Part shown: positions 1 to 64,000 of the stretch, piece after piece
How the letters are laid out: the number at the start of each line of letters is the position of its first letter
Position numbering within the stretch: position 1 is the stretch's first letter
Assembly: GCF_030384885.1 (NCBI RefSeq)
Contig: NZ_CP128613.1
Length of the DNA stretch: 64,000 nucleotides
Reading direction: 5' to 3' (one strand)
Source of the DNA: Escherichia coli
GTDB taxonomy: Bacteria; Pseudomonadota; Gammaproteobacteria; Enterobacterales; Enterobacteriaceae
The notes under the pieces: model-generated
The model's database searches: none
What the model saw: only the letters and a program-made list of their open reading frames with translations
Told to the model about the DNA's origin: nothing
Position numbers and translations under genes: made by a program

Positions 1-732
1 TTCTTTCTCTGTCAGTGAGAAATCCCAGATAGCAAAATTTTCTTCGATACGCTGTTGATGTGTCGATTTCGGAATAACGACCACTCCCCGTTGAATATTC
101 CAACGCAGAATGACTTGAGAAATCGATTTTTGATGGGCATCTGCAATACTCTGAAGCAGATTATTTTCAAAGGGTTTATGTCTTCCACCGCCTAACGGAG
201 CCCATGCTTCAGGCTTCACGTTATAATACTTCATGGTTGCCAGCGCCTCTGGTTGGGCAAAATAGGGATGCAACTCGACCTGGTTGACCATCGGTTTAAC
301 TCTTGCCGTTTCACAAAAGTTCGCCAGAACATGAGGATAGAAATTGGAAACCCCAATTGCTTTTAATTTGCCCTCTTCATAGGCATCTTCGAGTGCACGC
401 CACGCACTGAAATAATCGCGCATAGCCTGGTGCAATAAATAGAGGTCGAAGTATTCTAGTCCCGATTTTTTTAATGACGCTTCAATACCTGCTTTTGCCG
501 TATCCTGATTCAACATATCCTGCACCCACAATTTAGACGTTATAAATAACTCATCTCGGGTACATAAACCTTCAGATATAGCTTCACGAACGGCTTCACC
601 GACGGCATCTTCATTACCGTATACCGCTGCAGTGTCGATGAGTCGATAACCCGTGCGGATAGCGTTCAACACTGACTGTTTGCACACGTTTTTATCGGTA
701 ACCTGAAAAACACCAAATCCCATCATCGGCAT
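1..732 (-). CDS. aldo-keto reductase, partial (C-terminal end runs off the window start)
   Basis: Open frame from ATG at 730-732 down to position 1; N-term MPMMGFGVFQ, internal NQVELHP and LEYFDLYLLHQ motifs, C-terminal IEENFAIWDFSLTEKE; absent from ORF track because open at window edge. Confidence 0.7.
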   Translation of the reverse strand, partial: MPMMGFGVFQVTDKNVCKQSVLNAIRTGYRLIDTAAVYGNEDAVGEAVREAISEGLCTRDELFITSKLWVQDMLNQDTAKAGIEASLKKSGLEYFDLYLLHQAMRDYFSAWRALEDAYEEGKLKAIGVSNFYPHVLANFCETARVKPMVNQVELHPYFAQPEALATMKYYNVKPEAWAPLGGGRHKPFENNLLQSIADAHQKSISQVILRWNIQRGVVVIPKSTHQQRIEENFAIWDFSLTEKE

Positions 733-1013
733 TTTCAGATTGTTACTTAATACGGAAAATTCCACTGTCAGTCCCTCCATTAGGCATGAACAATGAGTCT
801 ACGTTAAAACGTAACCTCAAATTAGTATGTGGATTTTGATATCACTTATGCAAAAAATTCATTAATAATGTAGGACTGAAACCTCTCTATTTTCGGGGAC
901 AACGAAGCAGACGCTACCAGTGCTTTTGCCTTCGCCCTTGCTGTTTTTGATACACTTAGGGCCCAGGGCATAACGAAAATGTGCGATATGACAAAGAATT
1001 AACGGAGAATGTG

Positions 1014-1871
1014 ATGATCAGGCAGAAGATTCTACAGCAGCTCCTGGAGTGGATTGAGTGCAATCTTGAGCACCCTATTTCAATCGAAGATATCGCACAG
1101 AAATCTGGCTACAGCAGACGCAACATCCAGCTTCTGTTCCGAAATTTCATGCATGTGCCTTTGGGAGAATACATTCGCAAACGAAGGCTTTGTCGTGCCG
1201 CCATTCTTGTCCGGCTCACCGCGAAATCTATGCTTGATATTGCACTCTCTTTGCATTTTGATTCACAGCAGTCATTCAGCCGCGAATTTAAAAAGTTATT
1301 CGGCTGCTCTCCCCGTGAATACCGCCACCGTGATTATTGGGATCTCGAAAATATCTTCCCTTCTTTTTTAATACGTCAACAGCAAAAGACGGAGTGTAGA
1401 TTAGTCAACTTTCCTGAGACACCTATTTTTGGCAATTCATTTAAATATGATATTGAAGTGTCGAATAAATCACCGGATGAAGAAGTCAAACTGCGACGTC
1501 ATCATTTAGCCAGATGTATGAAGAATTTTAAGACGGATATCTATTTCGTCTCCACGTTCGAACCGTCAACAAAATCGGTCGATTTGCTCACAGTTGAAAC
1601 TTTTGCCGGTACGGTATGCAAACAAACCGATTCAGAGATGTCGAAAGAGTGGACAATTAACCGAGGACTGTATGCCTCTTTCCGCTATGAAGGTGAGTGG
1701 GAGCACTACCCTGAATGGGCGCGAAACCTCTATCTGATGGAATTACCTGCCAGGGGGTTAGCCAGAGTGAACGGCAGTGATATTGAGCGATTTTATTACA
1801 ATGAAGATTTCGTAGAAAAGGATAGCAATGATGTTGTTTGCGAAATATTTATCCCTGTTCGTCCGGTTTAG
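1014..1871 (+). CDS. ykgA: AraC-family transcriptional regulator
   Basis: ORF 981-1871; internal ATG at 1014 preceded by GGAGA; N-terminal AraC-type HTH-like region; neighbourhood next to eaeH. Confidence 0.55.
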   Translation: MIRQKILQQLLEWIECNLEHPISIEDIAQKSGYSRRNIQLLFRNFMHVPLGEYIRKRRLCRAAILVRLTAKSMLDIALSLHFDSQQSFSREFKKLFGCSPREYRHRDYWDLENIFPSFLIRQQQKTECRLVNFPETPIFGNSFKYDIEVSNKSPDEEVKLRRHHLARCMKNFKTDIYFVSTFEPSTKSVDLLTVETFAGTVCKQTDSEMSKEWTINRGLYASFRYEGEWEHYPEWARNLYLMELPARGLARVNGSDIERFYYNEDFVEKDSNDVVCEIFIPVRPV

Positions 1872-1991
1872 TTATCGCTATGTCTAAATGAATTTATAAC
1901 AAGACTACTGTCAGGCAATTCAATAAATAATGGCGTTGAAGATGTCAACGCCATTATTGTTTATTAGAATGTTACTTTCATACTCTTAATA

Positions 1992-4900
1992 TTATTTCAT
2001 CGCCTCCTCGCCCGTTGCCGTATTGGCATCCACCGCGGTAATGGTCACCGTCACTGGCTTCATTTCGTACCCGCCATAGGTCAGGGCGTTAAATGTGAAC
2101 GTATAGACACCAGGCTTGCTGGTACTAAATGTACGCGTGATTTTTCCGCTCACGAAATGGTCATTTTTCGACGGCAGGAACTGATAATCCTTCTCCGTCA
2201 CCCCTTCCGGCGTCTGAATGTCGACCCACATATTCCCGCCAACGGGGTTATTTGCCGACATCAGGGTCACCTCCAGCTTCGCAGTCGATTTCCCATCCGC
2301 CACCAGAGATTGCACATCAGATGATGCGGCGAGCACCGCGTTTTTATCATCCGCCACGAAACTGGATTCAGCCGTTTTCGTTGATACCTGACCGTTGTCC
2401 TGACTCACTTGCGCCGTAAGTGTATATTTCGCTGCAACAGTCGTGGTGGCGGTGAAAATAGCCTGCCCTTGCTCATTCGTTGTCGCTGTGCCATTCGGTT
2501 CCAGGTTTAACGAAGCCGGGCTGGCGGTCAGCGTCACTTCGCTATCTTTCAACAAATTGTTATTGGCATCAGTCACCGTAACTTTATACGTCTGTTTGGC
2601 TTTGCCATCCGCCACTGCACGGTTGCCAATCACCTCAATACTGGAGATGGTCGCCGTAGTCTTATCCGCCACAAACGTAATGCTCTTCGCGTCTGAAGGC
2701 TGGTTATTTCCTGCTGAAGCCGTGATCTCATACGTTCCGGCAGTCACTGAAACCACCTGCAACTCTGCTTTCCCCTCATCGTTGGCTTTCACCCAGACAT
2801 TATCGCCAGTAAGCGGTTTGACACCCCGGGGCAGATTAAATGTCACCAGAGTTCCTGGAACAGGGTTACCGTTTTTATCCTCAACGGTCGCCGTCAGCGT
2901 AAAGGCATCTTTGCCGTTTGCCACTTTTTGAGCGGCAGTGTCAACCTGCAGGTTTGCCTGACCGGTGCTGGCGTCTGCGTTGAATTTCACCGTGACCGTC
3001 TTCTGAGCATTATTCACTGAGGCCGTGATACTGTGTTCCCCAGCAACGGTTGCTATCAACTCAATGTCCGCTTTACCTGCCGCATTGGTTGTTACTGTAT
3101 TCCCCGTCTTGCTAGTCACACCCTGCGGTAAAGTCAGCGTAACTTCTTGCCCCTGCAACGGGTTACCATAGCTGTCCACGACGGTCAGGGTTACCTGGTT
3201 AGCAGACTGTCCATTTGCCAGTTGGTTATTCACCTTCACCGCCATATCACTGATCACTGCCCGGGAAGCGTCGCCTGCAACATTCAGCACCAATGGCTGA
3301 GCAACGGCATTTTGGCCGTTCACGCGTGGCATGACAGACAACTGACCTGCAGCCGATCCCAGCGTTAAGGTCGACACGTAGACCCCATTACCTTTCTCTG
3401 TCCAGTTTCCTGCTGAAGGACGCTCACTCCCCGTGCTGGCGGCACCGCTAAACACTGGTGCATCTGGCTTCAGCCCGGTGACCGGGTTCCCGTACGCATC
3501 CTTCACGGTGAAGGTGAGTTCCGTCGTCGTTTTAACCGTTGGAGTCTTATTGTCCGCAACAAGCGTAGAGTTCGCTGATGACATCTCCCCGGCGATGACC
3601 GTCAACTGCGCGGCTTCGGTGGCTGCTGGCTGGCCGTTGAAGAGCGGCATGACACGAAGCTCGCCCGTCTTTCCGCCTGTGGTCAACGTAGCAACATAGG
3701 AACCGTCACCTTTTTCGGTCCAACTGGAAATAGTCGCCCCTTCAGAGGCGGTCCCCGTCAAACTTGCCGACAACGAAAGACCACTGATAGCGTTGCCATG
3801 CGCATCTTTCGCCACCAGCGTCACGGTTGTGCTTTCGCCTGCTTTTACGCGATCTGCGGCTACAGACACTGTCGACTGGCCTGAAGATAACGCATCAGCC
3901 ACCACGGTTACTTTTGCCGCGTTTGCTGCCGCGTCCTGCCCATTGAGCTTCGGCATAACCTCTAATTCACCCGCCGTAGAGCCGAGAGTAATTTGCGCAG
4001 TCCACGTCCCATCACCATTATTTGTCCAGCCCGATGCCGTAGAACCTACAGCAGCGGCACCCGCTAATGACGGCGCTTCCGGCGTGAGGCTGGTCACAGG
4101 GTTGTCATAGGCATCTTTTGCCGTCCAGATTGCCGTAACTGTACCGCCAACCACCGGTTTATCAGGATTCAGTGTGATGGACGAATGTGCTGCATCAAGC
4201 GGCCCGGCAACAAACTTCAGCGTTTGTTGTAACGTGCCCAGCTGATACTGCTCGCTGAAGGCACGCACAACAACGTTTCCGGCACGGGTCGAAGAAACCG
4301 TGGCGCTGTAAACCCCTGGTTTTATTTCCGAAATGGCACCAACGGTTACACCATTAGTGTCTTGCGGAACAAGTCGCAGGCGGCTGGCTTCTCCCGTCAC
4401 CGGATTACCCTCGGAGTCCACCGCTGTCAGTGTCAGCGTGTAGGCTTGCTGACCATCAGCAACCACATCACCTGACGGCTCGTTAGCGCTCAGGGTGGAG
4501 TTTGCCACATCCATCATCGTGGCCCGCAGTTCTGCAGTGACAGTTTTGCTCATGTCATCAACGCTAACAGTAATCGTTACCTCACCTGACTGCGTTCCGG
4601 TAGTAAAGACAGACTGATACACCCCTGCTTCAGTTTCGGTGAACTCACCCAGTGTGGGTTTTGCCTGTGATTTAGTGGCCTTCAGGGTACGAGTCACAAT
4701 ATTTCCAGCCGGTTTGAAGGTTAGTTCAGTCTTGATCTGATCTTTCATGCCCGTGACTGGCTGGCCCTCGGCGTCGCGCAGAGACAGCACCAGCGGCTTT
4801 TGCTCATTACCGTTAGCAAGCATTTGAATACTGCTCTGACCGTCAAGCGTTAACGCCGTACGATCGGCGCTCATACCAGCTCCGCTAATAACCACTTCTG

Positions 4901-6245
4901 TCTGCACACGTTTCGAGGCATTGCCTTTGTTATCGTAGGCAACTGCTGAAATCGCATAATAATTGTCTTTGCCTGGACGGTAAGCCGGGAGCGTTACTTG
5001 CCACTGACTACCCTGACCGGTAATTTTGCCACCTTCAGCCAGTAATGACGGCGCTTCCCACTGCACATTTTTCAGTCCGTGAGTTGCTTTGCTGACCACA
5101 AGCCCCAGGGAAACCGTCTGACCGCCCTTGCCTTCAATACGCTCAGGCAGAGCAATACGGATCACTTCAGATTTGCGGTACTCAAGAACGATGTTGTTAT
5201 TACGCTCAACCAGGTCATAGCGGCTGCCTGCCAGCATTCGACGCTCGCGAATGCTGTCTGTATCGAGTTGTTTTTGCAGAGGTTCGCCAATTCGGTAGTT
5301 AACTTCCAGGCCAAAGCGAGTGTCATTCTCACCACTCTTGCCCTGCTTATGCCCGGCGCTCAGTGTCAGAAGAGGCACTGGTGTATAGGTTACCTCGGCA
5401 GAAATAGCATGCGGGTCTTTCTGGCGTTTATCTTTACCAAACAGCCCGACTTCATCGCCATAATACTGCTCATACATCAGGCTTGCGCCAAGCTGCGGCC
5501 AGGCAGGTAAATAGCCCTCAGCACGAATATCCCAGCCATTCGCCGGGCGTTCCTGATAATCCTCAACATCCGGTGATTTTTTCCAGCCAGAAGCCCGGAT
5601 ATAACCATTGGCGCTCAGTTTCAAATAATCACGCCAGTATTCCGCACCAACACCAATGCGGGTATGACTACGGGATAAATCATGATCGATAAAAGTATTC
5701 ACCCCCGCCATCCAGTCATTTCCTGAAAAATGACGCCAGCCAAAACCAATATTTGACTGAGTACGATCGTCGGTACGATGTATTGCCCCCTGAGTGAACA
5801 ACATATTTGTCGGCGTGTCATAAATCGGATAAAGCATTTCCAGCGAAGAGTCCTTCAGCGAGAAATTTTTATCGACATTCAGTTTGACGCGCGCAGTACC
5901 ATATTTCCCGAGCCACTCCTGTATTTCCTGGTTAGCTTTAGCTGTGGCCATTCCGGTAATAAAGTTACGTGTCGCATCGCTATCTGGCTGACTGCTTAAA
6001 AATGTCCCGGCATTTGCGGCAAACGATGCGACATTTTTCTCCACATTATTATCAGCAGCTACCGTGGTATTTTCCATGCTCAACCGTGGCTGAACCGCAT
6101 GCTGCGCGCGTGCTGCCATTACTGGGGTAAAGGTGACAGCGAGTGGGAAAAGAACCTGAACAGAGATATTTGCCCACGCCACGCAGCGGGCCAGAACTGA
6201 ATAACGAAATCGTGGTTGTTTATGACCTGTTTTATAACGTGACAT
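1992..6245 (-). CDS. fdeC: intimin/invasin-like adhesin with beta-barrel anchor and tandem Big domains
   Basis: 1417-aa ORF; N-terminal beta-domain then repeated Ig-like modules (TVTLTA.D..GNP.. repeats); matches recollection of FdeC/EaeH. Confidence 0.85.
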   Translation of the reverse strand: MSRYKTGHKQPRFRYSVLARCVAWANISVQVLFPLAVTFTPVMAARAQHAVQPRLSMENTTVAADNNVEKNVASFAANAGTFLSSQPDSDATRNFITGMATAKANQEIQEWLGKYGTARVKLNVDKNFSLKDSSLEMLYPIYDTPTNMLFTQGAIHRTDDRTQSNIGFGWRHFSGNDWMAGVNTFIDHDLSRSHTRIGVGAEYWRDYLKLSANGYIRASGWKKSPDVEDYQERPANGWDIRAEGYLPAWPQLGASLMYEQYYGDEVGLFGKDKRQKDPHAISAEVTYTPVPLLTLSAGHKQGKSGENDTRFGLEVNYRIGEPLQKQLDTDSIRERRMLAGSRYDLVERNNNIVLEYRKSEVIRIALPERIEGKGGQTVSLGLVVSKATHGLKNVQWEAPSLLAEGGKITGQGSQWQVTLPAYRPGKDNYYAISAVAYDNKGNASKRVQTEVVISGAGMSADRTALTLDGQSSIQMLANGNEQKPLVLSLRDAEGQPVTGMKDQIKTELTFKPAGNIVTRTLKATKSQAKPTLGEFTETEAGVYQSVFTTGTQSGEVTITVSVDDMSKTVTAELRATMMDVANSTLSANEPSGDVVADGQQAYTLTLTAVDSEGNPVTGEASRLRLVPQDTNGVTVGAISEIKPGVYSATVSSTRAGNVVVRAFSEQYQLGTLQQTLKFVAGPLDAAHSSITLNPDKPVVGGTVTAIWTAKDAYDNPVTSLTPEAPSLAGAAAVGSTASGWTNNGDGTWTAQITLGSTAGELEVMPKLNGQDAAANAAKVTVVADALSSGQSTVSVAADRVKAGESTTVTLVAKDAHGNAISGLSLSASLTGTASEGATISSWTEKGDGSYVATLTTGGKTGELRVMPLFNGQPAATEAAQLTVIAGEMSSANSTLVADNKTPTVKTTTELTFTVKDAYGNPVTGLKPDAPVFSGAASTGSERPSAGNWTEKGNGVYVSTLTLGSAAGQLSVMPRVNGQNAVAQPLVLNVAGDASRAVISDMAVKVNNQLANGQSANQVTLTVVDSYGNPLQGQEVTLTLPQGVTSKTGNTVTTNAAGKADIELIATVAGEHSITASVNNAQKTVTVKFNADASTGQANLQVDTAAQKVANGKDAFTLTATVEDKNGNPVPGTLVTFNLPRGVKPLTGDNVWVKANDEGKAELQVVSVTAGTYEITASAGNNQPSDAKSITFVADKTTATISSIEVIGNRAVADGKAKQTYKVTVTDANNNLLKDSEVTLTASPASLNLEPNGTATTNEQGQAIFTATTTVAAKYTLTAQVSQDNGQVSTKTAESSFVADDKNAVLAASSDVQSLVADGKSTAKLEVTLMSANNPVGGNMWVDIQTPEGVTEKDYQFLPSKNDHFVSGKITRTFSTSKPGVYTFTFNALTYGGYEMKPVTVTITAVDANTATGEEAMK

Positions 6246-6795
6246 TGAGATAATTTCCTGATGAACGAATTAACGAACATAGGCAAACACAAATAATGGT
6301 GTCTGCTTGTCAGAAAAGCCGGGGATTTCCCGGTTTCCTTTTCCGCAGAAAAGGAAATACCTTTATGTAAGAAAGTACACCGCCACCTAATATATCCAGT
6401 GTCTGTAGCCACTCATCAGGTGGGTGGGCGCGGGATTATATTTTTATTTATGGGTAAAAATTTAGCTTTTTGTGCAAGTCATTAAATAGATACCTAAGTT
6501 ATATTTCTTACTCTGCGGACAGTGAATAATTCATTATTCAGAGTGAATAATAATGACCTGCTTTTAATTTACCACGATTGGAAATACGTCGAAGTAGGTA
6601 TATACGCCAGGATAAACCGATATATTTTTTTTGGATATTCATTTTCCTTCATCGGACTGTAAATTGCGGGGATATCGAACTTGCACGACTCATCGCAACA
6701 CTCAAACAGATTTATGAATTTCGTTCATAACCCCTGACAAATCCTGCCGTCTAATCGAGCTCTTCCCTTTACGTTATGCTTCTCATGAACGATAA

Positions 6796-7386
<591 letters not shown>

Positions 7387-7578
7387 GCGATTATGCATCT
7401 ACCTATTTACGTCGGTCACTCAGTCAGAGTCTTGCCCATATTCAATGAGGTTCAACACCGCAGCCAATGAAAAGTAGGCCATGCGGGGATTAATAGCATT
7501 ACTCATTAACCAATCGCTCTTTTCATTTACGTGCTCTTTATGTAACGTATTGCTTTTATTGATCTTCCTAGAGTTTGC

Positions 7579-7935
7579 ATGAATAAGAATCTCATCCTCG
7601 CATTTGCATTATTTTCCTTACCTGTATTTGCAGAAGAAGATCTGGGGCCAGGCAAATATGTTTGTGACATTAGGATTTCCAGCCTGGATACCGCTACTCA
7701 AATTCTGTCAAAATCCGCAACAGTTCTCGATAATGGAAACAATTTCATCGTTCAAATGCCAAATGGAGATCAATTGTACTCTCCAGATCTGGAAAATGTT
7801 GATGATGGTATAAAACAAAAAGCAACAATAGGTGGAGTGACATTTATTCGTCGTCCAACTTTTAACGATCGCTTCATCGTGGAAGATGGAAATACAGGAT
7901 TCTTCTATAAGATGCGAAACTGCGAGAAGAAATAA
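7579..7935 (+). CDS. hypothetical secreted protein (signal peptide), low-GC islet
   Basis: 118-aa ORF, N-terminal hydrophobic signal-like segment MNKNLILAFALFSLPVFA; AT-rich composition. Confidence 0.45.
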   Translation: MNKNLILAFALFSLPVFAEEDLGPGKYVCDIRISSLDTATQILSKSATVLDNGNNFIVQMPNGDQLYSPDLENVDDGIKQKATIGGVTFIRRPTFNDRFIVEDGNTGFFYKMRNCEKK

Positions 7936-8223
7936 AGGAAGTTTGATAGCGATATCCTCCTGATTTTCAGGCTTTGTACCTGTTCAAGACTTACAACTAC
8001 AAGCCGCTACGTGTTAACGCCTCCCAAAATAACCACCGTTAACCGTAGCGGCCATAGATACTATTATTTTAGCCACATTACTGGTGATAATGATAATTGA
8101 TATTATGGCCGTATAGAAAATAAGTATTAATTATCAGAAAGTTTATTATGTAAACGCGTCCTAATGATTACGTTATTCCTCTTACCGATATTCGCCCAGA
8201 GCAACCATCAATTACACACATCA

Positions 8224-9150
8224 TTAACTTTCTATTTTTACTCTTTTCTCCACCATAAAATCAATAAAAGCACGAACTTTAGAGGGCATTCTCACCCGTG
8301 ATGAAACATAAATATAAAATCCAGGAAATGAAACAGCCCAATCCTCAAGAATCGGCTGTAACTTGCCCGCATTGATATGTTCAGCGATTGCAAAATCCAG
8401 ATGTTGAATGATACCCGTTCCATTCAGCGCCATTCGTATCATGCTTTCGTCATCATTAGAAATATACTTACCTGAAACCTCTATTTCGAACTCTTCATTA
8501 CCCCCCACAACATTAGAAAACTCCCATGCAGAGAGTGCACCGCTACTTTTATGCCGCAACCGAAGGCAATTATGGTTACTCAGTTCCTGAGGCGTTTCAG
8601 GAATACCGTGTTCTTTTAAATAATCTGGCGATGCCACAGTAACCAGTTTAATAAGCGGAGAAACAGGAACGGCAGTCATATGCTCATCCAGTCCTTGCTC
8701 AAGACGTATGCCCACATCACAGCCGTCCGCAATAATGTTAGATAAACCGTCATCCATAATGAGTTCTATCTTTGTTTTGGGGTAACGAGTAAGAAACTCG
8801 CCAATATGAGGCTCAACAAGCATCCGTGCTGCAACACGGGAGGAATTTATTCTCAACAGGCCTGTAGGTTCAAGTTGGGTATCACCAACATCTTTCAAAG
8901 CATCATCAATTTGCCCCAAAGCCGACACCAGCACTTCATACAGACGCTGTCCTTCCTCAGTAAGCGACATATTGCGGGTCGTACGGTATATCAGCTTGGT
9001 GTTAAGACGTTCCTCAAGAGATTTTAAATTCTGGGACAATGCGGCCCGCGTAATACCCATTTCAGAAGCGGCTCTGGAAAAACTGCCGGCACGAACAATC
9101 AGCGCAAACCAGGCAAGAGAAGGCAAAATTGAAGGCTCTATTTTCATCAT
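8224..9150 (-). CDS. LysR-family transcriptional regulator
   Basis: N-terminal HTH (FSRAASEMGITRAALSQNLKSLEERL) from Met at 9150/9147; ORF-track start at 9243 is probably too far upstream; divergent from hydrolase gene. Confidence 0.75.
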   Translation of the reverse strand: MMKIEPSILPSLAWFALIVRAGSFSRAASEMGITRAALSQNLKSLEERLNTKLIYRTTRNMSLTEEGQRLYEVLVSALGQIDDALKDVGDTQLEPTGLLRINSSRVAARMLVEPHIGEFLTRYPKTKIELIMDDGLSNIIADGCDVGIRLEQGLDEHMTAVPVSPLIKLVTVASPDYLKEHGIPETPQELSNHNCLRLRHKSSGALSAWEFSNVVGGNEEFEIEVSGKYISNDDESMIRMALNGTGIIQHLDFAIAEHINAGKLQPILEDWAVSFPGFYIYVSSRVRMPSKVRAFIDFMVEKRVKIES

Positions 9151-9306
9151 TGTAAACCTTAACTTAACACTGTGATAGATATTAGACCATTGATGATAAC
9201 CAATACAAGTCATACTATTACGCCGTTCTCGATATGAACACAAATGCCAGTTGCGGATAATAGAAATGATATTTAAATCTGTTTAGGCAAATCCCTGGAG
9301 CTTGAA

Positions 9307-10227
9307 ATGAAAACGGTTTCGATAAAACACACTTACTGGGATATAGCTGCTGATATCTATTTCCCTGACGATTTTAATAGTGAAAAAAAGTATCCTGCCA
9401 TTATCAGTGCCCATCCAATTGGAAGCTGCAAAGAACAGACATCGGGTAGTGTGTATGGTGCCGCCCTGGCAAAAGCTGGCTTTATCGTCATTGCTTTTGA
9501 TGCCAGTTTTCAGGGAAGCAGCGGTGGAGAACCGCGTTATCTGGAAGATCCAACAATGCGAGTAAAAGACTTCAGCATTGTCGTTGATTACCTTACCACC
9601 TTACCTTACGTTGATGCCGGGCGTATTGGTGTACTGGGTATTTGTGGTGGAGGTGGATATGCCATTAATGCCGCAATGACAGAACGTCGGATTAAAGCCA
9701 TTGGTACTGTCACGGGTGCAAACTACGGGCGTCTTATGCGTGAGGGATTTACAGCGTTTAATCCTATCGGAGCACTCGAAGCAATGGCGCAACAAAGAAC
9801 AGACGAAGCTAACGGCGCAAAACTTCGCGTAGATGATTTACTCCCCTCTTCTCCGGATGCAGCTCTTGAAGCGGGATTAACAGAAATAGACCTTTTTGAA
9901 GCAACAGAATATTATCGTTCGCCACGAGGCTGTGCGACTAATGGGGTAAATCGTTCGCTATTTTCACATCAGACTGTTGCCGTGGGCTGGGATGCTTTTC
10001 ATCTTGCAGAAGTCCTGTTAACTCAACCACTAATGGTTGTAGTGGGCGATAGAGTGGGCGCTTTTGGTGCCTATCGTGACGGCTGCGAAATTATTGGTCG
10101 TGCAGCCTCAAAACATAAAGAGTTGGTCGTGGTTGAAGGTTATTCACATTACGACCTGTATGATAAGCCAGAACCTGTGAAACAGGCGCTCGATAAATTA
10201 ATTCCTTTTTACAAAACACATTTGTAA
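9307..10227 (+). CDS. alpha/beta hydrolase (dienelactone hydrolase-like)
   Basis: 306-aa ORF with GxCGGG nucleophile-elbow-like motif and late His; RBS GGAG upstream. Confidence 0.7.
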   Translation: MKTVSIKHTYWDIAADIYFPDDFNSEKKYPAIISAHPIGSCKEQTSGSVYGAALAKAGFIVIAFDASFQGSSGGEPRYLEDPTMRVKDFSIVVDYLTTLPYVDAGRIGVLGICGGGGYAINAAMTERRIKAIGTVTGANYGRLMREGFTAFNPIGALEAMAQQRTDEANGAKLRVDDLLPSSPDAALEAGLTEIDLFEATEYYRSPRGCATNGVNRSLFSHQTVAVGWDAFHLAEVLLTQPLMVVVGDRVGAFGAYRDGCEIIGRAASKHKELVVVEGYSHYDLYDKPEPVKQALDKLIPFYKTHL

Positions 10228-10399
10228 TAACCTTGCAGGGAGATTCATTATCTCCCTGAGATTTATCCTTTATTGACTACACAACAATAATGAAATTACT
10301 CAAAAAGAATTCTATTAAAGGAAAAAAGCATCAAAAAGTAGCAACTCAACTTATTAAGATTATACGCATTAAAATCAGATAAACATTTGAGGTATTGTT

Positions 10400-11542
10400 A
10401 TGACAAATAAACACCCATCATTGTTTTCTCCTTTTATGCTGACAGAAAAAATAAAGCTACGTAATCGTATCGTTATGGCCCCTATGACGACCTGGTCAGC
10501 GAATCCTGATGGAACCATCTCTGAGCAAGAACTCGAATTTTATAAACGCCGCTCACAAAATGTTGGTTTAGTAATAACAGGATGTACCTATGTCACGCCA
10601 AGCGGCATTGGGTTTACTCATGAATTTGCCGCATATGACGACCGTTTCATTAACAGCCTTGAAAAGTTAGCAGCGGCAGCCCAAAGTGGGGGTGCTCCGG
10701 CTATTTTGCAGATTTTCCACGCCGGTAATAAAGCCATCCCGGAGCTTGTACCAAATAACGATGTTATTAGTGCCAGCGCATCAAGCGTAAAATCTGGTGA
10801 CTTTATGAAGAGAGTGGTACAAAGCAGGGAAATGACTGAAAACGAAATTCAGGAAACCATTAGAGCATTCGGAGATGTCACAAAAAGGGCGATTAAAGCA
10901 GGTTTTGATGGCATTGAACTTCATGGTGCGCACGGATTCCTTCTACAGAATTTCTTCTCCCCTCTATTTAACCAGCGTAATGACCGATGGGGAGGAGATC
11001 TCGAAGGACGTATGCGCTTCCCGCTGGCCGTATTACAGGAAGTAAAAAATGTAGTCTATGAATATGCGACAAAGCCCTTTGCCATCGGTTACAGAATATC
11101 TCCTGAAGAATCTGCAACAGGGGGGCTGCGGATAGAGGATACTTATAAACTCCTTGATCGGCTCATTTCATCCGGTATTTCGTATATACATACCTCGCTG
11201 GTCAGTATTAACGATAGCTACCCTGTTGAGTCGCCAAATGGCCCCCGAACTATTGAATTGATTTTAAATCATATTGCAGGCAGAGTGCCGGTAATCGCTG
11301 CAGGTAAAATACGCACACCGTCTCAGGCTCAAGAAGCAATTTCCACTGGCCTGCCACTTGTTGCGATCGGTAAAGGGCTGGTGATAAATCCAGAATGGGT
11401 GACTTTAGCTGAATCAGGTAGAGGCCATGAAATTCAAACAACCCTTAATCCACAACTTGTTCCTGAATTAACCATTCCGGATAAACTATGGGATCAAATT
11501 CAGACATCGAAAGGAACTGGCTGGTTTCCGTTAATGGATTAA
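10400..11542 (+). CDS. NADH:flavin oxidoreductase (Old Yellow Enzyme family)
   Basis: 380-aa ORF; RIVMAPMTT.. and HGAHGFLL motifs typical of OYE/NemA-type reductases. Confidence 0.75.
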   Translation: MTNKHPSLFSPFMLTEKIKLRNRIVMAPMTTWSANPDGTISEQELEFYKRRSQNVGLVITGCTYVTPSGIGFTHEFAAYDDRFINSLEKLAAAAQSGGAPAILQIFHAGNKAIPELVPNNDVISASASSVKSGDFMKRVVQSREMTENEIQETIRAFGDVTKRAIKAGFDGIELHGAHGFLLQNFFSPLFNQRNDRWGGDLEGRMRFPLAVLQEVKNVVYEYATKPFAIGYRISPEESATGGLRIEDTYKLLDRLISSGISYIHTSLVSINDSYPVESPNGPRTIELILNHIAGRVPVIAAGKIRTPSQAQEAISTGLPLVAIGKGLVINPEWVTLAESGRGHEIQTTLNPQLVPELTIPDKLWDQIQTSKGTGWFPLMD

Positions 11543-12014
11543 ATATCTATTACTCTCCCGAGAGTAAAACTATCAAACCAATGAGTAACCGATACAGCCT
11601 CGCAAATTCTTTCAGATAATTAACCCGTCACTGCGGCACGTTCTCTCATAAGGCGTGCCTGCTGTGTAATCCAGTATGTATCCGGCATACTTGACGGTTT
11701 AATAGAACTCAATTCCTTTCCCAGGTTACCAACAACGATATCTTGTATAACACCCCAGGAGATACGACATTATGATGAGATGAGGTATGCTCCTCAGCGC
11801 CAATCAACGCCAGGGCTGGGCCAGTTTTGAGATCAGACTCATTCCCGGACTGACTTCAGGCGACATATATCAATGACGTTGGGGCAATAAAAGATAGCCG
11901 ATGTAATACATCTATTCAAATTTGTGATACATGTCAAAAAATTGGTTGACCAAACTCGTTATTTATATAAGGGCACTTACGAAGTGCACTCTTTTTTAAA
12001 GCGAGGAAGTACCA

Positions 12015-12116
12015 ATGAAAGAGAATAAAGTACAGCAAATCAGTCATAAACTGATTAATATCGTTGTTTTTGTCGCAATTGTAGAATACGCCTATTTATT
12101 TCTCCATTTCTATTAA
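12015..12116 (+). CDS. ykgR: small membrane protein (33 aa)
   Basis: ATG at 12015 with GAGGA RBS; MKENKVQQISHKLINIVVFVAIVEYAYLFLHFY; below ORF-track length cutoff; position relative to ykgM fits recollection of ykgR. Confidence 0.4.
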   Translation: MKENKVQQISHKLINIVVFVAIVEYAYLFLHFY

Positions 12117-12452
12117 TAACGGCAATAAACTGTTCACTTCAGTGATATTTAAAATATGCATCCTCTCCCTTTTTTTTAAGTAATTATTATATTCGTGGGG
12201 GAGGAATACACGCTGTCAGGTAATCAATCAAACTGCGATAAATCATCGGCCAGTAAAGTGGAGATAGCCTCCATTCTCGAAAAATTCATACTCTCAGCGA
12301 AACCATCATCAATCACTCATCCAGGCGTTTATGGGAGCGTCGCCAATGGCTGCTAACAATGCCAGACTTCCCCGTTGCCGAAATTCCACATACCACAAAT
12401 GGTCACAGGAATTGGGTGTTGAAATGATTCGGATGAGCATGTATCTTTACGG

Positions 12453-12468
12453 TTATGTTATAACATAA
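12453..12468 (+). promoter_or_regulatory. candidate Zur box (palindrome TTATGTTATAACATAA) overlapping ykgM promoter
   Basis: 16-bp perfect palindrome 10 bp upstream of ykgM start; resembles Zur operator core; ykgM-type L31 paralogues are classically Zur-repressed. Confidence 0.55.
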
Positions 12469-12477
12469 CAGGTAAAA

Positions 12478-12744
12478 ATGATGAAACCCAATATCCATCC
12501 TGAGTATCGTACTGTGGTGTTCCATGACACCAGTGTTGATGAGTACTTTAAAATCGGCTCGACTATCAAAACAGACCGTGAGATTGAGCTGGATGGCGTA
12601 ACGTATCCGTACGTGACAATTGATGTCTCTTCGAAATCGCACCCGTTCTATACAGGGAAGCTGAGAACAGTGGCATCAGAAGGAAATGTTGCACGGTTCA
12701 CCCAACGTTTTGGTCGTTTTGTTAGCACGAAAAAGGGGGCGTGA
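12478..12744 (+). CDS. ykgM: ribosomal protein L31 paralogue (zinc-independent type B)
   Basis: 88-aa [27 protein letters not shown]...; lacks the Cys zinc ribbon. Confidence 0.9.
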
Positions 12745-12884
12745 TGAAAGTCCTTAACTCTCTGCGTACCGCAAAAGAACGCCATCCAGACTGTCAGATT
12801 GTGAAGCGAAAAGGACGGCTGTATGTGATTTGTAAATCTAATCCACGTTTTAAGGCCGTTCAGGGACGTAAGAAAAAGCGTTGA
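12744..12884 (+). CDS. ykgO: ribosomal protein L36 paralogue (46 aa)
   Basis: ATG overlapping ykgM stop (TGATG); [46 protein letters not shown]; not in ORF track (below cutoff). Confidence 0.85.
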
Positions 12885-12935
12885 TTCATAATTCGCCGGA
12901 TTAACGATATTTGTCTGATTAATAATCAGACCGGA

Positions 12936-12974
12936 TTAATGTTGGTGTATTGATTACACCAACATTAATTTTCC
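12936..12974 (+). terminator. rho-independent terminator after ykgMO
   Basis: Perfect 14-15 bp stem ATTAATGTTGGTGTA/TACACCAACATTAAT followed by TTTT. Confidence 0.6.
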
Positions 12975-13206
12975 TGGAAATATATTCTTTAAGTTCATTT
13001 AAAGCCAACTGCCTGACGTTTCTCTCTGAATATTCCATTATATTCATGTTGATTTATTGACCAACTTCTCCCCTGTATGCTGGTATCAACTCTCTTTTAG
13101 ACTGAACAAGCCACTCCGCCCCCTCCCTTTGCGGAGCAGCCTGCATTTACACTCAAACTGTTAAGATGATAAATGTGGTAAATCTGTTGGTACTAACATA
13201 AAACGT

Positions 13207-13437
13207 TTACGCCACAGGAACAGCCTGATCCACCGGTAACCCCATCGCCGACGTTCGAGTGCCAGTTAGAGTAACGCGCACAGATGACTGCACGCAGTGC
13301 CCTGTCAAAGAGGCCATCGTTCCTGTGACAGCTGGCAGCCTTCGTTTAACTTCACTTAATTTGGCTCTTGGGGGGCTTACCGAACAGATGACGTAGTCAC
13401 ACCTATTCAATTTTTCACCACTTATTGGAGTAAACAC
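13207..13437 (-). CDS. hypothetical small protein (possibly ykgL)
   Basis: 76-aa ORF between ykgO and ecpR; no recognisable motif; assignment by position only. Confidence 0.3.
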   Translation of the reverse strand: MFTPISGEKLNRCDYVICSVSPPRAKLSEVKRRLPAVTGTMASLTGHCVQSSVRVTLTGTRTSAMGLPVDQAVPVA

Positions 13438-13900
13438 CCATAACCATTTTGTGCGGCATGTTAATCCATTAAAACACCTTATTGATTGTCAAATCCTCTT
13501 TAATGATGGCCAATAATAGTTTTATGTTCTATTTATTATCATTAAAACTTGTTTTTTTACTAGTCGAGCACAAAACGCATTAAGACTATTCCTAACACCT
13601 CAGGGCAAAGTTCCTGGCTAATATAAAATGTAAGTAAGAATTGAACGTTATATTGCCAATAACCTTATGAAACTGAATGTCTTTTTCTTCTTATCAAAAA
13701 AGCAATATTTTCATTTTTAGTAAATATTGACTTAACCATGGAATTCCTTTTCTGTTCACATATTGACACTCATCAGGAAAAAAACATAAATTTAAGCCCA
13801 ATCGAAAATAATTAAAACTTAATCTCGTTTAACCTATATTGATATGTGCTACGTATCTTATTTACTTCCGATTTACTAACAACACTGAATGTACCTGTAA

Positions 13901-14512
<612 letters not shown>

Positions 14513-14586
14513 ACTCCAGGCAAGTTAGTTTTAAAAAATGACTCACAGGGACATCATGTCCTCAATTTAACTCGGGAAGAAAAGCA

Positions 14587-15174
14587 ATGAAAAAAAAGGT
14601 TCTGGCAATAGCTCTGGTAACGGTGTTTACCGGCATGGGTGTGGCGCAGGCTGCTGACGTAACAGCTCAGGCTGTAGCGACATGGTCGGCAACAGCCAAA
14701 AAAGACACCACCAGTAAACTGGTGGTGACGCCACTCGGTAGCCTGGCGTTCCAGTATGCCGAAGGCATTAAAGGCTTTAACTCACAGAAAGGTCTATTTG
14801 ACGTGGCTATTGAGGGTGACTCAACGGCTACCGCCTTTAAACTGACCTCACGTCTTATCACCAACACCTTAACCCAGTTGGATACCTCAGGTTCCACACT
14901 GAATGTGGGCGTGGATTATAACGGCGCGGCAGTCGAAAAAACTGGCGATACCGTGATGATCGATACCGCCAACGGCGTACTGGGCGGCAACCTTAGCCCG
15001 CTGGCTAACGGTTACAATGCCAGCAATCGTACCACCGCACAGGATGGTTTCACCTTCTCCATCATCAGCGGTACCACCAATGGTACCACCGCAGTAACCG
15101 ATTACAGCACTCTACCGGAAGGCATCTGGAGCGGCGACGTTAGCGTACAGTTCGACGCGACCTGGACCAGTTAA
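14587..15174 (+). CDS. ecpA: E. coli common pilus major subunit
   Basis: 195-aa ORF with signal peptide [22 protein letters not shown]; operon context. Confidence 0.9.
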
Positions 15175-15231
15175 TCTCTCTGATGTACCAGCAGGGGTAG
15201 CCCCCCTGCTTTATTCCTGGACGGAATTGTT

Positions 15232-15900
15232 ATGAAAAAGCACCTTCTGCCTCTCGCTCTGCTGTTTGCCGGAATATCTCCGGCCCATGCGCTGGATGTC
15301 GGCGATATATCATCGTTTATGAACAGTGACAGCAGCACGCTGAGCAAAACAATCAAAAACAGTACCGACAGTGGTCGCCTCATCAATATCCGTCTCGAAC
15401 GGCTCTCTTCACCGCTTGACGACGGGCAGGTTATCGCAATGGACAAGCCGGATGAGTTGCTACTCACTCCCACCAGCTTGCTGCTACCCGCCCAAGCCAG
15501 CGAAGTGATCCGCTTCTTCTATAAGGGACCAGTAGATGAGAAAGAGCGCTATTACCGCATTGTCTGGTTCGATCAGGCCCTCAGTGATGCGCAGCGCGAT
15601 AATGCCAACCGCAGCGCTGTAGCCACTGCTTCCGCCCGCATCGGCACCATTCTGGTCGTCGCCCCCCGCCAGGCGAACTACCGCTTTCAGTACGCCAACG
15701 GCTCCCTGACAAATACAGGAAATGCGACGCTGCGGATCCTCGCCTACGGCCCCTGCCTGAAAGCCGCCAATGGTAAGGAGTGTAAAGAAAACTACTACCT
15801 GATGCCGGGCAAGTCGCGTCGTTTTACCCGCGTGGACACTGCGGATAACAAAGGACGGGTTGCACTTTGGCAGGGTGATAAGTTCATTCCCGTGAAATAG
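15232..15900 (+). CDS. ecpB: pilus chaperone
   Basis: 222-aa ORF, signal peptide, operon context. Confidence 0.85.
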
Positions 15901-15925
15901 ATAGCTGTGCAGATGGATAACGACA

Positions 15926-18451
15926 ATGCCTTTACGACGGTTCTCCCCAGGACTGAAAGCCCAGTTTGCCTTCGGCATGGTCTTTTTGTTCGTTCAGCCC
16001 GATGCCAGCGCTGCTGACATAAGCGCGCAGCAAATAGGTGGGGTGATTATTCCGCAGGCCTTCAGTCAGGCGCTTCAGGACGGCATGAGCGTCCCGCTCT
16101 ATATTCATCTTGCCGGTAGCCAGGGTCGCCAGGACGATCAGCGAATCGGCAGCGCTTTTATCTGGTTGGATGATGGACAGTTACGCATCCGGAAAATACA
16201 GCTGGAAGAGAGTGAAGATAACGCCAGTGTCAGCGAACAAACTCGACAGCAGCTGATGGCTCTGGCGAACACCCCGTTCAATGGGGCCCTTACCATCCCC
16301 CTGACTGACAACGCGCAGTTGGATCTCAGCTTGCGCCAACTGCTGCTGCAGCTGGTAGTCAAGCGCGAAGCACTGGGCACCGTACTACGCTCACGTAGCG
16401 AAGACATCGGGCAATCCAGTGTTAACACCCTCAGCAGTAACCTGAGCTATAACTTCGGCATCTATAACAACCAGTTGCGTAACGGCGGGAACAATACATC
16501 CAGCTATCTGTCGCTAAATAACGTGACAGCACTGCGCGAACATCATGTGGTGCTCGACGGCTCGCTGTATGGGATCGGTAGCGGTCAACAGGACAGTGAA
16601 TTATATAAAGCGATGTATGAACGCGATTTTGCTGGTCACCGATTTGCCGGTGGAATGCTCGACACCTGGAACTTGCAGTCCTTAGGGCCGATGACCGCCA
16701 TTTCAGCAGGGAAGATTTACGGCCTTTCCTGGGGAAACCAGGCCAGCTCCACCATCTTCGACAGCAGCCAGTCGGCCACGCCAGTGATCGCCTTTTTACC
16801 TGCAGCGGGCGAAGTACATCTCACCCGTGATGGGCGGTTACTGAGTGTTCAGAACTTCACCATGGGCAATCATGAAGTGGATACCCGAGGTCTACCGTAC
16901 GGTATTTACGATGTGGAAGTTGAGGTGATCGTTAACGGTCGCGTGATCAGCAAACGCACTCAACGGGTCAATAAGCTGTTTAGCCGGGGGCGCGGTGTCG
17001 GTGCGCCGCTGGCGTGGCAGATATGGGGCGGTAGCTTTCATATGGATCGCTGGTCGGAAAACGGGAAAAAGACGCGACCAGCTAAAGAGAGCTGGCTAGC
17101 AGGTGCCTCGAGCTCCGGCTCACTGAGTACGCTTAGCTGGGCGGCAACGGGATATGGATACGATAATCAGGCGGTGGGTGAAACCCGTCTGACGCTGCCG
17201 CTTGGGGGAGCGATCAACGTTAACCTGCAAAATATGCTGGCCAGTGACAGCTCATGGAGCAGCATCGGCAGCATCAGCGCCACTCTACCGGGAGGCTTTA
17301 GTTCGCTATGGGTTAATCAGGAAAAAACCCGCATTGGCAATCAATTGCGACGTAGCGATGCCGACAACCGTGCAATCGGCGGCACACTCAACCTGAACTC
17401 ACTGTGGTCGAAGCTGGGCACATTCAGCATCAGCTACAATGATGACCGCCGTTACAACAGCCATTATTACACGGCAGATTACTATCAAAATGTCTACAGC
17501 GGTACCTTTGGTTCGCTTGGCCTGCGAGCCGGTATTCAGCGCTATAACAACGGCGACAGCAGCGCCAATACAGGGAAATATATCGCTCTCGATCTCTCGC
17601 TACCTCTGGGCAACTGGTTTAGCGCAGGGATGACCCATCAAAACGGCTACACCATGGCAAACCTGTCAGCACGCAAACAGTTTGATGAAGGGACCATTCG
17701 CACTGTTGGTGCCAATCTGTCACGAGCCATCTCCGGCGATACCGGTGATGACAAAACCCTCAGCGGTGGGGCGTATGCACAGTTCGACGCTCGTTACGCC
17801 AGCGGAACGCTGAACGTCAATAGCGCGGCGGACGGCTACGTCAATACCAACTTAACTGCCAATGGCAGCGTTGGCTGGCAGGGTAAAAACATTGCTGCCA
17901 GCGGGCGGACTGATGGCAACGCCGGGGTGATATTCAATACCGGGCTGGAGGACGACGGTCAGCTCAGCGCCAAAATCAACGGACGGATTTTCCCGCTTAA
18001 CGGCAAGCGCAACTACCTCCCGCTCTCTCCGTATGGGAGATATGAGGTGGAGTTGCAGAACAGCAAAAACTCAATCGACAGCTACGATATCGTCAGCGGC
18101 CGCAAAAGCCATCTGACCCTCTATCCAGGCAATGTCGCCGTCATTGAGCCAGAGGTGAAGCAGATGGTTACCGTCTCCGGTCGTATCCGTGCAGAAGACG
18201 GCACACTGCTGGCTAACGCACGGATTAACAACCATATCGGCCGAACCCGAACCGATGAAAACGGCGAGTTTGTCATGGACGTGGATAAGAAATACCCCAC
18301 TATCGATTTTCGCTACAGTGGCAATAAAACCTGCGAAGTGGCACTGGAACTCGACCAGGCGCGCGGTGCCGTCTGGGTCGGTGATGTGGTCTGCAGCGGC
18401 CTCTCATCGTGGGCGGCGGTGACGCAGACAGGAGAAGAGAATGAGAGTTAA
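15926..18451 (+). CDS. ecpC: pilus usher (outer-membrane)
   Basis: 841-aa ORF, operon context. Confidence 0.85.
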
Positions 18452-20084
18452 CCTACTGATAGCGATGATAATCTTTGCGCTATTCTGGCCAGCAACCGCG
18501 CTCAGAGCTGCAGTGAGCAAAACAACCTGGGCGGATGCACCGGCACGCGAGTTTGTGTTTGTCGAAAACAACTCAGACGACAACTTTTTCGTCACTCCTG
18601 GCGGGGCGCTGGATCCGCGCCTGACCGGTGCCAACCGCTGGACCGGTTTAAAATACACTGGCTCAGGAACCATCTATCAACAAAGCCTCGGCTACATTGA
18701 TAACGGTTACAACACCGGCCTTTATACCAACTGGAAGTTTGATATGTGGCTGGAAAATTCGCCGGTTTCATCTCCTTTAACTGGCTTGCGCTGCATCAAC
18801 TGGTACACAGGGTGTAATATGACCACCAGTCTTATCCTGCCGCAAACCACCGACGCCAGTGGATTTTATGGCGCGACGGTGACCAGCGGCGGCTCGAAGT
18901 GGATGCACGGCATGTTGTCAGACGCGTTTTACCAGTATCTGCAACAAATGCCCGTTGGCAGCAGCTTTACGATGACCATCAATGCCTGCCAAACCTCAGT
19001 GAACTATGACGCCAGCAGCGGCGCGCGCTGTAAGGATCAGGCCTCCGGCAACTGGTATGTTCGCAACGTCACCCATACGAAAGCAGCAAATTTGCGGTTG
19101 ATAAATACCCATTCGCTGGCGGAGGTATTTATCAACAGCGACGGAGTACCGACTCTGGGCGAAGGGAACGCCGACTGCCGGACGCAAACCATCGGCAGCC
19201 GTTCAGGATTAAGTTGTAAGATGGTTAACTATACCCTGCAAACAAACGGGCTCAGCAACACCTCAATCCATATATTCCCGGCGATCGCCAACTCGTCGTT
19301 AGCCTCGGCCGTCGGGGCGTACGATATGCAGTTCAGTCTGAATGGCAGTTCATGGAAACCGGTGAGCAATACCGCCTATTACTACACCTTCAACGAGATG
19401 AAGAGCGCAGACTCGATCTATGTTTTCTTCTCGAGCAACTTCTTTAAGCAGATGGTGAACCTGGGGATCAGCGATATCAACACCAAAGATCTATTCAACT
19501 TTCGCTTTCAGAACACCACATCACCGGAGTCTGGCTGGTATGAATTTTCTACCTCCAACACGCTGATTATCAAACCCCGTGATTTCAGCATCAGTATTAT
19601 CTCCGATGAATATACTCAGACACCGTCGCGAGAGGGATATGTCGGCAGCGGCGAACCGGCACTCGATTTCGGCTATATCGTAACCACCAGCGGTAAAACA
19701 GCTGCCGACGAAGTGCTGATCAAGGTGACCGGACCCGCGCAGGTGATTGGCGGGCGCTCCTATTGTGTCTTCAGCTCCGATGACGGTAAGGCGAAAGTAC
19801 CGTTCCCGGCGACGCTTTCCTTTATTACCCGCAACGGAGCTACAAAAACCTACGATGCCGGGTGCGATGATAGCTGGCGGGATATGACCGATGCGCTGTG
19901 GCTAACCACACCGTGGACTGATATCTCTGGCGAAGTGGGGCAGATGGATAAGACCACAGTCAAATTTTCGATTCCAATGGATAACGCCATTTCGCTGCGT
20001 ACGGTAGATGATAACGGCTGGTTTGGCGAAGTCAGCGCTTCAGGAGAGATTCATGTTCAGGCGACGTGGCGTAACATTAACTAA
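18441..20084 (+). CDS. ecpD: pilus tip adhesin subunit
   Basis: 547-aa ORF overlapping ecpC end, operon context. Confidence 0.85.
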
Positions 20085-20763
20085 GACCCTGCTGACAGTG
20101 GTCTGTATGCTGGCGACACCTTTGACACAGGCGATTTCGGTCGGCAATCTGACTTTTTCACTGCCGTCCGAGACTGACTTTGTCAGCAAACGTGTAGTGA
20201 ATAACAACAAAAGCGCGCGGATATACCGTATTGCCATCAGTGCCATCGATAGTCCAGGCAGCAGTGAATTGCGCACTCGACCGGTGGATGGTGAACTGCT
20301 TTTCGCTCCCCGCCAGCTGGCGTTGCAGGCTGGTGAGAGTGAGTATTTTAAATTTTACTATCATGGTCCACAGGATAACCGCGAGCGCTACTACCGGGTC
20401 TCATTTCGCGAGGTCCCCACTCGCAACCAGACAAGACGCAGCCCAACCGGCGGCGAGGTCAGCACGGAGCCGGTGGTGGTGATGGATACCATTCTGGTAG
20501 TACGACCTCGTCAGGTTCAGTTTAAATGGTCCTTCGACCAGGTGACAGGAACGGTAAGTAACACCGGCAACACGTGGTTTAAGCTACTGATTAAACCAGG
20601 ATGTGATTCGACCGAAGAGGAAGGCGACGCCTGGTATCTACGTCCGGGAGACGTAGTTCATCAGCCTGAGTTACGTCAGCCGGGGAATCATTATCTGGTC
20701 TATAACGACAAATTCATTAAGATTAGCGATTCCTGTCCTGCTAAGCCCCCTTCGGCGGACTAA
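20053..20763 (+). CDS. ecpE: pilus chaperone-like protein
   Basis: Internal Met ([11 protein letters not shown]) gives 236 aa; overlaps ecpD 3' end. Confidence 0.8.
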
Positions 20764-21076
20764 GACTTATCCATCGGACGAGGGAAGAATTCCACCTCAG
20801 AGACTCAAATAATCGTTTAAATGATGTGGAAGCGATCGTCAATGTCACCTGTAATGATGGGCTTTCTCATATGTACACCATAGTGTTCAGGAGACACGGA
20901 AAAGTGCCAGGCAGCCTGCTAACGAGTGGTTTCTTCACGAATTAGTACGTAAAATCGGTAACGGCTGGAAATCATTCAATACTCACACTATCGAAAGTTC
21001 CCCAGCCAACCGCGGTACGTTCTTACATACGATGTACCGCTGTTCTCTTTACGATTTATAGCTGTACTGGTGAATT

Positions 21077-21406
21077 ATGAGCAATCTGAATCCATGCATG
21101 ACGTGTGGTGCCTGTTGTGCATTTTTCCGCGTCTCTTTTTACTGGGCCGAAGCCGACGATGCTGGCGGTACCATTCCCGCCAGGCTCACTGAACAAATAT
21201 CCCCTTTTCACCGATGCATGAGCGGTACCAATCAGAAAAACCCCCGATGTATTGCCCTTGCAGGAACACCGGGCAAAAATGCCTGCTGCACGATATATAA
21301 AAATCGATCGTCCACGTGCAGAGAATTCGCCATGTCTGGTGAGAACGGAGAAGTCAATGAGGCTTGCAATCGTGCAAGAGCTAAATACGGGCTGACACCG
21401 TTATAA
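21077..21406 (+). CDS. ykgJ: Cys-rich ferredoxin-like/zinc-binding protein
   Basis: 109-aa ORF with CxxCxxCC and further Cys clusters. Confidence 0.8.
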
Positions 21407-21654
21407 ATATGCAATAATTAATTGCACTGCCCCGCCAGCTATAATCGCGGGGCTTCGTTTTTCAGGGATAACAAAACCCGAAACTTCTTCCATCTGCCAG
21501 CAACAATGCCTCTTCCTCTATAGTGTTCTCCGGATCTACAGCATCCTGAAGTAGCGCGATGTACTCACTGGCTATCTGCATCAGAAAGTTAAAAACAATG
21601 TTTTTAACCTATAAAAATGGCGCTGTATTTGCGCCATTTTTATCATTCAATGCA

Positions 21655-22269
21655 TTATCTGTTTGAGCCTAAAGGGATCTCAGGGTCTGGCTCATGAGTA
21701 ATTCTGTTTCGTAAATCTCTGCGAATAATTTCAATGGACCAGAACCAGACTAAATGTCCAAAAATTTCAGAAACATTCTCATACCACGGGAGATCAAACA
21801 GAGGTGGCGTCAGTCCCATGAGAGGGAATGAAATCATATGAACAAAAAGTTGGGCTAAAGCACCTGCCAGTAAGCCCTGCCAGAGTTTAATTTTTGGAAA
21901 TACTTCAGCGACCACACAATAACCGACAGCAAACACTATCGAAAAGATAATGTGCGTAACACCAACCCAGTTAAAGACATGCCCGGCAAAGGTATAAACA
22001 GCCGCATTGGGATCTGTCAGCCCCAGCCAGTCTCGAAGAAAAATATACGGAGGATTGAGAAAATTACGGGAGCAATCAATTTGCCCAGCAGCCCTGATTA
22101 ATGATTCCGGGCCACACGCTGCATTAAACATATCCACCGGGCTACGTGGCGGCAATGGAACTTCAGCCCCCCACTTCACAAATGCGGAAACAACGCCAGC
22201 AATTAGCCCAATGAATGCAGCAAGACCATAACGTCTGCGGTTCGGTGGAGTTTGTTCAAATATATTCAT
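21655..22269 (-). CDS. yagU: inner-membrane protein, DUF1440 family
   Basis: 204-aa ORF, multiple hydrophobic segments; matches recollection of YagU. Confidence 0.85.
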
Positions 22270-22475
22270 ATTTACCCTGTTTGTTTCATTATGTTGTACA
22301 CCTCTTCAGGAGTATTCATAAAACAAGATAAATGTAAAGAACTGTATTGTTTTGTATAATGCAATGGTGACTAATCGCCAATTAATATAAGCACCATCAT
22401 TTCTCCATATTTTTATGTTAGAAGTGACAAGGAGAAATGTAATGTTTCTCTCAGAGAATATAAATCATTCCTTTT

Positions 22476-22500
22476 GCCCACCTTAATGGTGGGCTTTTTT
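22476..22500 (+). terminator. rho-independent terminator of a short transcript
   Basis: GCCCACC-TTAA-TGGTGGGC hairpin followed by TTTTTT; extended -10 TGTATAAT at 22353-22360 about 120 nt upstream. Confidence 0.5.
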
Positions 22501-22730
22501 ATGCAAAACCTGAACACCCTGTGGTATTCCCCTGGCATTATCACTTTCGCGATTAACCAACAGCCAGACCAGCAAACACGCCACTACAGGCACAGCAAAA
22601 TCCATCAGGCTTGCCACACCCCATGCGTGCGGCTCAAAGCCGCCCCGCCATGGCATATTAATCCGCTTACCATTTTCGAACAGCTGATTGGTTTAGTCCG
22701 GTGTTTCCCTGCTTGCACTTAAAAATGAGC

Positions 22731-22820
22731 GGATGGGAAACTCTCGAAATGGTTCGTCGATATGCTCACCTTTCAGTCAGGCATTTCACCGCGCACGCGA
22801 GCAAAATCAAAGGCACATGA
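22731..22820 (+). pseudogene. 3' remnant of a second P4-type integrase gene
   Basis: Encodes ..[14 protein letters not shown].. then stop, matching the C-terminus ([14 protein letters not shown]) of the intact integrase at 34943-36106; lies directly beside the left att copy. Confidence 0.6.
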
Positions 22821-22851
22821 GGAGAATGTGGTTGACTTAAAAACGAGGAAA

Positions 22852-22913
22852 CTTATTGATTTAAATGGTGCCGATAATAGGAGTCGAACCTACGACCTTC
22901 GCATTACGAATTA
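22852..22913. repeat. left 62-bp direct repeat (att copy; duplicates 3' part of tRNA-Thr plus 16 bp)
   Basis: Identical to 36105-36166 by direct comparison. Confidence 0.8.
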
Positions 22914-23282
22914 TAAGAATCCGTTTCTAATTCAAAGCATTACCACATCAACACTGCGCTCACACGTCCCACCACATCAAAACATGTAAAGCCTTGCAAG
23001 CCATTGTGAGGCCTTATGTGTCTCAGTTTTGTCCCACCTTGTATTACGACTTGCATAACCAATGAAGATAAACGTGACGACAAACGACGCAGCAGTCTTC
23101 TTTTCTTTCACACTTTCCCCACTCAGCATGCATACCTTCTACTATAACTGTAGTGAATGTCTGTTATGAGCGAGGAGCGGACTATCTTTCTGTGCTAAGC
23201 ACAGAAGTTTAAATTAATAAATAGAGATTAAGATGTTTATTGGTTACATTGATATTTATAATTTGATTGCCTTGAAATTCCT

Positions 23283-23322
23283 AAGCCGAATTCATGACGT
23301 CTTCATCACATGAATTCGGCTT
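23283..23322 (-). terminator. hairpin downstream of the 447-aa cargo gene (possible terminator)
   Basis: Perfect 14-bp stem AAGCCGAATTCATG/CATGAATTCGGCTT, 12-nt loop, about 30 nt past the stop codon; no clean U-run. Confidence 0.35.
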
Positions 23323-23351
23323 ATGCATAATACTAAGTTGGTTTTATTAAG

Positions 23352-24695
23352 TCATTTCTTTGCCGCGCTTTTATTGCACTTCTTACAGCCTTCAATCAAT
23401 TTTTCAGTTATTATATAATAATAAGGAATGTAAATGTTTAACCCGCAAGTTTTAATCGAATCGAAAGCAAGAACTTTCACAATGGATTCTTCTCCATCTT
23501 TCTCCATTAGCAATATATCACTTAAAGGCAAATCATTAGGATTGTAAATCCTCACATCGCCAGGCTGTCTTTCATAGGCTTCGATGTCATCACCTGGTTG
23601 GCCATAGGCTAAATGAGTGGCTTTAATCCAGTTTATTGGTTCAGCATTTTGACACCAGGAGATTATTTTTTCTAATTTTTCAGGTGTGTAAGCTTTTACA
23701 TAATCTCCATGTTTTTCACATCTACCTAGTTCTGAAAAATGGCCCAGGGTGTATTCATAAGAATAATCACCAGCAGTCAATGGTAGTCTAAAGTATTGCT
23801 GAGGCAATGCCTTCTGGACTTTGGTTTTACTCAGCAAATTAAAGGTGATATCATAAAGTTGATATAGACAAACACCCTCTCGATCTGGATATCCATAAGG
23901 CTTGATGTCAGAAAGCATCTCAATATCAGAATTATAAACACTTGCATAATCATCACTTCCAAACATGAAAAAACCTTTTGATAGAATGAATATTGCATTA
24001 GGAAGAACGTTTTTTTCAAAATTCTGCGAGTGAGTTTTTATTTCTTGTACTATGTCCATCCAATCCATATCAGTATCATAGGCGAAGATAATTCCAAAAC
24101 CATTAGTCTGAATTCTCTCCTCTGAATGTATAAATATGTTCTGATTTATACCATGTTTCTTTAGTTTTTTGAATGAGCGGATATTTTCGAAAGCACTTTT
24201 CAGTTCTTTTTTTGTTAGTTTTGACTTAACCTGAATCACACCATAGCAGTACTCCACAGGTAAAACCTCAAAAATTTCCTGTCGCTGCATAAGCGAAAAT
24301 GAATTAAAAGCATCATAAAAAAGAATGTCGATTTCATTACTGAGATGTCCTGAGGTTGACGCTACACGGACACTTGATTTTGAGATGGCATAGCTTTGCG
24401 GTAAGAGTTTATTTTCATTGAAAAAGCATCTTAAGAGTTCCTCTCTGACAGTACCAACATCTCTTGGATGCTTAATATCTTTCGATATTTCAAAATCTTG
24501 AAGCATTTTCCTCTGTAAGTGAATGAACTCCCTTTCAAGACCATAAAATTCTTTATCTTTAGATCTCAGTTTGCTTGCACGAGAAACTTGATCGGATATC
24601 CATTCCTTTGTGCGAGACTCTCTCTCAGCAAAATCATCACGTTGTTTTTTTACAGCACCGGTCAAGCGTTTTCTTGTGTTTTCATTATCGGACAT
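23352..24695 (-). CDS. hypothetical protein, low GC; possible PD-(D/E)xK / Mrr-like nuclease fold
   Basis: 447-aa ORF; motif ..SNEIDILFYD..(about 25 aa)..YGVIQVKSKL reminiscent of a D...(E/Q)xK nuclease core; AT-rich relative to neighbours; no confident family assignment. Confidence 0.55.
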   Translation of the reverse strand: MSDNENTRKRLTGAVKKQRDDFAERESRTKEWISDQVSRASKLRSKDKEFYGLEREFIHLQRKMLQDFEISKDIKHPRDVGTVREELLRCFFNENKLLPQSYAISKSSVRVASTSGHLSNEIDILFYDAFNSFSLMQRQEIFEVLPVEYCYGVIQVKSKLTKKELKSAFENIRSFKKLKKHGINQNIFIHSEERIQTNGFGIIFAYDTDMDWMDIVQEIKTHSQNFEKNVLPNAIFILSKGFFMFGSDDYASVYNSDIEMLSDIKPYGYPDREGVCLYQLYDITFNLLSKTKVQKALPQQYFRLPLTAGDYSYEYTLGHFSELGRCEKHGDYVKAYTPEKLEKIISWCQNAEPINWIKATHLAYGQPGDDIEAYERQPGDVRIYNPNDLPLSDILLMEKDGEESIVKVLAFDSIKTCGLNIYIPYYYIITEKLIEGCKKCNKSAAKK

Positions 24696-25214
24696 AAATT
24701 AACCTTAAGTTGATAAGTTTTGTGGTGAATTTATAAAGCCTGAGGGATAAACATTTATAGTCTATAAGTTACTATTTATTTGAGATAGTAAGCCAATTTT
24801 ATTAGATGAAGAAACGTTCATAACCTCCTCAACTACGTTTCAATCGGCAACATCGGAGAAGTACACTTTGACAATATATAGCATATTGAAGCAGCTGTAA
24901 CTTAGAGCGCGTACACTCAAGATTTCCCGCTGCGGTGATGGCGGACGACTGCGTTTGATAACTCATTTCCCTCACCAACTATCGGACCTGTTCCTGATTG
25001 ATTATCACATTATAATGTGAGCAATGTCCGCTCCTAGCACATAGCAGTTCTAGAGACAATGGCGTAAAGTCATGGAGAATCGGTGGGAGGATATTCAGTT
25101 TCATTCATGCCGAAATACGGTAAAATCTATAACAGATAGAAATCATTCAATATTCGCACTATCAGAAGCTGGCCAGCCAACCGCGCACGATTTTGCATAC
25201 GACATGCTACGGTT

Positions 25215-25814
25215 TCATTTATCTCCGACCGGAAACTTCTTATACAGTGTCGATACACCAACATCATAGATGATCTCCACCTTCTGGCGAGGAACGCCTG
25301 ATGCAATTAATCGCCCGGCCTGCGCCCTTTGTTCTGGTGTAAGTTTGGGACGACGTCCACCAATTCGTCCCTGTGCGCGAGCAACTTCCAGTCCAGCTTT
25401 TGTTCGTTCAACAATCAGTTCTCGTTCCATTTCAGCCAGGGCACCCATCACATGAAAGAAAAAACGCCCCATCGGTGTGCTGGTATCAATAGCATCCGTC
25501 AGGCTGCGAAAATTAACGCCACGTTCGCGCAACTCCTCAACCAGAATGACCAGATGGACAAGCGTGCCGGGACCGGGTTTATTCAGCGCTTCAATCAGGC
25601 GATCGCGCTGGTCAAAGCAGTCATCTCCCACCACATAAGCTGTGATGGACGGGCGGAAAGTGACTTTTCCCAGATCTTCGGTATAGGGCTTGTCGCGGTT
25701 CGGGTATTCATGTGTTTCCACACGGCGACCGGTTCCCGCACTTTCTTCTTCAACCTTAAACGGCACACCTCGAAATGACGCATCCTGAAGCCTGTCTTTC
25801 CACGTCATATACAC
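25215..25814 (-). pseudogene. chimeric ORF: C-terminal half of a Pin/Gin/Hin-family serine DNA invertase fused to a Mu-N-like (DNA circularisation protein) N-terminus
   Basis: C-terminal about 110 aa (VEELRERG..FRSLTD.IDTSTPMGRFFFHVMGALAEMERELIVERT..GGRRPKLT..) matches invertase C-terminus and HTH; catalytic Ser-containing N-terminus missing; first about 85 aa (WKDRLQDASFRGVPF..GRRVETHEYPNRD..EDLG) resembles phage DNA_circ_N proteins. Confidence 0.6.
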
Positions 25815-25869
25815 TCCGAAAATAAAAAAGCCACCTATTAGAAGGTGGCCTTGTAATGAATTTTATTAA

Positions 25870-26400
25870 TTAGCGAGTCAGAAACAACGAATCTTTATAC
25901 TTTTGCTGTTGTTCATTTAAATACTTAGCTGTTTCATCGCTGGCAAATGGAAATATTACCGTATTTTTAGGCATGGTAATTTCTTTTTTGTCCAGCGTCA
26001 GAGTAAACATAGGAACATACTGAGCAGAGTAACGCACCGCAGAAACGAGCTCTAGTTTAGACTCTTCAATAACACTTAAATTATCCAGGCTAACTTTCTC
26101 TTCATCTTTTTTCTTTGACGCATTTAAAGTTTTTATTACTTTATTTAATTTCTCCTGAAAATCCTCCTTAAAGTTTTCAGGATTGCCGTCGACAACAAGA
26201 ATCTGTTCACCCTGATTATCTGGAAAAATAATCTTTGCACTTATCAATTTATTTTCTTTATAAACATCACCAAGTTTTATGGCTCCTCCAGATAACTGAA
26301 TAATATGTTCATCTTTAAAGGAGATGTTGCCAGAGATTATGAGAGATGAAAAAATAGCCGCTGCTCCAAGAATTACACTTGCTGTGATATAGCCTTTCAT
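25870..26400 (-). CDS. hypothetical membrane-anchored/secreted protein, low GC
   Basis: 176-aa ORF with N-terminal hydrophobic segment MKGYITASVILGAAAIFSSLIISG; Lys/Glu-rich; AT-rich. Confidence 0.5.
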   Translation of the reverse strand: MKGYITASVILGAAAIFSSLIISGNISFKDEHIIQLSGGAIKLGDVYKENKLISAKIIFPDNQGEQILVVDGNPENFKEDFQEKLNKVIKTLNASKKKDEEKVSLDNLSVIEESKLELVSAVRYSAQYVPMFTLTLDKKEITMPKNTVIFPFASDETAKYLNEQQQKYKDSLFLTR

Positions 26401-26491
26401 TTTTCGCCTATTAACATTTTTCTAAATGTGCATTAATTCTATCACTCTATTTATGACTTACAACCAGCAATACATGTGAGGGGAATCCTGG

Positions 26492-27623
26492 CTACCAAAA
26501 TCGGGTATAGCCAACATCGTGATTTATATCAATGCCACTGGAGCGTGTTTCCGTAACCCGCATACCTGGTGGCATATTTATAAATGATACCTTGATCTCA
26601 CCATCAACTTTTGGCGCGGTAGCTTTATTAATCATGAAGGGATTCGGGCCTGTGGCATCGGAGGCGTTGTTTGCCTGAGCCGGATCCACCGCCGGATAAG
26701 GAGTGTATCCCCGTGCCGGTATTCCCGTCTTCGATATTGTTGAAGGTGGCGCGATCGGTGTTCTGCACCATGTGCAACGGCACCCGGAACAGACGACAGA
26801 TTTCTTCAAGCTGAAACTTGCGGGTTTCCAGGAACTGGCTGTCCTCGGCGTTCAGCGCCATCGACTTCCAGTCCAGCCCCATCTCAAGGATCATCGGGCG
26901 GTGAGCATTACCAAGCCCGGTGTGACGCTCCTCAAAATCTTTCTTCAGGCGCTCATAAGCCTGATCCGACAGCGTCTGTTCTGTACGCAACACACCCGAC
27001 GTCACCGCGCCATTGCTGAACAGTCTGGCCCCGTGCTCTTCGGTCGCAGCTGCCAGCGATATTGCCTCACGGGCATAGGCGATGGGATTCAGTCCCACCA
27101 GACCGTCCAGCGTCAGCGTGCGCACATGCCAGATATCCTCCTGGCTCAGTACATCCGTGGAGCCATCCGGGAATGTGACCTGATAGACCGGCTCCCAGCT
27201 ACTGTTAAGCTTCGGTACCACACAGCCGGGATCGACGGGCAGCAGTTCAGCCACTTCGCCAAATGCTTTCACTTTGTAGGCGTAAAAGTTTCCCCGCAGG
27301 CACAGACAGGTGACCACCAGCTCCCAGAACTCCTGCGGCGTCATATAGCCATTGGGATGCGTGGAGATCAGCTTATGCAGACGTTCGCCAGTGGCTCTCT
27401 GCTTCAGGCTGCCGTTCAGGTGATACAGGTTGCAGGGCAACATCCCGACCGACTCCGCCAGCACCCTGACACAGGAAAAAACCGCCGTCAGTCGCATGGC
27501 CCGCTGGCTGCTGATCTGCTTTCCGGTATAGGTGTCGTAGGACAACCCGATGGCATCCGCCAGCTCTGCTGGCGTGGTCACCGGTGCGTCACTTTTTCGT
27601 TGAAATAATCCCGAAAAGAACAC
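26492..27623 (-). pseudogene. phage portal protein (HK97-family), frameshifted and 3'-truncated
   Basis: 331-aa ORF with portal-like N-terminus continues in another frame as a 105-aa ORF (26492-26809); normally followed by protease/capsid genes, which are absent. Confidence 0.6.
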
Positions 27624-27805
27624 TATTTACCTCCGCCGACAGACAGCTGTGTACGATCGAGATATCGCGCCACCAGCCACGACCAGAACAGGCACAGCGC
27701 CCCGGCAACAACAAAACCCGCCGGGGGATAAATCAGCCAGGCACCATATGCCAGCAAAAGCGCACCCAGCACGCCCACCAGAGGCGCGAGAATCAGCATG
27801 ATCAT
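27623..27805 (-). CDS. small hydrophobic phage protein
   Basis: 60-aa ORF, two hydrophobic stretches, between terminase and portal. Confidence 0.3.
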
Positions 27806-27816
27806 AATTACCTCAG

Positions 27817-29550
27817 TTAAAGCGAGCGGATCCCGTAGGACTCAATGTGGTCAGACAGCGTGTCTTCTTTCTCGTACAGCATGGCTCTGCCAACCGCCAT
27901 AATCAGCGCAACTGCACCATCGATTTTGTTTTCCGCCTGCTCTTTGACGGGTTTCACCACATCATCGTTACCCGGAATGGTTTTGCCGACCACGTTGCCG
28001 ATACACCAGGTCATGATGGGATTGCCGTCATGATGAAAGCGCCCCGATTCAATTGCCGCTTCCAGCTCTTTCATCGGGTCGGACATGTTGGTGTAGTTCT
28101 GAATGATAGTGATGGGGTTCAGGTCTTCATCAGCAAGGTCATGTGACAACCCGGTCGCCCCGAAGGGGTCGATGGGTGACTCACTGACCGGGCTGATTTT
28201 GTTCGCCGCTTTGGCCTCCTCGAGGATGTAGCGATAATCCACCTCCGCACCATCGGTAACGGTCAGAACGCCCATTTCCACCCATTTCTGAAAGCGTTCG
28301 GCTGTCCGTCGATCTTCATTTTTCTCGACGCTGTACACCGTGTCATACGGTACCCAGAAACGCGGGGCCACACTGTAGTAATGCGTTTTACCGTCAATCT
28401 CGCGGGTATAAAGTCGCGCCATGCTGTTCATATCCAGCTTACGCGCCAGGTCAAAGGCCAGAATGCACGGCTGCCCCTCGAACTGCTCAAGAGTCAGTGA
28501 TTTATCCTCGCATCTCTGCCAGCTCACCAGGTTGAAATACGCCGAACGCGCCGACACCCAGATATTGAGGTGTTTTGTTTTAAAGACGTTTGCCAGACGG
28601 GCGTTATTTTTCGCACGTTGCTGCTGGCTTAACAAAAACTCGCGATAAACCGACACACCGATATTCGGGTTAGCTTTTTCAAGTACCTGCGGGTCGGTCC
28701 AGTCGTCGCCTTCGTCAACGGTATAGATGATCCCGAACAGTTCATCGTTGGGCACCGAGCCGTTGAGCATCTCGATGACTTCCCGCCGTTTGTCGTAGCA
28801 CGGCCCCTCAATGTTGTACCCGGCGGTGGTAATGGCCCACATCAGTGGCTGGCGTCGCGCCCCCATCCCGGTAAGCATCGTGGTGTAAAGCGCATCTGTG
28901 GCGTGCTCGTGATATTCATCCACCACCGCACAGTGGGGTGATGAACCATCACCGGGGTTACCGATCAGCGGTTCAAACCGCGCACCATCCTCCGGACGGT
29001 TCATGTTTGAGGCGTTAACCTCAATCCCGAACGCTTCCGTCAGCATGGGTGTGCGTTTACACATCAGTCGTGCCGGACGAAAGACTTCCCATGCCTGTTT
29101 CTCCGTCGTGGCACCGGAATACACTTCCGCGCCGAACTCGTTATCACAGGCAAAACAATACAGGGCGACACCGGCAGAGATTGCCGATTTGCCGTTCTTA
29201 CGGGGGATTTCGGTATACACCTCACGGAAGCGGCGCAGCCGGGAGCCTTTATTGACCCAGCCAAACGCGCAGCAGATCACAAAGAGCTGCCACGGCTCCA
29301 GCGTGATGGGCATCCTCTTAAATGCCCACTCACCCTTGGTGTGCGGCAACAGCTGAATAAATTTCGCGGCCCGTTCAGCCAGGTCCTTGTCGAAGCGGTA
29401 ACGAAACGACTTACTTTTTTCCTCCATCAGGTCATCAAGATGGCGCTGGCAGGCCTGAATCACAAACTGGCAGGCCACAATCTTTCCGTGCACGACATCA
29501 CGGGCATACTGATTGGCAGCATTTACGTTGGGGTAAGATTTCCGGCTCAT
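27817..29550 (-). CDS. phage terminase large subunit
   Basis: 577-aa ORF with ATPase Walker-like region and C-terminal nuclease region; overlaps small-subunit stop (ATGA). Confidence 0.9.
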
Positions 29551-30050
29551 GATTCGATGATTTTCAGAAACGGGTTAGTGGCTTTCTTCTGCCCCGCCAG
29601 GCCAATCAGACGCTGGCGGCTGCTGGGGTCGAGTCCGAGCATTGCCCCCGTACTGCTCATCTCGGACTCCTGTTCTTTTTTGGCGGTCAGCTCCGGATTT
29701 TTGACCATACCGCCCATTGCACCGGTGATGGTGTTGCCCTGTCTGGCAATATTTTTCACGGCACGTCGCCAGAACTCGTAGGCCACGCACCACCGCTCAA
29801 GCACCGCGAGGTCAGTCACGCACAGCAGGCCCTGACCGCAGAGTTCTTTAGTTGTCAGTTGCCACATGATCGTGGCGAGAGGGAGATCTTCTTCAGCGAA
29901 CCACTCCGGTGGCTCAACACCTTTGATGGGCGTAAAAACAGGTTCATCTTTATTCAGGGCTCGCTTGCCGGGGTTTCCGGCCAGCGCCTTGCGCGCCGTT
30001 GGCTTGGGGCGACGCCCGGAACGCCCCGCCGTTCCAGCCATATGCGGCAC
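29547..30050 (-). CDS. phage terminase small subunit (P27-like)
   Basis: 167-aa ORF, basic N-terminus [22 protein letters not shown], immediately upstream of large subunit. Confidence 0.8.
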
Positions 30051-30166
30051 TCCTGGTTAAATTTCATTTTTCGCGGGTATAAAAAAACGATGGGGCGGGC
30101 AGTCCGGAAGACGTCAGGTCACAGGGATTTGACCCGCCCCTCCCCTCTGGCAGTGGGAACTGGTTC

Positions 30167-30517
30167 TTACTTCAGCCGTTCACGGGCCGTCTTCGCCTTA
30201 TGACACGGCCAGCACAAACTCTGCAGATTACTGTCGACATCAGTGCCGCCATGCGATTTAGGGATGATGTGGTCAACGGTCTTCGCCTCACGCACCACAC
30301 CAGCACGCAGACATAACTGACACAGGCCTTTGTCACGCTTCAGGACACGCGCGCGGATACTGTCCCACTTCGAACCGTAGCCGCGCTGATGACGGGATTG
30401 TCCAGGTTTGTATTGCTTCCAGCCTTCGCTTTTGTGGCTTTCGCAGTAGCCTGAAGGGTCCGTGGTTGTAAAGCGGCAGCCGCGAACACGGCAGGCTTTT
30501 GGGGTTCGTGGGGGCAT
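30167..30517 (-). CDS. HNH endonuclease (phage packaging-associated)
   Basis: 116-aa ORF with CxxC...HIIPKSHGG..D..NLQSLCWPCH HNH motif. Confidence 0.85.
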   Translation of the reverse strand: MPPRTPKACRVRGCRFTTTDPSGYCESHKSEGWKQYKPGQSRHQRGYGSKWDSIRARVLKRDKGLCQLCLRAGVVREAKTVDHIIPKSHGGTDVDSNLQSLCWPCHKAKTARERLK

Positions 30518-31041
30518 ATGTACTCCAATGAAGAAACCAGCGAAATAGCTGCCTTCATTCGTAGTAAACCTTTTTCATCAACGCAGTAATGGATTCTTTG
30601 AAGAGTCGCGATCAATACAACTCACTAATGGAGAGACTTGTCTCACGCATGAGACAAATTTCCCGTTTGATTTAATGGACACTATAGAGGGACAGAATGC
30701 CTTCCTCACTCGAATCACATCAATTAAGGAGGTTCAACATGTTTCATTCCACAAGTCATCAGGCTGTAATTATGGCAGCATCAGTTTGTGCCAAAGACCT
30801 TTTCCGCTTCACTTTGAGCCTGATTCATTTCTACCTGACCGGCTCGCCTCTATCTTTTTAATCCCCGCTTTATCCAAATTGCATTGCCATAATGCCGACA
30901 ACACACTGACATTCAAATCCAGACTACCTCCAATAGTCTGACCGTACACCTATATAGTTTTAATTTTCATCAATCCATTTAACTATCGTTTAATTGTTGT
31001 CACATAGGATTCTGCCGTTTTTAACAATGCAGGATAATAAG

Positions 31042-31335
31042 ATGAAAAAAATGTTGTTTTCTGCCGCTCTGGCAATGCTTATTACAGGATGTGCTCAACA
31101 GACGTTTACTGTTGGAAACAAACCGACAGCAGTAACACCAAAAGAAACCATCACCCATCATTTCTTCGTTTCGGGAATTGGACAGGAGAAAACTGTTGAT
31201 GCAGCCAAAATTTGTGGCGGCGCAGAAAATGTTGTTAAAACAGAAACCCAGCAAACATTCGTAAATGGATTGCTCGGTTTTATTACTTTAGGCATTTATA
31301 CTCCGCTGGAAGCGCGTGTGTATTGCTCACAATAA
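31042..31335 (+). CDS. bor: Bor/Iss-family outer-membrane lipoprotein
   Basis: 97 aa from internal Met; lipobox LITGC; closely matches recollection of lambda Bor. Confidence 0.9.
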   Translation: MKKMLFSAALAMLITGCAQQTFTVGNKPTAVTPKETITHHFFVSGIGQEKTVDAAKICGGAENVVKTETQQTFVNGLLGFITLGIYTPLEARVYCSQ

Positions 31336-31366
31336 TTGCATGAGTTGCCCATCGATATGGGCAGCT

Positions 31367-31828
31367 CTATCTGCACTGCTCATTAATATACTTCTGGGTT
31401 CCTTCCAGTTGTTTTTGCATCGTGATCAGCCTCTCTCTGAGGGTGAAATAATCCCGTTCAGCGGTGTCTGCCAGTCGGGGGGAGGCTGCATTATCCACGC
31501 CGGAGGCGGTGGTGGCTTCACGCACTGACTGACAGACTGCTTTGATGTGCAACCGACGACGACCAGCGGCAACATCATCACGCAGAGCATCATTTTCAGC
31601 TTTCGCATCAGCTAACTCCTTCGTGTATTTTGCATCGAGCGCAGCAACATCACGCTGACGCATCTGCATGTCAGTAATTGCCACGTTCGCCAGCTTCAGT
31701 TCTCTGGCATTTTTGTCGCGCTGGGCTTTGTATGTAATGGCGTTATCACGGTAATGATTAACCGCCCATGACAGACAGACGATGATGCAGATAACCAGAG
31801 CGGAGATAATCGCGGTTAATCTGTTCAT
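31367..31828 (-). CDS. Rz: i-spanin Rz
   Basis: 153-aa ORF, N-terminal TM, coiled-coil; closely matches recollection of lambda Rz. Confidence 0.9.
31426..31608 (-). CDS. Rz1: o-spanin Rz1 (embedded in +1 frame of Rz)
   Basis: 60-aa ORF with lipobox VVGC and proline-rich PPPPP segment, fully inside Rz. Confidence 0.8.
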
Positions 31829-32301
31829 ACCTCAATCTCTCTGACCGTTCCGCCCGCTTCTTTGAATTTTGCAATCAGGCTGTCAGCCTTATGCTCGAAC
31901 TGACCATAACCAGCGCCCGGCAGTGAAGCCCAGATATTGCTGCAACGGTCGATAGCCTGACGAATATCACCGCGATCAATCATCGGTAAAGCGCCACGCT
32001 CTTTAATCTGCTGCAATGCCACTGCGTCCTGGCTTTTGGGGGAGAAGTCTTTCAGGCCAAGCTGCTTACGATAGGAATCCCACCAACGGGAAAGAAGCTG
32101 GTAGCGCCCGGCTGCTGTTGATTTGAGTTTTGGGTTTAGCGTGACAAGTTTGCGAGGGTGATCGGAGTAATCAGTAAATAGCTCTCCGCCTACAATGACG
32201 TCATAACCATGATTTCTGGTTTTCTGCCGTCCGTTATCCGTTCCTTCTGACCATGCCACCATATCGAGGAAAGCTTTACGCTGAGGATTAAGATTTTGCA
32301 T
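31825..32301 (-). CDS. R: endolysin, lambda R-type lytic transglycosylase
   Basis: 158-aa ORF closely matching recollection of lambda R (..[31 protein letters not shown]..). Confidence 0.9.
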
Positions 32302-32605
32302 TTTTCACCCCTGTCAGTCGTTCCCAGAAGTACGTCAGTGCAACCGAACCCATCGCACCACTAATCCCCGCTGTCGCGAGAATCATGTAAATACTGAATC
32401 CACTTTCGATGCTGATCAGGCCACCAATAACACCGGTGAATCCTGATACCACTATCTGAGCCAGAGCATTTATCCAACTCCACGTTGCTTTACTCTGCTT
32501 CACATCTATCAGGTAGCGGACTAGACCGCCCCAACCTGCGATGATCAGCAAAACGAGCCAGAACGCTCCGGCAAGGCTCTCTTTTTCGTGCATATGAATA
32601 GCCAA
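32288..32605 (-). CDS. putative holin
   Basis: 105-aa ORF with hydrophobic helices, overlapping start of endolysin; not lambda S-like. Confidence 0.55.
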   Translation of the reverse strand: MAIHMHEKESLAGAFWLVLLIIAGWGGLVRYLIDVKQSKATWSWINALAQIVVSGFTGVIGGLISIESGFSIYMILATAGISGAMGSVALTYFWERLTGVKNAKS

Positions 32606-32711
32606 TGTTTCGCCGCCGACAAAAGGCCGGGACGTTAAATGTCAGAAATCAGGCTCACGGGGTAATTTAACGACAAAGCACGGAGTTGATGCTCCCCGCA
32701 AGCCTGGAATA

Positions 32712-32734
32712 AAAAAGCCAGCATGTAGCTGGCA
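32712..32734 (-). terminator. intrinsic terminator of short late-promoter transcript (tR'-like)
   Basis: On minus strand GCCAGCTACATGCTGGC hairpin followed by TTTTTT, between Q and the holin. Confidence 0.5.
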
Positions 32735-32914
32735 ACAGAGGGTTAAGCAATATCAACTCAACAGCTGAAGACACCCTGGCTGGGGTACATTGGAAGGATA
32801 CTCACCGCCCAGAAACAGAAAAGCCCAAGGCTTTAAACCTCGAGCTTGAATTTGGATTACTGCCAGTGCGTACAACATTGGCAAAATATCAGATTTATAT
32901 GAAATATATGCTTT

Positions 32915-33604
32915 TTAATCCAGTTTTGCAATATTTTGCTGTGAAAATGTCGCCTTTTGTTTTGAACGTGTTCTCGTTAGAAGCAATAAAGCTTCGCTAT
33001 CAAGCTGTAGAAAAATGTGCTTCATTGCAACCCAGCGTTCAGTGAATGTCTCAGACCAGTTTTTTGATGTCACTCCCACCAGTGACGCCAGTTCCTGGTA
33101 TTCATAAGCCTCACGCCCTGCCAGTTCGCTCTTCACATCCTGTGCCGCCAGCCAGATCAACTTCTTCAGGCGTTCCAGTGTCTTACCTGCAATTTTTCTG
33201 GTACCCAACAGAGTCTTAAACTCGCTCCATGCCCACTGCGTTATGGCAACCTGATGCTCCCAGCGAATATTTTCACTGTAACTCCACAGCAACCATGCTT
33301 TCTGATGCTCATCGAGAGACAGAACAGCGCGGCGCCATGAAGAGGTTGAAAACTCGACCGGACTGATCAGGGCGACAGATGAACCTTTTGCGTACGACTG
33401 TTTACCGGAAATCGGCAGATTATCCAGCATAATAATCTTGCCAGTTACCTCATCCAGAATGCGTCGCTTCTTTCGTTTGTATGTACCAGTATCAAATTGT
33501 GCATGCTCCAGCCAGGCTTCAAGCTGGCCTTTCGTTGCTCCGCTCAAGTCAGCGGTAGCCACCATGAGTTGCTCGCGGACATATTGTAAATATTGGGTAT
33601 TCAT
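32915..33604 (-). CDS. late-gene antiterminator Q-like protein
   Basis: 229-aa ORF directly upstream of the lysis cassette and downstream of rusA; position-based, not lambda-Q-like in sequence. Confidence 0.55.
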   Translation of the reverse strand: MNTQYLQYVREQLMVATADLSGATKGQLEAWLEHAQFDTGTYKRKKRRILDEVTGKIIMLDNLPISGKQSYAKGSSVALISPVEFSTSSWRRAVLSLDEHQKAWLLWSYSENIRWEHQVAITQWAWSEFKTLLGTRKIAGKTLERLKKLIWLAAQDVKSELAGREAYEYQELASLVGVTSKNWSETFTERWVAMKHIFLQLDSEALLLLTRTRSKQKATFSQQNIAKLD

Positions 33605-33737
33605 GCGGCAGCTCCTTTCAGTGTTTTGGCGTAATTCCTCAGTATTCGGTAATCGGTCAAAACAGAACCGGGGAAACGATATAAGCGCAGATGCCCCCAG
33701 CGGTGGCGAAGAAGTTCTGCCATATAAAACTCAAACA

Positions 33738-34100
33738 TCATTCATTCCCCATTTCGGTGATGGTCAGTTCCAGCCTCCCACCTTTGGTAACAGGCATCTT
33801 CACAACACGGTAATCAACGACCTGAGCATCATCCAGCCAGAAACCTGCTTTAGTGAGTGCGTCAAAAGCGGCTTTTTGCAGATTATCCAGGTCACGGCGA
33901 CGGCGATCCGGCATGTGGCACTCAATGCGGATTTTCACAGGCATAGCCAGGCCGATATCCAGCATTGCGTTTTTAATGATTCGGGCGACGTTATCGCGGT
34001 ATGCCTGCCCCTCTGCGCTGACGTGCGTGCGCCCGCGATTATGGCGGTAATAGCGATTATTGCTCGGAGGCCAGGGTAATGTGATGCTGTAGGTATTCAC
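33738..34100 (-). CDS. rusA: Holliday junction resolvase RusA
   Basis: 120-aa ORF matching recollection of RusA (..[31 protein letters not shown]..). Confidence 0.85.
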
Positions 34101-34387
34101 GCCTTAATAACCCCCTCTTTCAGCCAGATAACCTGTGTTCTCGCCATACCTTCCAGCGCGCATTCTTTTGCATATGCAGCATCGACAAAATGTGTGCGGC
34201 GGTCGATTTCGTCGTGGCAGGCAGAACATGCAATGGTGGCAATCAGGTCTGGCGGTTTGGTACCGGTGCCGCACAATCCAGTCAGCCGGATATGTGCCAG
34301 TACAGACGTTTCAGGGTTGCCATTACATACGCCAGGGATTCTTACCTGGCATTCCCGACTACGCGCTGCTTTTCTCAAATCAGCCAT
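34097..34387 (-). CDS. phage protein, Cys-rich (DUF1364/YbcO-like)
   Basis: 96 aa from [10 protein letters not shown]; four Cys; nin-region position. Confidence 0.5.
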
Positions 34388-34550
34388 GATTCCTCCTTGC
34401 TGCCAGTCGCAACCATTTTTTATCAACCAGGCTGGCGGTATATCCGAGCAGTGTTGGTATTTCGGAAGGCTTCAGCTCCGGTTTACGCTTACGACGATTT
34501 GGTACTCTGTAGATGTGTCCGTTCATGACACGAATAAGCGGTGTAGCCAT
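34380..34550 (-). CDS. NinE-like small protein (56 aa)
   Basis: [56 protein letters not shown]; stop overlaps next start; not in ORF track. Confidence 0.45.
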   Translation of the reverse strand: MATPLIRVMNGHIYRVPNRRKRKPELKPSEIPTLLGYTASLVDKKWLRLAARRNHG

Positions 34551-34831
34551 TACGCCTCCTGTTTGTCGCGGAGCTGCTGGAACTCGCAGCTCTGCGGAAT
34601 AGTCAGGTGGCAGCCAATATTCATCGCCCAGGCTTCAACCTTACACAGGAAGACATACATCTCTCCGGTATCAAGATCGGAGGTATGGCGTAACGACTGG
34701 ATAGTGGTGATATCACCGGTTACGACATCAACCAGGTCTTTGGTTTCATAACCGAGATATGTGTGTTTGAGAGCATCTTTTACCCAAGCTGGAGTGGCGA
34801 ACGTTTTACAGGCAACACGCAAAGACCCCAC
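34550..34831 (-). CDS. phage nin-region protein, possibly 5'-truncated
   Basis: 93-aa ORF abutting the integrase upstream region. Confidence 0.35.
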   Translation of the reverse strand: MGSLRVACKTFATPAWVKDALKHTYLGYETKDLVDVVTGDITTIQSLRHTSDLDTGEMYVFLCKVEAWAMNIGCHLTIPQSCEFQQLRDKQEA

Positions 34832-34942
34832 TAAACCAAAATCTCCTTACCTCACAACGCGACAAGCCTGCATTGCGGCGCTTCAGTCTCCGCTGCATAC
34901 TATCAAGGTGAGCGCGGGTGATGGCATAACAGAGGAAAGAAA

Positions 34943-36106
34943 ATGTCACTCTTCCGCAGAAGTGAAATATGGTACGCCAGTTTCACATTGCCGAACGGTA
35001 AAAGATTTAAACAGTCTCTTGGAACAAAGGACAAAAGGCAGGCGACAGAGCTCCATGACAAGCTAAAGGCTGAAGCATGGCGGGTCAGCAAACTTGGTGA
35101 AATACCTGATATGACGTTTGAGGAAGCGTGTGTCAGGTGGCTCGAAGAGAAAGCACATAAGAAATCACTGGACGATGACAAAAGCCGGATCGGATTCTGG
35201 CTTCAACATTTCGCAGGGATGCAACTAAGAGACATCACTGAATCAAAAATTTATTCAGCGATGCAGAAAATGACAAACCGGCGTCATGAGGAAAACTGGA
35301 AACTCAGGGCAGAAGCATGCAGAAAAAAAGGGAAACCTGTTCCAGAATACACGCCAAAACCAGCGTCCGTTGCAACGAAGGCTACGCATCTTTCATTTAT
35401 AAAGGCCCTGCTAAGAGCCGCAGAGCGTGAATGGAAAATGCTGGATAAGGCACCAATTATTAAAGTGCCTCAACCGAAGAATAAACGTATCCGCTGGCTG
35501 GAGCCTCATGAAGCACAAAGGCTGATTGATGAATGTCCGGAGCCATTAAAGTCTGTTGTTGAATTTGCACTGGCAACAGGCTTAAGACGCTCGAACATCA
35601 TCAACCTTGAATGGCAACAAATAGACATGCAGCGCCGGGTGGCATGGATAAACCCGGAAGAGAGTAAATCAAACCGCGCAATTGGCGTTGCGCTGAATGA
35701 TACTGCATGTCGCGTATTGAAAAAACAAATCGGGAATCATCACCGTTGGGTATTTGTATACAAGGAAAGCTGTACCAAACCAGACGGAACGAAAGCGCCA
35801 ACGGTCAGGAAGATGCGGTATGACGCAAACACAGCCTGGAAAGCGGCGCTGAGACGAGCAGGTATTGATGATTTCAGATTTCACGACTTGAGACACACCT
35901 GGGCAAGTTGGCTGGTTCAAGCCGGAGTCCCGTTGTCAGTGTTACAGGAAATGGGAGGCTGGGAGTCTATCGAAATGGTTCGTCGATATGCTCACCTCGC
36001 ACCTAATCACCTTACCGAACATGCACGGCAAATAGACTCGATCCTGAACCCATCGGTCCCAAATTTGTCCCAGTCAAAAAATAAGGAAGGTACTAATGAT
36101 GTGTAA
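34943..36106 (+). CDS. int: tyrosine integrase (P4/DLP12 IntD-like)
   Basis: 387-aa ORF with HDLRHT...YAHL catalytic tail, ending 15 bp before the tRNA 3' end. Confidence 0.9.
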
Positions 36107-36166
36107 CTTATTGATTTAAATGGTGCCGATAATAGGAGTCGAACCTACGACCTTCGCATTACGAAT
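36105..36166. repeat. right 62-bp direct repeat (att copy overlapping tRNA-Thr 3' end)
   Basis: Identical to 22852-22913. Confidence 0.8.
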
Positions 36167-36196
36167 GCGCTGCTCTACCAACTGAGCTATATCGGC
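36121..36196 (-). tRNA. thrW: tRNA-Thr (anticodon CGU)
   Basis: Reverse complement reads GCCGATATAGCTCAGTTGGTAGAGCAGCGCATTCGTAATGCGAAGGTCGTAGGTTCGACTCCTATTATCGGCACCA; cloverleaf-compatible, CCA end. Confidence 0.9.
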
Positions 36197-36310
36197 CCTG
36201 AAAGGACATGTTCACGAGCGTGAATCACGGTGGACAAGGTTAAAACTAACCGGGCGATGCGTCAATGGCCTTGTGAATCAAATGGCTACTTTTGCATCAC
36301 CCGGTTTTAT

Positions 36311-37564
36311 TTACGCACGAATGGTGTAATCACCAATGCCGATCCACTTGTAAGTGGTCAGTGCTTCCAGCCCCATTGGGCCACGCGCGTGGAGTTTTTG
36401 TGTGCTTACCGCCACTTCCGCACCCAGACCAAACTGGCCGCCGTCGGTAAAACGCGTAGAGGCGTTAACGTAAACAGCGGACGAATCCACTTCGTTAACA
36501 AAACGCTGGGCATTACGCATATCGCGGGTCAGGATCGCATCGGAGTGTTGCGTACCGTGTTCACGAATATGGGCGATGGCATCGTCAAGATCGCTGACGA
36601 TTTTGACGTTCAAGTCTAATGACAGGAACTCATCGTCATACTCTTCGGCTTTAACAGCCACCACCTTCGCGGGGCCTGCCTGCAACTGCGCCAGCGCAGT
36701 TGCGTCAGCGTGTAATGTCACGCAGCTTTCCGCCATTTGCTTGCTTAATGCGGGCAGGAAGCTATCTGCGATGTTTTTATTTACCAGCAACGTTTCTACC
36801 GTATTACACGTGCTCGGGCGCTGAGTTTTCGCGTTGACAATCACTTTCAATGCTTCAGCGATCTCTGCACTTTCATCAACGTAAATATGGCATACGCCTA
36901 TACCACCTGTGATTACCGGAATCGTCGACTGTTCGCGGCACAGTTTATGCAACCCAGCCCCGCCGCGTGGGATCAGCATGTCGATGTATTTATCCATACG
37001 CAGCAGTTCACTGACCAGCGCACGGTCAGGATTATCAATCGCCTGCACGGCACCCGCCGGTAAACCGCAGGATTTCAGGGCGTCCTGAATCACCGCCACC
37101 GTTGCAGCGTTAGTGCGACAGGTTTCTTTGCCGCCGCGCAGGATCACCGCGTTACCGGTTTTCAGGCACAGTGAAGCAACATCAACCGTCACGTTCGGGC
37201 GCGCTTCATAAATTACACCAATCACCCCCAGCGGTACGCGACGGCGTTCCAGACGCAGGCCGCTGTCCAGCACCCCGCCATCAATTACCTGCCCCACTGG
37301 ATCGGCGAGGTTACATACCTGGCGCACATCATCGGCAATGCTTTTCAGCCGTGCGGGCGTCAGTGCCAGGCGGTCAAGCATCGCTTCGCTAAGGCCATTG
37401 GCACGCGCGTCAGCAACATCCTGGGCATTAGCATTGAGGATGCTTTCGCTTTGTGCTTCCAGTTCATCGGCGATTTTTTCCAGCACGCGATTTTTTTCGC
37501 GACTGGAGAGTTGCGCTAAATTATACGAGGCTTGCTTCGCGGCAATGCCCATTTGTTCCAGCAT
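36311..37564 (-). CDS. proA: gamma-glutamyl phosphate reductase
   Basis: 417-aa ORF, recognised ProA sequence. Confidence 0.95.
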
Positions 37565-37574
37565 CGGCTGCTCC

Positions 37575-38678
37575 TTAACGGGTAATCATATCATCACGGT
37601 GAACGGCAACCGGGCCGTATTCATATCCCAGTATTGCATCAATTTCTTGCGAGTGATGTCCGGCAATACGGCGTAATGCATCGCTGTTGTAACGACTGAC
37701 GCCGTGGGCGATATCGCGACCTTCAAGGTTGCAAATGCGAATGACTTCACCACGCGAGAAGTTGCCGGTTACGCTTTTAATGCCTTTCGGCAACAGGGAG
37801 CTGCCGCGTTCAAGAATGGCGGCGGTTGCCCCTTCATCTACCGTGATTTCACCCGCAGGCGGCGCACCGAAAATCCAACGTTTGCGGTTTTCAAGCGGAG
37901 TCGCCTGGGCATGGAACAGCGTACCGACGGAAATACCTTCCATCACATCACCAATGACACCCGGCTTACTGCCCGCGGCAATAATGGTGTCGATACCCGC
38001 ACGGCAAGCCACGTCAGCGGCCTGCAATTTAGTGCTCATGCCGCCGGTTCCAAGACCTGAAACGCTATCACCGGCAATCGCGCGCAGTGCGTCATCAATG
38101 CCGTACACATCTTTAATCAGTTCTGCCTGCGGATTGCTACGCGGGTCAGCGGTATACAAACCTTTTTGATCGGTCAGCAACAACAGTTTATCGGCACCTG
38201 CCAGAATCGCCGCCAGTGCCGAAAGGTTATCGTTATCGCCGACTTTAATCTCTGCAGTAGCGACAGCATCGTTCTCATTGATTACCGGAACGATGTTGTT
38301 ATCGAGCAGTGCACGCAAGGTGTCGCGGGCGTTCAGGAAGCGTTCACGGTCCTCCATATCAGCACGAGTTAGCAGCATCTGCCCGACGTGAATACCATAA
38401 ATCGAAAACAGCTGTTCCCACAGTTGAATCAGTCGACTCTGCCCTACCGCCGCCAGAAGTTGTTTCGAGGCGATAGTCGCTGGCAGTTCCGGGTAACCCA
38501 GGTGCTCACGTCCGGCGGCAATCGCACCCGACGTCACAATTACAATCCGATGCCCGGCGGCATGTAGCTGCGCACACTGGCGAACAAGTTCAACGATATG
38601 GGCACGGTTCAGGCGGCGCGATCCGCCTGTTAGCACACTGGTGCCGAGTTTTACCACCAGCGTCTGGCTGTCACTCAT
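37575..38678 (-). CDS. proB: glutamate 5-kinase
   Basis: 367 aa from [16 protein letters not shown]; ORF-track start lies upstream. Confidence 0.95.
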
Positions 38679-38965
38679 GATTCTCTGCCATTCAATTTTA
38701 GGGAAAATGATATCAAACGAACGTTTTAGCAGGACTGTCGCCGGTTGCCAACCATCTGCAAGCAAAGCATGGCGTTTTGTTGCGCGGGATCAGCAAGCGT
38801 AGCGGCAGTTGTTTACGCTTTTATTACAGATTTAATAAATTACCACATTTTAAGAATATCATTAATCTGTAATATATCTTTAACAATCTCAGGTTAAAAA
38901 CTTTCCTGTTTTCAACGGGGCTCTCCCGCTGAATATTCGCGCGTTAATTAAAATCAGGAATGAAA

Positions 38966-40021
38966 ATGAAAAAGAGCACTCTGGCATTAGTGGTGATGGG
39001 CATTGTGGCATCGGCATCCGTACAGGCCGCAGAAATATATAACAAAGACGGTAATAAACTGGATATCTATGGCAAAGTTAAAGCCATGCATTATATGAGC
39101 GATAATGACAGTAAAGATGGCGACCAAAGTTATATTCGTTTTGGTTTTAAAGGCGAAACACAAATTAACGATCAACTGACCGGTTATGGTCGCTGGGAAG
39201 CAGAGTTTGCCGGAAATAAAGCAGAGAGTGATACTGCTCAGCAAAAAACGCGTCTTGCCTTTGCCGGGTTGAAATATAAAGATTTGGGTTCTTTCGACTA
39301 TGGTCGTAACCTGGGGGCGCTGTATGACGTGGAAGCATGGACCGATATGTTCCCGGAATTCGGCGGCGATTCCTCCGCGCAGACCGACAACTTTATGACC
39401 AAACGCGCCAGCGGTCTGGCAACGTATCGGAACACCGACTTCTTCGGCGTTATCGATGGCCTGAACTTAACCCTGCAATATCAAGGAAAAAACGAAAACC
39501 GCGACGTTAAAAAGCAAAACGGTGATGGCTTCGGCACGTCATTGACATATGACTTTGGCGGCAGCGATTTTGCCATTAGTGGGGCCTATACCAACTCCGA
39601 TCGCACCAACGAGCAGAACCTGCAAAGCCGTGGCACGGGCAAGCGTGCAGAAGCATGGGCAACAGGCCTGAAATACGATGCCAATAATATTTACCTGGCA
39701 ACTTTCTATTCTGAAACGCGTAAAATGACGCCAATCTCTGGCGGCTTTGCCAATAAGACGCAGAACTTTGAAGCAGTCGCTCAATACCAATTCGACTTTG
39801 GCCTGCGTCCATCGCTGGGTTATGTCTTATCGAAAGGGAAAGATATTGAGGGCATCGGTGATGAGGATCTGGTCAATTATATTGATATCGGTGCTACATA
39901 TTATTTCAACAAAAATATGTCAGCGTTTGTTGATTATAAAATAAACCAACTGGACAGCGATAACAAATTAAATATTAATAATGATGATATTGTCGCGGTT
40001 GGGATGACCTATCAGTTTTAA
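38966..40021 (+). CDS. phoE: phosphate-starvation outer-membrane porin
   Basis: 351 aa from [21 protein letters not shown]. Confidence 0.95.
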
Positions 40022-40029
40022 TGGAGATT

Positions 40030-40056
40030 GCCGGATGCGGCGCATCCGGCACTTTT
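40030..40056 (+). terminator. phoE terminator
   Basis: GCCGGATGC-GGC-GCATCCGGC hairpin then ACTTTTC. Confidence 0.5.
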
Positions 40057-40059
40057 CAC

Positions 40060-40518
<459 letters not shown>

Positions 40519-41763
40519 TTAACACAATCGTTTTTCGATCCAGCTCGTGATTTCCTGAAGACCTTTGTCAAAATTCCGATACACGGGGTTAAACGGAATC
40601 TCTAACAATTTACCATCAGCAGATGATGAGGTGATTAAGCGAGAGTCCTCTTCCGGGCTGAACGGATCGTTCTTCCAATAGCCTGATAACATTGGCGTTG
40701 GGCAGCGACGGCCCAGCAATCCTTGCACTTTTAATGAATAACGATTCAGTTCCACACGCAACGCTTCATCGGAAGCATCATGCATCCCCAAACGACTCGC
40801 CAGAACGTCAAGATACATTTCCGGCACCTGTTGCTGGCACTTAAAATCACTCAACAGGGTATGAACTACCGGACCAAGACAGGCAACCGCTTTCAGACGC
40901 GGCGATTCAAGATATGCCAGACGCACAGCAACGTTAGCGCCAAAACGGAAACCAAAGGCCGCGACACGGGTGTGATCCACCCACGGGACGTTAGGCAGCG
41001 CCTTTAAGACGTGCTGATGCAACAGGCTGGAGTCCTGGGTGAGCTTCCATTTTGAAGAAAAGCCCACCGACGGCATATCAATAGTCAGCATCGCAATGCC
41101 GCGCGGGGCAAAATAACGTTCATACAGACTGTAATAATCCGTCTGCATCGCATCCAGACCACCACACATTAATACCGTCGGGAACGGGCCATCGCCTTTC
41201 GGCATATGCAAAAAGCCGGTGATGGGCGCACCGCCTGGTACGGTAAACTCCATCTGCCGCATCGTGCCCGGCAGACGTTGGGCGGCCTCTTCATAGGCAC
41301 GGTTTGACAAAGCCTGCGCTTGCTCGGCCAGGTCATCCCCTTTCAGATGAGGATAGGCGGCAATGTTGTACAACGTGGCCGCATGCAGCCAGTGACGACC
41401 ACTGAGTTGTGGATCTTCTTCCGCACAAGCTTTTTGTTGCCACACCATCGCCTGGGTGGCCCATTCATAAATCCAGTTGCCGCCGCGGTAGCCAATCACC
41501 GTATCGTATAAATCATCGTCGGTACGTTCAGCATCGCTCATCACAATACGCGCCTGAACGTCGAGGATTTCACGTGGGTCAATGCCGCGCCAGATCCACA
41601 TCAGACGGTTTATCATGCGATACCAGTGGGGGATGGTTTTACCATCAAGGGCCGACTGCACAGGCGGTTGTGCGCCGTGATTAAAGCGGCGGACTAGCGT
41701 CGAGGTTTCAGGATGTTTAAAGCGGGGTTTGAACAGGGTTTCGCTCAGGTTTGCCTGTGTCAT
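40519..41763 (-). CDS. frsA: fermentation/respiration switch esterase
   Basis: 414-aa ORF recognised. Confidence 0.95.
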
Positions 41764-41854
41764 GGATGCAGCCTCCAGAATACTTACTGGAAACTATTGT
41801 AACCTGCCTGAAGTTAAAAAGAACAACGCCCGGCAGTGCCAGGCGTTGAAAAGA

Positions 41855-42313
41855 TTAGCGACCGGAGATTGGCGGGACGAATACGACGCCCATATCCCAC
41901 GGTTGTTCAATCCAGGTATCTTGTGGGATATCAACAACATAATCATCAACCAGCGGACGACCTGCCGGTTTAGCGAAGATGGTGACAAAGTGCGCTTTTG
42001 GATACATTTCACGAATCGCAACTGCAGTACCGCCGGTATCCACCAGATCATCAATAACGATGAAGCCTTCGCCATCGCCTTCTGCGCGTTTCAGCACTTT
42101 AAGCTCGCGCTGGTTGTCGTGATCGTAGCTGGAAATACAAACGGTATCGACATGACGAATACCCAGTTCACGCGCCAGTAACGCACCCGGTACCAGACCG
42201 CCACGGCTTACGGCAATAATGCCTTTCCATTGTTCAGAAGGCATCAGTCGGCTTGCGAGTTTACGTGCATGGATCTGCAACATGTCCCAGGTGACGATGT
42301 ATTTTTCGCTCAT
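41855..42313 (-). CDS. gpt: xanthine-guanine phosphoribosyltransferase
   Basis: 152-aa ORF recognised. Confidence 0.95.
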
Positions 42314-42573
42314 GTGAAGTGTCCCAGCCTGTTTATCTACGGCTTAAAAAGTGTTCGAGGGGAAAATAGGTTGCGCGAGATTATAGAGATCTGACGCACT
42401 AAAAACCAGTATTTCACATGAGTCCGCGTCTTTTTACGCACAGCCTCTCCCTGACGCGGGATAAAGTGGTATTCTCAAACATATCTCGCAAGCCTGTCTT
42501 GTGTTGACAACATTTTCTGCTAACCCTGTGACCTGCAATACTGTTTTGCGGGTGATCGACAAGGAGACTTAAC

Positions 42574-44031
42574 GTGTCTGAACTGTCTCAATTATCTCCA
42601 CAGCCGCTGTGGGATATTTTTGCCAAAATCTGTTCTATTCCTCACCCGTCCTATCATGAAGAGCAACTCGCTGAATACATTGTTGGTTGGGCAAAAGAGA
42701 AAGGTTTCCATGTCGAACGCGATCAGGTGGGTAATATCCTGATTCGTAAACCTGCTACCGCAGGTATGGAAAATCGTAAACCAGTCGTCTTGCAGGCCCA
42801 CCTCGATATGGTGCCGCAGAAAAATAACGATACCGTGCACGATTTCACTAAAGATCCTATCCAGCCTTATATTGATGGCGAATGGGTTAAAGCGCGCGGT
42901 ACCACGCTGGGCGCGGATAACGGCATTGGTATGGCCTCTGCACTGGCGGTTCTGGCTGACGAAAACGTGGTTCACGGCCCGCTGGAAGTGCTGCTAACCA
43001 TGACCGAAGAAGCCGGTATGGACGGGGCGTTCGGCTTACAGAGCAACTGGTTACAGGCTGACATTCTGATTAACACCGACTCCGAAGAAGAAGGTGAAAT
43101 CTACATGGGTTGTGCTGGGGGTATCGACTTCACCTCCAACCTGCATTTAGATCGTGAAGCCGTTCCGGCTGGTTTTGAAACCTTCAAATTAACCTTAAAA
43201 GGTCTGAAAGGCGGTCACTCCGGCGGTGAAATCCACGTTGGCCTGGGTAACGCGAACAAACTGCTGGTGCGCTTCCTTGCGGGACATGCAGAAGAACTGG
43301 ACCTGCGTCTTATCGATTTCAACGGCGGCACACTGCGTAACGCCATCCCGCGTGAAGCCTTTGCGACCATTGCTGTCGCAGCTGATAAAGTCGACGCGCT
43401 GAAAACGCTGGTGAATACCTATCAGGACATCCTGAAAAACGAGCTGGCAGAGAAAGAGAAAAATCTGGCCTTGTTGCTGGACTCTGTTGCGAACGATAAA
43501 GCTGCCCTGATTGCGAAATCTCGCGATACCTTTATTCGTCTGTTGAACGCCACCCCTAACGGTGTGATCCGCAACTCCGACGTAGCAAAAGGCGTGGTTG
43601 AAACCTCACTGAACGTCGGTGTCGTGACCATGACCGACAACAACGTAGAAATTCACTGCCTGATCCGTTCTCTGATCGACAGCGGTAAAGACTACGTGGT
43701 GAGCATGCTGGATTCGCTGGGTAAACTGGCAGGCGCGAAAACCGAAGCGAAAGGCGCATATCCTGGCTGGCAGCCGGACGCTAATTCTCCGGTGATGCAT
43801 CTGGTACGTGAAACCTATCAGCGCCTGTTCAACAAGACGCCGAACATCCAGATTATTCACGCGGGCCTGGAATGTGGTCTGTTCAAAAAACCGTATCCGG
43901 AAATGGACATGGTTTCTATCGGGCCAACCATCACCGGTCCACACTCTCCGGATGAGCAAGTTCACATCGAAAGCGTAGGCCATTACTGGACACTGCTGAC
44001 AGAACTGCTGAAAGAAATTCCGGCGAAGTAA
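42574..44031 (+). CDS. pepD: cytosol non-specific dipeptidase (aminoacyl-histidine dipeptidase)
   Basis: 485-aa ORF recognised. Confidence 0.95.
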   Translation: MSELSQLSPQPLWDIFAKICSIPHPSYHEEQLAEYIVGWAKEKGFHVERDQVGNILIRKPATAGMENRKPVVLQAHLDMVPQKNNDTVHDFTKDPIQPYIDGEWVKARGTTLGADNGIGMASALAVLADENVVHGPLEVLLTMTEEAGMDGAFGLQSNWLQADILINTDSEEEGEIYMGCAGGIDFTSNLHLDREAVPAGFETFKLTLKGLKGGHSGGEIHVGLGNANKLLVRFLAGHAEELDLRLIDFNGGTLRNAIPREAFATIAVAADKVDALKTLVNTYQDILKNELAEKEKNLALLLDSVANDKAALIAKSRDTFIRLLNATPNGVIRNSDVAKGVVETSLNVGVVTMTDNNVEIHCLIRSLIDSGKDYVVSMLDSLGKLAGAKTEAKGAYPGWQPDANSPVMHLVRETYQRLFNKTPNIQIIHAGLECGLFKKPYPEMDMVSIGPTITGPHSPDEQVHIESVGHYWTLLTELLKEIPAK

Positions 44032-44041
44032 TTACAATAAT

Positions 44042-44071
44042 GTCCACGCCTGCGGGCGTGGACTACTGTTT
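44042..44071 (+). terminator. pepD terminator
   Basis: GTCCACGCC-TGCGG-GCGTGGAC hairpin then T-rich tail. Confidence 0.5.
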
Positions 44072-44078
44072 GAAGCCA

Positions 44079-44321
44079 ATGGCTATCTATATCGAAATAA
44101 CAAAACATTATGAAACTCATGAAAAGGTCGCATATTTATATAGCTGCGACCATATTTCATGGGGAGAATTTCTGATCACCAAAGAAAGTTTTGCGCTGGA
44201 ATCCGTGAAAGAACTTAAGGGTGAAAAGCAGAATTTTTATATGTTCAGAGCCTGGGGCAAAGTCAGGAAAACATACTTAGCCACGGGAGAATTTCCCCAG
44301 GAAACATGTTACGCCGCTTAA
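44079..44321 (+). CDS. hypothetical small protein (low confidence)
   Basis: About 80-aa AT-rich ORF after pepD terminator; no motif. Confidence 0.2.
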   Translation: MAIYIEITKHYETHEKVAYLYSCDHISWGEFLITKESFALESVKELKGEKQNFYMFRAWGKVRKTYLATGEFPQETCYAA

Positions 44322-44329
44322 AGTCAGAA

Positions 44330-44854
44330 TCATTTTTTCACGCGTTTTACATTTACCATTTTAGCATTACGCCTGCACCACATGGCAATGGCGGCAGCTA
44401 CTAATGCCAGTTCCAGTAAAAACGACCAGTGTAATAAAAAATTGAGCCACCACGGATGATGTACCGCCGTAATATGAAAGAGTGCAAAGGGTTGGTTAAC
44501 GAAAGGCATCAACCACCAGATATCACCGACCAGCGTATCAAGCAACAAATGCACAATACCATTCAGGCAAAACACCACGCCCAGCCACGCCGGAAGTTTA
44601 TTCTTCGCAATTGCGGCCCAGACTAATGTCGCCGCCAGCAGAGCAAACCATAATAATGGCCAATGAGACGGGTAAAGATGATGATGTCGTTGCCCGTTAT
44701 CCACCAGATAACACCAGAAGAGATCAAAATCGGGTGCAACGGCCCCGACTAAGCCAATAACCATCGCCCACCGCGCATGACGAGAAATCAGCGGTAGGCG
44801 TTTCACTAAAGTACAAGTTATTAAATATCCAGCCGGAAGATGACCGATAAACAT
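44330..44854 (-). CDS. membrane-bound metal-dependent hydrolase-like protein (YdjM/DUF457-like)
   Basis: Hydrophobic His-rich ORF; start chosen at Met with AAAGGA RBS (alternative Met at 44869). Confidence 0.55.
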   Translation of the reverse strand: MFIGHLPAGYLITCTLVKRLPLISRHARWAMVIGLVGAVAPDFDLFWCYLVDNGQRHHHLYPSHWPLLWFALLAATLVWAAIAKNKLPAWLGVVFCLNGIVHLLLDTLVGDIWWLMPFVNQPFALFHITAVHHPWWLNFLLHWSFLLELALVAAAIAMWCRRNAKMVNVKRVKK

Positions 44855-44916
44855 GACGAATCCTTTCATTTTTGCCCGCCGCTTTCACGAAGAAAACGGC
44901 GGGTGACATTCCTCTA

Positions 44917-45531
44917 TTACACAGCGATAAAAGCCATCCCTGTAAACGTCCGTCGCGGGTTGCCACGTTCAATCTGGTGATGGAACATTCGCCGCTGCGA
45001 TTTCAGCGCCGCGCTATTTTCCTGTCGCTGTTGTTCCAGCTTCCAGGCAATCAGTAATCGCGCCAGCCGTTTGTTAGCATGCTGGCTGCGCTCTGACTGA
45101 ACCTTCACGCTAATCCCGGATGCCAGATGCGTGGCGCGTACCGCCGAGTCGGTTTTATTGACATGTTGACCGCCCGGCCCCGACGAACGCAGCGTCTCAT
45201 AATGGATCGCATCGGATTGCTCCTGCTCATCTGAAGTAAAACGCCCAATGCCCAGAAACCAGTTTTTGCGCCCATGATGAGGGCGATACGGACTCGGACA
45301 AATCCACTGGATAGTGCCACACCAGCTTTCGCTTAGTGCCCATGCGTTGTCGCCATCAAGTGAAACCAGCGCCGAACGCAGTGTGTCAGAGTAGCGACCC
45401 GTTTCTGTTTCCAGCACCGTTACCGCGACGTCTTGTCGGGCAGCTTCTTTAATCAGCCTGTCCAGTGCCTTTTTCACTGCGAGACAACATTCTTCCGGCC
45501 CCTGAGCTGAGGAGAGTTGTAGCAAGATCAT
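44917..45531 (-). CDS. prfH: peptide chain release factor homologue PrfH
   Basis: 204 aa from MILLQ; contains [16 protein letters not shown] (GGQ motif); start overlaps rtcB stop (ATGA). Confidence 0.85.
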
Positions 45532-46667
45532 CCTTTTTTCCCTCCACTGTTTTTGAGCGTCAGCACCGGACGCAGTCGCGCGACAGGAATAATTAAACCG
45601 GCCTGCACCAGACATTGCACCACACTTTCAGCCGATTTATAGGCTTGTGGCGCTTCTTCAAAGATGAGTTGTTTATCGCGACAAATTACCCGACTGCCAA
45701 GTTCAGTACGTGAGAGTTGCGTCGCCGTGTGTTTCGCTGCCAGACGCCCTTTACACTCGGTGCGCCCCCATTTACGCCCTGCCCCATGCGCCAGCGAGTG
45801 GAGCGTTTTTTCGTTCGCAACAGGCTTAACCAGCCAGGAGTAATCACCGCGTGAACCGGGAATAATCACCAGACCGTTGTCATCCGGCGTAGCCCCTTTA
45901 CGGTGTAACCATCCTTGTTGATCGCCGATTCGACATGCGCTAACAAAGTTATGCGCCACATCCAGAACCGAATTTCCGTTGGCCTTAACTTGTTGCATTA
46001 TGCGCAAAGCGATCAGCTGGCGATTAATACGCGCAAACGCCAGCGCATCGTCATGTTCCGCAATATACCGTAGCGCGTCGTCACTGCCTTGAGGCAAACC
46101 ATGATGCGAAAACGAGGCAATATGCCGCTGTAAAATAGACTGCCCCAGCCCCCTCGAGCCGCTATGAACCAGCAGTTGCAGATGCTGCGCATCCAGACCT
46201 GCCAGTGCAAACAGTTCCGCGTCGATGATTTGATCAACTTTTTGCAGTTCTGCGAAGTGGTTTCCGCCACCGATAGAGCCAAGCGCGCAGCGCCACGGAT
46301 GCTGTGCAAACGCTGACGGCAGGTTTTCCTCCAGCCAGCTTTCTTCAGCAACGTCATCCAGCGCAGATAATCGCTTTTCAAACTTATCGGCGTTGTATTT
46401 ACGCGCGAGAATATCTGTTTGCCATAGCGCCATGCCGCAGCCGATATCATTGCCGACCAGTGCCGGGTAAAAACGGCCTACGGAGAAGAACGCTGCGCCA
46501 ATCGGATAGCCGCGTCCGGGGTGTAAATCTGGCATCCCTACTACGCGTTGCATGTCGGGTAAATTTGCCGAGGTGTGTAATTGTTGGATCGCTGAACTCT
46601 CGATCCACAGGTCATCAGATGCGATGGTAAATACCGCATCGGATAAGGGACGAATATATTTGCCCAT
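45528..46667 (-). CDS. rtcB: RtcB-family RNA ligase paired with PrfH (RtcB2-type)
   Basis: 379-aa ORF with RtcB-like His/Cys metal-site motifs (..GGNHFAE.., ..HSGSRG.., ..AHGAGR..); translationally coupled to prfH. Confidence 0.8.
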
Positions 46668-46671
46668 GTAT

Positions 46672-46770
46672 CATTCCATTTATACTCGTCATACTTCAAG
46701 TTGCATGTACTGCGACTGCGTTCGTTCACCCCAGTCACTTACTTTAGTAAGCTCCTGGGGATTCACTCGC
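46672..46770. repeat. ERIC/IRU element
   Basis: Reverse complement reads GTGAATCCCCAGGAGCTTAC.AAGTAAGTGACTGGGGTGAACGAACGCAG..ATGCAACTTGAAGTATGACGAGTATA, matching the ERIC consensus from memory. Confidence 0.65.
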
Positions 46771-46984
46771 TTGTCGCCTTCCTGCAACTCGAATTATTTA
46801 GAGTATATAAATATAAAAATCAAGAAATGGCAGACGAATCCAGGGCAAGAAAAAAAGAATTAATCCTGGAAAGGTCTGCAAAGAGTCATTGATAAAGGAT
46901 TTTTCATGATTTACCTCCTTGCAGTTTGTGGAATAAGAAAACGCGCACATATTAGGCGGGCGTTATTTTCATTGCAAGCTGGAT

Positions 46985-47437
46985 TTAGTGTTGCGGTTTA
47001 TATCGCATATGAAAATTAGTAAACCACGCTCCCCGGCATTCAACGCGCTGCTGCTTAACTGTCTGAAAACCATAACGTTCAAAAAAGGGTTTTGCGGTTA
47101 TGCTGGCATCTACCGTAAGTTCGGATTCAGACTTAATCAAAGGTTTTAACAAAGCGCTGGCAACCCCGCAGCGGTTGTATTTCGGATCAACAAATAACAT
47201 ATCGATATAATGCTCAATGCAGGTAATAAAGCCGACCAGTTGTGTATTAATAACCGCAACCCGCACTTGTGATTTCGCGAGTTTCTCTTTCCATCGATGT
47301 TCATCAATCTGCGCCCAGGCGGCAATTTGTTGTGGTGAATAATGCTGACTAGCGGTCATCGTAACCGCTCTAATAAAAATAGCGCATAGTTGCTGAAAAT
47401 CGCCAGGCTGATAGTTCCTTATTTGTATATTATTCAT
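46985..47437 (-). CDS. yafP: GNAT-family acetyltransferase
   Basis: 150-aa ORF; start overlaps dinB stop. Confidence 0.85.
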
Positions 47438-48489
47438 AATCCCAGCACCAGTTGTCTTTCCATTTGCGGATCAAGCAACGTCACATGCAGCCCCACCAGT
47501 CGCACACCGCGCCCGCCACGGCGTTCATCCCAGGTTTTACGCGCAGTGGCGATCAAGTCAGCTTTATTCAGCCGCGGCCAGACGTGTTCCTGGGTGGTTT
47601 GCTGAAAATCGTCGAACTTTAATTTCACCCCCTGGCGGGCAATCAGTAAATCAGGTTTTACCTTTGCCAGACGACGTTCAAGTTCCGGGTACAACCGCTC
47701 GATGATCGCTTCACATTCAGACCAGTGATGAATATCTTCCGCCATCGTGCGTTCTACACCGACGGATTTTCGCAACCTTTCGCTGTTAACGTCGCGCTCG
47801 TCAATGCCCTGACTACGCTCCCACAAAATGCGGCCAAATTTGCCAAAGCGTTTAAGCAATGTCACCAGATCACACTTTTGTACATCGCCGCAGGTTCGTA
47901 GCCCCATCGCTTCCAGTTTTGCCGCCGAGACTTTGCCGACACCGGGAATTTTTGCCAGCGGTAAGGTTTGCAGAAATGCCGGAACTTCTGCTGGCGTAAT
48001 CACAAACTGACCGTTGGGTTTATTCATGTCTGAGGCGATTTTGGCGAGAAACTTGACCGGCGCAACGCCCGCAGACGCCGTCAGTTGCAGCTCGTTGAAG
48101 ATCGTCTGGCGGATTTCCTGAGCGATAAGGGTCGCAGAGCCGTGGCAATGGACACTATCGGTGACGTCGAGATAGGCTTCATCCAGTGACAGCGGCTCAA
48201 TACGCGATGTGTAGCGAGAGAAGATTTCGCGGATATGATTTGACGCTTCTTTGTAGGCGTCAAAGCGCCCTGGAAGCAAGGTGAGATGCGGACACAGTTT
48301 GAGCGCCATGCCGGTTGGCATTGCGCTACGCACGCCAAATTTACGCGCAGGATAATTGGCGGTGCTGATCACCCCCCGGCGTTCGCGGCTGCCGCCAATA
48401 GCAATAGGGATATCGCGCAGGGCGGGATTGTCGCGCATCTCCACCGCGGCGAAAAAGCAGTCCATATCCACATGAATGATTTTACGCAT
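47434..48489 (-). CDS. dinB: DNA polymerase IV (Y-family)
   Basis: 351-aa [29 protein letters not shown]... Confidence 0.95.
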
Positions 48490-48503
48490 TGCTCACCTCT
48501 CAA

Positions 48504-48523
48504 TACTGGTAAAGTATACAGTG
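48504..48523 (-). promoter_or_regulatory. LexA (SOS) box of dinB
   Basis: Minus strand reads CACTGTATACTTTACCAGTA (CTGT-N8-ACAG class) 15-35 bp upstream of dinB start. Confidence 0.7.
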
Positions 48524-48559
48524 ATTTCAGAGTTTGAGAAATGCGTAAAGATTCAGCAT

Positions 48560-49138
48560 TTAACGCGTTCGCTGCGAAAGCACCTGCTGCTTATCCAGCT
48601 TTTTCACCAACGGCTGCACCACTTTATCGCCATGCTGACCAAAATATTGATACAACGTATCGGACGCGCTTTTGGTGAGCACCATAATCTCAATGCGCCG
48701 ATTGCCCGCGCTTTGTGGATTTTTGGCATCCAGCAGCATCTGGTCCGCCATTGCGCTCACCCGCGCTTCGCCCTGTAACACCGGCTGCAACTGGCGGTCC
48801 ACCGCGCCGCCGGAAAGTGCGGTGCGTTTGTCCAGCATCTGCGTGAGCGCCGTACCCTGCGCCTGCCCGCTCTTACGCTGGCTATGACGATAATCGAGCA
48901 ATTGCTGCTCCAGTTGCCCGAGATAGTGATCCGCCTGCTGCAACGTGGTGAGCTGATCGTTAAGCTGCACGCTGTAACGCTGCGGGCGAGTGGTAATCAG
49001 CGGCGAGGCCGGATATTCACTCGCCGTCGCCGGGAGCTTTTGCCGCACCGCCTGAGTGGGCGCAACGGTTGACGACGATACCGCAGCGCTATGCGCGCCG
49101 CCGGTGGCGAGTGATGAAGATGTAAGTCCGACCTGCAT
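48560..49138 (-). pseudogene. remnant ORF carrying a MotB/OmpA-type C-terminal motif (LafU/MbhA-like), probably a deletion-fusion product
   Basis: 192-aa ORF ending ..NRRIEIMVLTKS.. (OmpA-like peptidoglycan-binding signature) but lacking MotB N-terminal TM region; sits where the flagellin/motor (laf) cluster would be. Confidence 0.45.
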
Positions 49139-49154
49139 ACTGTTCCTGAAAGAG

Positions 49155-50084
49155 TTAGAGAACGCTGAACAAATTCAACTCACTCACCTTCGAGTAAGTC
49201 TTGAGGGTAGCTTCCATTGCCACTTCCAGTCCGGTAAAGGTGATCGACGCCGGGCCGTAATCGAGATCCTGCAATGAACCAATCAACTCATCATTAGAGG
49301 TAGAGATATCGGTCTGCGCATCGCTCAGCATCGACATGGTGTTTTGTGTCTCGCCGAGCGACGCAATCGAGGCGTTGAGGTCGTCCGAGGCGGTGTCCAC
49401 CACATTAACGGCGTTTTGAATATCGCTTTGTACCTGCGGATCTGCCGGGTCAACGTTAGGGTTTTGCAACTCCTGCGACAGGGCATTGAGCGTGTTGAGC
49501 ACATCTAAATTGCTGCCAAAGAAATCGCTCGCCGCCACGTTGGTGTCTACTTCGACGCCGTTCGACACCGTAGTCTGGCGATGGTCGCTGTTACCCTGAT
49601 AGCTGTAGCGATCGGTCACGCCATCACCGTCATCGTCCACCGCCACAATCGGCGGTTGATCGTTGATAGTGCCGCCAAAGACGTAATGCCCGTCTTCATC
49701 CTGATAGTTGAGCGCCGCCACCATCGATTCGGTTAGCGACTCAATATCCTGACCGAGGCTTGCCAGCGAATCGGCGGTATTGGTGCCGTTCGCTGCTTCC
49801 AGCAGGTCGTCGCGCACCGCCAGCAGGCTGTTGTTGACGCCATCAAGAATGGATTCCTGCTGGCTTAAGCCCGCCGACGCGGAGTCGATATTGCTCTGAT
49901 ACTGCTCAATCGCCGACTGCTGGCGGTTCAACTGGGTGATACGTGTGGCGGCGATAGGATCATCCGATGGCTGCAAAATTTCCTTGCCGGTTGCCATCTG
50001 CTCGACCACGTGCGCCAGTTCGCCAGAAAGATTATTAAAACTTTGCGTCATCGAGACGTAGGTTTGTTGGGTGGTTACTCGCAT
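49155..50084 (-). CDS. lfgL: flagellar hook-associated protein 3 (lateral system)
   Basis: FlgL-like N-terminus from MRVTTQQ; flagellin-type terminal helices. Confidence 0.8.
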   Translation of the reverse strand: MRVTTQQTYVSMTQSFNNLSGELAHVVEQMATGKEILQPSDDPIAATRITQLNRQQSAIEQYQSNIDSASAGLSQQESILDGVNNSLLAVRDDLLEAANGTNTADSLASLGQDIESLTESMVAALNYQDEDGHYVFGGTINDQPPIVAVDDDGDGVTDRYSYQGNSDHRQTTVSNGVEVDTNVAASDFFGSNLDVLNTLNALSQELQNPNVDPADPQVQSDIQNAVNVVDTASDDLNASIASLGETQNTMSMLSDAQTDISTSNDELIGSLQDLDYGPASITFTGLEVAMEATLKTYSKVSELNLFSVL

Positions 50085-50098
50085 TTTCGCGCTCCCGC

Positions 50099-51475
50099 TT
50101 AGCTGCACATTTCCAGCACCGAATCAAAAATCTCGGCCCCGGCGGAAATGACTTTCAGATTGGCTTCATAAATTTGTTGATAGGTGATCAGGTTCACCGC
50201 CTCTTCGTCCATGCTGACGCCGCTGACGCTGCTCTGCTGGTTTTGCGCCTCAGAATAGACATTGGACGCAGCGGTCACTTCGGTCTGGTTTTGCTGAGTG
50301 TAAATGCCAATATTGCTGATGATCGACGAGCACGCTTGCCCGACCGTCACGCTGCCGAGGTTGGCTATCTCCAGCGGCTCAGTGGAGATGTTGATCAGCG
50401 CCTGCAGGTTGTCGCTGTTGCCGCTTTCGTCCGGCGAACTGGAGAACGCCAGTTCATCGGCGGTGATATCCGGGTTAACGGTCAGCGGGCCATCGGCATT
50501 ACTGGCATCGTAAATAAACAGCGGCTCGCCGGGGTTACCGTTGAGATCATAGCCCTGCGCCAGCTGATTGTTGACCGCATCGGCGAACTGCGACGCCATG
50601 CTGTTGATGGTGTCGGTCAGCGGCGTCAGCACGTCGTTTTGATAATCAAAAAGTGCGCCTAATGAACCGCCGGTATCGGTGGTCATGGTCGAGGTCGTTC
50701 CGGCAAAGGTCAGTGTCATCGTTGGCGTGCCATCGGCGTTGGTTTCCAGCGCGATGGTCGAACTTTGCTGCCCGCTCACCAGCGGCTGACCGTTTTGCAG
50801 GGTGACGTTGTAGTTGCCCTGGTCGTCGATATTGACCTGCACATCCATCATTCCGCTGAGTTCTTCCACCATCTGATCACGAGCGTCATACAGCGCGGAG
50901 GCGTTATCACCGTTGGCTTCGGCCTGGGCGATTTGCTGGTTATAGCTGGCGATGCCGCTGGTGAGCGTATTGATTTGCGACACCATCGCCTGCTGCTGGC
51001 TGATGATTTCTGTGCTTTGCGAGTCGATGTAATCGAGCGTGTTATCGATACGCAACGACAGCGCCCCGGCTTCGCTGATCACCTGCTCGCGCAGGGCAGA
51101 ATCATCGGGGCTGGTGGTCGCTTCGTTGAGGGCCGCGAAAAAGTTATCGAACCCGCCGCTCAGGCTACTGTTATCGTCGCTCAATACCGCTTCCAGTTGC
51201 GTGAGATACCCTTGCTGGGTGTTGTAATAGCCGTAATCGCTGGCGGCATACCACACCTGATTCACCTGATACTGGTTGGAGACGCGACGAATGCTGTCCA
51301 CCTGTACACCGTTTCCGGCGCTGTTCGGCGAACCGCCGCTGGCACCGATGGTGCTGATCTCCGCCACCTGGCGGGTGTAGCCCGTGGTCATGGCGTTAGC
51401 GGTGTTTTGCGCCGTGACGTTCAGCTCCACCTGCGCCGTTGATGCGCCGCTGTAGCCGATGTTAATCATGTCCAT
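50099..51475 (-). CDS. lfgK: flagellar hook-associated protein 1 (lateral system)
   Basis: 458-aa ORF; FlgK-like N-terminus ..AQNTANAMTTGYTRQ.. Confidence 0.85.
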   Translation of the reverse strand: MDMINIGYSGASTAQVELNVTAQNTANAMTTGYTRQVAEISTIGASGGSPNSAGNGVQVDSIRRVSNQYQVNQVWYAASDYGYYNTQQGYLTQLEAVLSDDNSSLSGGFDNFFAALNEATTSPDDSALREQVISEAGALSLRIDNTLDYIDSQSTEIISQQQAMVSQINTLTSGIASYNQQIAQAEANGDNASALYDARDQMVEELSGMMDVQVNIDDQGNYNVTLQNGQPLVSGQQSSTIALETNADGTPTMTLTFAGTTSTMTTDTGGSLGALFDYQNDVLTPLTDTINSMASQFADAVNNQLAQGYDLNGNPGEPLFIYDASNADGPLTVNPDITADELAFSSSPDESGNSDNLQALINISTEPLEIANLGSVTVGQACSSIISNIGIYTQQNQTEVTAASNVYSEAQNQQSSVSGVSMDEEAVNLITYQQIYEANLKVISAGAEIFDSVLEMCS

Positions 51476-51544
51476 GTTGGATCCTTACCGGTAAATCGTG
51501 CCGGATAAAAGCGGCGTGAAGTTGGGGATTCTTAAGTTCCGTAA

Positions 51545-51895
<351 letters not shown>

Positions 51896-51896
51896 C

Positions 51897-52196
51897 TCAT
51901 TTATGCTTCGGCGACAACTGCTTCACAATCATCGCCGCGATCCCTATCCCGTGCTGCTGCGCCAGGGTGTTACACAACTCATCGTCATAAAACCCCTGCA
52001 TCATGCGCACCGAATCGCTGTTAAATGGGTTATCTTTCGAATCAAACAACTCGTTGGTTTTACGCATCTCTTTCAGCATGTTGCGTAAAAAAATCGCCTC
52101 AAACTGTTCGGCGGCCTGCTTAATATCATTGGCCTGAACCTTCGGCCCCATTAACGCATCGCTGCCGTCAATCCCGCCGCTGGCGTTGACTTTCAT
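51897..52196 (-). CDS. lfgJ: FlgJ-like rod-binding protein, short form without muramidase domain
   Basis: 99-aa ORF; ..QFEAIFLRNMLKEMRKT.. aligns with FlgJ N-terminal rod-binding domain. Confidence 0.7.
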   Translation of the reverse strand: MKVNASGGIDGSDALMGPKVQANDIKQAAEQFEAIFLRNMLKEMRKTNELFDSKDNPFNSDSVRMMQGFYDDELCNTLAQQHGIGIAAMIVKQLSPKHK

Positions 52197-53296
52197 CAGA
52201 TCACCTCCAGGTCGGCATCCAGCGCGCCCGCTTCATGCAGCGCCTGCAAAATCGACATAATGTCGTCCGGCGTTGCGCCTAAACTGTTCAGCGCATTGAC
52301 CAGCGTTTTCAGGCTGCTCGACTCCGGCAAACTCACCACGCCCGGACGGGCATGATTCACCGCGATATTGCTCTGCGGCGTTACCGCCGTACGCCCGCCC
52401 GCAAAGGCATTCGGCTGGCTGACGTTGCTGGTTTCGTTAATTGAGACGGTCAGGCTGCCGTGCGACACCGCCGCCGCGTGCAGCGCGATGCCATCGCCCA
52501 TCACCACCGTACCGGTACGCGAGTTAAACACCACGCGGGCGCGGATTTTCTCCGCCTGCACCTGCACATCATCCAGTTGCGACATAAACGCCACCCGCGC
52601 GCCGGGGCTGGTGGGCGCACGCACGGTGACGTTGGTGGAACTCTGCGCCGTGGCAATGCCGCCAAACGAAGCGTTGATCGCCGCCGCAATGTTGTTGGCG
52701 TCTTTAAACGACGGGCGTTTCAGGTTAAGCGTGATGGTGTCGCCCATCTGAAAATCGCTGGGGATTTCGCGCTCCACCGTCGCGCCATTGGGGATTAACC
52801 CGGCGGTCGGCGTATTAACCGTTACGCTCGAGCCGCTGGCCCCGGTGGCATTCATCCCGCCCACCACCACACTTCCCTGCGCCAGGGCATACACTTCGCC
52901 ATCTGCGCCGTGCAACTGGGTCAGCAGCAAGGTGCCGCCGCGAATACTTTTGGCATCGCCAATCGACGAGACGGTGACATCAATAGTCTGCCCACGCGAG
53001 TACATCGGCGGCAACGTGGCGCTCACCGCCACCGCGGCGACGTTTTTCACCTTCGGGTCGATTTTATTTGGCAACTGCACGCCAAACTGGCGCAGCATAT
53101 TGGTGATGGTCTGGTTGGTGAATTTGACCTGGTTTTTATCGCCCGTACCGTCGAGGCCGACCACCAGGCTGTAGCCGACCAGTTGGTTTTCACGCACGCC
53201 CTGTACGTTGACCAGCGACTCCAGCGATTGCGCCAGCGCCACGCCAGGTAGCGCCAGGCTTACGGCTACCATCACCGTTTTTATCCAGTTTTGCAT
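52196..53296 (-). CDS. lfgI: flagellar P-ring protein
   Basis: FlgI-like; start at Met with GGAGAG RBS giving signal peptide [22 protein letters not shown]. Confidence 0.9.
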
Positions 53297-53310
53297 TGCA
53301 CTCTCCGGCA

Positions 53311-53976
53311 TTAAATCGGGAACAGAGGATGGTTAAACAGCCGGGTCAGCCAGCCTGCGGCGTTGGCGTCGCTTAACGCGCCACGTCCGGCATAGGAGAT
53401 ACGGGCGTCGGCGATCCGCTGGGAAGAAACCGAGTTGTCATTCTGGATATCGTCGGCGCGCACCAGGCCGCTTAAGCGGATGTACTCATCGCCCTGATTG
53501 AGGGTGAGCCATTTCTCGCCGCGAATTTCCAGGATGCCGTTGGGCTGCACCGCATGGACGGAAACAGTGATCTCCCCGCGCAGACTGTTCTGCTGCTGGG
53601 ACGTGGCGCTGCCGTCAAAGTCGCGGTTGGCGTCGATGGAGCCGGAGAGGTTATTTTTGGTGTGACCAAATACCGTTGGCGCGGTGATATCGACGCTGTT
53701 GCTTTTGCCGAAATTGGTTTTCGCCTGTTTGCTCGACTGGGTCGATTCTTCGAGGATCACCGTCAGGATATCGCCCACGCGATAAGCCCGCCGATCGGCG
53801 GTTAGCGACCAGTTGTAGCCCGTTTCAAACACGCCCCCGGCACGCCCGTCTGCCGGAGGCGGCGCTTCGGTTTTCGGTGGCGCAAAGTATGCGTCGTCTT
53901 TTTTGACCAGAATGGCCTGCGATTCACACCCGCTAAGCAGGGGAAGCAGCGCCACCAGCCAGAGATAATTTTTCAC
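53311..53976 (-). CDS. lfgH: flagellar L-ring lipoprotein
   Basis: 221-aa ORF with lipobox LLSGC. Confidence 0.9.
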
Positions 53977-54045
53977 GTTCTGCCTGTTTAGTGTTGCAGG
54001 CCACGGGGTGGCCGGTTGTTTGGTGGGTTGGAGCGGGTTTGTTCC

Positions 54046-54158
54046 CCCTCACCCTAACCCTCTCCCCAAAGGGGCGAGGGGACCGATCGAGCGCGTTTTT
54101 ACATCGTGCTCCACTTTTCTCCCTCTCCCTGTGGGAGAGGGCCGGGGTGAGGGCATCA
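54046..54158. repeat. about 112-bp GC-rich palindromic intergenic repeat, copy 1
   Basis: Terminal inverted motifs CCCCTCACCC...GGGTGAGGG and internal hairpin CCCTCTCCC-TGT-GGGAGAGGG; reverse complement of copy at 61282-61392. Confidence 0.65.
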
Positions 54159-54179
54159 GGCCGCACCGCCCTTAACGCC

Positions 54180-54965
54180 TTACAGCGTCTGACTGATGTA
54201 CTGCAACATATCGTCCGCCGCCGACACCATTTTGGCGTTCATCTCGTAGGCACGTTGCACCGTAATCATCGCCACCATTTCGTTGACGATATCCACGTTC
54301 GAGCCTTCGAGCGCATTGTCCTGCAAGGTGCCAAGCCCATCTTCGCCCGGTACGCCTTCGGTCGGCTGACCGCTGGCGGCGGTTTCCAGATAGAGGTTGT
54401 CACCCTCGGCAGAAAGCCCCGCCGGGTTGGCGAAGTTGACCAGCGTCAGTTGCCCTAACTCGGTCACGTCGCTGTCGCCAGGTAAGATAGCCGTCACCGT
54501 GCCGTCCTCACCAAACGCAACATTCGTCGCCCCCGCCGGAACGTCGATTTCCGGCTGTAACGGCAAGCCCTGCGAGTTGGTCAGCACGCCGTCGGCGTTC
54601 ACCTGCAAGTTGCCGTCGCGGGTATAGGCGATATCGCCGTTGGCCTTTTGCACCTGCAAAAACCCCTGCCCCATAATGGCGACATTCATCGCGTTGTCGG
54701 TGGTTTCGACGTTGCCTTCGGTAAAGGTTTTCTGAGTGCCGACAATGCGCACGCCGCTACCGAATTGCAGCCCGGTCGGCATGATGTTGTTCTGGTCGAG
54801 CATCGCGCCCGGCGCTTCCTGGGTCTGGTAGAACAGATCCTGAAACATCACCCGGTCGCGCTTGAAGCCGGTGGTGTTAACGTTGGCGATGTTGTTGGCA
54901 ATCGCGCTCATTTCAGCATCCTGCGCCGAGAGGCCGGTTTTGCTGATCCATAATGCTGCGTTCAT
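54180..54965 (-). CDS. lfgG: flagellar distal rod protein
   Basis: 261 aa from MNAALWISKTGL; ORF-track extension upstream runs into a REP element. Confidence 0.85.
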   Translation of the reverse strand: MNAALWISKTGLSAQDAEMSAIANNIANVNTTGFKRDRVMFQDLFYQTQEAPGAMLDQNNIMPTGLQFGSGVRIVGTQKTFTEGNVETTDNAMNVAIMGQGFLQVQKANGDIAYTRDGNLQVNADGVLTNSQGLPLQPEIDVPAGATNVAFGEDGTVTAILPGDSDVTELGQLTLVNFANPAGLSAEGDNLYLETAASGQPTEGVPGEDGLGTLQDNALEGSNVDIVNEMVAMITVQRAYEMNAKMVSAADDMLQYISQTL

Positions 54966-54984
54966 GGTGGTAAATTCCGTGTTA

Positions 54985-55140
<156 letters not shown>

Positions 55141-55143
55141 CGG

Positions 55144-55881
55144 TTACGAGCCGCGCAATAAGCGGTTGCCCGCGTCGCTGATATCTTCGGCGGTTTTCAT
55201 CATTTTGATCTGCGCTTCAAACTGGCGGTTCATGGCGATGGACGACATCATTTCGCTCACCGCCGAGACGTTGCTGCCCTCGAGAAAACCGCCGCTGACT
55301 TTGATGTTTTCATCACGCTGGGCCGGAACGCCGTCGCTAGTCACCAGCATCCCTTCAGGATTTTTCGCCAGGTTAGCAACCGGGATATCCACCAGCTTCA
55401 GGCGGTCGATATCCATCGTGGCGGTCACGTCACCGTCATCGGGCGTCACCGACAGCGTGCCGTCGCTGCCAAACGAGGCAATGGCGTTCGGCGGCAGAAT
55501 GATCGGGCCGTTATCCCCCAGTACCAGATTGCCGTCGATGGTCAGTTGCCCCTGATCGTCCTGCTGAATGTTGCCGTTGCGGGTATAAACTTCGTTGCCG
55601 TTTTTATCCTGCACCGCAATGTAACCCGCCCCCTGAATCGCCACGTCCAGCGGGCGTTCGGTTTTCTCCGCCACACCCGTGCTGTCGTTCACGCCGCTGG
55701 CCCCTTCCTGCGCCATATAGCGCGTGTCGAAGCCGCCGCCTTTCACCTTGTCGTTGGTCGCCATCGCCATATCGGCGCGAAAACCGTTGGTGTTGACGTT
55801 CGCCAGGTTGTTGGCGCTAATTTGCTGCTCGTACAACGTCTGAGAAGCCCCGCTCAGGGCGGTATAAATCAAGCGATCCAT
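55144..55881 (-). CDS. lfgF: flagellar proximal rod protein
   Basis: 245-aa FlgF-like ORF; start overlaps lfgE stop. Confidence 0.9.
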   Translation of the reverse strand: MDRLIYTALSGASQTLYEQQISANNLANVNTNGFRADMAMATNDKVKGGGFDTRYMAQEGASGVNDSTGVAEKTERPLDVAIQGAGYIAVQDKNGNEVYTRNGNIQQDDQGQLTIDGNLVLGDNGPIILPPNAIASFGSDGTLSVTPDDGDVTATMDIDRLKLVDIPVANLAKNPEGMLVTSDGVPAQRDENIKVSGGFLEGSNVSAVSEMMSSIAMNRQFEAQIKMMKTAEDISDAGNRLLRGS

Positions 55882-57083
55882 TACATTGCCTGGAACAGCG
55901 CGTCATCGAGCTGTGTGCTGGTGGCGATAACTTTGGTGTTGGCCTGATAGTTACGCTGGGCGGTCATCAGGTTAACCAGTTCGCTGGTGATATCGACGTT
56001 AGAGCTTTCGAGCACACCGGACGACAGCGTGCCGCAGGTGCCGGAGCCGGGAACGCCAATCAGTGGCGTGCCGGATTCCCCGGTTTGTACCCATGCGGTG
56101 CCGCTCACTGCCTCCAGGCCGTTTTCATTCGGGAAAGTCGCCAGCACCACTTGGCCCTGCAACATGCGCTCGCCGTTGCTGTAGGTGGCGTAAACTTTGC
56201 CATCGTCATCAACCTGCACACCGTTTTGCGTGGCGGAAGCGTAACCGTTGGCGGAGTTGGTGGTGACAGAAAATTCAGAACCGTATTGCGTACAGGTGGA
56301 GTAATCGACGGTCAAATCGATGGGCGCGGCGGCGTCGGTCTGAAACTCAATGGTCTGCGGCGTAGTTGGCGAGGTCAGTTTTCCGGTATTCGGGTCGAAG
56401 GTTAAGGTCGTCGCCGGAACACCAGTCTGCTGCTGACCGTCGAAGGTGTACTGCACTTCCCAGGTGTTATCGCTGGTTTTGGTGAAGTACTGGCATACCG
56501 AGTGTTCGTTACCTAATGAGTCATACACCGTGGTGGTGTAGCTGTCGGTGTACGAACTGCTGTTGGTCGGATCGAACGGCACGGTAGTGCGGTCGATAGC
56601 GTCGTCACTGGCATCGAAGTTGGCGGTAAAGGTCAGGCTGCTGCTGGCCTGCGCCGGGATATTGCCGGTTTTGATCTGGATATCCGTCACCGTACCGGTT
56701 TGCAAAGTGCCGCTGTCATCGACCGGATAGCCCTGCAAATAAGCGCCCGAGGCGTTAACGATATAGCCGTCTTTGTCCGTTTCAAACGATCCGGCGCGGG
56801 TATAAGAGATGTTGCCTGCGCTGTCGCACATCACAAAAAAGCCGTCGTCGTTAATCGCCAGATCCAGCGCATTACCGGTGGAGACCAGCGAACCGCCGCG
56901 CGAAATACTTTGCGCGGTGCCCGCCACGCTGACGCCCATTGCCTGGCTTCCGGCATACATGGCTGAAAACTGGGTAGTCATCGACTTATACCCCACCGTT
57001 CCGGCGTTAGCGATGTTGTTACTGATCCCGTCCAGCTGTTCGTTAACGGCATTCAGCCCCGTTGCGGCAATTTCATAACTCAT
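55881..57083 (-). CDS. lfgE: flagellar hook protein
   Basis: 400-aa FlgE-like ORF. Confidence 0.9.
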   Translation of the reverse strand: MSYEIAATGLNAVNEQLDGISNNIANAGTVGYKSMTTQFSAMYAGSQAMGVSVAGTAQSISRGGSLVSTGNALDLAINDDGFFVMCDSAGNISYTRAGSFETDKDGYIVNASGAYLQGYPVDDSGTLQTGTVTDIQIKTGNIPAQASSSLTFTANFDASDDAIDRTTVPFDPTNSSSYTDSYTTTVYDSLGNEHSVCQYFTKTSDNTWEVQYTFDGQQQTGVPATTLTFDPNTGKLTSPTTPQTIEFQTDAAAPIDLTVDYSTCTQYGSEFSVTTNSANGYASATQNGVQVDDDGKVYATYSNGERMLQGQVVLATFPNENGLEAVSGTAWVQTGESGTPLIGVPGSGTCGTLSSGVLESSNVDITSELVNLMTAQRNYQANTKVIATSTQLDDALFQAM

Positions 57084-57106
57084 TGTTTCTTCCTGTTAAT
57101 TGATTC

Positions 57107-57820
57107 TTACGCCACATCACTGTCGGCATCGGGTACGCCAAACTGGCTAATCATGGTGAACGGCACTTCGCCCACACCTGCAACGTTGAGCACCGGAGAG
57201 CTGCCGTCGAGCGGGATACGTACATCCTCCACTTCGCCGGAGACTTCAATCGGTACCTCTTCTTCCCCGGTGTTGGTCACCACCGAAACGTCGTAATCAC
57301 CCGGCGGGATGCCGTAATCCGCCGGATTAATCGAGAAATCAACCTGGCCTGGTCCAACCGACGAACTCCCTTCCGGGATCAGCGAGACGGTGTAGTCATC
57401 GCCCGCGGCATCGGTAAAGTGGAGTTCGGCGGTGGTACAGGCGTCGTCCAGTGTGGCGCGACCGTTAATGGTCTGGTCACTCACCTGCAAGGCGGTGGTC
57501 TGCACCATAATGTCGTCGCCCACCAGGTTGCCGAGCGCCATCACCTGAATGTTGCTCATCAGCACCGCGTTGGTATTGGCCTGCACGCTCATCTCTTCCA
57601 TCATCGCCACCTGCGCCATCGACGAAAGCTGGTCGATATATTCGGTGGCATCGGTCGGGTCGGTCGGGTCCTGGTTTTGGATCTCGGCGACAAACAGCGT
57701 CAGGAAAGTATCGACGGGCGAGCTATCGCTGCTGCTTGTCGTGTCGCTGGCCGCCACGTTGTTGCTTTCCGCCGTGGCGGTCGGCTGCGGCGATTGCGCA
57801 TTCAGCGCCAGGGTATTCAT
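57107..57820 (-). CDS. lfgD: flagellar hook capping/assembly protein
   Basis: 237-aa FlgD-like ORF. Confidence 0.85.
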   Translation of the reverse strand: MNTLALNAQSPQPTATAESNNVAASDTTSSSDSSPVDTFLTLFVAEIQNQDPTDPTDATEYIDQLSSMAQVAMMEEMSVQANTNAVLMSNIQVMALGNLVGDDIMVQTTALQVSDQTINGRATLDDACTTAELHFTDAAGDDYTVSLIPEGSSSVGPGQVDFSINPADYGIPPGDYDVSVVTNTGEEEVPIEVSGEVEDVRIPLDGSSPVLNVAGVGEVPFTMISQFGVPDADSDVA

Positions 57821-58251
57821 CAGGCTTCTCCCAGTTTCAGCAGGCTTTGCTGCATACTTTTCACGTTGTTGAGCACATCGACATTGGTTTCAAAATCGCG
57901 CGAAGCCGACATCATGTCCGCCATCTGTTCCACCACGTTGACGTCGGGATACCAGACATCGCCGTTGGCATCCGCCAGCGGCGAATGCGGTTCATAGCGT
58001 TTCAGCGCCCCGCCGGTTTGCAGCACGTCCTGCACCTGCACGCTGGCGCCGTCAATGGCATGACGATGCGTTCCCGCCAGCAAACTGTGGTGATACACCG
58101 CGGCAAACACCGGGCTGCGTGCTTTATACGCCTGCGCCTCGCTGCTGGCGGGCGCATTGGCATTCGCCAGGTTACTGGCGACGGTATTCAGACGCAGCGT
58201 TTGCGCCGTCATCGCCGAGCCGGAAATCTGATAGATATCAGTAAATGACAT
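57820..58251 (-). CDS. lfgC: flagellar proximal rod protein
   Basis: 143-aa FlgC-like ORF. Confidence 0.9.
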   Translation of the reverse strand: MSFTDIYQISGSAMTAQTLRLNTVASNLANANAPASSEAQAYKARSPVFAAVYHHSLLAGTHRHAIDGASVQVQDVLQTGGALKRYEPHSPLADANGDVWYPDVNVVEQMADMMSASRDFETNVDVLNNVKSMQQSLLKLGEA

Positions 58252-58253
58252 GC

Positions 58254-58589
58254 TTATTTCCCTTCAATGGCCTCTCTGATACCGCTGATTTGCAGATTCA
58301 GAAAGGTCAGACTGCTTTGATAATCCATACTATTTTGTGAAAACCGCGCCTGTTCGCTGTTCAGTTCCACGGTGTTACCATCTTCCGACGGCTGCATCGG
58401 CACGCGGTACTGCACATCCACCGCCGCGTTATTTGCCCGTTGCATCTCCCTGGCAAAATCAATATCTTTAGCCTTGAAATTTGGCGTATCGACATTCGCC
58501 AGATTCGCAGTCAGTAGCTCGGTCCTCTCAAGACGTAACTTCACTGCCTGCGGATGTACTCCCAATGCTTGCTGAAAACTGATCCCCAT
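58254..58589 (-). CDS. lfgB: flagellar proximal rod protein
   Basis: FlgB-like; start at MGISFQQ because a sigma-54 promoter occupies the longer ORF's first codons. Confidence 0.8.
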   Translation of the reverse strand: MGISFQQALGVHPQAVKLRLERTELLTANLANVDTPNFKAKDIDFAREMQRANNAAVDVQYRVPMQPSEDGNTVELNSEQARFSQNSMDYQSSLTFLNLQISGIREAIEGK

Positions 58590-58624
58590 TTCTTGCGTCA
58601 CTCCCGCTTCAATCCGCATACGCT

Positions 58625-58641
58625 AAGCAATCGCTGTGCCA
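58625..58641 (-). promoter_or_regulatory. sigma-54 (-24/-12) promoter for lfgB operon
   Basis: Minus strand reads TGGCAC-AGCGA-TTGCT, exact -24 GG / -12 GC spacing. Confidence 0.55.
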
Positions 58642-58670
58642 ATTTTTAAGTGACTGATGAGAAAGGGTTT

Positions 58671-59408
58671 ATGAGTTTTCAATTTTGCAGGCGGAAGTTG
58701 TATTTCCTCCTGGCGCTGGCCTTACCGGGCTACGCCGCCGTCCATCCCGTGCAACATAGCGCGCGGGAACAAGTCAACGCCCAGGTGCTGAATGCCGCGA
58801 GCCAGCAGATTGAATCGCTGGCGCAACAGCGGCAGTGGCATGACTATCGCTACACCTTTAAGGTCTACATTCCCTCGCAGATTGCGACCGCCGCGCCCTG
58901 CGCTACGGCCCCCGGCGTCACGCTGACTTCGCCTGCGGAAATCGCTCTCAACCGGATGAACTTCACCGTCAGTTGCCCGCAAAGCTGGCAGATGAACGTT
59001 GCGGTGCGCCCGGATGTTCTGGTGCCGGTGGTGATGGCGAAGTCACTGGTTGCCCGCGATACGCCGCTCACGGCAAATGATGTGGAGCTGAAGCCCTACA
59101 ACGTCAGCGCCCAGCGGCGGGATGTGCTGATGGATCTCAATGAAGCGATTGGTTTAAGCAGCAAACATGCCCTGCAACCAGGCAGGCCGCTTACCAAAGA
59201 AGAACTGGTTTCGCCAGTGCTGATCGAGCGCGATCAGCCGGTGATGATTGTTTACCAGAGCGCGGGGATCACCGCCTCGATGCCCGGCGTGGCGCTGAAA
59301 AATGGTCGCAAAGGGGAAATGGTGAAAGTACGTAACGCCAGCAGTCAGCGGGTCATTAGCGCAATAGTGGCGGAAAGCGGCGTGGTGACAACGGTAAGCG
59401 CGGAGTAA
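58671..59408 (+). CDS. lfgA: flagellar P-ring assembly chaperone
   Basis: FlgA-like ORF, signal peptide from internal Met; divergent from lfgB. Confidence 0.75.
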   Translation: MSFQFCRRKLYFLLALALPGYAAVHPVQHSAREQVNAQVLNAASQQIESLAQQRQWHDYRYTFKVYIPSQIATAAPCATAPGVTLTSPAEIALNRMNFTVSCPQSWQMNVAVRPDVLVPVVMAKSLVARDTPLTANDVELKPYNVSAQRRDVLMDLNEAIGLSSKHALQPGRPLTKEELVSPVLIERDQPVMIVYQSAGITASMPGVALKNGRKGEMVKVRNASSQRVISAIVAESGVVTTVSAE

Positions 59409-59488
59409 TTTACGCAGGCGATTAAAGTTTTGCCGCCTGTTAACCGCTTTACCGGAGTAACACACCTTCAAACAGAGACGAGGTTGCG

Positions 59489-59764
59489 ATGAAAATCACC
59501 CCGACTATGCCAGGCAATCGCCCGACAGCCACAACGGCAGGCTCCAGCCAGCCGCGCAAAACTACGGCGACCACCACGACGCTCAGCGCCGACGACATTA
59601 CCCAGGCGGGATTGCAGTCTGCCCAGCAAACGCTGAACGACCAGCAAGAGAGCGATATCGACAGCGATAAAGTGGCGCAAATGCAGGCGATGCTGGCGTC
59701 CGGCAGCCTGCAAGTGGACACCGAACAGTTAGCCAGCGACATGCTGAGTTTTTTCCAGAACTAA
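59489..59764 (+). CDS. lfgM: anti-sigma-28 factor FlgM-like
   Basis: 91-aa ORF, Thr/Gln-rich, C-terminal amphipathic helix pattern. Confidence 0.7.
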   Translation: MKITPTMPGNRPTATTAGSSQPRKTTATTTTLSADDITQAGLQSAQQTLNDQQESDIDSDKVAQMQAMLASGSLQVDTEQLASDMLSFFQN

Positions 59765-59776
59765 GAGGCCGATGAA

Positions 59777-60205
59777 GTGAGTATCCGGTTACAACAGGTG
59801 AAGGCGTTGTTGCAGGGAATTCGTGACGACGACGCACTGTACGATTCCCTGCGCGAACTTCTCCAGCGTCAGCGGATCTGCATGATTCGCCGCGCCAGTG
59901 AAGAGTTGATGGCGGTAAACGACGAGATAACGCAGCACTATGAGCAGTTGCATGGGCATAGCCATCAGCGGCACAGCCTGCTGCAACTGCTGGGTGTCAG
60001 CGTAAATCGTGACGGTCTGGCGCAGGTGTTTGCCTGGCTTCCGGCGGTACAAAAAGCGGCAGCACAACAGTTGTGGCAACGCCTGGAGCAAAAAACGGAA
60101 CGCTGCAAAGCCTATAACGATAAAAACGGCGAGCTGTTGATTCGTCAGTATGAATTTATTCAGTCTTTTTTAGGCAGCGAAGCGGATTTTCTGTATCAGG
60201 AATAA
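59777..60205 (+). CDS. lfgN: FlgN-like export chaperone
   Basis: 142-aa ORF, GTG start, follows lfgM. Confidence 0.65.
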   Translation: MSIRLQQVKALLQGIRDDDALYDSLRELLQRQRICMIRRASEELMAVNDEITQHYEQLHGHSHQRHSLLQLLGVSVNRDGLAQVFAWLPAVQKAAAQQLWQRLEQKTERCKAYNDKNGELLIRQYEFIQSFLGSEADFLYQE

Positions 60206-60331
60206 CGCGAATACCTTCCCCATAGCGGAAACGGATTTTCCGCCTGATTTCCAATCCTTTGTTTTTGATGAAAAAAAATCCCGGCACGCTTATTGCACAT
60301 CCTGCACAGCATTAAAGACTGGAAGCCACCT

Positions 60332-61261
60332 ATGAGTTTTATTGAATGTTACGAACCGGAATATGTGCGCAATTTTATGGCGCAATATCCCGATTCGCCT
60401 TTATACGTCCGCAAGGTGTGGAAGAATGAGATTCGCCAGAGCCTGGCATTGACCGATATTGCCAGTTGCAAAGCAGTGCTCAACGATGCCAGGGCCTTTG
60501 AATTACAGCTTACCTATCGCCCTGTGGAAGAAAATGCCGCAGCACTCTCCGCGCGCGATGCGATAGTAAACCAGATAATTTTGAGCACCCTCACGCTCCC
60601 GGATTTAACCCCAGAGCTTTCACTGTATGCCGTCGGTATCCTGCTCTCCCGCGCCAATAAAATGCCGGGCAGAGACGGCGACACTCTTGCCCGGCTGACA
60701 ACGCTGCCGCAGGCGCTGGCCGATCACGCACAAAAAGGCACGCTACAGGCACAGTTCGCCCAGCTACCGCCCGTGCCACAGCTGGCGCGCCAACTGGTGA
60801 CACTGCTCGGCAGTTGTGCGTTTGACTGGTCGATTCTGCCAGAAAGCCCGCGCAAAGCCTCGCTACCGTTGCAGGTGACTTTGCTGACGCTGCACGACGC
60901 CAACAGCGAAGCCCTGTTACAGCATCAGCTTCAGACGCAGTGGCAAACCACCTGGCAACAGCATTTTGCCACCGCGCCGTGGATGATGCGTAACTGGCTG
61001 ATTTACCGCGTTTACCACGATGTGATTGGGCAGACTGACGGGGCGGATTATTGCCCGCTGGTGTGCGATTTTTACCTCATCCGCACGTTAATCAGTTTAT
61101 GGACGCTGGATGATTCACCGCTGCGGCAGGAGGATATTTTCGCCCTCTTCGCGGTGTTTGAACGCTGGCGAGTGAGTGAAAATGCGCTGTTAGTTCGCCA
61201 GCAAATTCAGTCGTTATGTGCCGCCGAGCCGCTGCTTTCAGCGTTTTCGCTGCTTACATGA
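60332..61261 (+). CDS. hypothetical protein associated with lateral flagellar locus
   Basis: ORF 60293-61261 (TTG-initiated in track); first ATG at 60332; no motif. Confidence 0.45.
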   Translation: MSFIECYEPEYVRNFMAQYPDSPLYVRKVWKNEIRQSLALTDIASCKAVLNDARAFELQLTYRPVEENAAALSARDAIVNQIILSTLTLPDLTPELSLYAVGILLSRANKMPGRDGDTLARLTTLPQALADHAQKGTLQAQFAQLPPVPQLARQLVTLLGSCAFDWSILPESPRKASLPLQVTLLTLHDANSEALLQHQLQTQWQTTWQQHFATAPWMMRNWLIYRVYHDVIGQTDGADYCPLVCDFYLIRTLISLWTLDDSPLRQEDIFALFAVFERWRVSENALLVRQQIQSLCAAEPLLSAFSLLT

Positions 61262-61281
61262 ATCGCTCTGTGCGCGCTGAT

Positions 61282-61392
61282 GCCCCTCACCCCGGCCCTC
61301 TCCCACAGGGAGAGGGAGAAAACCTGCGCCCAATTCAGCACCACGCTCGATCGGTCCCCTCGCCCCTTCGGGGAGAGGGTTAGGGTGAGGGG
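61282..61392. repeat. about 112-bp GC-rich palindromic intergenic repeat, copy 2 (inverted relative to copy 1)
   Basis: Reverse complement aligns with 54046-54158. Confidence 0.65.
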
Positions 61393-61451
61393 CAAAGCGC
61401 GCATAGCGCCTCCTAACCCATCACATTCACCCACTAACTCACCCAAACACC

Positions 61452-63923
61452 ATGCCAACACCAAGCATCATCAAAACACTCGCCACCCACCGCGAAAAAC
61501 CGTTCGTCAGCGTCGTCACGCCAACCTGGAACCGCGGCGCATTCCTCCCGTACCTGCTCTATATGTACCGCTATCAGAACTACCCGGCAGACCGCCGCGA
61601 ACTGATCATCCTCGACGACTCACCGCAAAGCCATCAACACATCATCGACCGCCTGACCAATGGCACACCGGAAGCCTTTAACATCCGCTACATCCATCAC
61701 CCGGAAAAACTGCCGCTGGGCAAAAAACGCAATATGCTCAACGAACTGGCGAGCGGCGAATATATCCTCTGCATGGATGACGACGACTACTACCCGGCAG
61801 ATAAAATCTCCTGGACCATCGCCATGATGCAAAAACACCGGGCGCTGATCTCTGGTTCCGACCAGATCCCCATCTGGTACAGCCATATCAACCGCATCTT
61901 TCAAAGCCGCAGCTTTGGCCCGCATAACATCCTCAACGGCACCTTTTGTTATCACCGTAACTACCTGAAAAAGCACCGTTACGATGACGATTGCAATTTA
62001 GGCGAAGAGAAAAGTTTCACCGACAATTTCAGCGTTAACCCGCTACAACTGCCCAGCGAACGCACCATTTTGTGTATCTCGCATAGCCACAACACCTTTG
62101 ATAAAGATTTTATTCTTGGGGCCAGCACGCCTGTAAATGCCGAACTGAGCGATATCGTCAGCGATCCGCTGCTACGCAATGCTTATCTGAGTCTGCATAA
62201 CGCCACGCATCACCAGGGGATCAACCATCAGGCGATCGATCAGATAGTTGTTGTGAATCTGGATAAACGCCCGGATCGTTTACGGCAGATCCGTGAAGAG
62301 CTGGCATTGCTGCATATTCCGCCTGAAAAAATTACCCGCCTTGCCGCCTGTGAAGATGAAAACGGTCAACGGGGCCGCCGCCTGTCGCACTTGCAGGCGC
62401 TACGCCTGGCGCAACAGCACAGCTGGCAAAATTACCTGCTGCTGGAAGATGACGCGGTTATTCTCAAGCAGGAGAAACATATTCAGGTACTGAACACGCT
62501 GCTGGCGAGCCTGGCGAAAATCCCCTGGCAGGTGATGATCCTTGGTGGCGAAATTTCGCAAGGAACAATGCTAAAAAGCCTGCCGGGGCTGGTGCACGCG
62601 CGGGACTGCCGCAAAGTGTGCGCTTATCTGGTGAACAGTCGTTACTACCCACAACTGGCGCAGCAGATGGGCAACGATGAGCACTCGCTGGAAGACGGCT
62701 GGCAGCCACTGCTACGCGCCGACAAATGGCTGGCCTGTTACCCGAGTATTTGTTACCAGCGACCGGGCTTTAGCGATATCGAGAAAAAAGCGACCGATAA
62801 CATCATTCACTATTTCAATAAGTTACCCATAGCCACAAAGCCATCCGCATTACCCATCGCCGACACCATCGGCTTTTTAATGGAAACCTCATTCCACTAC
62901 GCGCTCTATCGCCCAATCATCACCGCCCTACAGGCGCAGGGGCAAAGTTGCACACTGGTAATCAACGATCGCGTGTTTAAACCGTTTCTGGATGAAATGC
63001 TGGCGACGCTAAAAAGCATCGACGATCCGCAGCTTAAAGGTATGCGCTTGTCTGAAATGCAGGCACACGGTCAGCGGGTGAAATGCCTGGTCAGCCCCTA
63101 CCACACACCCGCGCTCAATGGCCTTTCACCCGTGAACATCCGCGCCATGTACGGCTTAGCCAAAGAAACGTGGAACCACGCCGACTGGAACCGTTTTTAT
63201 CAACGCATTTTGTGTTACAGCCACTACAGCCAGCAGGCGCTGGCGCACCTCAGCAGCGCGAAAGTGGTCGGCAACCCACGCTTCGACGCCTGGCATAACG
63301 GCACGTTTGACCGCGCCCTGCCGGAAAATATCCAACCCGATTCCCGTAAACCTACGGTGCTCTACGCCCCCACGTTTGGCGCATTAAGCTCCCTGCCCCA
63401 CTGGGCAGAAAAATTGGGGCGCTTGAGCGGTGATGTGAACCTGATTTGCAAACTGCACCACGGTACCTGCTCGCGCCCGGAAGAAGCCGCATCGCTAACC
63501 CAGGCACGCAGGCATTTAAAACAGTGCACCAACTCAGCCCAGCACACACTGGCGCAGCTGGCAAAGGCCGATTACGTGCTCACCGATAACAGCGGCTTTA
63601 TTTTCGATGCTATCCACGTTGATAAGCGAGTGATCCTGCTCGACTTTCCGGGTATGACGGAACTGCTCGACGGTGAGAAAAGTTACTCCACGGCGGAGAG
63701 CGCTGACCAGCGGATTCGCGAAATATTGCCGGTGGCTCATGATATGGCTGAGCTGCGTTACTTATTGTCAGAGGCGTTTGACTGGGGGGCGGTACAGGCG
63801 CGGCTTACGGAGATTCGCCATCACTATTGTGACGCGTTTATGGATGGCAAGGCGGGAGAACGGGCGGCGATGGTGGTTGTGGAGGCGCTGGCGGGCAAGG
63901 AACCGTCAGGAATATGTCGATAA
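61452..63923 (+). CDS. multidomain glycosyltransferase (GT2-like, GT25-like and TagF-like glycerophosphotransferase modules)
   Basis: 823-aa ORF; N-terminal VVTPTWNRG..LDDSP..CMDDDD (GT-A/DXD); middle VVNLDKRPDRL (GT25-like); C-terminal region TagB/F-like. Confidence 0.65.
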   Translation: MPTPSIIKTLATHREKPFVSVVTPTWNRGAFLPYLLYMYRYQNYPADRRELIILDDSPQSHQHIIDRLTNGTPEAFNIRYIHHPEKLPLGKKRNMLNELASGEYILCMDDDDYYPADKISWTIAMMQKHRALISGSDQIPIWYSHINRIFQSRSFGPHNILNGTFCYHRNYLKKHRYDDDCNLGEEKSFTDNFSVNPLQLPSERTILCISHSHNTFDKDFILGASTPVNAELSDIVSDPLLRNAYLSLHNATHHQGINHQAIDQIVVVNLDKRPDRLRQIREELALLHIPPEKITRLAACEDENGQRGRRLSHLQALRLAQQHSWQNYLLLEDDAVILKQEKHIQVLNTLLASLAKIPWQVMILGGEISQGTMLKSLPGLVHARDCRKVCAYLVNSRYYPQLAQQMGNDEHSLEDGWQPLLRADKWLACYPSICYQRPGFSDIEKKATDNIIHYFNKLPIATKPSALPIADTIGFLMETSFHYALYRPIITALQAQGQSCTLVINDRVFKPFLDEMLATLKSIDDPQLKGMRLSEMQAHGQRVKCLVSPYHTPALNGLSPVNIRAMYGLAKETWNHADWNRFYQRILCYSHYSQQALAHLSSAKVVGNPRFDAWHNGTFDRALPENIQPDSRKPTVLYAPTFGALSSLPHWAEKLGRLSGDVNLICKLHHGTCSRPEEAASLTQARRHLKQCTNSAQHTLAQLAKADYVLTDNSGFIFDAIHVDKRVILLDFPGMTELLDGEKSYSTAESADQRIREILPVAHDMAELRYLLSEAFDWGAVQARLTEIRHHYCDAFMDGKAGERAAMVVVEALAGKEPSGICR

Positions 63924-64000
63924 AATTCGATTTTTTAAACATGTCGTTGGAATACGTTTATGCCATCGACATGTTTTGGCGATATGTCGAAAAAACGCGA

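Follow-up and report, generated by a model that had tools for sequence, protein, structure and literature searches.

The window analyzed here, a stretch of 64,000 nucleotides from Escherichia coli (contig NZ_CP128613.1), carries a long frame resembling an intimin-like adhesin gene, which raises the question of whether this is an intact and maintained fdeC (eaeH), a different member of the same family, or a gene that is open but silent. Our analysis makes it close to certain that the locus is an intact, selectively maintained fdeC (eaeH) allele, encoding an Escherichia adhesin of the FdeC type, an inverse autotransporter (type Ve secretion). Both the gene and its exact protein are already known, as an ordinary and characterized E. 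coli surface adhesin.

The reading frame, its neighbours and its distribution

According to the ORF listing and its translation, a single ATG-to-stop frame occupies positions 1992..6245 and comprises 1417 codons plus a stop, the terminal stop being the only one; the uninterrupted 1417-codon frame of the initial annotation is thus confirmed, with the addition of the strand, which it had left out and which is minus. The ATG at 6245-6243 is the furthest-upstream in-frame start after a stop, and agrees with both the RefSeq start and that of FdeC from strain IHE3034 (MSRYKT...). This is not a chance ORF, since it stays open for 4.25 kb, gives full-length family matches (IAT_beta, E=7e-109) and shows a dN/dS of about 0.2. 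The gene and its surroundings are as follows:

1992..6245, minus strand: fdeC (eaeH) coding sequence, from the ORF, its translation, DNA identity and the alignment to IHE3034
1014..1871, plus strand: convergent neighbour, a Rob/AraC-family regulator (intact ykgA homologue)
1926..1958, no strand: 14-bp perfect hairpin between the convergent stops of fdeC (1992) and the ykgA-like gene (1871)
6811..7371, plus strand: divergent neighbour, an aldo/keto reductase pseudogene without its C-terminus

The DNA matches, at 100% identity, the fdeC annotated in E. coli 2013C-4282 (NZ_CP027579.1), labeled in RefSeq as "fdeC: inverse autotransporter adhesin FdeC"; this name, together with near-identity of residues 595-1008 to the crystallized FdeC fragment (PDB 4E9L, E=5e-245), upholds the assignment to eaeH/fdeC that had been made initially. 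The closest characterized system is FdeC of the ExPEC strain IHE3034 (ECOK1_0290; Nesta et al. 2012; PDB 4E9L), equivalent to EaeH of ETEC H10407, which shares the locus, the length class (1416 vs 1417 aa) and the domain order. Alignment with FdeC, which had been suggested as a check, revealed no internal deletions relative to IHE3034: amino acid identity is 92% end to end over 1415 columns, and the only gap is a single residue, an additional one in the window protein near aa 1310. Five other FdeC alleles are 1416-1418 aa long and 92-98% identical to the window protein, the published range for orthologues being >91% (PMC3324786). Identity, chromosomal position, the 4E9L match and the lack of both LysM and a C-terminal C-type lectin all place the protein in the FdeC/EaeH group.

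The position in the chromosome is conserved, with the ykgA-like regulator/rcl on one side and ykgR-ykgMO-ecp on the other, and the neighbours are those found in NZ_CP027579.1 (ykgA-like regulator, aldo/keto reductase, ykgR, ykgMO and the ecp operon). The hairpin at 1926..1958 is likely a bidirectional terminator. Upstream of fdeC, the intergenic region of 565 bp is unchanged in layout and 95% identical to that of IHE3034; beyond the divergent reductase the locus is rearranged, the window having a truncated reductase and a hypothetical gene where IHE3034 has a LysR regulator and two reductases. The comparison with 2013C-4282 aligned ~35.6 kb of window positions 1-48761 with 2 mismatches and one small indel; the two are close over this compared part, but a prophage remnant and a Flag-2 rearrangement set them apart.

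The gene is indeed disrupted in K-12, as stated initially: there eaeH (b0297) survives as an N-terminal pseudogene of 888 bp adjoining IS3A, as Nesta 2012 also states (PMC3324786), and the stub is 98% identical in amino acids to residues 1-292 of the window protein. It retains the promoter, the leader and the first 292 codons and has nothing past codon 292, IS3A standing in place of the remainder of the gene and of the end of ykgA, so that the latter is truncated in K-12 by the same IS3 event. The intact fdeC marks the window as DNA of an E. coli other than K-12. As to the usefulness of the gene as a strain marker, also proposed initially, this holds for the exact allele, which is informative on lineage (one complete genome; 590 public contigs, where the protein is already named FdeC), whereas the intact frame as such only excludes K-12-type strains, since 4585 of the 5426 complete E. 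coli genomes have a near-full-length fdeC. A genome-wide orthologue scan found a true orthologue (identity of at least 90%) in only three non-redundant Escherichia species representatives; all other matches were paralogous barrels with identities of 61% or less.

Protein architecture and export

The protein has the layout of type Ve secretion, that is, a signal peptide (by inspection and hydropathy) followed by a PF11924 barrel and a C-terminal passenger of the Ig superfamily:

6105..6245, minus strand: signal peptide region, ~aa 1-47, by inspection and hydropathy rather than a dedicated predictor
5175..6020, minus strand: inverse-autotransporter beta-barrel and linker, aa 76-357 (Pfam PF11924, 4E1T, 4E1S)
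1995..5174, minus strand: passenger of ten tandem Ig-like (Big_1 / Invasin_D3) domains, aa 358-1404, and a short acidic tail
3222..4463, minus strand: equivalent of the crystallized FdeC region B, aa 595-1008 (PDB 4E9L, near identity)

The signal peptide region displays a basic N-region, a hydrophobic core (aa 17-43) and a cleavage-type motif MAARA. The PF11924 (IAT_beta) match spans model positions 3-279 of 279 with 364 bits against a cut-off of 22.3, and the barrel structures of invasin and intimin (4E1T, 4E1S) align to aa 113-357. Only ~30 residues separate signal peptide and barrel, leaving no room for a LysM domain; no Pfam match to LysM or lectin domains was obtained at E<=0.01 across the protein, in agreement with the absence of LysM and lectin cap described for FdeC (PMC3324786, PMC6714894). 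In the passenger, Pfam matched nine Invasin_D3 and five Big_1 stretches, the intimin D00-D0 structure (6tqd) aligned to aa 358-466, and a self-built HMM recovered nine repeats across aa 458-1395. An AF2 model of the last 228 aa displays two all-beta Ig domains (pLDDT 86), whose best matches are Big domains of intimin, InvE, invasin and InvD.

While this anatomy was established on the sequence itself, the export mechanism is borrowed from family work. A Sec signal peptide would bring FdeC to the periplasm, where the N-terminal 12-stranded barrel (aa 76-357) would insert in the outer membrane with the assistance of BAM and TAM; for FdeC of CFT073, insertion was shown to depend on BAM/TAM and the passenger to be exported as a hairpin (PMC4943183). 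The C-terminal passenger would then be threaded outward through the barrel to give a rod of ten Ig-like domains, its tip being an Ig domain where intimin or invasin have a lectin-like receptor head.

Allelic variation, function and alternative readings

The similarity to IHE3034 FdeC is uneven along the protein: the barrel and Ig2-Ig3 are 96-100% identical, whereas Ig4 and Ig7-Ig10 are only 78-88% identical with dS of up to 0.75, and hence belong to a different allelic lineage. Across domains dS spans 0.02-0.75, a spread that marks the allele as a recombinant mosaic. Per-domain dN/dS, calculated for the four comparisons with enough substitutions (IHE3034, MB51, O157 and O26), was below 1 in every domain, and the overall values of 0.13-0.22 indicate that fdeC is under purifying selection. 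The outer domains Ig7-Ig10 are the most divergent, as would be expected of an exposed antigen, and the distal domains differ in 10-25% of their amino acids from alleles with measured binding.

The function and regulation of FdeC have been described for other alleles (PMC3324786, PMC4943183, PMC6714894, PMC11143625). In published work the rod attaches to epithelial cells and to collagens I, III, V and VI, promotes biofilm formation and helps in colonization of the bladder and kidney; expression is normally silenced by H-NS and is induced by host-cell contact, 39-42 C and alkaline pH. In APEC, deletion of fdeC raised rather than lowered in vitro adhesion (PMC11143625), which makes the role as a colonization factor dependent on context. 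By analogy with these alleles, and with the same dependence on context, the window allele is a potential colonization factor, so that the initial suggestion to this effect is consistent with the literature.

A different inverse autotransporter (intimin Eae, YeeJ, IatC/IatD or invasin) would share the beta-barrel and Ig domains common to all of these proteins, and sub-threshold NCBIfam matches were indeed obtained to the IatC, Ilp, intimin and SinH models. The scores fall far under the curated cut-offs (649 vs 2400 bits for IatC, 385 vs 1400 for intimin_all), other inverse-autotransporter barrels in the genome scan are at most 61% identical, and synteny together with 92-100% identity links the gene to fdeC; we therefore consider a different family member to have a negligible probability. 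Intimin itself was rejected on its score and on the absence of its hallmarks, LysM and the C-type lectin head, and of any LEE or tir context. The homologous barrel (E=1e-71 to 1e-83 vs 4E1S and 4E1T), type Ve secretion and the Big-domain rod are shared with intimin and Yersinia invasin, but FdeC lacks LysM and the C-type-lectin receptor head, has ten extracellular domains instead of four or five, has no Tir/LEE partner and, according to the literature, recognizes a different ligand (collagen).

Granted that the gene is fdeC, it could still be cryptic in this strain, permanently silenced or decaying behind its open frame and taking no share in colonization. Such a reading could appeal to the report that H-NS represses FdeC, whose expression in vitro goes undetected in standard conditions (Easton 2014, cited in both PMC11143625 and PMC4943183), to the AT-rich region upstream of the gene (41-44% GC) and to a ribosome-binding site predicted to be paired at every temperature modeled. 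Decay is at odds with the dN/dS values and with 4.25 kb free of stops and frameshifts; moreover, promoter and leader are intact and conserved to an unusual degree, 590 contigs still carry exactly this protein, and other alleles have been documented to be induced by host contact and temperature. A cryptic gene thus seems improbable, and an intact, selectively maintained fdeC is the reading we retain.

A conserved, putative leader upstream of fdeC

Upstream of the start codon lies a region that carries no annotation:

6246..6434, minus strand: conserved 5' region of ~189 nt, from a perfect TATAAT (6440-6435) to the start codon
6319..6358, minus strand: two adjoining leader hairpins, by fold prediction

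The whole region is predicted to fold strongly. Constraint is strong in its proximal 130 nt (6246-6375), which are far more conserved than neighbouring silent sites: compared with the most distant orthologue (E69), positions -1 to -130 have 9 differences in 130, vs 48 in 155 four-fold sites of the adjacent coding sequence (Fisher p=1.6e-7). The first predicted hairpin is UUUCCUUUUC-UGCG-GAAAAGGAAA; the second, CCGGG-AAAUC-CCCGG followed by a U-run, is terminator-like, and the U-run CUUUUCUGA (6310-6318) is predicted to base-pair with UCAGGAAAU, the Shine-Dalgarno region at 6254-6262. In an alignment of the proximal leader 36 of 43 pairs are invariant and one is compensatory; the covariation count does not stand out from shuffles, 170 of 500 of which scored at least as high, and the RNAalifold covariation term is ~0.

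An Rfam scan of window positions 1-9000 gave no matches at E<=1, from which we take the leader not to be a described RNA family; a covariance model of the proximal leader found no match outside the window among 75 other inverse-autotransporter loci (878 kb including the window), and so supplied no distant homologues for the covariation count, and a literature search on eaeH and sRNA returned nothing relevant. The TATAAT at 6440-6435 is conserved; a sigma-70 promoter scan upstream of fdeC found no canonical -35/-10 pair and no full match at this motif, and a conserved upstream TTGCAC was discarded as a -35 element, being too distant from the TATAAT (31 nt). Two simpler roles for the leader were also discarded. 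AGGAA has a predicted unpaired probability of 0.12-0.15 at 25-50 C, with no melting of the kind expected from a simple RNA thermometer (FourU/ROSE type), and the only short ATG frame, a putative leader peptide MSGYRHWIY, has no ATG in E69.

Tentatively, and with more doubt than conviction, we propose that the ~130-190 nt leader (6246-6434, minus strand) might represent a cis-regulatory RNA specific to Escherichia and so far undescribed, with two hairpins, a terminator-like stem and a U-run over the Shine-Dalgarno, carried on a transcript driven from the TATAAT. Such a leader could gate FdeC after transcription start, either by ending transcription prematurely or by keeping the ribosome off its binding site. 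If true, this gating would help to account for the restriction of FdeC to host contact, alkaline pH or temperatures from 39 C upward. To our knowledge, the published explanation of this pattern has so far been H-NS silencing alone.

FdeC is a broadly conserved vaccine candidate, to which the gene itself adds little new, although the exposed distal domains of this mosaic allele differ from those of the alleles used in vaccine studies. Poor in vitro expression has hampered the study of this antigen and, if the leader is regulatory, it would add a further, post-initiation level of control to it.

Identity and integrity of the adhesin gene

The initial annotation placed a full-length eaeH/fdeC gene of 1417 codons in the window, and both its coordinates and its length were borne out by the ORF list; the strand, which it left unstated, is minus. 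The translation contains 0 internal stops, and G+C content rises from ~41-44% in the flanks to 51-56% within the frame. The gene sits in the usual fdeC surroundings:

1992-6245, minus strand: fdeC open reading frame, 1417 aa, ATG start
Convergent neighbour of fdeC: Rob/AraC-type regulator, ykgA homologue
Other flank of fdeC: divergent aldo/keto reductase, ykgR, ykgM/O and the ecp operon
1926-1958, between the convergent stop codons downstream of fdeC: perfect 14-bp hairpin, probably a bidirectional terminator

At 6811-7935 the divergent reductase survives as a pseudogene lacking its C-terminus, with a 118-aa hypothetical gene after it; O157:H7 shares this layout and has an extra IS1203, whereas IHE3034, the ExPEC strain of the characterised FdeC, carries a LysR regulator and a pair of intact reductases in their place.

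In Pfam searches the inverse-autotransporter beta-barrel was complete (PF11924, aa 76-350, E=7e-109) and was accompanied by nine Invasin_D3 and five Big_1 stretches, with neither a LysM nor a lectin domain found. When compared with PDB sequences, aa 595-1008 were nearly identical to the crystallised FdeC fragment 4E9L (E=5e-245), the barrel matched those of invasin and intimin (4E1T and 4E1S), and residues 358-466 matched intimin D00-D0. The NCBIfam models for intimin, IatC, Ilp, SinH and YchO were rejected, matching through the common barrel alone and far under their cut-offs (intimin_all, 385 vs 1400). By megablast fdeC was found in 5078 of 5426 complete E. coli genomes, every match being annotated 'fdeC: inverse autotransporter adhesin FdeC', and the exact protein is present under the name FdeC on 590 contigs in public collections.

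Alignment with the FdeC of IHE3034, which Nesta et al. 2012 characterised (PMC3324786) and which is encoded at the same syntenic position, showed no internal deletions (92% over 1415 columns, one 1-residue gap). In length, five further alleles (1416-1418 aa) depart from the window protein only by the same single-residue indel and two C-terminal residues. The claim that eaeH is disrupted in K-12 also held: b0297 is an 888-bp pseudogene ending at IS3A, in agreement with PMC3324786, sharing 292 residues with the window FdeC at 98% identity, and ykgA is cut short there by the same event. The window gene is thus an intact copy of an already known adhesin gene, a correct but ordinary finding.

Anatomy and variation of FdeC

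The anatomy described here comes from the present analysis and the mechanism from the literature. The N-terminus combines a basic N-region with a hydrophobic core (aa 17-43) and a MAARA motif; by inspection and hydropathy it was read as a signal peptide, and it is followed by:

aa 76-357: barrel and linker
aa 358-457: D00-like Ig domain

A self-built HMM detected nine tandem repeats between aa 458 and 1395, which together with the D00-like domain make ten Ig-like domains, the number published for FdeC (PMC4943183). Modelled with AlphaFold2 (mean pLDDT 86), the last 228 residues take the form of two all-beta sandwiches, which in the PDB match best to intimin D0-D1 and D00-D0, InvE, invasin and InvD; the tip is therefore an Ig domain and not a lectin head. 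The FdeC orthologue of E69, labelled 'E. coli E69' and belonging to a divergent Escherichia lineage (L011:6001-10884, CP089930.1), has 1627 aa vs 1415-1418 aa in E. coli alleles, an excess of about 210 residues or roughly two Ig domains, so that the number of rod domains varies within the genus.

FdeC is exported by Sec, with barrel insertion and passenger export aided by BAM/TAM (PMC4943183); its rod adheres both to epithelial cells and to collagens I, III, V and VI, and helps colonisation in a mouse urinary-tract model (PMC3324786). Expression is condition-dependent and triggered by host contact; it depends on H-NS, temperature (at least 39 C) and pH, according to Easton 2014 as cited in PMC11143625 and PMC4943183. 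In avian pathogenic E. coli (APEC), fdeC is induced at 42 C, and its deletion increases motility and in vitro adhesion (PMC11143625).

Overall dN/dS against five alleles was 0.13-0.22, values that indicate a functional gene held under purifying selection. Within a single allele pair, the per-domain dS covers a very wide range: in the comparison with IHE3034 it is 0.02 in Ig2-Ig3, 0.49 in Ig8 and 0.75 in Ig10, and in that with the near relative N96 it is ~0 in most domains and 0.25 in Ig4. This spread is the mark of recombination within the gene between old allelic lineages, mostly in the distal exposed domains, where amino-acid identity falls to 73-88%. Extensive diversity has also been published, two genome sets having yielded 125 and 630 variants (PMC11143625).

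Marker value and genomic surroundings

As for the proposed use of the full-length gene as a strain marker, at least 80% of fdeC was covered at one place in 4585/5426 complete genomes (84.5%), and published prevalence is similar (67-99%, by strain set; PMC3324786, PMC6714894); intactness therefore discriminates poorly. In the same survey the K-12 family, F' plasmids included, showed only an 876-bp stub. The allele discriminates strains better: a single complete genome, strain 2013C-4282 (NZ_CP027579.1), matched at 100%, the second-best match was 98.3% and the majority lay at 90-95%.

The window strain is nevertheless distinct from 2013C-4282. Positions 1-22911 are identical except for two mismatches; beyond 22911 the window has an extra 13.2 kb by tRNA-Thr and another configuration of Flag-2 (lateral flagella). 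The 13.2-kb insertion by thrW (22912-36104), absent from the otherwise near-identical 2013C-4282, is flanked by a 62-bp duplication (22850-22911, again from 36105 onward), and is a prophage remnant, given that it best matches late genes of lambdoid prophages (antiterminator Q, lysis, terminase small and large subunits, portal). The Flag-2 genes at 48560-60000 (FlgL, FlgK, FlgI, FlgG, FlgE and FlgD homologues) directly follow an ORF retaining just the C-terminal ~58-67 residues of LafU, whereas 2013C-4282 and K-12 have a lafU/flhA deletion scar at this site; the window strain has therefore undergone a different, partial Flag-2 deletion. The adjoining segment, 60293-63923, encodes a weak, under cut-off homologue of the FliB-like flagellin lysine-methylase together with an 823-aa protein whose N-terminal domain is glycosyltransferase-like, and may be a flagellin-modification module.

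The conserved 5' region, a putative leader

The leader (6246-6434) lies between the fdeC ATG and this element:

6440-6435, minus strand: perfect TATAAT

The 565-bp upstream intergenic region is intact and collinear with IHE3034, O157 and K-12, and is untouched by the differences on the reductase side; K-12 keeps 6246-6440 despite its stub gene. In 5032 of 5038 E. coli records, identity over the 200 nt preceding the ATG is 95-99%, above that of the coding sequence, and this stretch carries no annotation. Among the species-representative genomes scanned, a true orthologue was present in just three, all of them Escherichia:

Escherichia sp. E1V33; E. whittamii; the divergent 'E. coli E69' lineage

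In E69, the most distant, 9/130 sites differ from the window at -1 to -130 vs 48/155 four-fold degenerate sites of the adjacent barrel (Fisher p=1.6e-7), i.e. ~4.5 times less divergence than at nearby silent sites, which places the proximal leader under strong constraint. At -131 to -189, 20/59 sites differ, and sequence far upstream is unalignable. A primer containing 'CTATTTAATGACTTGCACAAAAAG' served to amplify the APEC reporter in which temperature induction was reproduced (PMC11143625). In our alignment this sequence is the conserved block ~245 nt ahead of the ATG, so the control elements are contained in that stretch plus the gene.

Downstream of the TATAAT the predicted fold reaches -63.5 kcal/mol (z=-4.6), with a long 5' hairpin, a 10-bp hairpin, a terminator-like CCGGG/CCCGG stem followed by a U-run, and a fourth hairpin; CUUUUCUGA is predicted to pair with the Shine-Dalgarno region UCAGGAAAU, covering the ribosome-binding site. 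In the proximal-leader alignment 36/43 predicted pairs are invariant and one, in the fourth hairpin, is compensatory (G-C, G-U, A-U), while pair-covariation counts were not above shuffles. The leader had no Rfam match, and no homologue of it was found near other inverse-autotransporter genes. A simple RNA thermometer is unsupported, the Shine-Dalgarno being paired throughout 25 to 50 C in the predictions. Just upstream of it, at 6262-6282 (minus strand), lies the tandem motif TTCGTTAATTCGTTCA, two TTCGTT units 8 nt apart, invariant in 9/9 Escherichia sequences compared, which could be a regulator binding site rather than an RNA feature. The leader may be either an RNA or a DNA element; constrained and structured, it is the sole lead here that merits a bench test.

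Follow-up and report, generated by a model that had tools for sequence, protein, structure and literature searches.

The region upstream of fdeC in Escherichia coli contains a repeat array that is real, non-random, and larger than first described. From its sequence we read this array, tentatively and with somewhat less than even confidence, as a weak ArgR-type operator made up of two 18-bp ARG boxes 3 bp apart (6521-6538 and 6542-6559). The array lies in a window of 64,000 nucleotides, by which we mean the whole stretch of DNA analyzed; the source strain is E. coli 2013C-4282, and an 851-bp stretch around the site is 100% identical to that chromosome. The adhesin FdeC, a vaccine candidate, is widely conserved in E. 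coli and silent in the laboratory. If ArgR binds, the expression of fdeC would depend on the arginine supplied by the host, and arginine is a signal with established ties to the control of virulence in enteric pathogens. Binding would also show that ChIP maps made in K-12 overlook regulatory sites that point mutations have removed from this strain. Without ArgR binding, the site would stand as a cautionary case, in which silenced, AT-rich DNA contains a repeat that is striking by statistics but has no specific function.

Table 1 Features of the fdeC region and tandem ARG-box scores of reference operators (positions in the window).
Feature	Position	Strand	Details
ykgA product	1014-1871		AraC-type HTH + C-terminal GyrI-like domain; convergent with fdeC
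Tandem ARG-box site TATGCTTGATATTGCACT-CTC-TTTGCATTTTGATTCACA	1229-1267		Inside ykgA CDS, ~215 bp after start; tandem PWM 25.8 bits, outside training set
fdeC	1992-6245	-	Inverse autotransporter adhesin, likely regulated gene; RefSeq annotation, IAT_beta domain
fdeC/reductase intergenic region	6246-6810		565 bp
Conserved proximal control block	6435-6478	-	Marbox-like CTTGCACAAAAAGCTAAAT (6478->6460) + perfect TATAAT (6440->6435), poor -35
Predicted distal sigma-70 promoter toward fdeC	6498-6526	-	-35 TTCACT (6526->6521), 17-bp spacer, -10 TATAAC (6503->6498)
fdeC upstream site (putative tandem ARG boxes)	6521-6559		Tandem PWM 17.6 bits (10.2 + 7.4)
ARG-box-like 18-mer 1, AGTGAATAATTCATTATT	6521-6538	.	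3 mismatches to WNTGAATWWWWATTCANW, 10.2 bits
ARG-box-like 18-mer 2, AGTGAATAATAATGACCT	6542-6559	.	3 mismatches to WNTGAATWWWWATTCANW, 7.4 bits
Direct repeat copy 1, AGTGAATAAT	6521-6530	+	10 nt
Direct repeat copy 2, AGTGAATAAT	6542-6551	+	10 nt, offset exactly 21 bp from copy 1
Perfect 8-2-8 inverted repeat TGAATAAT-TC-ATTATTCA	6523-6540	.	Half-sites 1 + 2
Second perfect inverted repeat ATTATTCA-GAG-TGAATAAT	6533-6551	.	Half-sites 2 + 3
Aldo/keto reductase pseudogene	6811-7371	+	C-terminally truncated, divergent from fdeC; annotation
Perfect palindrome GTTATGTTATAACATAAC	12452-12469		Just upstream of ykgM
Ten training operators			Tandem PWM 20.5-36.6 bits, leave-one-out
hisJ			Tandem PWM 18.0 or 20.7 bits, outside training set
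pyrL region			Tandem PWM 27.0 bits, outside training set

The repeat array

The starting point was a predicted palindrome with a half-site repeated 21 bp downstream, and a direct reading of the sequence bears out both parts. Positions 6524-6539 read GAATAAT-TC-ATTATTC, a palindrome that grows to a perfect 8-2-8 repeat (Table 1), and the 9-mer GTGAATAAT occurs at 6522-6530 and 6543-6551 with an offset of 21 bp, extending to the 10-nt AGTGAATAAT. The complete segment 6521-6559 reads AGTGAATAATTCATTATTCAGAGTGAATAATAATGACCT and contains three exact copies of the half-site TGAATAAT in the order forward/reverse/forward, their centers being 10 and 11 bp apart, or about one helical turn.

We compared the array with 3000 shuffles of the 565-bp intergenic region that preserve its dinucleotides. 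An inverted repeat with 8-bp arms (spacer 0-4) was found in 191 shuffles (6.4%), a 10-nt direct repeat at 10-32 bp in 56 (1.9%), and both together in 4 (0.13%), while the exact palindrome pattern is expected 0.03 times per window at up to 2 mismatches. No second copy of the palindrome motif was detected within the window, and the other copies of GTGAATAAT found there (3009, 43852, and 47335) are all unpaired and in ordinary coding context. These frequencies bear on a rival explanation that we regard as only slightly less probable than the ArgR reading, namely that the array is non-functional and has no regulator of its own, being a by-product of mutation in silenced, AT-rich DNA coated by H-NS, and adds at most some H-NS binding or curvature. 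Three exact 8-mers in alternating orientation and at helical-turn spacing, present in only about 0.1% of shuffles, argue against a by-product. However, the real window is about four times richer in perfect palindromes than its shuffles (26 versus 5.8), so the rarity estimated by shuffling is somewhat optimistic and overstates the significance of the array.

The same palindrome census recovered the perfect palindrome upstream of ykgM, which we take to be the Zur operator of the ykgM-ykgO operon of ribosomal-protein paralogues. Both this palindrome and the fdeC repeat are perfect and intergenic, but the ykgM element has another sequence and consists of a single dyad placed directly at the promoter of its gene.

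Flanking genes and silencing

RefSeq annotation and protein domains agree with the original prediction that the array separates fdeC (minus strand) from a divergent aldo/keto reductase gene (plus strand), with start codons 276 bp and 252 bp from the site, respectively. The further suggestion that the array coordinates these two genes is doubtful. Because the reductase is a pseudogene here and is missing from K-12-type strains, which nevertheless retain the site region up to window position 6796, joint control of both genes is unlikely to be the purpose of the site. Homology to K-12-type strains stops at 6796/6797, and what these strains lack is the reductase, a hypothetical gene, a LysR regulator, a hydrolase, and a flavin oxidoreductase, all located here between fdeC and ykgR. 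A different rearrangement is seen in E. coli A30, where an IS1 element takes the place of the fdeC side of the region (1-331 of the A30 locus); the IS1 end falls within ~50 bp of the equivalent of window position 6500, and only ~30 bp of the query aligned rightward.

Several properties of the locus fit a by-product of silenced DNA. The GC minimum of the intergenic region (33-35%) coincides with the repeat site, and fdeC is said, after Easton 2014, to be under H-NS and temperature regulation, with H-NS acting as a repressor. In K-12, eaeH lies in a protein-occupied domain that is transcriptionally silent (PMC4191405). Those portions of the literature that we could consult name H-NS and temperature as controls of fdeC, and report that pH and host-cell contact also affect its expression. 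On the other side, the H-NS high-affinity motif TCGATAAATT matches the site with 3/10 mismatches, which is no better than in shuffles, in this AT-rich context.

Similarity to tandem ARG boxes

The 21-bp period of the repeats led us to consider ArgR. The canonical ArgR operator of E. coli consists of two 18-bp ARG boxes with a 3-bp spacer (PMC6640053; PMC4381063). We used WNTGAATWWWWATTCANW as the ARG-box consensus and scanned for two 18-bp boxes in tandem, taking a spacer of 3 bp (2 bp in argR) as the mark of an ArgR operator. The fdeC site comprises two such boxes, separated by the 3-bp spacer CAG, with 3 + 3 mismatches to the tandem consensus over 32 specified positions. Box 1 has a perfect left half and deviates in its right half at C12, A13, and T15, whereas box 2 is good in its left half and at A12/T13 and deviates at G14, A15, and C16.

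For calibration, we scanned ten K-12 loci of 6-14 kb each that contain ArgR-regulated promoters. The top tandem match of each locus was located directly upstream of carA, argF, artJ, artP, argA, argG, argR, argD, argE/C, or argI. These ten operators show 2-7 mismatches and hisJ shows 8, compared with 6 at the fdeC site, the same total as artJ and artP; counted in this way, the fdeC site is the best tandem ARG match in the 64-kb window.

We then scored the site with a symmetrised position weight matrix (PWM) built from the ten K-12 operators. The score of the fdeC site is below those of the ten core operators, at about the level of hisJ, and higher than anywhere in the non-operator K-12 DNA that we scanned, which peaks at 15.4 bits. 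Scores of at least 17.6 bits were reached by 16 of 5000 shuffles of the intergenic region, and the maximum in 150 kb of arbitrary K-12 DNA was 12.6 bits. Within 318 kb of K-12 DNA, 11 of the 11 positions with at least 17.5 bits sit at ArgR-regulated promoters; a match to the ArgR design that is rarer than anything in the non-operator part of this DNA argues against a non-functional repeat. When 20 regulator consensus patterns were compared on the segment 6505-6575, the tandem ARG box was the only one to beat shuffles (0/1000 as good). The motif scan that the original prediction had proposed thus returned a PWM match of ArgR type, and its description of the palindrome as operator-like is supported by the non-random array together with a fit to the ArgR model far above chance.

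The resemblance is closest to the weaker operators of transport genes (artJ, artP, and hisJ). As in ArgR operators generally, two 18-bp AT-rich boxes lie exactly 3 bp apart, both boxes have WNTGAATWWWW left halves, and the site would overlap a -35 element, which in this case is a predicted one.

Departures from known ArgR operators

In other respects the fdeC site is unlike ArgR operators. It has no strong anchor box, the better of its boxes scoring 10.2 bits versus at least 14.6 bits in at least one box of every trained operator, and in neither box are both halves recognizable (G4, A6, T7 and A12, T13, C15). In their right halves, both boxes are degenerate just where real boxes are conserved: C12 of box 1 and A15 and C16 of box 2 are never present at those positions in the training boxes, and A12 and T13 are among the most conserved ArgR contact positions (PMC6640053). 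The site also has an extra perfect 8-2-8 palindrome whose right arm is shifted by 4 bp from the ARG-box register, so that ArgR would account for the direct repeat with its 21-bp period but leave the perfect palindrome unexplained. The putative target is an adhesin gene, whereas known ArgR operators serve arginine metabolism or transport. A PWM scan of AT-rich DNA from other genera gave two matches of ~19 bits, possibly by chance.

Our literature search returned no paper tying fdeC/eaeH to ArgR or arginine. The ArgR ChIP-exo study does not name eaeH in its text, and neither eaeH nor ykgA appears in the supplements of PMC13401006. As a separate observation, hchA, which is listed as an ArgR regulon gene, shows no tandem ARG score of at least 12 bits across its 50-kb locus (hchA around 29316), and therefore some ChIP-defined ArgR targets lack a recognizable motif.

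The palindrome that ArgR leaves unexplained is better accounted for, together with the third half-site, by the operator of a different regulator reading TGAATAAT half-sites, although on balance we think such an operator unlikely. The protein could be a dimer on the 8-2-8 repeat with the third half-site as an auxiliary, or an AraC-family dimer on the 10-nt repeats with their 21-bp period, a period that is also typical of AraC-family dimers (e.g. araI1-I2). YkgA is one candidate, since the neighboring ykgA encodes an AraC-type HTH and a GyrI-like domain, and the palindrome center would lie near -40.5 of the predicted distal promoter, a position of activator type. The site thus shares with the tandem half-sites araI1-I2 the direct repeats of 21-bp period upstream of a promoter and has an AraC-type gene adjoining it, but only 10 nt are repeated here and an inverted copy lies between the direct copies. 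The short repeated unit counts against this alternative, as does the lack of a second motif copy in the window. Moreover, among the 20 patterns no known consensus except that of ArgR fits, and the marbox consensus AYNGCACNNWNNRYYAAAY is mismatched at 5/14 specified positions at the repeat itself; Rob-like proteins bind asymmetric marboxes as monomers. The half-sites are also free of excess conservation, about 4/24 of their columns being variable.

Fur and other candidates

The label Fur-like, also part of the original prediction, does not hold. The array does consist of AT-rich ATAAT/ATTAT repeats in alternating orientation and so superficially resembles a Fur hexamer array, but we consider iron control of fdeC and the reductase through a box of Fur or its family very improbable. 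At its best alignment to the 19-bp consensus GATAATGATAATCATTATC, the site has 8/19 mismatches, compared with 3-5 for known boxes in the same scan (fepD-entS 3, entC/fepB 4, fhuA 5, and cirA 5 as positive controls from K-12 loci). That fit is at the level of shuffled DNA: 50% of the shuffles that keep the composition of the 71-bp segment do as well, and it is equaled or bettered at 535 positions of the window. A Fur box has either 7-1-7 geometry or the form of a hexamer array. The 15-bp 7-1-7 form TGATAATNATTATCA has no match at up to 4 mismatches at the site, where the half-sites are spaced by 10 bp rather than 8, the geometry is 8-2-8, and the repeated unit is the heptamer GAATAAT rather than the hexamer GATAAT. 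The Zur consensus is mismatched at 11/23 positions. Elsewhere in the window, the best match to the Fur consensus is GATAATGATAATTGATATT at 8086-8104 (4/19 mismatches), located between a gene for a hypothetical 118-aa protein and a LysR-family regulator gene.

The remaining consensus patterns besides Fur and ArgR, 18 in number, were literature consensus sequences. None of Lrp, CRP, FNR, IHF, ArcA, Zur, NarL (7-2-7), MetR, RcsB, OmpR, PhoP, Cra, PurR, the H-NS motif, NagC/Mlc, the marbox, LexA, or TyrR rose above shuffles in the segment 6505-6575.

Other kinds of element were considered and rejected. For a structured RNA there was no credible Rfam match, the sole match having E = 0.9, far short of the family threshold, and a DNA hairpin at the site would be weak (-5.5 kcal/mol, z = -1.9). 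A small ORF is not indicated, the ORFs being mechanical only and the region to the right being variable with indels. With respect to a mobile element or phage operator, no phage match was found, and every plasmid match is a record from E. coli; we take these records to be F-primes or chromosomal pieces.

Conservation and alleles of the site

A search of complete E. coli genomes located the intergenic region in 5048 of 5426, and the exact 81-mer at 6500-6580 is common to only 13 records. Variation in the sampled alleles clusters at 6560-6590, rightward of the site. Of the 11 E. coli alleles sampled, 9 have the core CAGTGAATAATTCATTATTCAGAGTGAATAATAATG unchanged, including O157 and several other sampled lineages, and two sister species also carry the intact type, with one core change in E. 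whittamii and two in Escherichia sp. E1V33. The outcome named beforehand as speaking against an operator, that no PWM match and no conservation would be found, is thus not what we observed: the site has a PWM match, and most of the E. coli lineages sampled, as well as both sister species, retain an intact core. This retention is a point against a non-functional repeat.

The degree of conservation, by contrast, favors a repeat without function, as the site evolves at the rate of its surroundings. No excess conservation was found: 6 of the 39 site columns vary versus a mean of 7.5, and 40% of 39-bp windows are as conserved or more so. Two further observations favor it as well. In strains of phylogroup A type, two substitutions alter two of the three half-sites, and one of these strains keeps a full-length fdeC. 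The divergent E69 lineage (FdeC 90% identical) has upstream homology covering 6478->6246 only, and the repeat is absent altogether. In Citrobacter and other genera, the upstream regions of distant FdeC relatives could not be aligned.

The allele shared by K-12 and 2015C-4498 carries T6534C and T6551C, which break the palindrome and lower the ArgR score from 17.6 to 7.6 bits; alleles other than the K-12 type score 13.7-19.9 bits. The K-12-type allele is derived and the intact allele ancestral, given that E. whittamii and Escherichia sp. E1V33 carry the intact type, a point in favor of the ArgR reading. Because the K-12 allele scores only 7.6 bits, ChIP data from K-12 cannot test the intact allele.

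Promoters and leader of fdeC

The best-scoring predicted promoter of the intergenic region is the distal candidate (Table 1), and its -35 element is situated inside box 1 and the left arm of the palindrome. The ARG boxes would span about -30 to -68 of this predicted promoter; overlap with the -35 element is the usual position at ArgR-repressed promoters (PMC6640053). In the mechanism that we propose, ArgR would bind the site at 6521-6559, the arginine-loaded hexamer contacting both ARG boxes on one face of the helix. Bound ArgR would overlap the -35 element of the predicted distal promoter and lower fdeC transcription when arginine is plentiful; alternatively, its binding might modulate silencing by H-NS. 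In the K-12 lineage, the site would have been lost through the two substitutions.

With respect to the predicted proximal TATAAT promoter, the repeat site would be located at about -93 to -131. The conserved proximal block contains CTTGCACAAAAAGCTAAAT at 6460-6478, 43 bp from the repeat, which agrees with the MarA/SoxS/Rob marbox at 13/14 specified positions. Taken as a 20-bp box, this marbox-like element ends 18 bp before a TATAAT that lacks a good -35, a geometry with the look of class II activator dependence. Marbox-like matches occur in the window at chance level (2 versus 1.3 expected). The homology of E69 to the region upstream of fdeC ends exactly at the edge of this element (6478).

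Further downstream, the 5' leader of fdeC (6296-6372, minus strand) contains strong adjacent hairpins (-25.3 kcal/mol, z = -4.1, 0/200 shuffles as good). These hairpins are terminator-like on both strands and are conserved even in E69, with changes mostly in the loop of the second hairpin. They could act as an attenuator or thermosensor relevant to the reported temperature control.

An ARG-box site within ykgA

A tandem ARG-box site stronger than that of fdeC is present inside ykgA (Table 1). Its score is one that proven operators also reach, and K-12 has the identical site. It was detected blind with the PWM, before the reported membership of ykgA in the ArgR regulon was known to us, and so served as an unplanned validation; a list of ArgR regulon genes defined by binding sites includes ykgA (PMC13401006, 2026). 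An intragenic position is unusual for ArgR.

These elements could be combined into an arginine-responsive FdeC circuit, intact in pathogenic and wild E. coli and decayed in K-12, with the repeat as one of its nodes, although we rate such a circuit as quite improbable. ArgR or another TGAATAAT-reading factor would act upstream of fdeC, ArgR would also act in ykgA, and YkgA or MarA/SoxS/Rob would activate the proximal fdeC promoter via the marbox-like element. Rob has the same pair of domains as YkgA, an AraC-type HTH and a GyrI-like domain. In K-12, ykgA is truncated and adjoins an IS3 element.

Follow-up and report, generated by a model that had tools for sequence, protein, structure and literature searches.

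A stem-loop at the edge of an Escherichia coli islet as a probable relic of the conserved non-coding module at the ends of thrW-integrating islands

The stem-loop at positions 8003-8052 of the Escherichia coli window studied here (the window being the whole 64,000-nucleotide stretch of chromosome that was analysed) forms the final 50 bp of a small islet, and we consider it, with a probability of roughly 0.6, to be an orphaned piece of a mobile element and not a regulatory site that evolved at its present locus. The islet as a whole is very probably a decayed fragment from the tRNA-proximal end of an island that integrates at thrW, a view suggested by sequence relationships because both its 118-aa open reading frame and its last 87 bp have relatives at the ends of such islands. 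In those islands the hairpin belongs to a conserved non-coding module of about 400-490 nt that lies between the variable cargo and the att core. The window carries fdeC, ykg genes, the ecp operon, thrW and proAB, and its positions 6300-9400 are 100% identical to strain 2013C-4282. The features that matter for the argument are these:

6811..7371, + strand: truncated aldo/keto reductase gene that has lost its C-terminus; chromosomal, left of the islet
7373..8052, + strand: islet, 680 bp
7579..7935, + strand: ORF of 118 aa whose N-terminus resembles a signal peptide; belongs to the cargo of thrW islands
7966..8052, + strand: module fragment, 87 bp, made up of the flank TTGTACCTGTTCaAGacTTACAACTACA and the hairpin; from the conserved terminal non-coding module of thrW/leuX islands
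8003-8052: hairpin, with left arm GCCGCTACG-T-GTTAACG, loop CCTCCCAAAATAACCAC and right arm CGTTAAC-CGTAGCGGC
8003..8019: left arm, GCCGCTACG, bulged T8012, GTTAACG
8020..8036: loop, 17 nt, CCTCCCAAAATAACCAC, whose TCCC...CCAC ends are kept among relatives
8037..8052: right arm, CGTTAAC CGTAGCGGC; its last base is the right junction of the islet
8224..9150, - strand: LysR-family regulator gene, convergent with the islet ORF (placed from L001 8925-9851 minus an offset of 701)
36121..36196, - strand: thrW (tRNA-Thr CGU), 28 kb from the hairpin, with a different island on its flank

The islet and its terminal stem-loop

Located between fdeC and a gene of the lysR type, the islet is present with identical junctions in 315 genomes among the 5426 complete ones of E. 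coli, namely O157:H7, O55:H7 and a few others. BLAST comparison with the islet-free strains L002 and L003 puts the breakpoints between 7372 and 7373 and between 8052 and 8053, and shows that the islet stands in place of 2283 bp that hold, in those strains, the C-terminal remainder of the truncated aldo/keto reductase gene (AKR1), a second reductase gene (AKR2) and a LysR gene. On the left, homology of the aldo/keto reductase gene to the intact copy of the islet-free strains ends at 7372, and the remnant is annotated as a partial pseudogene in strain 2013C-4282. On the right, homology resumes at 8053, exactly at the base of the stem; the location of the hairpin at the islet boundary, proposed from the sequence in the preliminary description, thus holds to the nucleotide. 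The junction base itself is polymorphic: of the 315 genomes with the islet, 313 (including EDL933, L195 2178) have T at position 8052, which yields an outer G·T pair, and the window and one other genome have C. Intermediate alleles of the fdeC-lysR islet were not found among the complete E. coli genomes (n=5426).

The stem consists of 16 Watson-Crick pairs and one bulged T (8012), closed by a 17-nt loop. What had been described as a nested perfect palindrome is perfect in each of its two arm pairs (9 bp and 7 bp), whereas the stem taken whole is imperfect owing to the extra T8012 in the left arm. As RNA, the + strand folds with a minimum free energy of -24.7 kcal/mol (z = -5.9, as good in 0 of 200 shuffles) and the - strand with -28.9 kcal/mol (z = -3.9); in the folding set used for natural variants, the window hairpin gives -23.5 and -25.4 kcal/mol on the two strands. 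When the 64-kb window was scanned for stems of 14 or more Watson-Crick pairs that have no more than one bulge and close a loop of 3-25 nt, five hairpins emerged, whereas 30 first-order Markov randomisations gave 0.03 on average; the one at 8003-8052 is the longest. The hairpin is real and far beyond chance expectation. Four further hairpins of this class lie at 1925-1960, 12935-12970, 23282-23323 and 38823-38875, the first directly downstream of the fdeC stop and the second directly past the ykgO stop, within the annotated ykgL pseudogene; these four are probably terminators.

As an extragenic, GC-rich, imperfect palindrome between convergent E. coli genes, the hairpin resembles the dispersed repeats of the REP/BIME type. 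It differs from them in that its sequence is unrelated, it is confined to island ends and it is single: the window holds one match when up to 3 mismatches are allowed, and 341 genomes each hold it in one place. The motif is therefore neither common nor randomly distributed, and its relatives stand at a constant place relative to a tRNA gene. Rfam covariance models gave no relevant match at E up to 10, either for window positions 6000-10000 or for the native modules. The single copy, the Rfam result and the chance expectation of about 0.03 per 64 kb together refute a dispersed repeat or a chance palindrome, a reading to which we assign a negligible probability.

The parent module at island ends

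The 118-aa ORF has only 17 homologues and no Pfam domain. In L020/L021, loci reached through a protein that NCBI names as Klebsiella pneumoniae, its homologue lies about 1.2 kb from thrW, upstream of module and thrW and with the orientation that the ORF has in the window; another homologue, in Siccibacter (L017), lies about 50 nt from the thrW att core. A sensitive search for the hairpin across the 5426 complete E. coli genomes returned a second class of matches, of about 83% identity, in 26 E. coli records. Both of the records inspected adjoin thrW or a thrW att repeat, and the homology corresponds to window positions 7966-8052, ending at 8052. This 87-bp fragment is 72-84% identical to the module in L005, L012, L013 and L021 and is the sole piece of the module within the window.

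One donor-type island could be delimited completely, that of E. coli GF131, which spans 13.6 kb between 33-bp direct repeats of the thrW 3' end (L016 309-341 and 13885-13920). Its hairpin module is tRNA-proximal, with the hairpin about 95 nt from the thrW core; its distal end carries a gene for a 401-aa tyrosine integrase whose start codon faces the att core and whose transcription is directed away from att, and it also has genes similar to those for a phage head protein and for a replication initiator. Homologues of the hairpin thus sit inside thrW 3'-end repeats with a tyrosine integrase at the other end, as expected for the attP-arm side opposite the integrase in tRNA islands and phage satellites, although a hairpin is not a described component of such arms and this one behaves as a single-strand structure. 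Among the known systems that we compared, the relic of the non-integrase end of a tRNA-integrating island is the best fit for the window hairpin. The window copy lacks the att core and the core-proximal 95-nt arm, and thrW is 28 kb off; since it does not lie between element repeats near an att core, we regard it as a relic and not as a functional attP arm. The suggestion that the palindrome is a recombination scar also falls away, in that the hairpin was not made by a recombination event and was imported complete within the conserved end module of the donor island.

Copies of the module were delimited at three tRNA genes and on two plasmids:

L005 3676-4167: thrW, strain GF131
L196 3500-3968: leuX
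L197 3500-3734: glyU
L198 3500-3715: plasmid pTB402
L008 2400-2660: Klebsiella plasmid

Both thrW and leuX have the full module, glyU and plasmid pTB402 have nothing but domain 1, and the Klebsiella plasmid pKp5-1 (L008) has a shortened module with hairpin and att core. Homologues of the module occur in E. coli, Enterobacter, Citrobacter, Raoultella, Phytobacter, a Klebsiella plasmid, IMG/VR viral contigs and metagenome contigs. Where these are of the thrW type, a spacing of about 95-110 nt invariably separates the hairpin from the 3' end of thrW or from a copied att core. The hairpin segment of the leuX type occurs in 638 of 5426 E. coli genomes, with leuX about 95 nt away. The plasmid collection yielded the module copy on pKp5-1 and an Enterobacter homologue of the 118-aa ORF with no hairpin downstream. 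In the phage collection the module is absent, and a search there with the islet gave just a chance match of 27 nt; K-12 has no module beside thrW. The annotation under the listed matches to domain 1 or the module consists of nothing but an occasional hypothetical protein and the thrW gene contained in the query, and we found no description of the module in the literature on the thrW attP, the thrW PICI and the leuX, glyU and thrW integrases.

Domain 1, the distal ~205 nt of the module, is present in 1163 of the 5426 E. coli genomes, including copies beside leuX and glyU and on plasmids. It is closed by two long-range helices, P1 in three Watson-Crick versions (AAGCCC/GGGCTT, TTTAGCGC/GCGCTAA and CGTGC/GCACG) and P2 in at least five (TAGTGGTA/TACCACTA, TGGTGATA/TATCACCA, TGGTGGT/ACCACCA, GTGTTGGG/CCCAACAT and GTGATGGGA/TCCCATCAT), and its inner hairpins covary too. 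RNAalifold on 13 sequences of the domain gives -46.1 kcal/mol with 48 pairs, 10 of them compensatory, in the tRNA-sense direction, against -36.6 kcal/mol with 36 pairs, 6 of them compensatory, on the other strand. Single-sequence folding of the whole module is not significant (z = -0.5 and -0.8), and RNAalifold across all 24 divergent modules was impaired by misalignment. The hairpin may be one helix of a structured, ~400-490-nt non-coding element, absent from Rfam, that marks the tRNA-proximal end of an island superfamily, a generalisation that we offer as speculative and rather doubtful as it stands. By eye, likenesses to the iterons of the P4 origin (TGTTCACC) and to the lambda cosQ region were also seen, in both cases too weak to be used.

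The base of the stem is a boundary in more than one setting. Modules of the thrW type and of the leuX type cease to be homologous exactly at the outer base of the hairpin, at the same nucleotide where the islet of the window ends, and domain 1 likewise ends as a unit in its glyU and pTB402 copies. The plain reading is that selection retains folded units and that their flanks are exchangeable. From these alignments, the stem base is probably a recurrent recombination boundary, arising through illegitimate joining or template switching at the base of the hairpin.

A more specific possibility, that the insertion was mediated by the hairpin acting as a recombination site or as a mobile-element end (attC-like, or subterminal as in the IS200/IS605 type), could draw on this shared nucleotide and on the cassette-like anatomy of the islet: after its single ORF comes an imperfect hairpin, which has an extrahelical base and forms the exact end of the unit. 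An integron attC has the same layout, and its structure likewise matters on one strand. The outer ends of the hairpin, GCCGCTAC and GTAGCGGC, lack the RYYYAAC/GTTRRRY core sites, however, and the inner GTTAACG/CGTTAAC fit neither consensus. Neither an integron integrase nor a Y1 transposase nor a cassette array is annotated within 7 kb, and the relatives are single, beside tRNA att sites, at one fixed position per island and not in arrays. The event at the islet was, moreover, a replacement that lost 2.3 kb and not a clean insertion, and the left end of the islet has no hairpin or inverted repeat to partner the one on the right, searches for terminal inverted or direct repeats having given chance-level matches only. 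We rejected attC as a model and hold the wider class of recombination sites and element ends to be very improbable.

A metagenome contig offers an observation of its own: in L153 (OIEQ01000351.1), some 100 nt into the reverse strand, unrelated sequence has taken the place of the left arm of the hairpin and of everything upstream of it, a second case of a rearrangement breakpoint inside or at the hairpin.

Several further observations concern thrW loci in general. The thrW gene of the window adjoins a 13.25-kb island of its own, bounded by a 62-bp perfect direct repeat (22850-22911 and 36105-36166; 46 nt of the thrW 3' end plus 16 nt) and carrying a 387-aa integrase-like ORF (34943-36106, + strand) that abuts thrW; it is missing from the otherwise near-identical strain 2013C-4282 and belongs to another family than the donor of the hairpin. 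The thrW gene of GF131, as rebuilt by the module-bearing island (L016 309-345), reads ...GGCAC and then TCACAC, without an encoded CCA end, which is retained in the displaced repeat of GF131 and in the window thrW (36105-36125, GGCACCA); the module variants L062, L142 and L184 read GGCACCAAC, with the CCA kept. In several genomes (L004 4140-4260, L009, L010, L011 and L017 4375-4480) a partial thrW core stands after the module-bearing island and leads on to a second element, which has a P4-type primase gene in L004 and L017. Beyond the thrW core, L004, L009 and L010 share the sequence ...ATACCCCCAAAAGTACCCCC, of which L011 and L017 have looser variants, and these multi-element loci look like tandem arrays of different elements.

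Evidence for a folded strand and candidate functions

The pattern of substitution among natural variants points to a structure formed by one particular strand. Over 19 hairpin variants, 96.0% of pair cells are standard on the tRNA-sense strand versus 82.2% on the other. G·U pairs on the tRNA-sense strand account for 46 cells at 11 of the 16 pair positions, against 4 cells at 3 positions for the mirror C·A class, and two stem pairs show double compensatory changes. The variants share descent, and counted by eye the G·U excess corresponds to about 12-14 events versus 3, so that its significance is only moderate. When folded, all 18 natural variants are more stable on the tRNA-sense strand, by 3-11 kcal/mol, with the variant of the Klebsiella plasmid biased likewise, and native copies reach z of about -2.8 on that strand. 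Loop length ranges from 13 to 20 nt among relatives. The window copy is the exception: all 16 of its pairs are Watson-Crick and its two strands consequently fold equally well. The choice of strand was made from G·U counts and RNAalifold energies.

These comparisons make it rather likely that the native hairpin is a folded single strand of tRNA-sense polarity. The folded strand is probably RNA, for which read-through from the tRNA gene would be the simplest source, with single-stranded DNA as the alternative. We favour a folded strand over a double-stranded dyad because pairing is kept through G·U on one strand alone.

The same asymmetry bears on the idea, raised at the outset of the work, that the palindrome is a protein-binding site, taken here as a double-stranded dyad such as an arm-type, Xis or IHF-associated attP site or an operator. 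There is something to be said for it. In intact islands the hairpin and the att core are at most ~150 bp apart, a distance at which arm sites would be expected; next to the hairpin are an A-tract and an IHF-like site (AATCAATCACTTG fits the IHF consensus in L021), and the sequences of the arms and of the loop ends are conserved more than pairing requires. The flanks carry repeated CAACTAC/CAACTGT motifs, and on the integrase side of GF131 the arm has an inverted pair of CAACTGT as well. Substitutions that preserve pairing on one strand only (the 46 G·U against 4 C·A cells) would nevertheless be meaningless for recognition of double-stranded DNA. The Klebsiella plasmid copy, too, has a compensatory change from C-G to T-A at pair 5-53 of alignment A1 that alters both half-sites, the window has G-C at the inner pair 21-39 where relatives have A-T, and the same hairpin serves thrW and leuX islands despite their differing att arms. 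A binding dyad in the stem is accordingly improbable. The flanks are a separate matter: the motifs CAACTACAG / CAACTGTTG and the CTGTTC repeats beside the hairpin of intact islands are conserved in primary sequence, and these candidate sites could be integrase arm sites with a role at the level of DNA.

What a folded strand would do in its native setting can be put forward only conditionally. The hairpin would fold as a single strand, most likely in RNA read through from the tRNA gene, and would act as a barrier, either as a terminator-like insulator or as a hairpin that protects an RNA end, placed between the tRNA and att arm on one side and the remaining non-coding module and the island cargo on the other. 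This barrier function is suggested by sequence and position, and we hold it tentatively, at somewhat less than even odds. A barrier or end-protecting hairpin is proposed in preference to a classical terminator because the tRNA-sense strand continues after the stem with CUGUAGUUGU, in which there is no U-tract, and because a terminator consensus scan made no call at the native copy. A competing sRNA model, in which the hairpin terminates an RNA of the '+' strand, is a live rival: leuX-type copies have TTTTT right after the stem on the strand opposite to tRNA-sense, and on that same strand the module is closely preceded by a promoter-like site.

Two other candidates for the native region were rejected. 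Like the sib retroregulator of lambda, the hairpin is conserved, lies across the att core from int and is separated from int by integration, but int of GF131 is transcribed away from att, which places the hairpin upstream of int, and the favoured strand is antisense to int. The U7/A7 tract in the 95-nt arm was considered as a terminator of thrW and set aside because the stem in front of it is unconserved and amounts to 3-5 weak pairs.

At its present site the hairpin could still have been put to use. It lies 67 nt past the stop of the 118-aa ORF and 172 nt past the stop of the LysR gene on the - strand, and these genes converge on it from both sides, so that a working and possibly bidirectional terminator or attenuator for the ORF (+ strand) and the LysR gene (- strand) deserves consideration. 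A GC-rich stem of 16 bp that is very stable on both strands, and wholly Watson-Crick in the window copy, would suit such a role, as would the U-rich tail of the - strand and the T5 after the stem in leuX relatives. That tail, UUGUAGUUGUAAG / UUGUAGUUGU / UUGUAGUUG, is merely U-rich, however, with 5 U in 9 and no run, and on the + strand the stem is followed by CAUAGAUAC..., without a U-tract. The 17-nt loop exceeds the ~3-8 nt of intrinsic terminators, the stem has a bulged base, a U-tract is absent from the window and thrW-type copies alike, and the terminator scan made no call at the window hairpin either, all of which agrees with the preliminary verdict that this is not a classical terminator. 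Furthermore, the same LysR gene does without any hairpin downstream in islet-free strains, and the element was imported and did not evolve at its present site. We therefore view a local terminator as unlikely. The window hairpin lacks the tRNA, the att core and the 95-nt arm, and is for that reason better seen as a relic, at most an incidental barrier between two convergent genes; on balance it probably has no dedicated function where it now lies.

Significance for island biology

For the locus itself, the result clarifies more than it surprises: the hairpin and the ORF are thrW-island debris fixed in the O157:H7/O55:H7 lineage, and no local regulatory role is needed to explain them. The wider value lies in the parent module, since the hairpin leads to a conserved and unannotated module with covarying helices that is situated at the tRNA-proximal ends of islands, in one of every five E. 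coli genomes as well as in several further genera. If the module is a functional RNA or single-stranded DNA, it would help to mark where islands end, and the boundary that recurs at the stem base would give modular exchange guided by a hairpin a concrete example. As an RNA cotranscribed with the tRNA, or as a single-stranded DNA element, the module could couple read-through from the tRNA promoter to the expression or silencing of cargo, or could alternatively serve the replication or packaging of a satellite. A functional module of either kind would thereby provide a new handle on how islands insulate themselves from tRNA transcription or exploit it.

Follow-up and report, generated by a model that had tools for sequence, protein, structure and literature searches.

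Several small inner-membrane proteins of Escherichia coli work with a larger partner: AcrZ with AcrB, MgtS with MgtA and PitA, MgrB with PhoQ, and CydX with cytochrome bd. Like YkgR, they are of similar size, carry one transmembrane helix and are encoded by short, separately regulated genes, and several of them were screened beside YkgR as substrates of the site-2 intramembrane protease RseP (PMC10470546). The likeness lies in a possible mode of action and does not define a family, and no partner or phenotype has been reported for YkgR. Another close counterpart is YohP (27 aa), the E. coli model for SRP targeting after translation and also a single-helix protein associated with stationary phase or stress; it cross-links to SRP once released from the ribosome and, as with YkgR, its length is too short for co-translational targeting (PMC7549839, PMC10502375). 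The two sequences are unrelated, and whereas the full insertion pathway of YohP has been shown (SecYEG or YidC, with dependence on FtsY), YkgR has been shown to contact SRP only (PMC7549839). The Hok, Ibs, Ldr and TisB type I toxins are likewise small, hydrophobic peptides with a single helix; of these, HokB and HokE share with YkgR the property of being RseP substrates (PMC10470546).

YkgR itself is already known: K-12 annotations have included it for years, and experiments on it have been published. Chromosomal tagging and expression of YkgR, together with membrane fractionation, are reportedly covered by Hemm 2008 and Fontaine 2011. The protein is described as stationary-phase induced (PMC10502375). 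Plasmid-encoded His-tagged YkgR is detected in vivo upon arabinose induction, and in vitro-made YkgR(V6pBpa) cross-links to SRP; because this cross-link is puromycin-insensitive and is gone when membrane vesicles are added, recognition by SRP is post-translational (PMC7549839). A review states that membrane insertion of YkgR is not spontaneous (PMC12648545), and RseP work places the protein among the Class I substrates, positive in four of four assays (PMC10470546). Both the SRP and the RseP experiments used tagged or overproduced protein.

Identity of the ykgR gene and its product

The DNA analyzed here is a single 64-kb stretch, referred to as the window, in which a preliminary description had pointed to an unlisted 33-codon membrane-peptide gene upstream of ykgM. 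We are highly confident that this feature is E. coli ykgR (b4671), a monocistronic and independently transcribed gene. Its translated part comprises two elements:

12003–12007, + strand: Shine-Dalgarno sequence GAGGA, with 8 nt from GAGG to ATG
12015–12116, + strand: ykgR coding sequence, 33 codons plus stop, whose product is the small inner-membrane protein YkgR

The reading frame is present exactly as had been claimed, from ATG to TAA, and its translation, MKENKVQQISHKLINIVVFVAIVEYAYLFLHFY, is identical to YkgR (b4671) of K-12 MG1655 at 33 of 33 residues. In the closest genome, 2013C-4282, whose RefSeq coordinates equal those of the window over the first 13.9 kb, the same interval carries the label 'ykgR, small membrane protein YkgR' (WP_000662258.1). 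Searched with a 651-nt query that spans the ORF, 2013C-4282 gives 100% identity, and 5085 of the 5426 complete E. coli genomes contain a match. In addition, the NCBIfam equivalog NF041474 recognizes the product with 78.1 bits (cutoff 40, E = 2.6e-22) and covers residues 1–33 of 33, and precomputed Pfam annotation of the orthologues gives PF28062:YkgR. A search of a local Pfam-A copy with YkgR returned zero matches, PF28062 being present in the newer precomputed annotation, and a search of the solved structures in the PDB found no relative. The view that a genuine small membrane-peptide gene had escaped a length filter is therefore borne out, the gene being annotated both in RefSeq and in K-12; the word 'unlisted' was accurate for the length-filtered ORF list from which the preliminary description worked but does not extend further, as public annotation, the NF041474 model and published experiments all exist.

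The placement upstream of ykgM was also correct. On the + strand ykgR is followed by ykgM (12481–12744, ribosomal protein L31 type B) and ykgO (12744–12884, L36 type B), and the order in K-12 is the same. Compared with K-12, this strain has the same protein, the same Shine-Dalgarno sequence and the same strand and position relative to ykgM-ykgO; positions 11903–12116 are 100% identical, with no differences in the gene itself. Only the upstream context differs: here an intact gene for a 380-aa NADH-dependent flavin oxidoreductase (10400–11542) stands where K-12 has kept only its last ~90 nt, the pseudogene ykgP, with eaeH' and IS3 after it. The oxidoreductase gene is itself preceded by genes for an alpha/beta hydrolase and a LysR regulator. 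On the other side, an internal stop interrupts ykgL (12919–13146, − strand) in the closest strain, where it is annotated as a pseudogene, and the gene is intact, at 75 codons, in K-12.

The product has the character that had been proposed for it, that of a hydrophobic single helix. Its 12 N-terminal residues are lysine-rich, the N-terminus (MKENKVQQISHK) being short and positively charged with a net charge of +2, and the hydrophobic segment that follows reaches the C-terminus. Its Kyte-Doolittle hydropathy peaks at 2.21 for a segment of 17 residues (INIVVFVAIVEYAYLFL), and the value over 19 residues is 2.0. An AlphaFold2 model, built from an alignment of five Escherichia orthologues, consists of one continuous helix over residues 2–32 with a mean pLDDT of 91. 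The hydrophobic helix is long enough to span the bilayer, as is required of small single-pass inner-membrane proteins (≤50 aa).

How often would such an ORF arise by chance? We counted ORFs on both strands that begin with ATG, have 25–50 codons, follow an SD-like motif and contain a 17-residue segment with hydropathy of at least 2.0. ykgR is the sole ORF in the 64-kb window that satisfies these criteria, and at least one comparable ORF occurs in 23 of 100 dinucleotide-preserving shuffles of the window (mean 0.24). By themselves, then, the sequence features of ykgR exceed chance weakly; they are suggestive, not compelling. The certainty that ykgR is a gene comes from the comparative and annotation evidence and not from these features.

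Conservation and distribution of the reading frame

Alignment of orthologous Escherichia loci reveals a conservation island of ~260 bp with sharp edges, from ~11903 to ~12165. Identity to other Escherichia species, block by block, is as follows:

Upstream flank: 34–65%
Promoter block: 86–97%
Leader: 80–100%
ORF: 86–95%
3′ block: 69–88%
Downstream flank: 23–40%

Within this island, start, stop, length and Shine-Dalgarno sequence are all kept, without indels, in E. albertii, E. whittamii, Escherichia sp. E1V33 and E. coli E69. The GAGGA itself is invariant across the orthologous loci, in keeping with the good ribosome binding site that had been noted. Across the divergent loci 27 of the 33 residues are invariant, the variable sites fall on codon positions 1, 2 and 3 in the ratio 4/1/14, and pairwise pN/pS is 0.03–0.23. 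This pattern clearly indicates a reading frame under purifying selection. Loss of the frame in close relatives, which had been put forward as grounds for rejecting the gene, was looked for and not found. The suggested check, conservation across Enterobacteriaceae, held in part: start, stop and frame are kept in four divergent Escherichia lineages, but the searches described below found no relatives elsewhere in the family.

The even conservation across the island allows a different reading, in which a conserved non-coding element, either a regulatory region or a small RNA, happens to contain an open frame and no functional protein is made. The frequency of comparable ORFs in the shuffled windows would permit it, and the non-coding promoter block and leader are indeed as conserved as the ORF (80–100% versus 86–95%). 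The distribution of substitutions over codon positions effectively refutes this reading, to which we assign almost no probability. The low pN/pS and the retention of start, stop and Shine-Dalgarno sequence without indels also speak against a chance frame, as do the curated equivalog model, the lack of any Rfam family match and the published detection of the protein and its handling by SRP and RseP (PMC7549839, PMC10470546).

ykgR is common within E. coli: with short flanks it is found in 5066 of 5426 complete genomes, at an identity of at least 99% in 4545 records, and the median is one place per genome. An exhaustive HMMER search of 1.84 billion representative proteins returned only nine relatives, each at least 66% identical. 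A pattern scan of one genome per species (100,044 species) placed the gene in E. coli, E. albertii, E. whittamii and Escherichia sp. E1V33 and, contaminants excepted, did not find it outside Escherichia; the scan uses short peptide patterns, which very divergent relatives could escape. The distribution thus appears confined to the genus Escherichia, narrower than Enterobacteriaceae.

Several apparent relatives were set aside. Matches in Sulfoacidibacillus thermotolerans Y002 and Alkalicoccobacillus porphyridii P16 lie on tiny contigs (403 and 264 nt) with 100% identity to the K-12 DNA around ykgR; they are laboratory E. coli contamination of public Bacillota assemblies. Three candidate protein variants (P0002, P0006 and P0007) are chimeras whose C-termini are translated Nextera adapter (CTGTCTCTTATACACATCT...) at contig ends. 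The adapter can be seen at positions 3079–3106 of locus L003, at the end of its contig, and such chimeras swell the apparent diversity of the YkgR family. A candidate distant homologue (P0009, at positions 2700–3700 of locus L004, GCA_900603405.1) was rejected because its assembly is full of 1–2-nt indels relative to K-12. In that assembly ykgR contains two compensated frameshifts and ykgM is in fragments, most likely an assembly error and not a real variant.

Promoter, leader and surroundings of the transcript

Upstream of the Shine-Dalgarno sequence, the island contains the following elements:

11923–11938, + strand: CRP-like site TGTGATACATGTCAAA, one mismatch to TGTGA-N6-TCACA, centered at 11930.5
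11942–11953, no strand assigned: near-palindrome TTGGTTGACCAA with arms TTGGT/ACCAA, which contains TTGACC (11946–11951); conserved in every orthologous locus
11960–11965, + strand: TATTTA, an overlapping A/T-rich alternative −10 hexamer, one example of several
11964–11969, + strand: TATATA, the −10 candidate of the preliminary description; conserved, TATAGA in E. albertii
11973–11987, + strand: hairpin GCACTT-ACG-AAGTGC, 6 bp with a 3-nt loop, then TCTTTTTT; T-run at 11992–11997

The promoter originally suggested combined TTGACC with TATATA. Both hexamers are there, 46–69 nt 5′ of the ATG, but the spacer between them is 12 nt (11952–11963) and a sigma-70 promoter requires 16–18 nt between −35 and −10, which excludes the two as one sigma-70 promoter. 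A consensus promoter scan called nothing at these hexamers. TTGACC may instead belong to an operator, with the near-palindrome TTGGTTGACCAA serving some regulator and not as a −35 element.

CRP activation of ykgR is reportedly described by Hemm et al. 2010 (J Bacteriol 192:46) in their abstract. The window contains three CRP-like sites against 1.86 expected, and the count alone is not significant. Comparison of six Escherichia loci is more informative about TGTGATACATGTCAAA: TGTGA is invariant, TCAAA is kept in five of the six, and the substitutions fall mostly in the N6 spacer, the pattern expected for a CRP site, for which TGTGATACATGTCAAA is a candidate. Because its center at 11930.5 would then sit at −41.5, we place the start at ~11972; the arrangement would be that of a class II CRP-dependent promoter with transcription of ykgR beginning at ~11971–11973. 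A start at 11972 implies TATTTA or something similar as the −10, and such a hexamer is poor and has no T at −7. The conserved CRP-like site and the covarying hairpin described below appear to fit a CRP-dependent promoter with a start at ~11972 better than they fit TTGACC/TATATA.

The hairpin lies in the 5′ leader of ykgR, between the promoter region and the ribosome binding site, and was picked up as a terminator-like match in our scan. As RNA it reads GCACUU-ACG-AAGUGC and is directly followed by UCUUUUUU. None of the six pairs is lost in more than one of the six Escherichia sequences, and one pair changes from A-U through G-U to G-C; because the pairs are kept and one of them covaries, the hairpin has been selected as RNA. 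The fold of the ykgR leader has an energy of −12.4 kcal/mol (z = −2.0). In E. albertii there is no co-directional upstream gene to terminate, which is why we assign the hairpin to the ykgR transcript and not to the end of another. Its position fits a start at or before 11973 and argues against TATATA as the −10, because the start that TATATA would specify falls inside the stem. The hairpin would thus form the extreme 5′ end of the ykgR mRNA, where it could act as a 5′ stabilizer or, with the U-run, as a leader attenuator.

An Rfam search of the region assigned no family; the one match, to IS009 at 11684–11752, is weak and meaningless, scoring 15 bits where the gathering score is 117. The supplementary tables of an E. 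coli 3′-end mapping study do not mention ykgR (PMC7815308).

These observations bear on whether the transcript does more than encode YkgR. It might be a dual-function RNA, specifying the peptide and also acting as a base-pairing regulator in the manner of AzuCR, or the hairpin and U-run might form a regulated attenuator. The non-coding parts (leader hairpin, TTGGTTGACCAA and the downstream element GTGATATTTAAAATATG) are as conserved as the ORF, the hairpin shows covariation and has a U-run after it, and AzuC, a similarly CRP-regulated small-protein mRNA, turned out to be dual-function (PMC8915982). Set against this, the absence of ykgR from the 3′-end tables just mentioned, the shortness of the hairpin at 6 bp, and the simpler explanation of upstream-block conservation by promoter and operator sites make a second function of the RNA unlikely in our judgment. 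If true, it would make the ~260-bp ykgR island more than a protein gene and would explain its conserved non-coding parts.

The structured leader also invites comparison with the type I toxins, in which ykgR would be a Hok/Ibs/Ldr-like toxin gene under antisense RNA control. The peptide is of the right kind, a structured leader can sequester the region of the Shine-Dalgarno sequence and start codon, and RseP cleaves YkgR as well as HokB and HokE (PMC10470546). The antisense side is where this comparison fails. The sole antisense promoter-like site in the gene, TGGAGA-17-TACAAT (12106 to 12078), loses its −10 in other species, in which ATTGTA becomes GTTGTA or GTTGTT. An antisense 21-codon ORF at 12096–12161 is not conserved and was rejected, since neither E. 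albertii nor E. whittamii retains its start. In addition, and again different from the known type I toxins, ykgR is a single-copy locus without an Rfam match to an antitoxin or toxin leader, and the passages on pBAD overproduction of YkgR for western blotting make no mention of toxicity (PMC7549839). We regard a toxin identity as extremely improbable. The monocistronic, putatively CRP-dependent small-protein gene remains our preferred reading, and its 3′ side contains two further elements:

12117–12165, + strand: conserved 3′ block after the stop codon, the end of the island; includes GTGATATTTAAAATATG at 12142–12158
12162–12204, + strand: inverted repeat CCTCTCCC (12162–12169) / GGGGGAGG (12197–12204), with an A/T-rich loop of 27 nt and a T8 run inside

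GTGATATTTAAAATATG, 26 nt 3′ of the ykgR stop codon, is near-invariant from E. coli to E. albertii and E. whittamii, and the sequence farther downstream is unalignable between species. In K-12 the arms of the inverted repeat match perfectly over 8 bp, and E1V33, E. albertii and E. whittamii preserve the repeat in part. The ykgR transcript may end in this structure; the RNAalifold covariation term for the repeat is unfavorable (+1.08), and on these grounds we rejected it as a proven structure.

Beyond the island lies the zinc-responsive ykgM-ykgO operon. A consensus scan finds a promoter for it, TTGAAA-17-TATCTT, at 12419–12447. Directly after this promoter, and 11 nt before the ykgM start region, is a Zur-box-like palindrome, GTTATGTTATAACATAAC (12452–12469), which we take to be the Zur operator. 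Its placement agrees with the zinc regulation known for the L31B/L36B paralogues. Identical promoter hexamers are given for ykgMO in PMC3946193.

The adjacency raises the question of whether ykgR is a leader peptide or uORF that controls ykgMO. ykgR precedes ykgM on the same strand by 364 nt, and the two are adjacent in both E. coli and E. albertii, where ykgM-ykgO lies downstream of ykgR and the upstream genes are unrelated. Because ykgMO has its own promoter and Zur-box-like palindrome directly before ykgM, and because the flanks of ykgR differ between species, we conclude that ykgR is an autonomous module and not a ykgMO leader. The spacer at 12216–12400 is unconserved, with 23–40% identity, and in E. 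whittamii and E. coli E69 the 3 kb downstream of ykgR contain no ykgM (the E1V33 contig stops 1.5 kb downstream of the gene). In O157:H7 the match stops at position 468 of the 651-nt query, so that the sequence before ykgM differs there, and purifying selection on the peptide sequence would be unusual for a mere leader. A leader function therefore has, in our estimate, only the slightest chance of being correct.

One published mutation falls into the same interval. A T>C substitution between ykgM and ykgR suppresses the phenotype of a ydgH deletion on agar with the detergents benzethonium or benzalkonium chloride (PMC11705850). The site, 308,687 in BW25113, corresponds to window position ~12282, ~199 nt upstream of the ykgM ATG. 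It falls neither in the Zur box nor in the conserved ykgR island, and lies within a non-conserved 53-codon GTG ORF (12195–12356).

A possible role for YkgR in the membrane

RseP generally cleaves N-in/C-out (type II) proteins. On the strength of this preference and of the positive-inside rule, we infer an N-in/C-out topology for YkgR, in which the lysine-rich N-terminus would face the cytoplasm. SRP-bound YkgR could then follow the route demonstrated for YohP, through SecYEG or YidC.

Along the helix, the polar residues N15, E24, Y25, Y27 and H31 are invariant. By analogy with AcrZ, MgtS, MgrB and CydX, YkgR probably works by docking its helix onto a larger inner-membrane protein, and these residues would give partner specificity. 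We predict that docking occurs under conditions in which cAMP-CRP is active or in stationary phase, and that RseP controls the turnover of YkgR.

With the gene already in public annotation, the locus offers little discovery value here. It does serve as a positive control, because a true 33-codon gene was picked from 64 kb by a sequence-only reading that relied on the ribosome binding site and hydropathy. YkgR also serves as a model substrate in work on SRP targeting and RseP proteolysis.

Follow-up and report, generated by a model that had tools for sequence, protein, structure and literature searches.

The ykgM-ykgO operon of Escherichia coli, encoding the type B ribosomal proteins bL31B and bL36B behind a Zur operator

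The ykgM-ykgO locus

The region analysed is almost certainly the E. coli ykgM-ykgO operon, preceded by a Zur operator that is switched by zinc and encoding products that replace the ribosomal proteins L31 and L36. None of the findings conflicts with this reading. It lies within a window of 64,000 nucleotides (64 kb), this being the whole stretch of DNA that was analysed. The RefSeq annotation at the locus comprises ykgR, ykgM, ykgO, a ykgL pseudogene and ecpR. The interval to which attention had been drawn by an original prediction, made from the sequence without database searches, was 12448-12884; the predicted -35 and -10 hexamers of the promoter are situated just upstream of it. The operon, its Zur operator and the roles of both proteins are already established in E. 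coli, leaving little discovery value, and the locus is better regarded as a positive control, in which an operator and a 46-codon gene were recognisable from raw sequence. Studies of the K-12 operon and of its PL31p Zur operator reportedly include those of Panina (2003), Graham (2009), Hemm (2010), Gilston (2014), Aseev (2020) and Rasmussen (2022).

The segment 12000-13200 is 100% identical to that of E. coli 2013C-4282 and is present in 5086 of 5426 complete E. coli genomes. A megablast match to this segment was absent from 340 of the 5426, and a match to the 44-nt promoter/operator segment was absent from 567. A few of the E. coli matches (12-14 places) were located on plasmids. Position 12450 is a C in the present sequence and a T in most of the matching genomes, MG1655 included. 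The window is not collinear with 2013C-4282 (NZ_CP027579.1) beyond the ykgM locus, and the coordinates expected there fall in proB. Further along the window, only three E. coli genomes cover at least 80% of 23300-25900, which points to a mosaic or mobile segment.

The Zur operator

The 16-mer TTATGTTATAACATAA at 12453-12468 occurs only once in the 64-kb window. It had been described originally as a perfect palindrome of 16 bp, which is indeed present, but its full extent is 18 bp: with one complementary base on each side it forms the perfect palindrome GTTATGTTATAACATAAC at 12452-12469, to which no strand is assigned. This is identified as the Zur operator from its agreement with the Zur skeleton and with a weight matrix, together with its conservation.

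Palindromy by itself was dropped as evidence, since the counts in the window are near chance expectation. Two perfect 16-bp palindromes were present where 0.98 were expected and one perfect 18-bp palindrome where 0.24 were expected; moreover, when three mismatches were allowed, TTATGTTATAACATAA was matched in 23 of 100 shuffles. Such figures are those that would be anticipated if the repeat were an AT-rich inverted repeat arisen by chance and without a regulatory role, as is the occurrence of an unrelated second perfect palindrome at 25005. The latter (25005-25020, TCACATTATAATGTGA) is the only other perfect 16-bp palindrome in the window; it is intergenic, lying between a gene for a DUF6602-domain protein and a gene for a pinE-type recombinase, and is not Zur-like by the matrix.

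The weight matrix comprised 18 columns and was derived from the K-12 znuC, zinT and pliG operators, with the ykgM site left out. The training operators were located in the K-12 znuA-znuC intergenic region and in the regions upstream of zinT and pliG by means of RNNNYRNNRYNNYRNNNY, the structure-based skeleton of a site bound by two Zur dimers (Gilston 2014, PMC4219657). On this matrix 12452-12469 scored 25.65 of a possible 26.78 bits, a value exceeding those of the training sites on their own matrix (21.9-24.4 bits). The next-best score on either strand of the 64-kb window was 11.4 bits, 14 bits under the ykgM site, and the maximum obtained over 200 simulated 64-kb windows was 19.2 bits, 6 bits below it. 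The Zur-type operator proposed in the original prediction is therefore upheld by the matrix check. The matrix revealed no further Zur site, either between ykgR and ykgM or in the rest of the window, all other scores being 11.4 bits or lower.

Agreement with published descriptions of Zur sites was also evident. The skeleton RNNNYRNNRYNNYRNNNY gave a single match in the ykgM upstream region, at the same 18 positions, with 18 of 18 positions self-complementary. The 19-bp gamma-proteobacterial Zur box AATGTTATAWTATAACATT matched the operator at 15 of 19 positions in each of two registers 5 bp apart, an arrangement predicted by the two overlapping Zur dimer sites in the crystal structure, and the 23-bp Zur consensus GAAATGTTATANTATAACATTTC matched it at 16 of 22. 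The related regulator Fur, through which the operon would respond to iron instead of zinc, was considered in the light of these values, given that the two regulators recognise AT-rich inverted repeats that are related in architecture. However, within 12431-12490 the 19-bp Fur consensus was matched at no more than 10 of 19 positions, as against 15 of 19 and 16 of 22 for the Zur forms, and the reading as a Fur box was dropped on this basis. A central TATA separates Zur boxes from Fur boxes (Gilston 2014, PMC4219657), and deletion of zur alone derepresses expression 560- to 1000-fold (PMC4219657, PMC7297116). Control of the site by Fur is consequently most improbable.

Orthologous loci

A search of genome contigs with YkgM yielded 80 loci from other species, the sources being Escherichia albertii, Citrobacter, Kluyvera, Enterobacter, Klebsiella, Salmonella, Serratia, Brenneria, Photorhabdus, Vibrio, Pseudoalteromonas and others. 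A Zur-type box was present in all 80, scoring 14.8-25.6 bits on the ykgM-free matrix. The box began 28-44 nt before the ATG in every case, and 30-32 nt before it in 72 of the 80. When the 80 distinct upstream sequences were anchored on the box, the operator columns carried a mean of 1.59 bits per column, while the flanks carried 0.17 (far upstream), 0.22 (spacer) and 0.42 bits per column (leader). In other genera the right arm of the operator drifts (e.g. AACAAAAC) with the Zur-contact positions kept, such that self-complementarity ranges from 10 to 16 of 18. A homologue of ykgO with 74-100% identity was detected by tblastn directly 3' of ykgM in 80 of 80 loci, the gap between the two genes being -4 to +18 nt in all except one. 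Most of the ykgO orthologues begin MQV rather than MKV.

These data bear upon the origin of the palindrome by chance, which has a vanishingly small likelihood in spite of the counts given above. The Zur matrix score stands 6 bits over the best of 200 simulated windows; all 80 loci, drawn from several genera, retain the box in position and sequence but not its flanks; and both binding and repression have been published for the identical K-12 sequence. What sets the operator apart from chance is its specific sequence and its position, not palindromy.

Promoter and leader

A promoter consensus scan identified TTGAAA-17-TATCTT, with 9 of 12 matches, as the predicted ykgMO promoter on the plus strand, the -35 hexamer TTGAAA lying at 12419-12424 and the -10 hexamer TATCTT at 12442-12447. 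The TTG of the -35 is kept at the same offset from the operator across the 80 distinct upstream sequences, at a mean of 0.66 bits as against 0.17 further upstream. At the position of the -10, to within 1 nt, a TAnnnT motif is found in other genera in forms that include TAGACT, TAAGAT, TATTAT and TACGAT. Consensus and cross-species position together support the assignment of TTGAAA and TATCTT, from which the transcription start site is predicted. An alternative extended -10, TGtTATAAC, is present at 12456-12464, inside the Zur box. No mapped transcription start for E. coli ykgM was found in the papers on the operon that were consulted.

The predicted -10 ends 4 nt before the operator, which in turn overlies the predicted +1 and the early leader. 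The palindrome had originally been placed over the ykgM promoter; this is accurate with respect to the predicted start but not to the hexamers, neither of which it covers. A published Zur footprint of approximately 30 bp would also reach the -10. Downstream of the operator, a Shine-Dalgarno-like AGGT read from the sequence is situated at 12470-12473 (plus strand), 8 nt separating the AGG core from the ykgM ATG (12473-12480), and a GAGG or AGG element occupies the same place in most of the orthologous leaders. Reckoned from the predicted start, the ykgM leader would be approximately 27 nt in length.

With TATCTT as the -10, the palindrome would be part of the transcript and could form a 7-bp hairpin at the very 5' end of the mRNA, directly before the Shine-Dalgarno sequence. 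The palindrome might then act mainly as RNA, such a hairpin serving to stabilise the mRNA or to modulate the access of ribosomes. The fold was calculated at -7.3 kcal/mol with z = -1.72, and 16 of 200 shuffles were as stable; it is not significant, and a hairpin in the 5' untranslated region was dropped as the main role. Furthermore, the drift of the right arm among orthologues, where the Zur contacts stay, fits a protein site and not a stem. A principal role as RNA is accordingly very unlikely, and the 5' hairpin would be at most a side effect alongside the binding of Zur to the same sequence.

The gene products

The first gene of the operon, ykgM, occupies 12481-12744 on the plus strand and encodes the 87-aa, type B zinc-free protein bL31B, an identification based on the RefSeq CDS, the NCBIfam model NF002462 and identity to a chain of the ribosome structure 6I7V. 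Two adjacent in-frame ATG codons are present at 12478 and 12481, of which the latter is the RefSeq start. Of the two, E. albertii and other genera retain just the one at 12481, in agreement with RefSeq, and the mechanical ORF start at 12478 is, on this comparison of sequences, probably not the one in use. The stop codon is the TGA at 12742-12744.

YkgM scored 122.9 bits on NF002462 (type B L31), for which the cut-off is 86. The two equivalog models for type A, NF000612 and NF001809, gave scores under their cut-offs of 70. Over residues 1-68 the sequence of YkgM coincides with that of chain D7 of 6I7V, which bears the name '50S ribosomal protein L31 type B', and the whole protein is identical to K-12 YkgM. 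Alignment with K-12 RpmE placed T, V, S and S in YkgM at the positions of C16, C18, C37 and C40, respectively. YkgM contains no cysteine at all, and 78 of the 80 orthologues are likewise cysteine-free.

The second gene, ykgO, lies at 12744-12884 on the plus strand and encodes the type B protein bL36B. As had been predicted, it begins at the ykgM stop through a TGATG junction, in which the stop codon and the ykgO ATG (12744-12746) share one base, and it runs for 46 codons to a stop at 12882-12884. The original statement that ykgO had been missed calls for a refinement. The gene was absent from the list of open reading frames on account of a length threshold, yet it is annotated in RefSeq and there is no gap in the annotation. 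In ORF listings ykgO appeared only with a 20-aa minimum, and then with 47 aa, the in-frame GTG at 12741 being taken as its start; the default minimum of 60 aa would drop it. A cut-off of 60 aa thus hides real genes, namely ykgO and its neighbour ykgR. The latter (12015-12116, plus strand) is a RefSeq-annotated gene of 33 codons for a small membrane protein, scoring 78.1 bits on NF041474 where the cut-off is 40.

Shortness, by which ykgO falls under the usual ORF thresholds, is what might lead the 46-codon frame to be taken for a spurious one that is no gene. This possibility can be dismissed. YkgO scored 91 bits on NF002021 (type B L36, cut-off 70), which argues for a real gene, and over residues 1-45 it does not differ from chain C5 of the ribosome structure 6I7V, a modelled chain that is named L36 2 in that entry. 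In addition to the RefSeq annotation, homologues that are 74-100% identical and syntenic accompany ykgM at each of the 80 orthologous loci. The protein is identical to its K-12 counterpart (b4506), and its detection after treatment with a chelator is attributed to Hemm 2010 as cited in PMC7297116. The 46-aa product is hence an L36 paralogue, as originally proposed, in view of the model score, the identity to 6I7V and the homologues in 80 of 80 loci.

The zinc ligands of RpmJ, C11, C14, C27 and H33, correspond to H14, C17, C30 and F36 in YkgO; two of the four are changed and the fourth is lost. Among 43 distinct orthologues, H14, C17 and C30 are each conserved in 42-43, and the fourth position is Phe in 42 and Tyr in one. 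The zinc ribbon of YkgO is therefore broken, with three potential ligand residues left, and a metal-free state is suggested by the literature. It is conceivable, though improbable, that bL36B still binds metal, either weakly or with a ligand provided by rRNA or water, or that its two cysteines serve as a pair in a redox function; zinc-free would then be too simple a description of the L36 half of the switch. With both type B models passed, the RpmE cysteines lost and the RpmJ ligand set broken, the two products conform to the zinc-sparing pair of ribosomal paralogues that the original prediction had named.

The 3' end of the operon

Two hairpins follow ykgO on the plus strand between 12913 and 12971, as determined by RNA folding, the second of them running into a U tract. 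The first (12913-12931) includes the 19-bp palindrome GTCTGATTAATAATCAGAC and the second (12933-12971) has a stem of 17 bp. Folding of 12880-12985 gave -35.2 kcal/mol with z = -6.06, and 0 of 200 shuffles were as stable. Within 12880-12971 (plus strand), three successive hairpins follow the ykgO stop. Position 12931 is C here and T in K-12, so that a G-C pair becomes G-U and pairing is kept. A consensus terminator scan left the hairpins after ykgO unflagged; Aseev 2020 shows a terminator downstream of ykgO, according to the legend of Fig. 2A. On the strength of the modelled fold, the hairpins are probably the intrinsic terminator of the operon.

In an Rfam search covering 11400-14100 (E <= 1), the sole match was to mir-15; it fell on the terminator hairpin with 18 bits, where the gathering score is 57, and is ascribed to chance. 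No known RNA family is present in this region. The 3' end of ykgL (12919-13146, minus strand) overlaps the hairpins after ykgO on the opposite strand. In strain 2013C-4282, which is 100% identical here, this gene carries an internal stop and is annotated as a pseudogene, but it is intact in K-12. No NCBIfam match was obtained for ykgL, and it is doubtful that it is a real gene.

Regulation and function

Zur binding, the size of repression, incorporation into ribosomes and repression of rpmE are known from the literature on K-12; the K-12 experiments apply directly to the present locus because the operator, promoter, Shine-Dalgarno sequence and both proteins are identical. At the K-12 L31p operator, zinc-loaded Zur (Zn-Zur) binds as a dimer of dimers, and the apparent Kd determined by EMSA was the lowest of four operators (PMC4219657). 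Repression of ykgM by Zur in vivo amounts to 560-fold (PMC4219657), and a zur mutation or the addition of TPEN raised expression of a ykgM-lacZ fusion almost 1000-fold (PMC7297116). Within ribosomes, L31 and L36 are exchanged for YkgM and YkgO (PMC9825181, PMC7873864), and YkgM (L31p) represses translation of rpmE, the gene for L31 (PMC9825181). The operon has been put to use in biosensors for zinc and calprotectin (PMC10410751).

A mechanism for the switch can be outlined from these reports and from the arrangement of the locus. When zinc is sufficient, Zn-Zur would occupy 12452-12469 as two dimers on overlapping RNNNYxxxRNNNY half-sites offset by 5 bp. Since the predicted arrangement places the operator directly after the -10 and over the transcription start, Zur bound there would block RNA polymerase, presumably by steric exclusion, and the operon would be essentially silent. 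Upon exhaustion of zinc, Zur would release its metal and leave the DNA, and one mRNA with a short leader would then be made. The one-base overlap at TGATG suggests translational coupling, through which translation of the two genes would be tightly linked. The products, bL31B without cysteines and bL36B with a broken zinc ribbon, would take the place of the zinc-binding L31 and L36 in the ribosome. This replacement would lower the zinc demand of the cell and free zinc, with rpmE translation repressed by YkgM at the same time.

Comparison with known systems

The ykgM-ykgO operon of K-12 (b0296-b4506) is the closest known system. The operator, -35, -10, Shine-Dalgarno sequence, start codons, TGATG junction and both proteins are identical, and the local gene order ykgR-ykgM-ykgO-ykgL-ecpR is the same. 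Over 12011-13180 the present sequence differs from that of K-12 MG1655 at 58 places, comprising 56 substitutions and two 1-nt indels, the difference nearest to the operator being the C/T at 12450. The two strains diverge upstream of ykgR, where K-12 has ykgP, an eaeH pseudogene and IS3, whereas genes for a LysR regulator, an alpha/beta hydrolase and an NADH-dependent flavin oxidoreductase are found here at 10400-11542 and further upstream. A strain-variable junction thus adjoins the conserved ykgM-ykgO operon.

Within E. coli, the operators of znuA/znuCB, zinT and pliG share the same 18-bp frame, each with 14 of 18 identities to the ykgM site and with the core TTATAACA. The mechanism is also the same, a dimer of dimers binding to overlapping half-sites at znuCB, zinT and pliG (PMC4219657). 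Full self-complementarity (18 of 18) is exhibited by the ykgM site only, the znuC, zinT and pliG operators having 10-12 of 18. The ykgM site differs further from the other E. coli operators in carrying G for A at position 6 and AA for mostly T at positions 16-17.

In Yersinia pestis, a Zur box precedes ykgM at a similar distance (-34 to -16) in ykgM-rpmJ2, and ykgM is likewise followed by the L36 paralogue (Li et al. 2009, PMC2706843). A DNase footprint of Zur and repression in vivo have been demonstrated for the Y. pestis ykgM site (PMC2706843). The Y. pestis box, GATGTTACATTATAACATA, is of the classic 9-1-9 form and is reported to lie over the -10 (PMC2706843), unlike the E. coli ykgM site, which is an even, compact 9+9 palindrome situated just after the predicted -10. 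A more distant parallel is provided by ytiA of Bacillus subtilis, which encodes a type B L31; according to summaries in PMC2706843 and PMC7873864, this cysteine-free paralogue is repressed by Zur and displaces the zinc-binding RpmE at low zinc. The ytiA gene differs from the E. coli operon in being governed by a different, Gram-positive Zur box and in having no L36 paralogue as a partner in its operon.

Follow-up and report, generated by a model that had tools for sequence, protein, structure and literature searches.

Introduction

Several described systems come close to the short element reported here, which consists of two hairpins, P1 and P2, and lies at two places (copies A and B) in the window, that is, the whole 64-kb stretch of Escherichia coli DNA that was analysed. 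The sib/tI site of phage lambda is a structured, non-coding stretch at the distal end of the leftward operon past att, made up of a hairpin and a terminator, and is similar to the element in these respects; unlike sib, the element lies distal to sib itself or after dinI, ea31 or other cargo, has two hairpins with an invariant loop, is not known to undergo RNase III cleavage or to control int, and on an informal look has no likeness to it in sequence. Morons, as reportedly defined by Juhala et al. in 2000, consist of a promoter, a gene and a terminator. Like moron terminators, P2 and the element as a whole stand 3′ of acquired genes (dinI, ea31, ea47 and a GIY-YIG gene) on the coding strand, whereas one sequence is here common to many unrelated cargo genes and phages and brings with it an additional conserved 60-nt 5′ part. 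Conserved "boundary sequences" at the module junctions of lambdoid phages are said to have been described by Clark et al. in 2001, and these resemble the element in being short conserved stretches where the flanking modules switch abruptly; the element differs from them in its compensatory changes, which indicate that it is kept for its fold, beyond a homology patch.

Two groups of non-coding RNAs also invite comparison. IS009/EcsR2, for which a later paper reportedly gives a phage origin, is a locus for a non-coding RNA in the E. coli core, where it shares a small block with copy A and occupies the neighbouring yagU–ykgJ spacer (21449–21649, − strand). It differs from the element in spacer and in sequence and has an Rfam family, which the element has not; EcsR2/IS009 was accordingly rejected as the identity of the element by its position in the other spacer. 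The AgvB/AsxR-type sRNAs are prophage-borne, short and multi-copy in O157, and have a hairpin with a U tail and a conserved single-stranded segment (PMC4104026), all of which the element shares. They lie 3′ of PR′ in the prophage (PMC4104026), a phage position other than that of the element, and their printed sequences (supplement of PMC4104026), compared by eye, bear no visible likeness to it.

Results

Two homologous copies in the window

Pairwise comparison of the two segments gave 82% identity over 66 ungapped bases (20949–21014 against 25120–25185), and the likeness spans approximately 100–120 bases with one indel of a single base. A covariance model (R1), which had been trained on other family members and was then run on the 64-kb window, returned copy A at 20949–21050 (+ strand, 105.4 bits, E = 3.7e-23) and copy B at 25120–25220 (+ strand, 81.2 bits, E = 4.2e-17) as the only strong matches; a third match at 11564–11672, with 25.6 bits, is probably due to chance. 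The common core of both copies opens with GTAAAATC (at 20949 and 25120) and closes with a hairpin and a T-rich tail. The claim of two homologous segments, made in a first-pass annotation of the letters, is thus borne out, and the chance similarity that it named as a possible refutation is ruled out by the BLAST and covariance-model E-values together with the size of the family. Its boundaries (20928–21047 and 25097–25216) begin about 20 bases too early and are otherwise correct.

Distribution of the family

The BLASTN comparison with E. coli genomes that had been proposed as a check was positive: copy A matched 15,956 places in 5393 of 5426 complete genomes (3 per genome at the median, 9 at most), and copy B as the query gave a similar picture. 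The earlier statement that the segment is present twice therefore holds for the window and is too modest for the family. One copy had been assigned to core DNA, which agrees with the finding of the ecpE–ykgJ copy, at ≥80% coverage, in 5023 of the 5426 genomes, K-12 included. In K-12 the left end of Qin (NC_000913.3, 1632470–1632568) holds another full copy, located upstream of ynfT-ydfK-pinQ, and a remnant with the hairpin only lies at the end of Rac. Neither of them bears an annotated feature, and the element was not found in the e14 prophage of K-12.

Among phages, the element is carried by lambda (24169–24296, between ea31 and ea47), by HK97 (20932–21040), by HK633, HK106, phi80, phiP27, phage 21 and phi458, and by a large set of Stx1 and Stx2 phages, and an exact-pattern scan of IMG/VR with a 22-base pattern gave at least 120 loci. 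When one genome per bacterial species was scanned with the exact pattern, 15 stretches were obtained, and the convincing copies, those on long contigs, were all from Escherichia. Several of the other stretches lie on short contigs that match E. coli sequence at 84–97%, which points to contamination, and the remaining ones, except for two loci from metagenome-assembled genomes (L134 and L146), are probably chance matches to the 22-base pattern, as their wider similarity to the element is short or absent.

Neither copy matched Rfam at the gathering thresholds, so that membership in a curated Rfam family, for which a check had been suggested, was rejected; in a scan of copy A at a permissive E-value the best hit was CssrB, with 18 bits against the 76 needed. 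A full-text literature search with the sequence in DNA or RNA letters gave no match, and in the literature searched on ykgJ, dinI, the non-coding context of HK97 and lambda, and locus tags, the element is undescribed. The family seems not to have been described and is annotated wrongly in various ways, even though lambda itself and almost all E. coli genomes carry it.

Two conserved hairpins

Model-guided alignment gave 99 matches, 91 of them distinct, and across these 91 copies the element consists of two adjacent hairpins within approximately 100 nt (consensus GTAAAATCGGTAACGGCTGGAAATCATTCAATACTCGCACTATCGAAAGTTCACCAGCCAACCGCAGCACGTTCTTGCATACGACGTGGCTGCGG, usually followed by a T-rich run). 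When single copies were folded, P1 formed as GGCUGG/CCAGCC around a 33-nt loop, and P2 had 11 pairs with one bulge, a loop of 9–13 nt and a mean free energy of −17.3 kcal/mol. For copy A the fold places P1 at 20963–21007 on the + strand (GGCTGG at 20963–20968 and CCAGCC at 21002–21007, around the near-invariant loop GAAATCATTCAATACTCACACTATCG), and P2 with its T-rich tail at 21009–21053 on the same strand (ACCGCGGTACG at 21009–21019 paired with TGTACCGCTGT at 21033–21043).

In this alignment, which was itself fitted to the structure, standard pairs filled 91.8% of 1542 cells, compared with 23–53% when the 3′ partners were slid by one to three columns; two-sided changes were found at 11 of the 17 pairs (68 cells), and none of 500 shuffles reached any of the five measures. 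Most of the covariation signal came from P2, with 91.7% of cells paired and two-sided changes at 8 of 11 pairs, while P1 was 92.1% paired and had two-sided changes at 3 of 6 pairs with few compensated cells. Judged from this pattern of substitution, P2 appears to be under selection for pairing, and P1 to a lesser extent. RNAalifold at default settings did not predict the helices, either from a plain MAFFT alignment or from the model-guided one, and recovered them with RIBOSUM scoring. Intact copies folded on the + strand with z-scores from −3.5 to −4.2.

The first 25 positions within the P1 loop are near-invariant, with a variability of 0.016 against about 0.15 in the P2 arms, a contrast to be read with the fact that the pattern used for collection itself demanded 22 of the loop bases; copies found by the model only, such as L032:1719 and L054:4066, deviate from the loop consensus at just two or three positions. 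Homology breaks off abruptly at both edges of the element, where at least six unrelated classes of upstream flank and many downstream flanks were seen.

These findings overturn the earlier view that a structured RNA is not supported, as two helices with compensatory changes are kept across the 91 distinct copies in a covariance analysis, the check then recommended. The comparison of the two window copies alone was misleading because copy B is degenerate, with a fold z of +0.1 against −4.2 for copy A.

Gene context in phages

To define the gene context, 131 copies were oriented to the + strand of the window and their nearest ORFs were taken. All phage matches lie on the minus strand of their records, that is, the window + strand is the leftward strand of the phage map. 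A DinI gene ends upstream on the same strand in 56 of the 131 copies, at a median distance of 8 nt, and in 12 the upstream gene of that strand encodes an integrase, at a median of 93 nt in 8 copies and of 293 nt in 4. On the other side, converging genes encode a Pin-type invertase in 35 copies (median 38 nt), a tail-fibre assembly protein in approximately 25 and a tail fibre in 6. In phages, the element always has a leftward unit (dinI or int/attP/sib) on one side and, on the other, tail-fibre or pin genes that converge on it.

This arrangement is realized in different ways. HK97 has the order int, att core, sib/tI, element and converging tfa, with the element directly after the annotated sib/tI site, whereas VT1-Sakai (Sp15) has attL, an SOS box and promoter, dinI, the element, a truncated ykgJ-like ORF and converging tail-fibre genes. 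Lambda holds a full copy after ea31 and a hairpin-only copy after ea47, right before the converging tfa, and strain 90-1 holds, in this order, a full copy, a GIY-YIG gene, a hairpin-only copy and pin. Hairpin-only copies stand directly 3′ of cargo, namely lambda ea47 and a GIY-YIG gene, and another is found at the Rac end of K-12. Several IMG/VR loci (among them L032, L054 and L064) have cargo between copies of the element, two or three per locus, which all point the same way.

Copy A in the ecpE–ykgJ spacer

Copy A, the structurally intact one, begins 185 nt downstream of ecpE, and its predicted fold on the + strand has a free energy of −28.9 kcal/mol (z = −4.20; as − strand RNA, z = −4.03). 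The terminator-like P2 module, with its tail TGTTCTCTTT, stands 26 nt ahead of the start of ykgJ, the next gene (21077–21406, + strand), which encodes a CxxCxxCC-domain protein (PF03692, E = 3.1e-11). Directly upstream of the element, at 20826–20948 on the + strand, lies a decayed relic of dinI, in which the ORF at 20826–20945 matches DinI residues 38–51 (9 of 14 identical, E = 8e-5), and the alignment shows that the DinI C-terminus (...EWF...) survives in another frame.

The block at 20884–21190 (309 bp) is 83.8% identical to the stretch of VT1-Sakai that runs from the 3′ end of dinI through the element into the start of the ykgJ-like ORF, and this homologous DNA takes in the first approximately 114 nt of ykgJ; at the protein level, the YkgJ N-terminus and the ykgJ-like ORF H0002 of VT1-Sakai are identical at 21 of 31 residues (E = 2e-12). 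The Stx1 phage Sp15 thus has an intact dinI-element-ykgJ′ end homologous to the core block: the phages have an intact dinI and a truncated ykgJ, the core an intact ykgJ and a dead dinI. Based on the decayed dinI upstream, the YkgJ/H0002 match and the identity with the VT1-Sakai block, the ecpE–ykgJ spacer is interpreted as what is left of a prophage end that became fixed in the E. coli core. Between ecpE and ykgJ no terminator-like site was found besides the copy A hairpin, and the ecp operon may therefore now end at this hairpin.

Copy B in a prophage remnant

Copy B (25120–25220, + strand) was correctly placed in prophage DNA by the first-pass annotation, just 3′ of the pin fragment. The 5′ arm of its P1 is mutated to AGATAG, its P2 carries a 1-base deletion and is followed by the tail TTTCATTT, and the z-scores of its fold are +0.10 (+ strand) and +1.10 (− strand). 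With neither stem predicted to form, copy B is regarded as a decayed copy. An upstream extension at 25023–25119 (+ strand), found by blastn and alignment, is common to copy B and the subfamily of lambda, phi458 and phage 21; by blastn, 25023–25206 is 76.8% identical to lambda and 25020–25221 is 83.8% identical to phi458.

The converging ORF on the − strand (25215–25814), whose stop abuts copy B, is a chimera of a Mu-type DNA_circ_N domain and the C-terminal half of a Pin invertase (PF07157 at aa 9–87, PF00239 at aa 85–150 and PF02796 at aa 153–195). Copy B is situated at the distal end of a lambdoid prophage from which much has been deleted. On the − strand this prophage encodes Q, Rz, HNH, the small and large terminase subunits, a truncated portal and then the DNA_circ_N::Pin ORF, and its integrase adjoins tRNA-Thr at 36.1 kb. 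The arrangement is that of strain 90-1 minus the GIY-YIG gene.

Terminator features

P2 is a G+C-rich stem-loop, as expected of an intrinsic terminator, and it lies at the 3′ end of a same-strand unit, with dinI, integrase, sib, ea31 or ecpE upstream. Within the 7 nt after P2, at least four T were found in 56 of the 91 distinct copies and at least five in 42, while about one third of copies have a poor U tail; T-rich starts recur among many unrelated 3′ flanks, even though homology stops there. P2 is equally stable on both strands. The counts of G·U and A·C appositions in P2 are 71 and 32 on the + strand, an excess that points to the + strand as the functional one.

A simple terminator scan (loop of 3–8 nt and at least 5 T of 8) called P2 in no locus examined, because the loop of 9–13 nt is too long for it and the U run is interrupted. 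In the window, HK97, VT1-Sakai and lambda, neither strand of the element was found to contain a promoter-like site, which makes a 3′ module more likely than a separate gene.

Discussion

With modest confidence, we favour the reading that the element is a 3′-UTR and intrinsic-terminator module of lambdoid phages which closes leftward units at the tail-fibre/pin end. This reading is based on its fixed site after stop codons or sib, the selection for pairing in P2, the T-rich flanks and the occurrence of P2 alone after cargo. The element would close leftward units such as int-attP-sib, SOS-controlled dinI and b-region cargo, e.g. ea31, which face the converging late operon; on the + strand, P2 and then the U-rich run would bring about intrinsic termination, and termination there would insulate the leftward unit against the late genes that run towards it. 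P1, which encloses the invariant 26-nt loop, may be a structured 3′-UTR element with a possible extra role. Copy A would derive from a dinI/element/ykgJ block at a prophage end that became fixed in the core, after which dinI decayed, and copy B would be the element at the distal end of the deleted tRNA-Thr prophage, with both stems lost. As a kind of feature this is a familiar one, a phage terminator, coupled to a structured 3′ UTR, at the junction of mosaic modules.

Readings in which the element is not an RNA structure were weighed against this. A protein-coding gene fragment or a small-protein gene is hardly credible. It is suggested by existing records, as PGAP labels an 81-nt piece (27 aa) of the element in strain 90-1 as a "capsid protein" pseudogene and lambda-family records (lambda imm21, phage 21) annotate hypothetical ORFs of 41–63 aa across it, and the consensus is indeed open in two reading frames; yet indels among the copies, of 1, 4 and 6 bases, include ones that are no multiple of three, variability is flat over the codon phases (0.109/0.074/0.087), with no 3-base periodicity, copy B has a stop codon within the frame of the lambda-family ORF, and the annotated ORFs vary in start, length and frame from phage to phage. 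No overlapping ORF has a significant Pfam or PHROG match (best E = 0.19), which also disposes of the known gene fragment that the first-pass annotation had allowed for, and its statement that neither copy carries a conserved ORF is upheld; a coding fragment, a small protein and a piece of "capsid protein" were all rejected on the indels, the flat periodicity and the lack of a Pfam or PHROG family. A role at the DNA level seems very unlikely to us, be it that of a "linker" for recombination where mosaic modules meet, by which lambdoid phages would swap or stack cargo, or that of a part of an attachment site. In its favour, the common sequence stops sharply at each edge and gives way to many unrelated flanks, cargo (lambda ea47, the GIY-YIG gene, L032, L054 and L064) lies between direct repeats of the element or of P2, and the HK633 record labels the element attP. 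The compensatory changes in P2, and less so in P1, speak for selection on pairing, for which a homology patch has no need. As for the attachment site, the mapped att cores lie elsewhere in lambda (3.4 kb away) and in HK97 (about 190 bp away), unrelated integrases accompany the element at varying distances, neither window copy is at a prophage junction and some loci have two or three copies, so that this identity was rejected and the attP label of HK633 is probably a mis-assignment. The earlier guess of a regulatory module or recombination site comes near the mark, whereas its other option, a mobile-element end, is not supported: the ends of the element, GTAAAATC... and ...CTGCGG, are not inverted repeats, no inverted repeats were reported flanking copy A or copy B, and the full copies examined share one phage position, barring that in the ykgJ spacer, which is itself homologous to a prophage end. 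A miniature mobile element of the MITE, REP or ERIC-like kind was rejected on the same two grounds, the lack of terminal inverted repeats and the single kind of phage site.

Two further readings accept an RNA and differ from the favoured one in its strand or its independence. We consider it doubtful that the functional RNA is made from the − strand of the window, as a structured 3′ end of the late operon or pin or as an antisense start into the dinI 3′ end. In 79 of 91 copies the predicted fold of the complete element is more stable for − strand RNA, with z-scores that reach −4.6 and −5.4, but a G+U-rich composition lowers the free energy on this strand and the z-scores are only comparable to those of the + strand; likewise, an inner 7-bp helix, UUCGAUA/UAUUGAA, is perfect solely on the − strand and P1 is devoid of a + strand G·U excess (20 against 27), whereas the 71:32 ratio of G·U to A·C in P2 favours the + strand, and neither hairpin is directly followed by a U run on the − strand, which leaves such an RNA with no obvious 3′ end. 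The only Hfq peak published near a copy, EcOnc47 of O157 Sakai (Tree et al., PMC4104026), maps to the − strand of Sp15 at 2896476–2896522, antisense to the 3′ end of dinI and some few tens of bases away from the element (2896543–2896643); the peak coordinates were given on an earlier version of the genome, and the peak falls outside the conserved core. An independent trans-acting sRNA gene of approximately 85–90 nt, running from after TAAAAT to P2 and having the loop as a seed or protein site, is unlikely. Its 5′ homology boundary coincides with the −10-like TAAAAT, but there is no −35, the six classes of upstream flank have nothing in common, the element starts 8 nt after the dinI stop codon in 56 copies, and the sequences of four loci hold no promoter-like match inside the element. 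It would display the near-invariant loop in a hairpin and terminate in a hairpin with a U tail, and other prophage sRNAs are known in E. coli (PMC4104026); against this, P2 is not preceded by the U-rich stretch usual for Hfq modules, the Sakai Hfq list, obtained by CRAC, has no + strand peak at the Sp15 copy (multi-copy reads may have dropped out), and in a pairing scan the loop found no better partner among lambda translation-start regions than shuffled sequences did, 36% and 82% of which were at least as good. Other entries of the Hfq list were rejected as the element, EcOnc22 because it sits between tail genes and EcOnc31/43 because the right end of Sp5 has no copy.

A plain terminator does not explain the conservation of the loop (0.016 against 0.15 in the stems). 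We hold it possible, though rather unlikely, that this is a structured RNA family whose loop has a role beyond termination, as a 3′-UTR regulator or a decoy for a host RNA or protein, or that P2 serves as a joint at which cargo is stacked.

If the 3′-module reading is true, a widespread element of approximately 100 nt has been left unannotated or has been mislabelled as attP, as a "capsid protein" pseudogene or as small hypothetical ORFs, and naming it would tidy annotation. The ecpE–ykgJ spacer would be marked as a fossil prophage end that offers a candidate terminator for the ecp fimbrial operon, and varied lysogenic-conversion genes (dinI, ea31/ea47, the GIY-YIG nuclease, NleG-like genes and sitABCD) would have a 3′ module in common. 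The invariance of the loop is the part that might exceed housekeeping.

Prophage remnant and cargo around copy B

Copy B of the element lies inside a deleted lambdoid prophage, whose genes at 26628-36196 on the minus strand of the window include the Q antiterminator, Rz, HNH, the small and large terminase subunits and a truncated portal gene, and whose integrase (34943-36106) adjoins tRNA-Thr(CGU) at 36121-36196. A chimeric ORF at 25215-25814 (minus strand) combines DNA circularisation protein and Pin/resolvase domains: residues 9-87 correspond to a Mu-type DNA circularisation protein (N-terminal domain) and residues 85-195 to a Pin/resolvase (C-terminal half), joined in frame. This ORF is the scar of a deletion in which most of the tail region was lost. 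An isolated cargo gene (23352-24695, minus strand), whose 447-aa product carries a DUF6602 domain (E 4.6e-23), was found between copy B and an apparent integrase-like remnant, which lies at ~22.5-22.8 kb beside yagU and where the ORF tested had no Pfam match.

Other non-coding RNA loci were also found in the window. An IS009 Rfam match (21449-21649, minus strand, 199.6 bits) occupies the yagU-ykgJ spacer, to which the sRNA EcsR2 has been mapped (Raghavan et al. 2015, PMC4350180), and represents a second non-coding RNA locus within the small block around ykgJ. Three naRNA4 (CssrE) matches (51612-51689, 51730-51807 and 55055-55131, minus strand; Rfam, 78-88 bits) are nucleoid-associated RNA elements of repeat origin that have no relation to the element.

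Database labels and matches of the element

In the GenBank record of phage HK633, the element (L004 2501-2581; record positions 20680-20760) is labelled 'attP ... similar to non-coding region between ykgJ and yagV in MG1655'. This label is probably wrong, because lambda also carries the element, 3.4 kb away from its mapped att site, and because the integrases found alongside the element are unrelated to one another. Matches with 84-97% identity to the E. coli ecpE-ykgJ spacer were obtained in unrelated genome assemblies, on very short contigs of low coverage (L138, a 401-bp contig of Lysobacter sp. A03, L139 and L140), and almost certainly reflect E. coli contamination.

Reading the element as a phage 3′-UTR with an intrinsic terminator leaves one Hfq-bound peak, EcOnc47 (Tree et al. 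2014), unexplained. In the O157 Sakai Stx1 prophage Sp15, this peak is positioned at L132 977-1023 on the minus strand, antisense to the dinI 3′ end and ~20 nt from the element, with coordinates that may be shifted between genome versions.

Hairpin-only copies and flanking of cargo genes

Phage 21 carries as cargo an iron/manganese transporter operon of the sitABCD type, with sitA-C present in the stretch examined; a diverged copy of the element (L010 2550-2650, 53.7 bits) precedes this operon by ~160 nt on the same strand. Copies consisting only of the terminator-like hairpin P2 were found directly after ea47 in lambda (L005 4635-4732; record positions 22565-22662), directly after a GIY-YIG gene (L002 4130-4175) and at the Rac end in K-12 (L148 24729-24769). 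Cargo genes thus often have a full element on their upstream side and a P2 copy on their downstream side.
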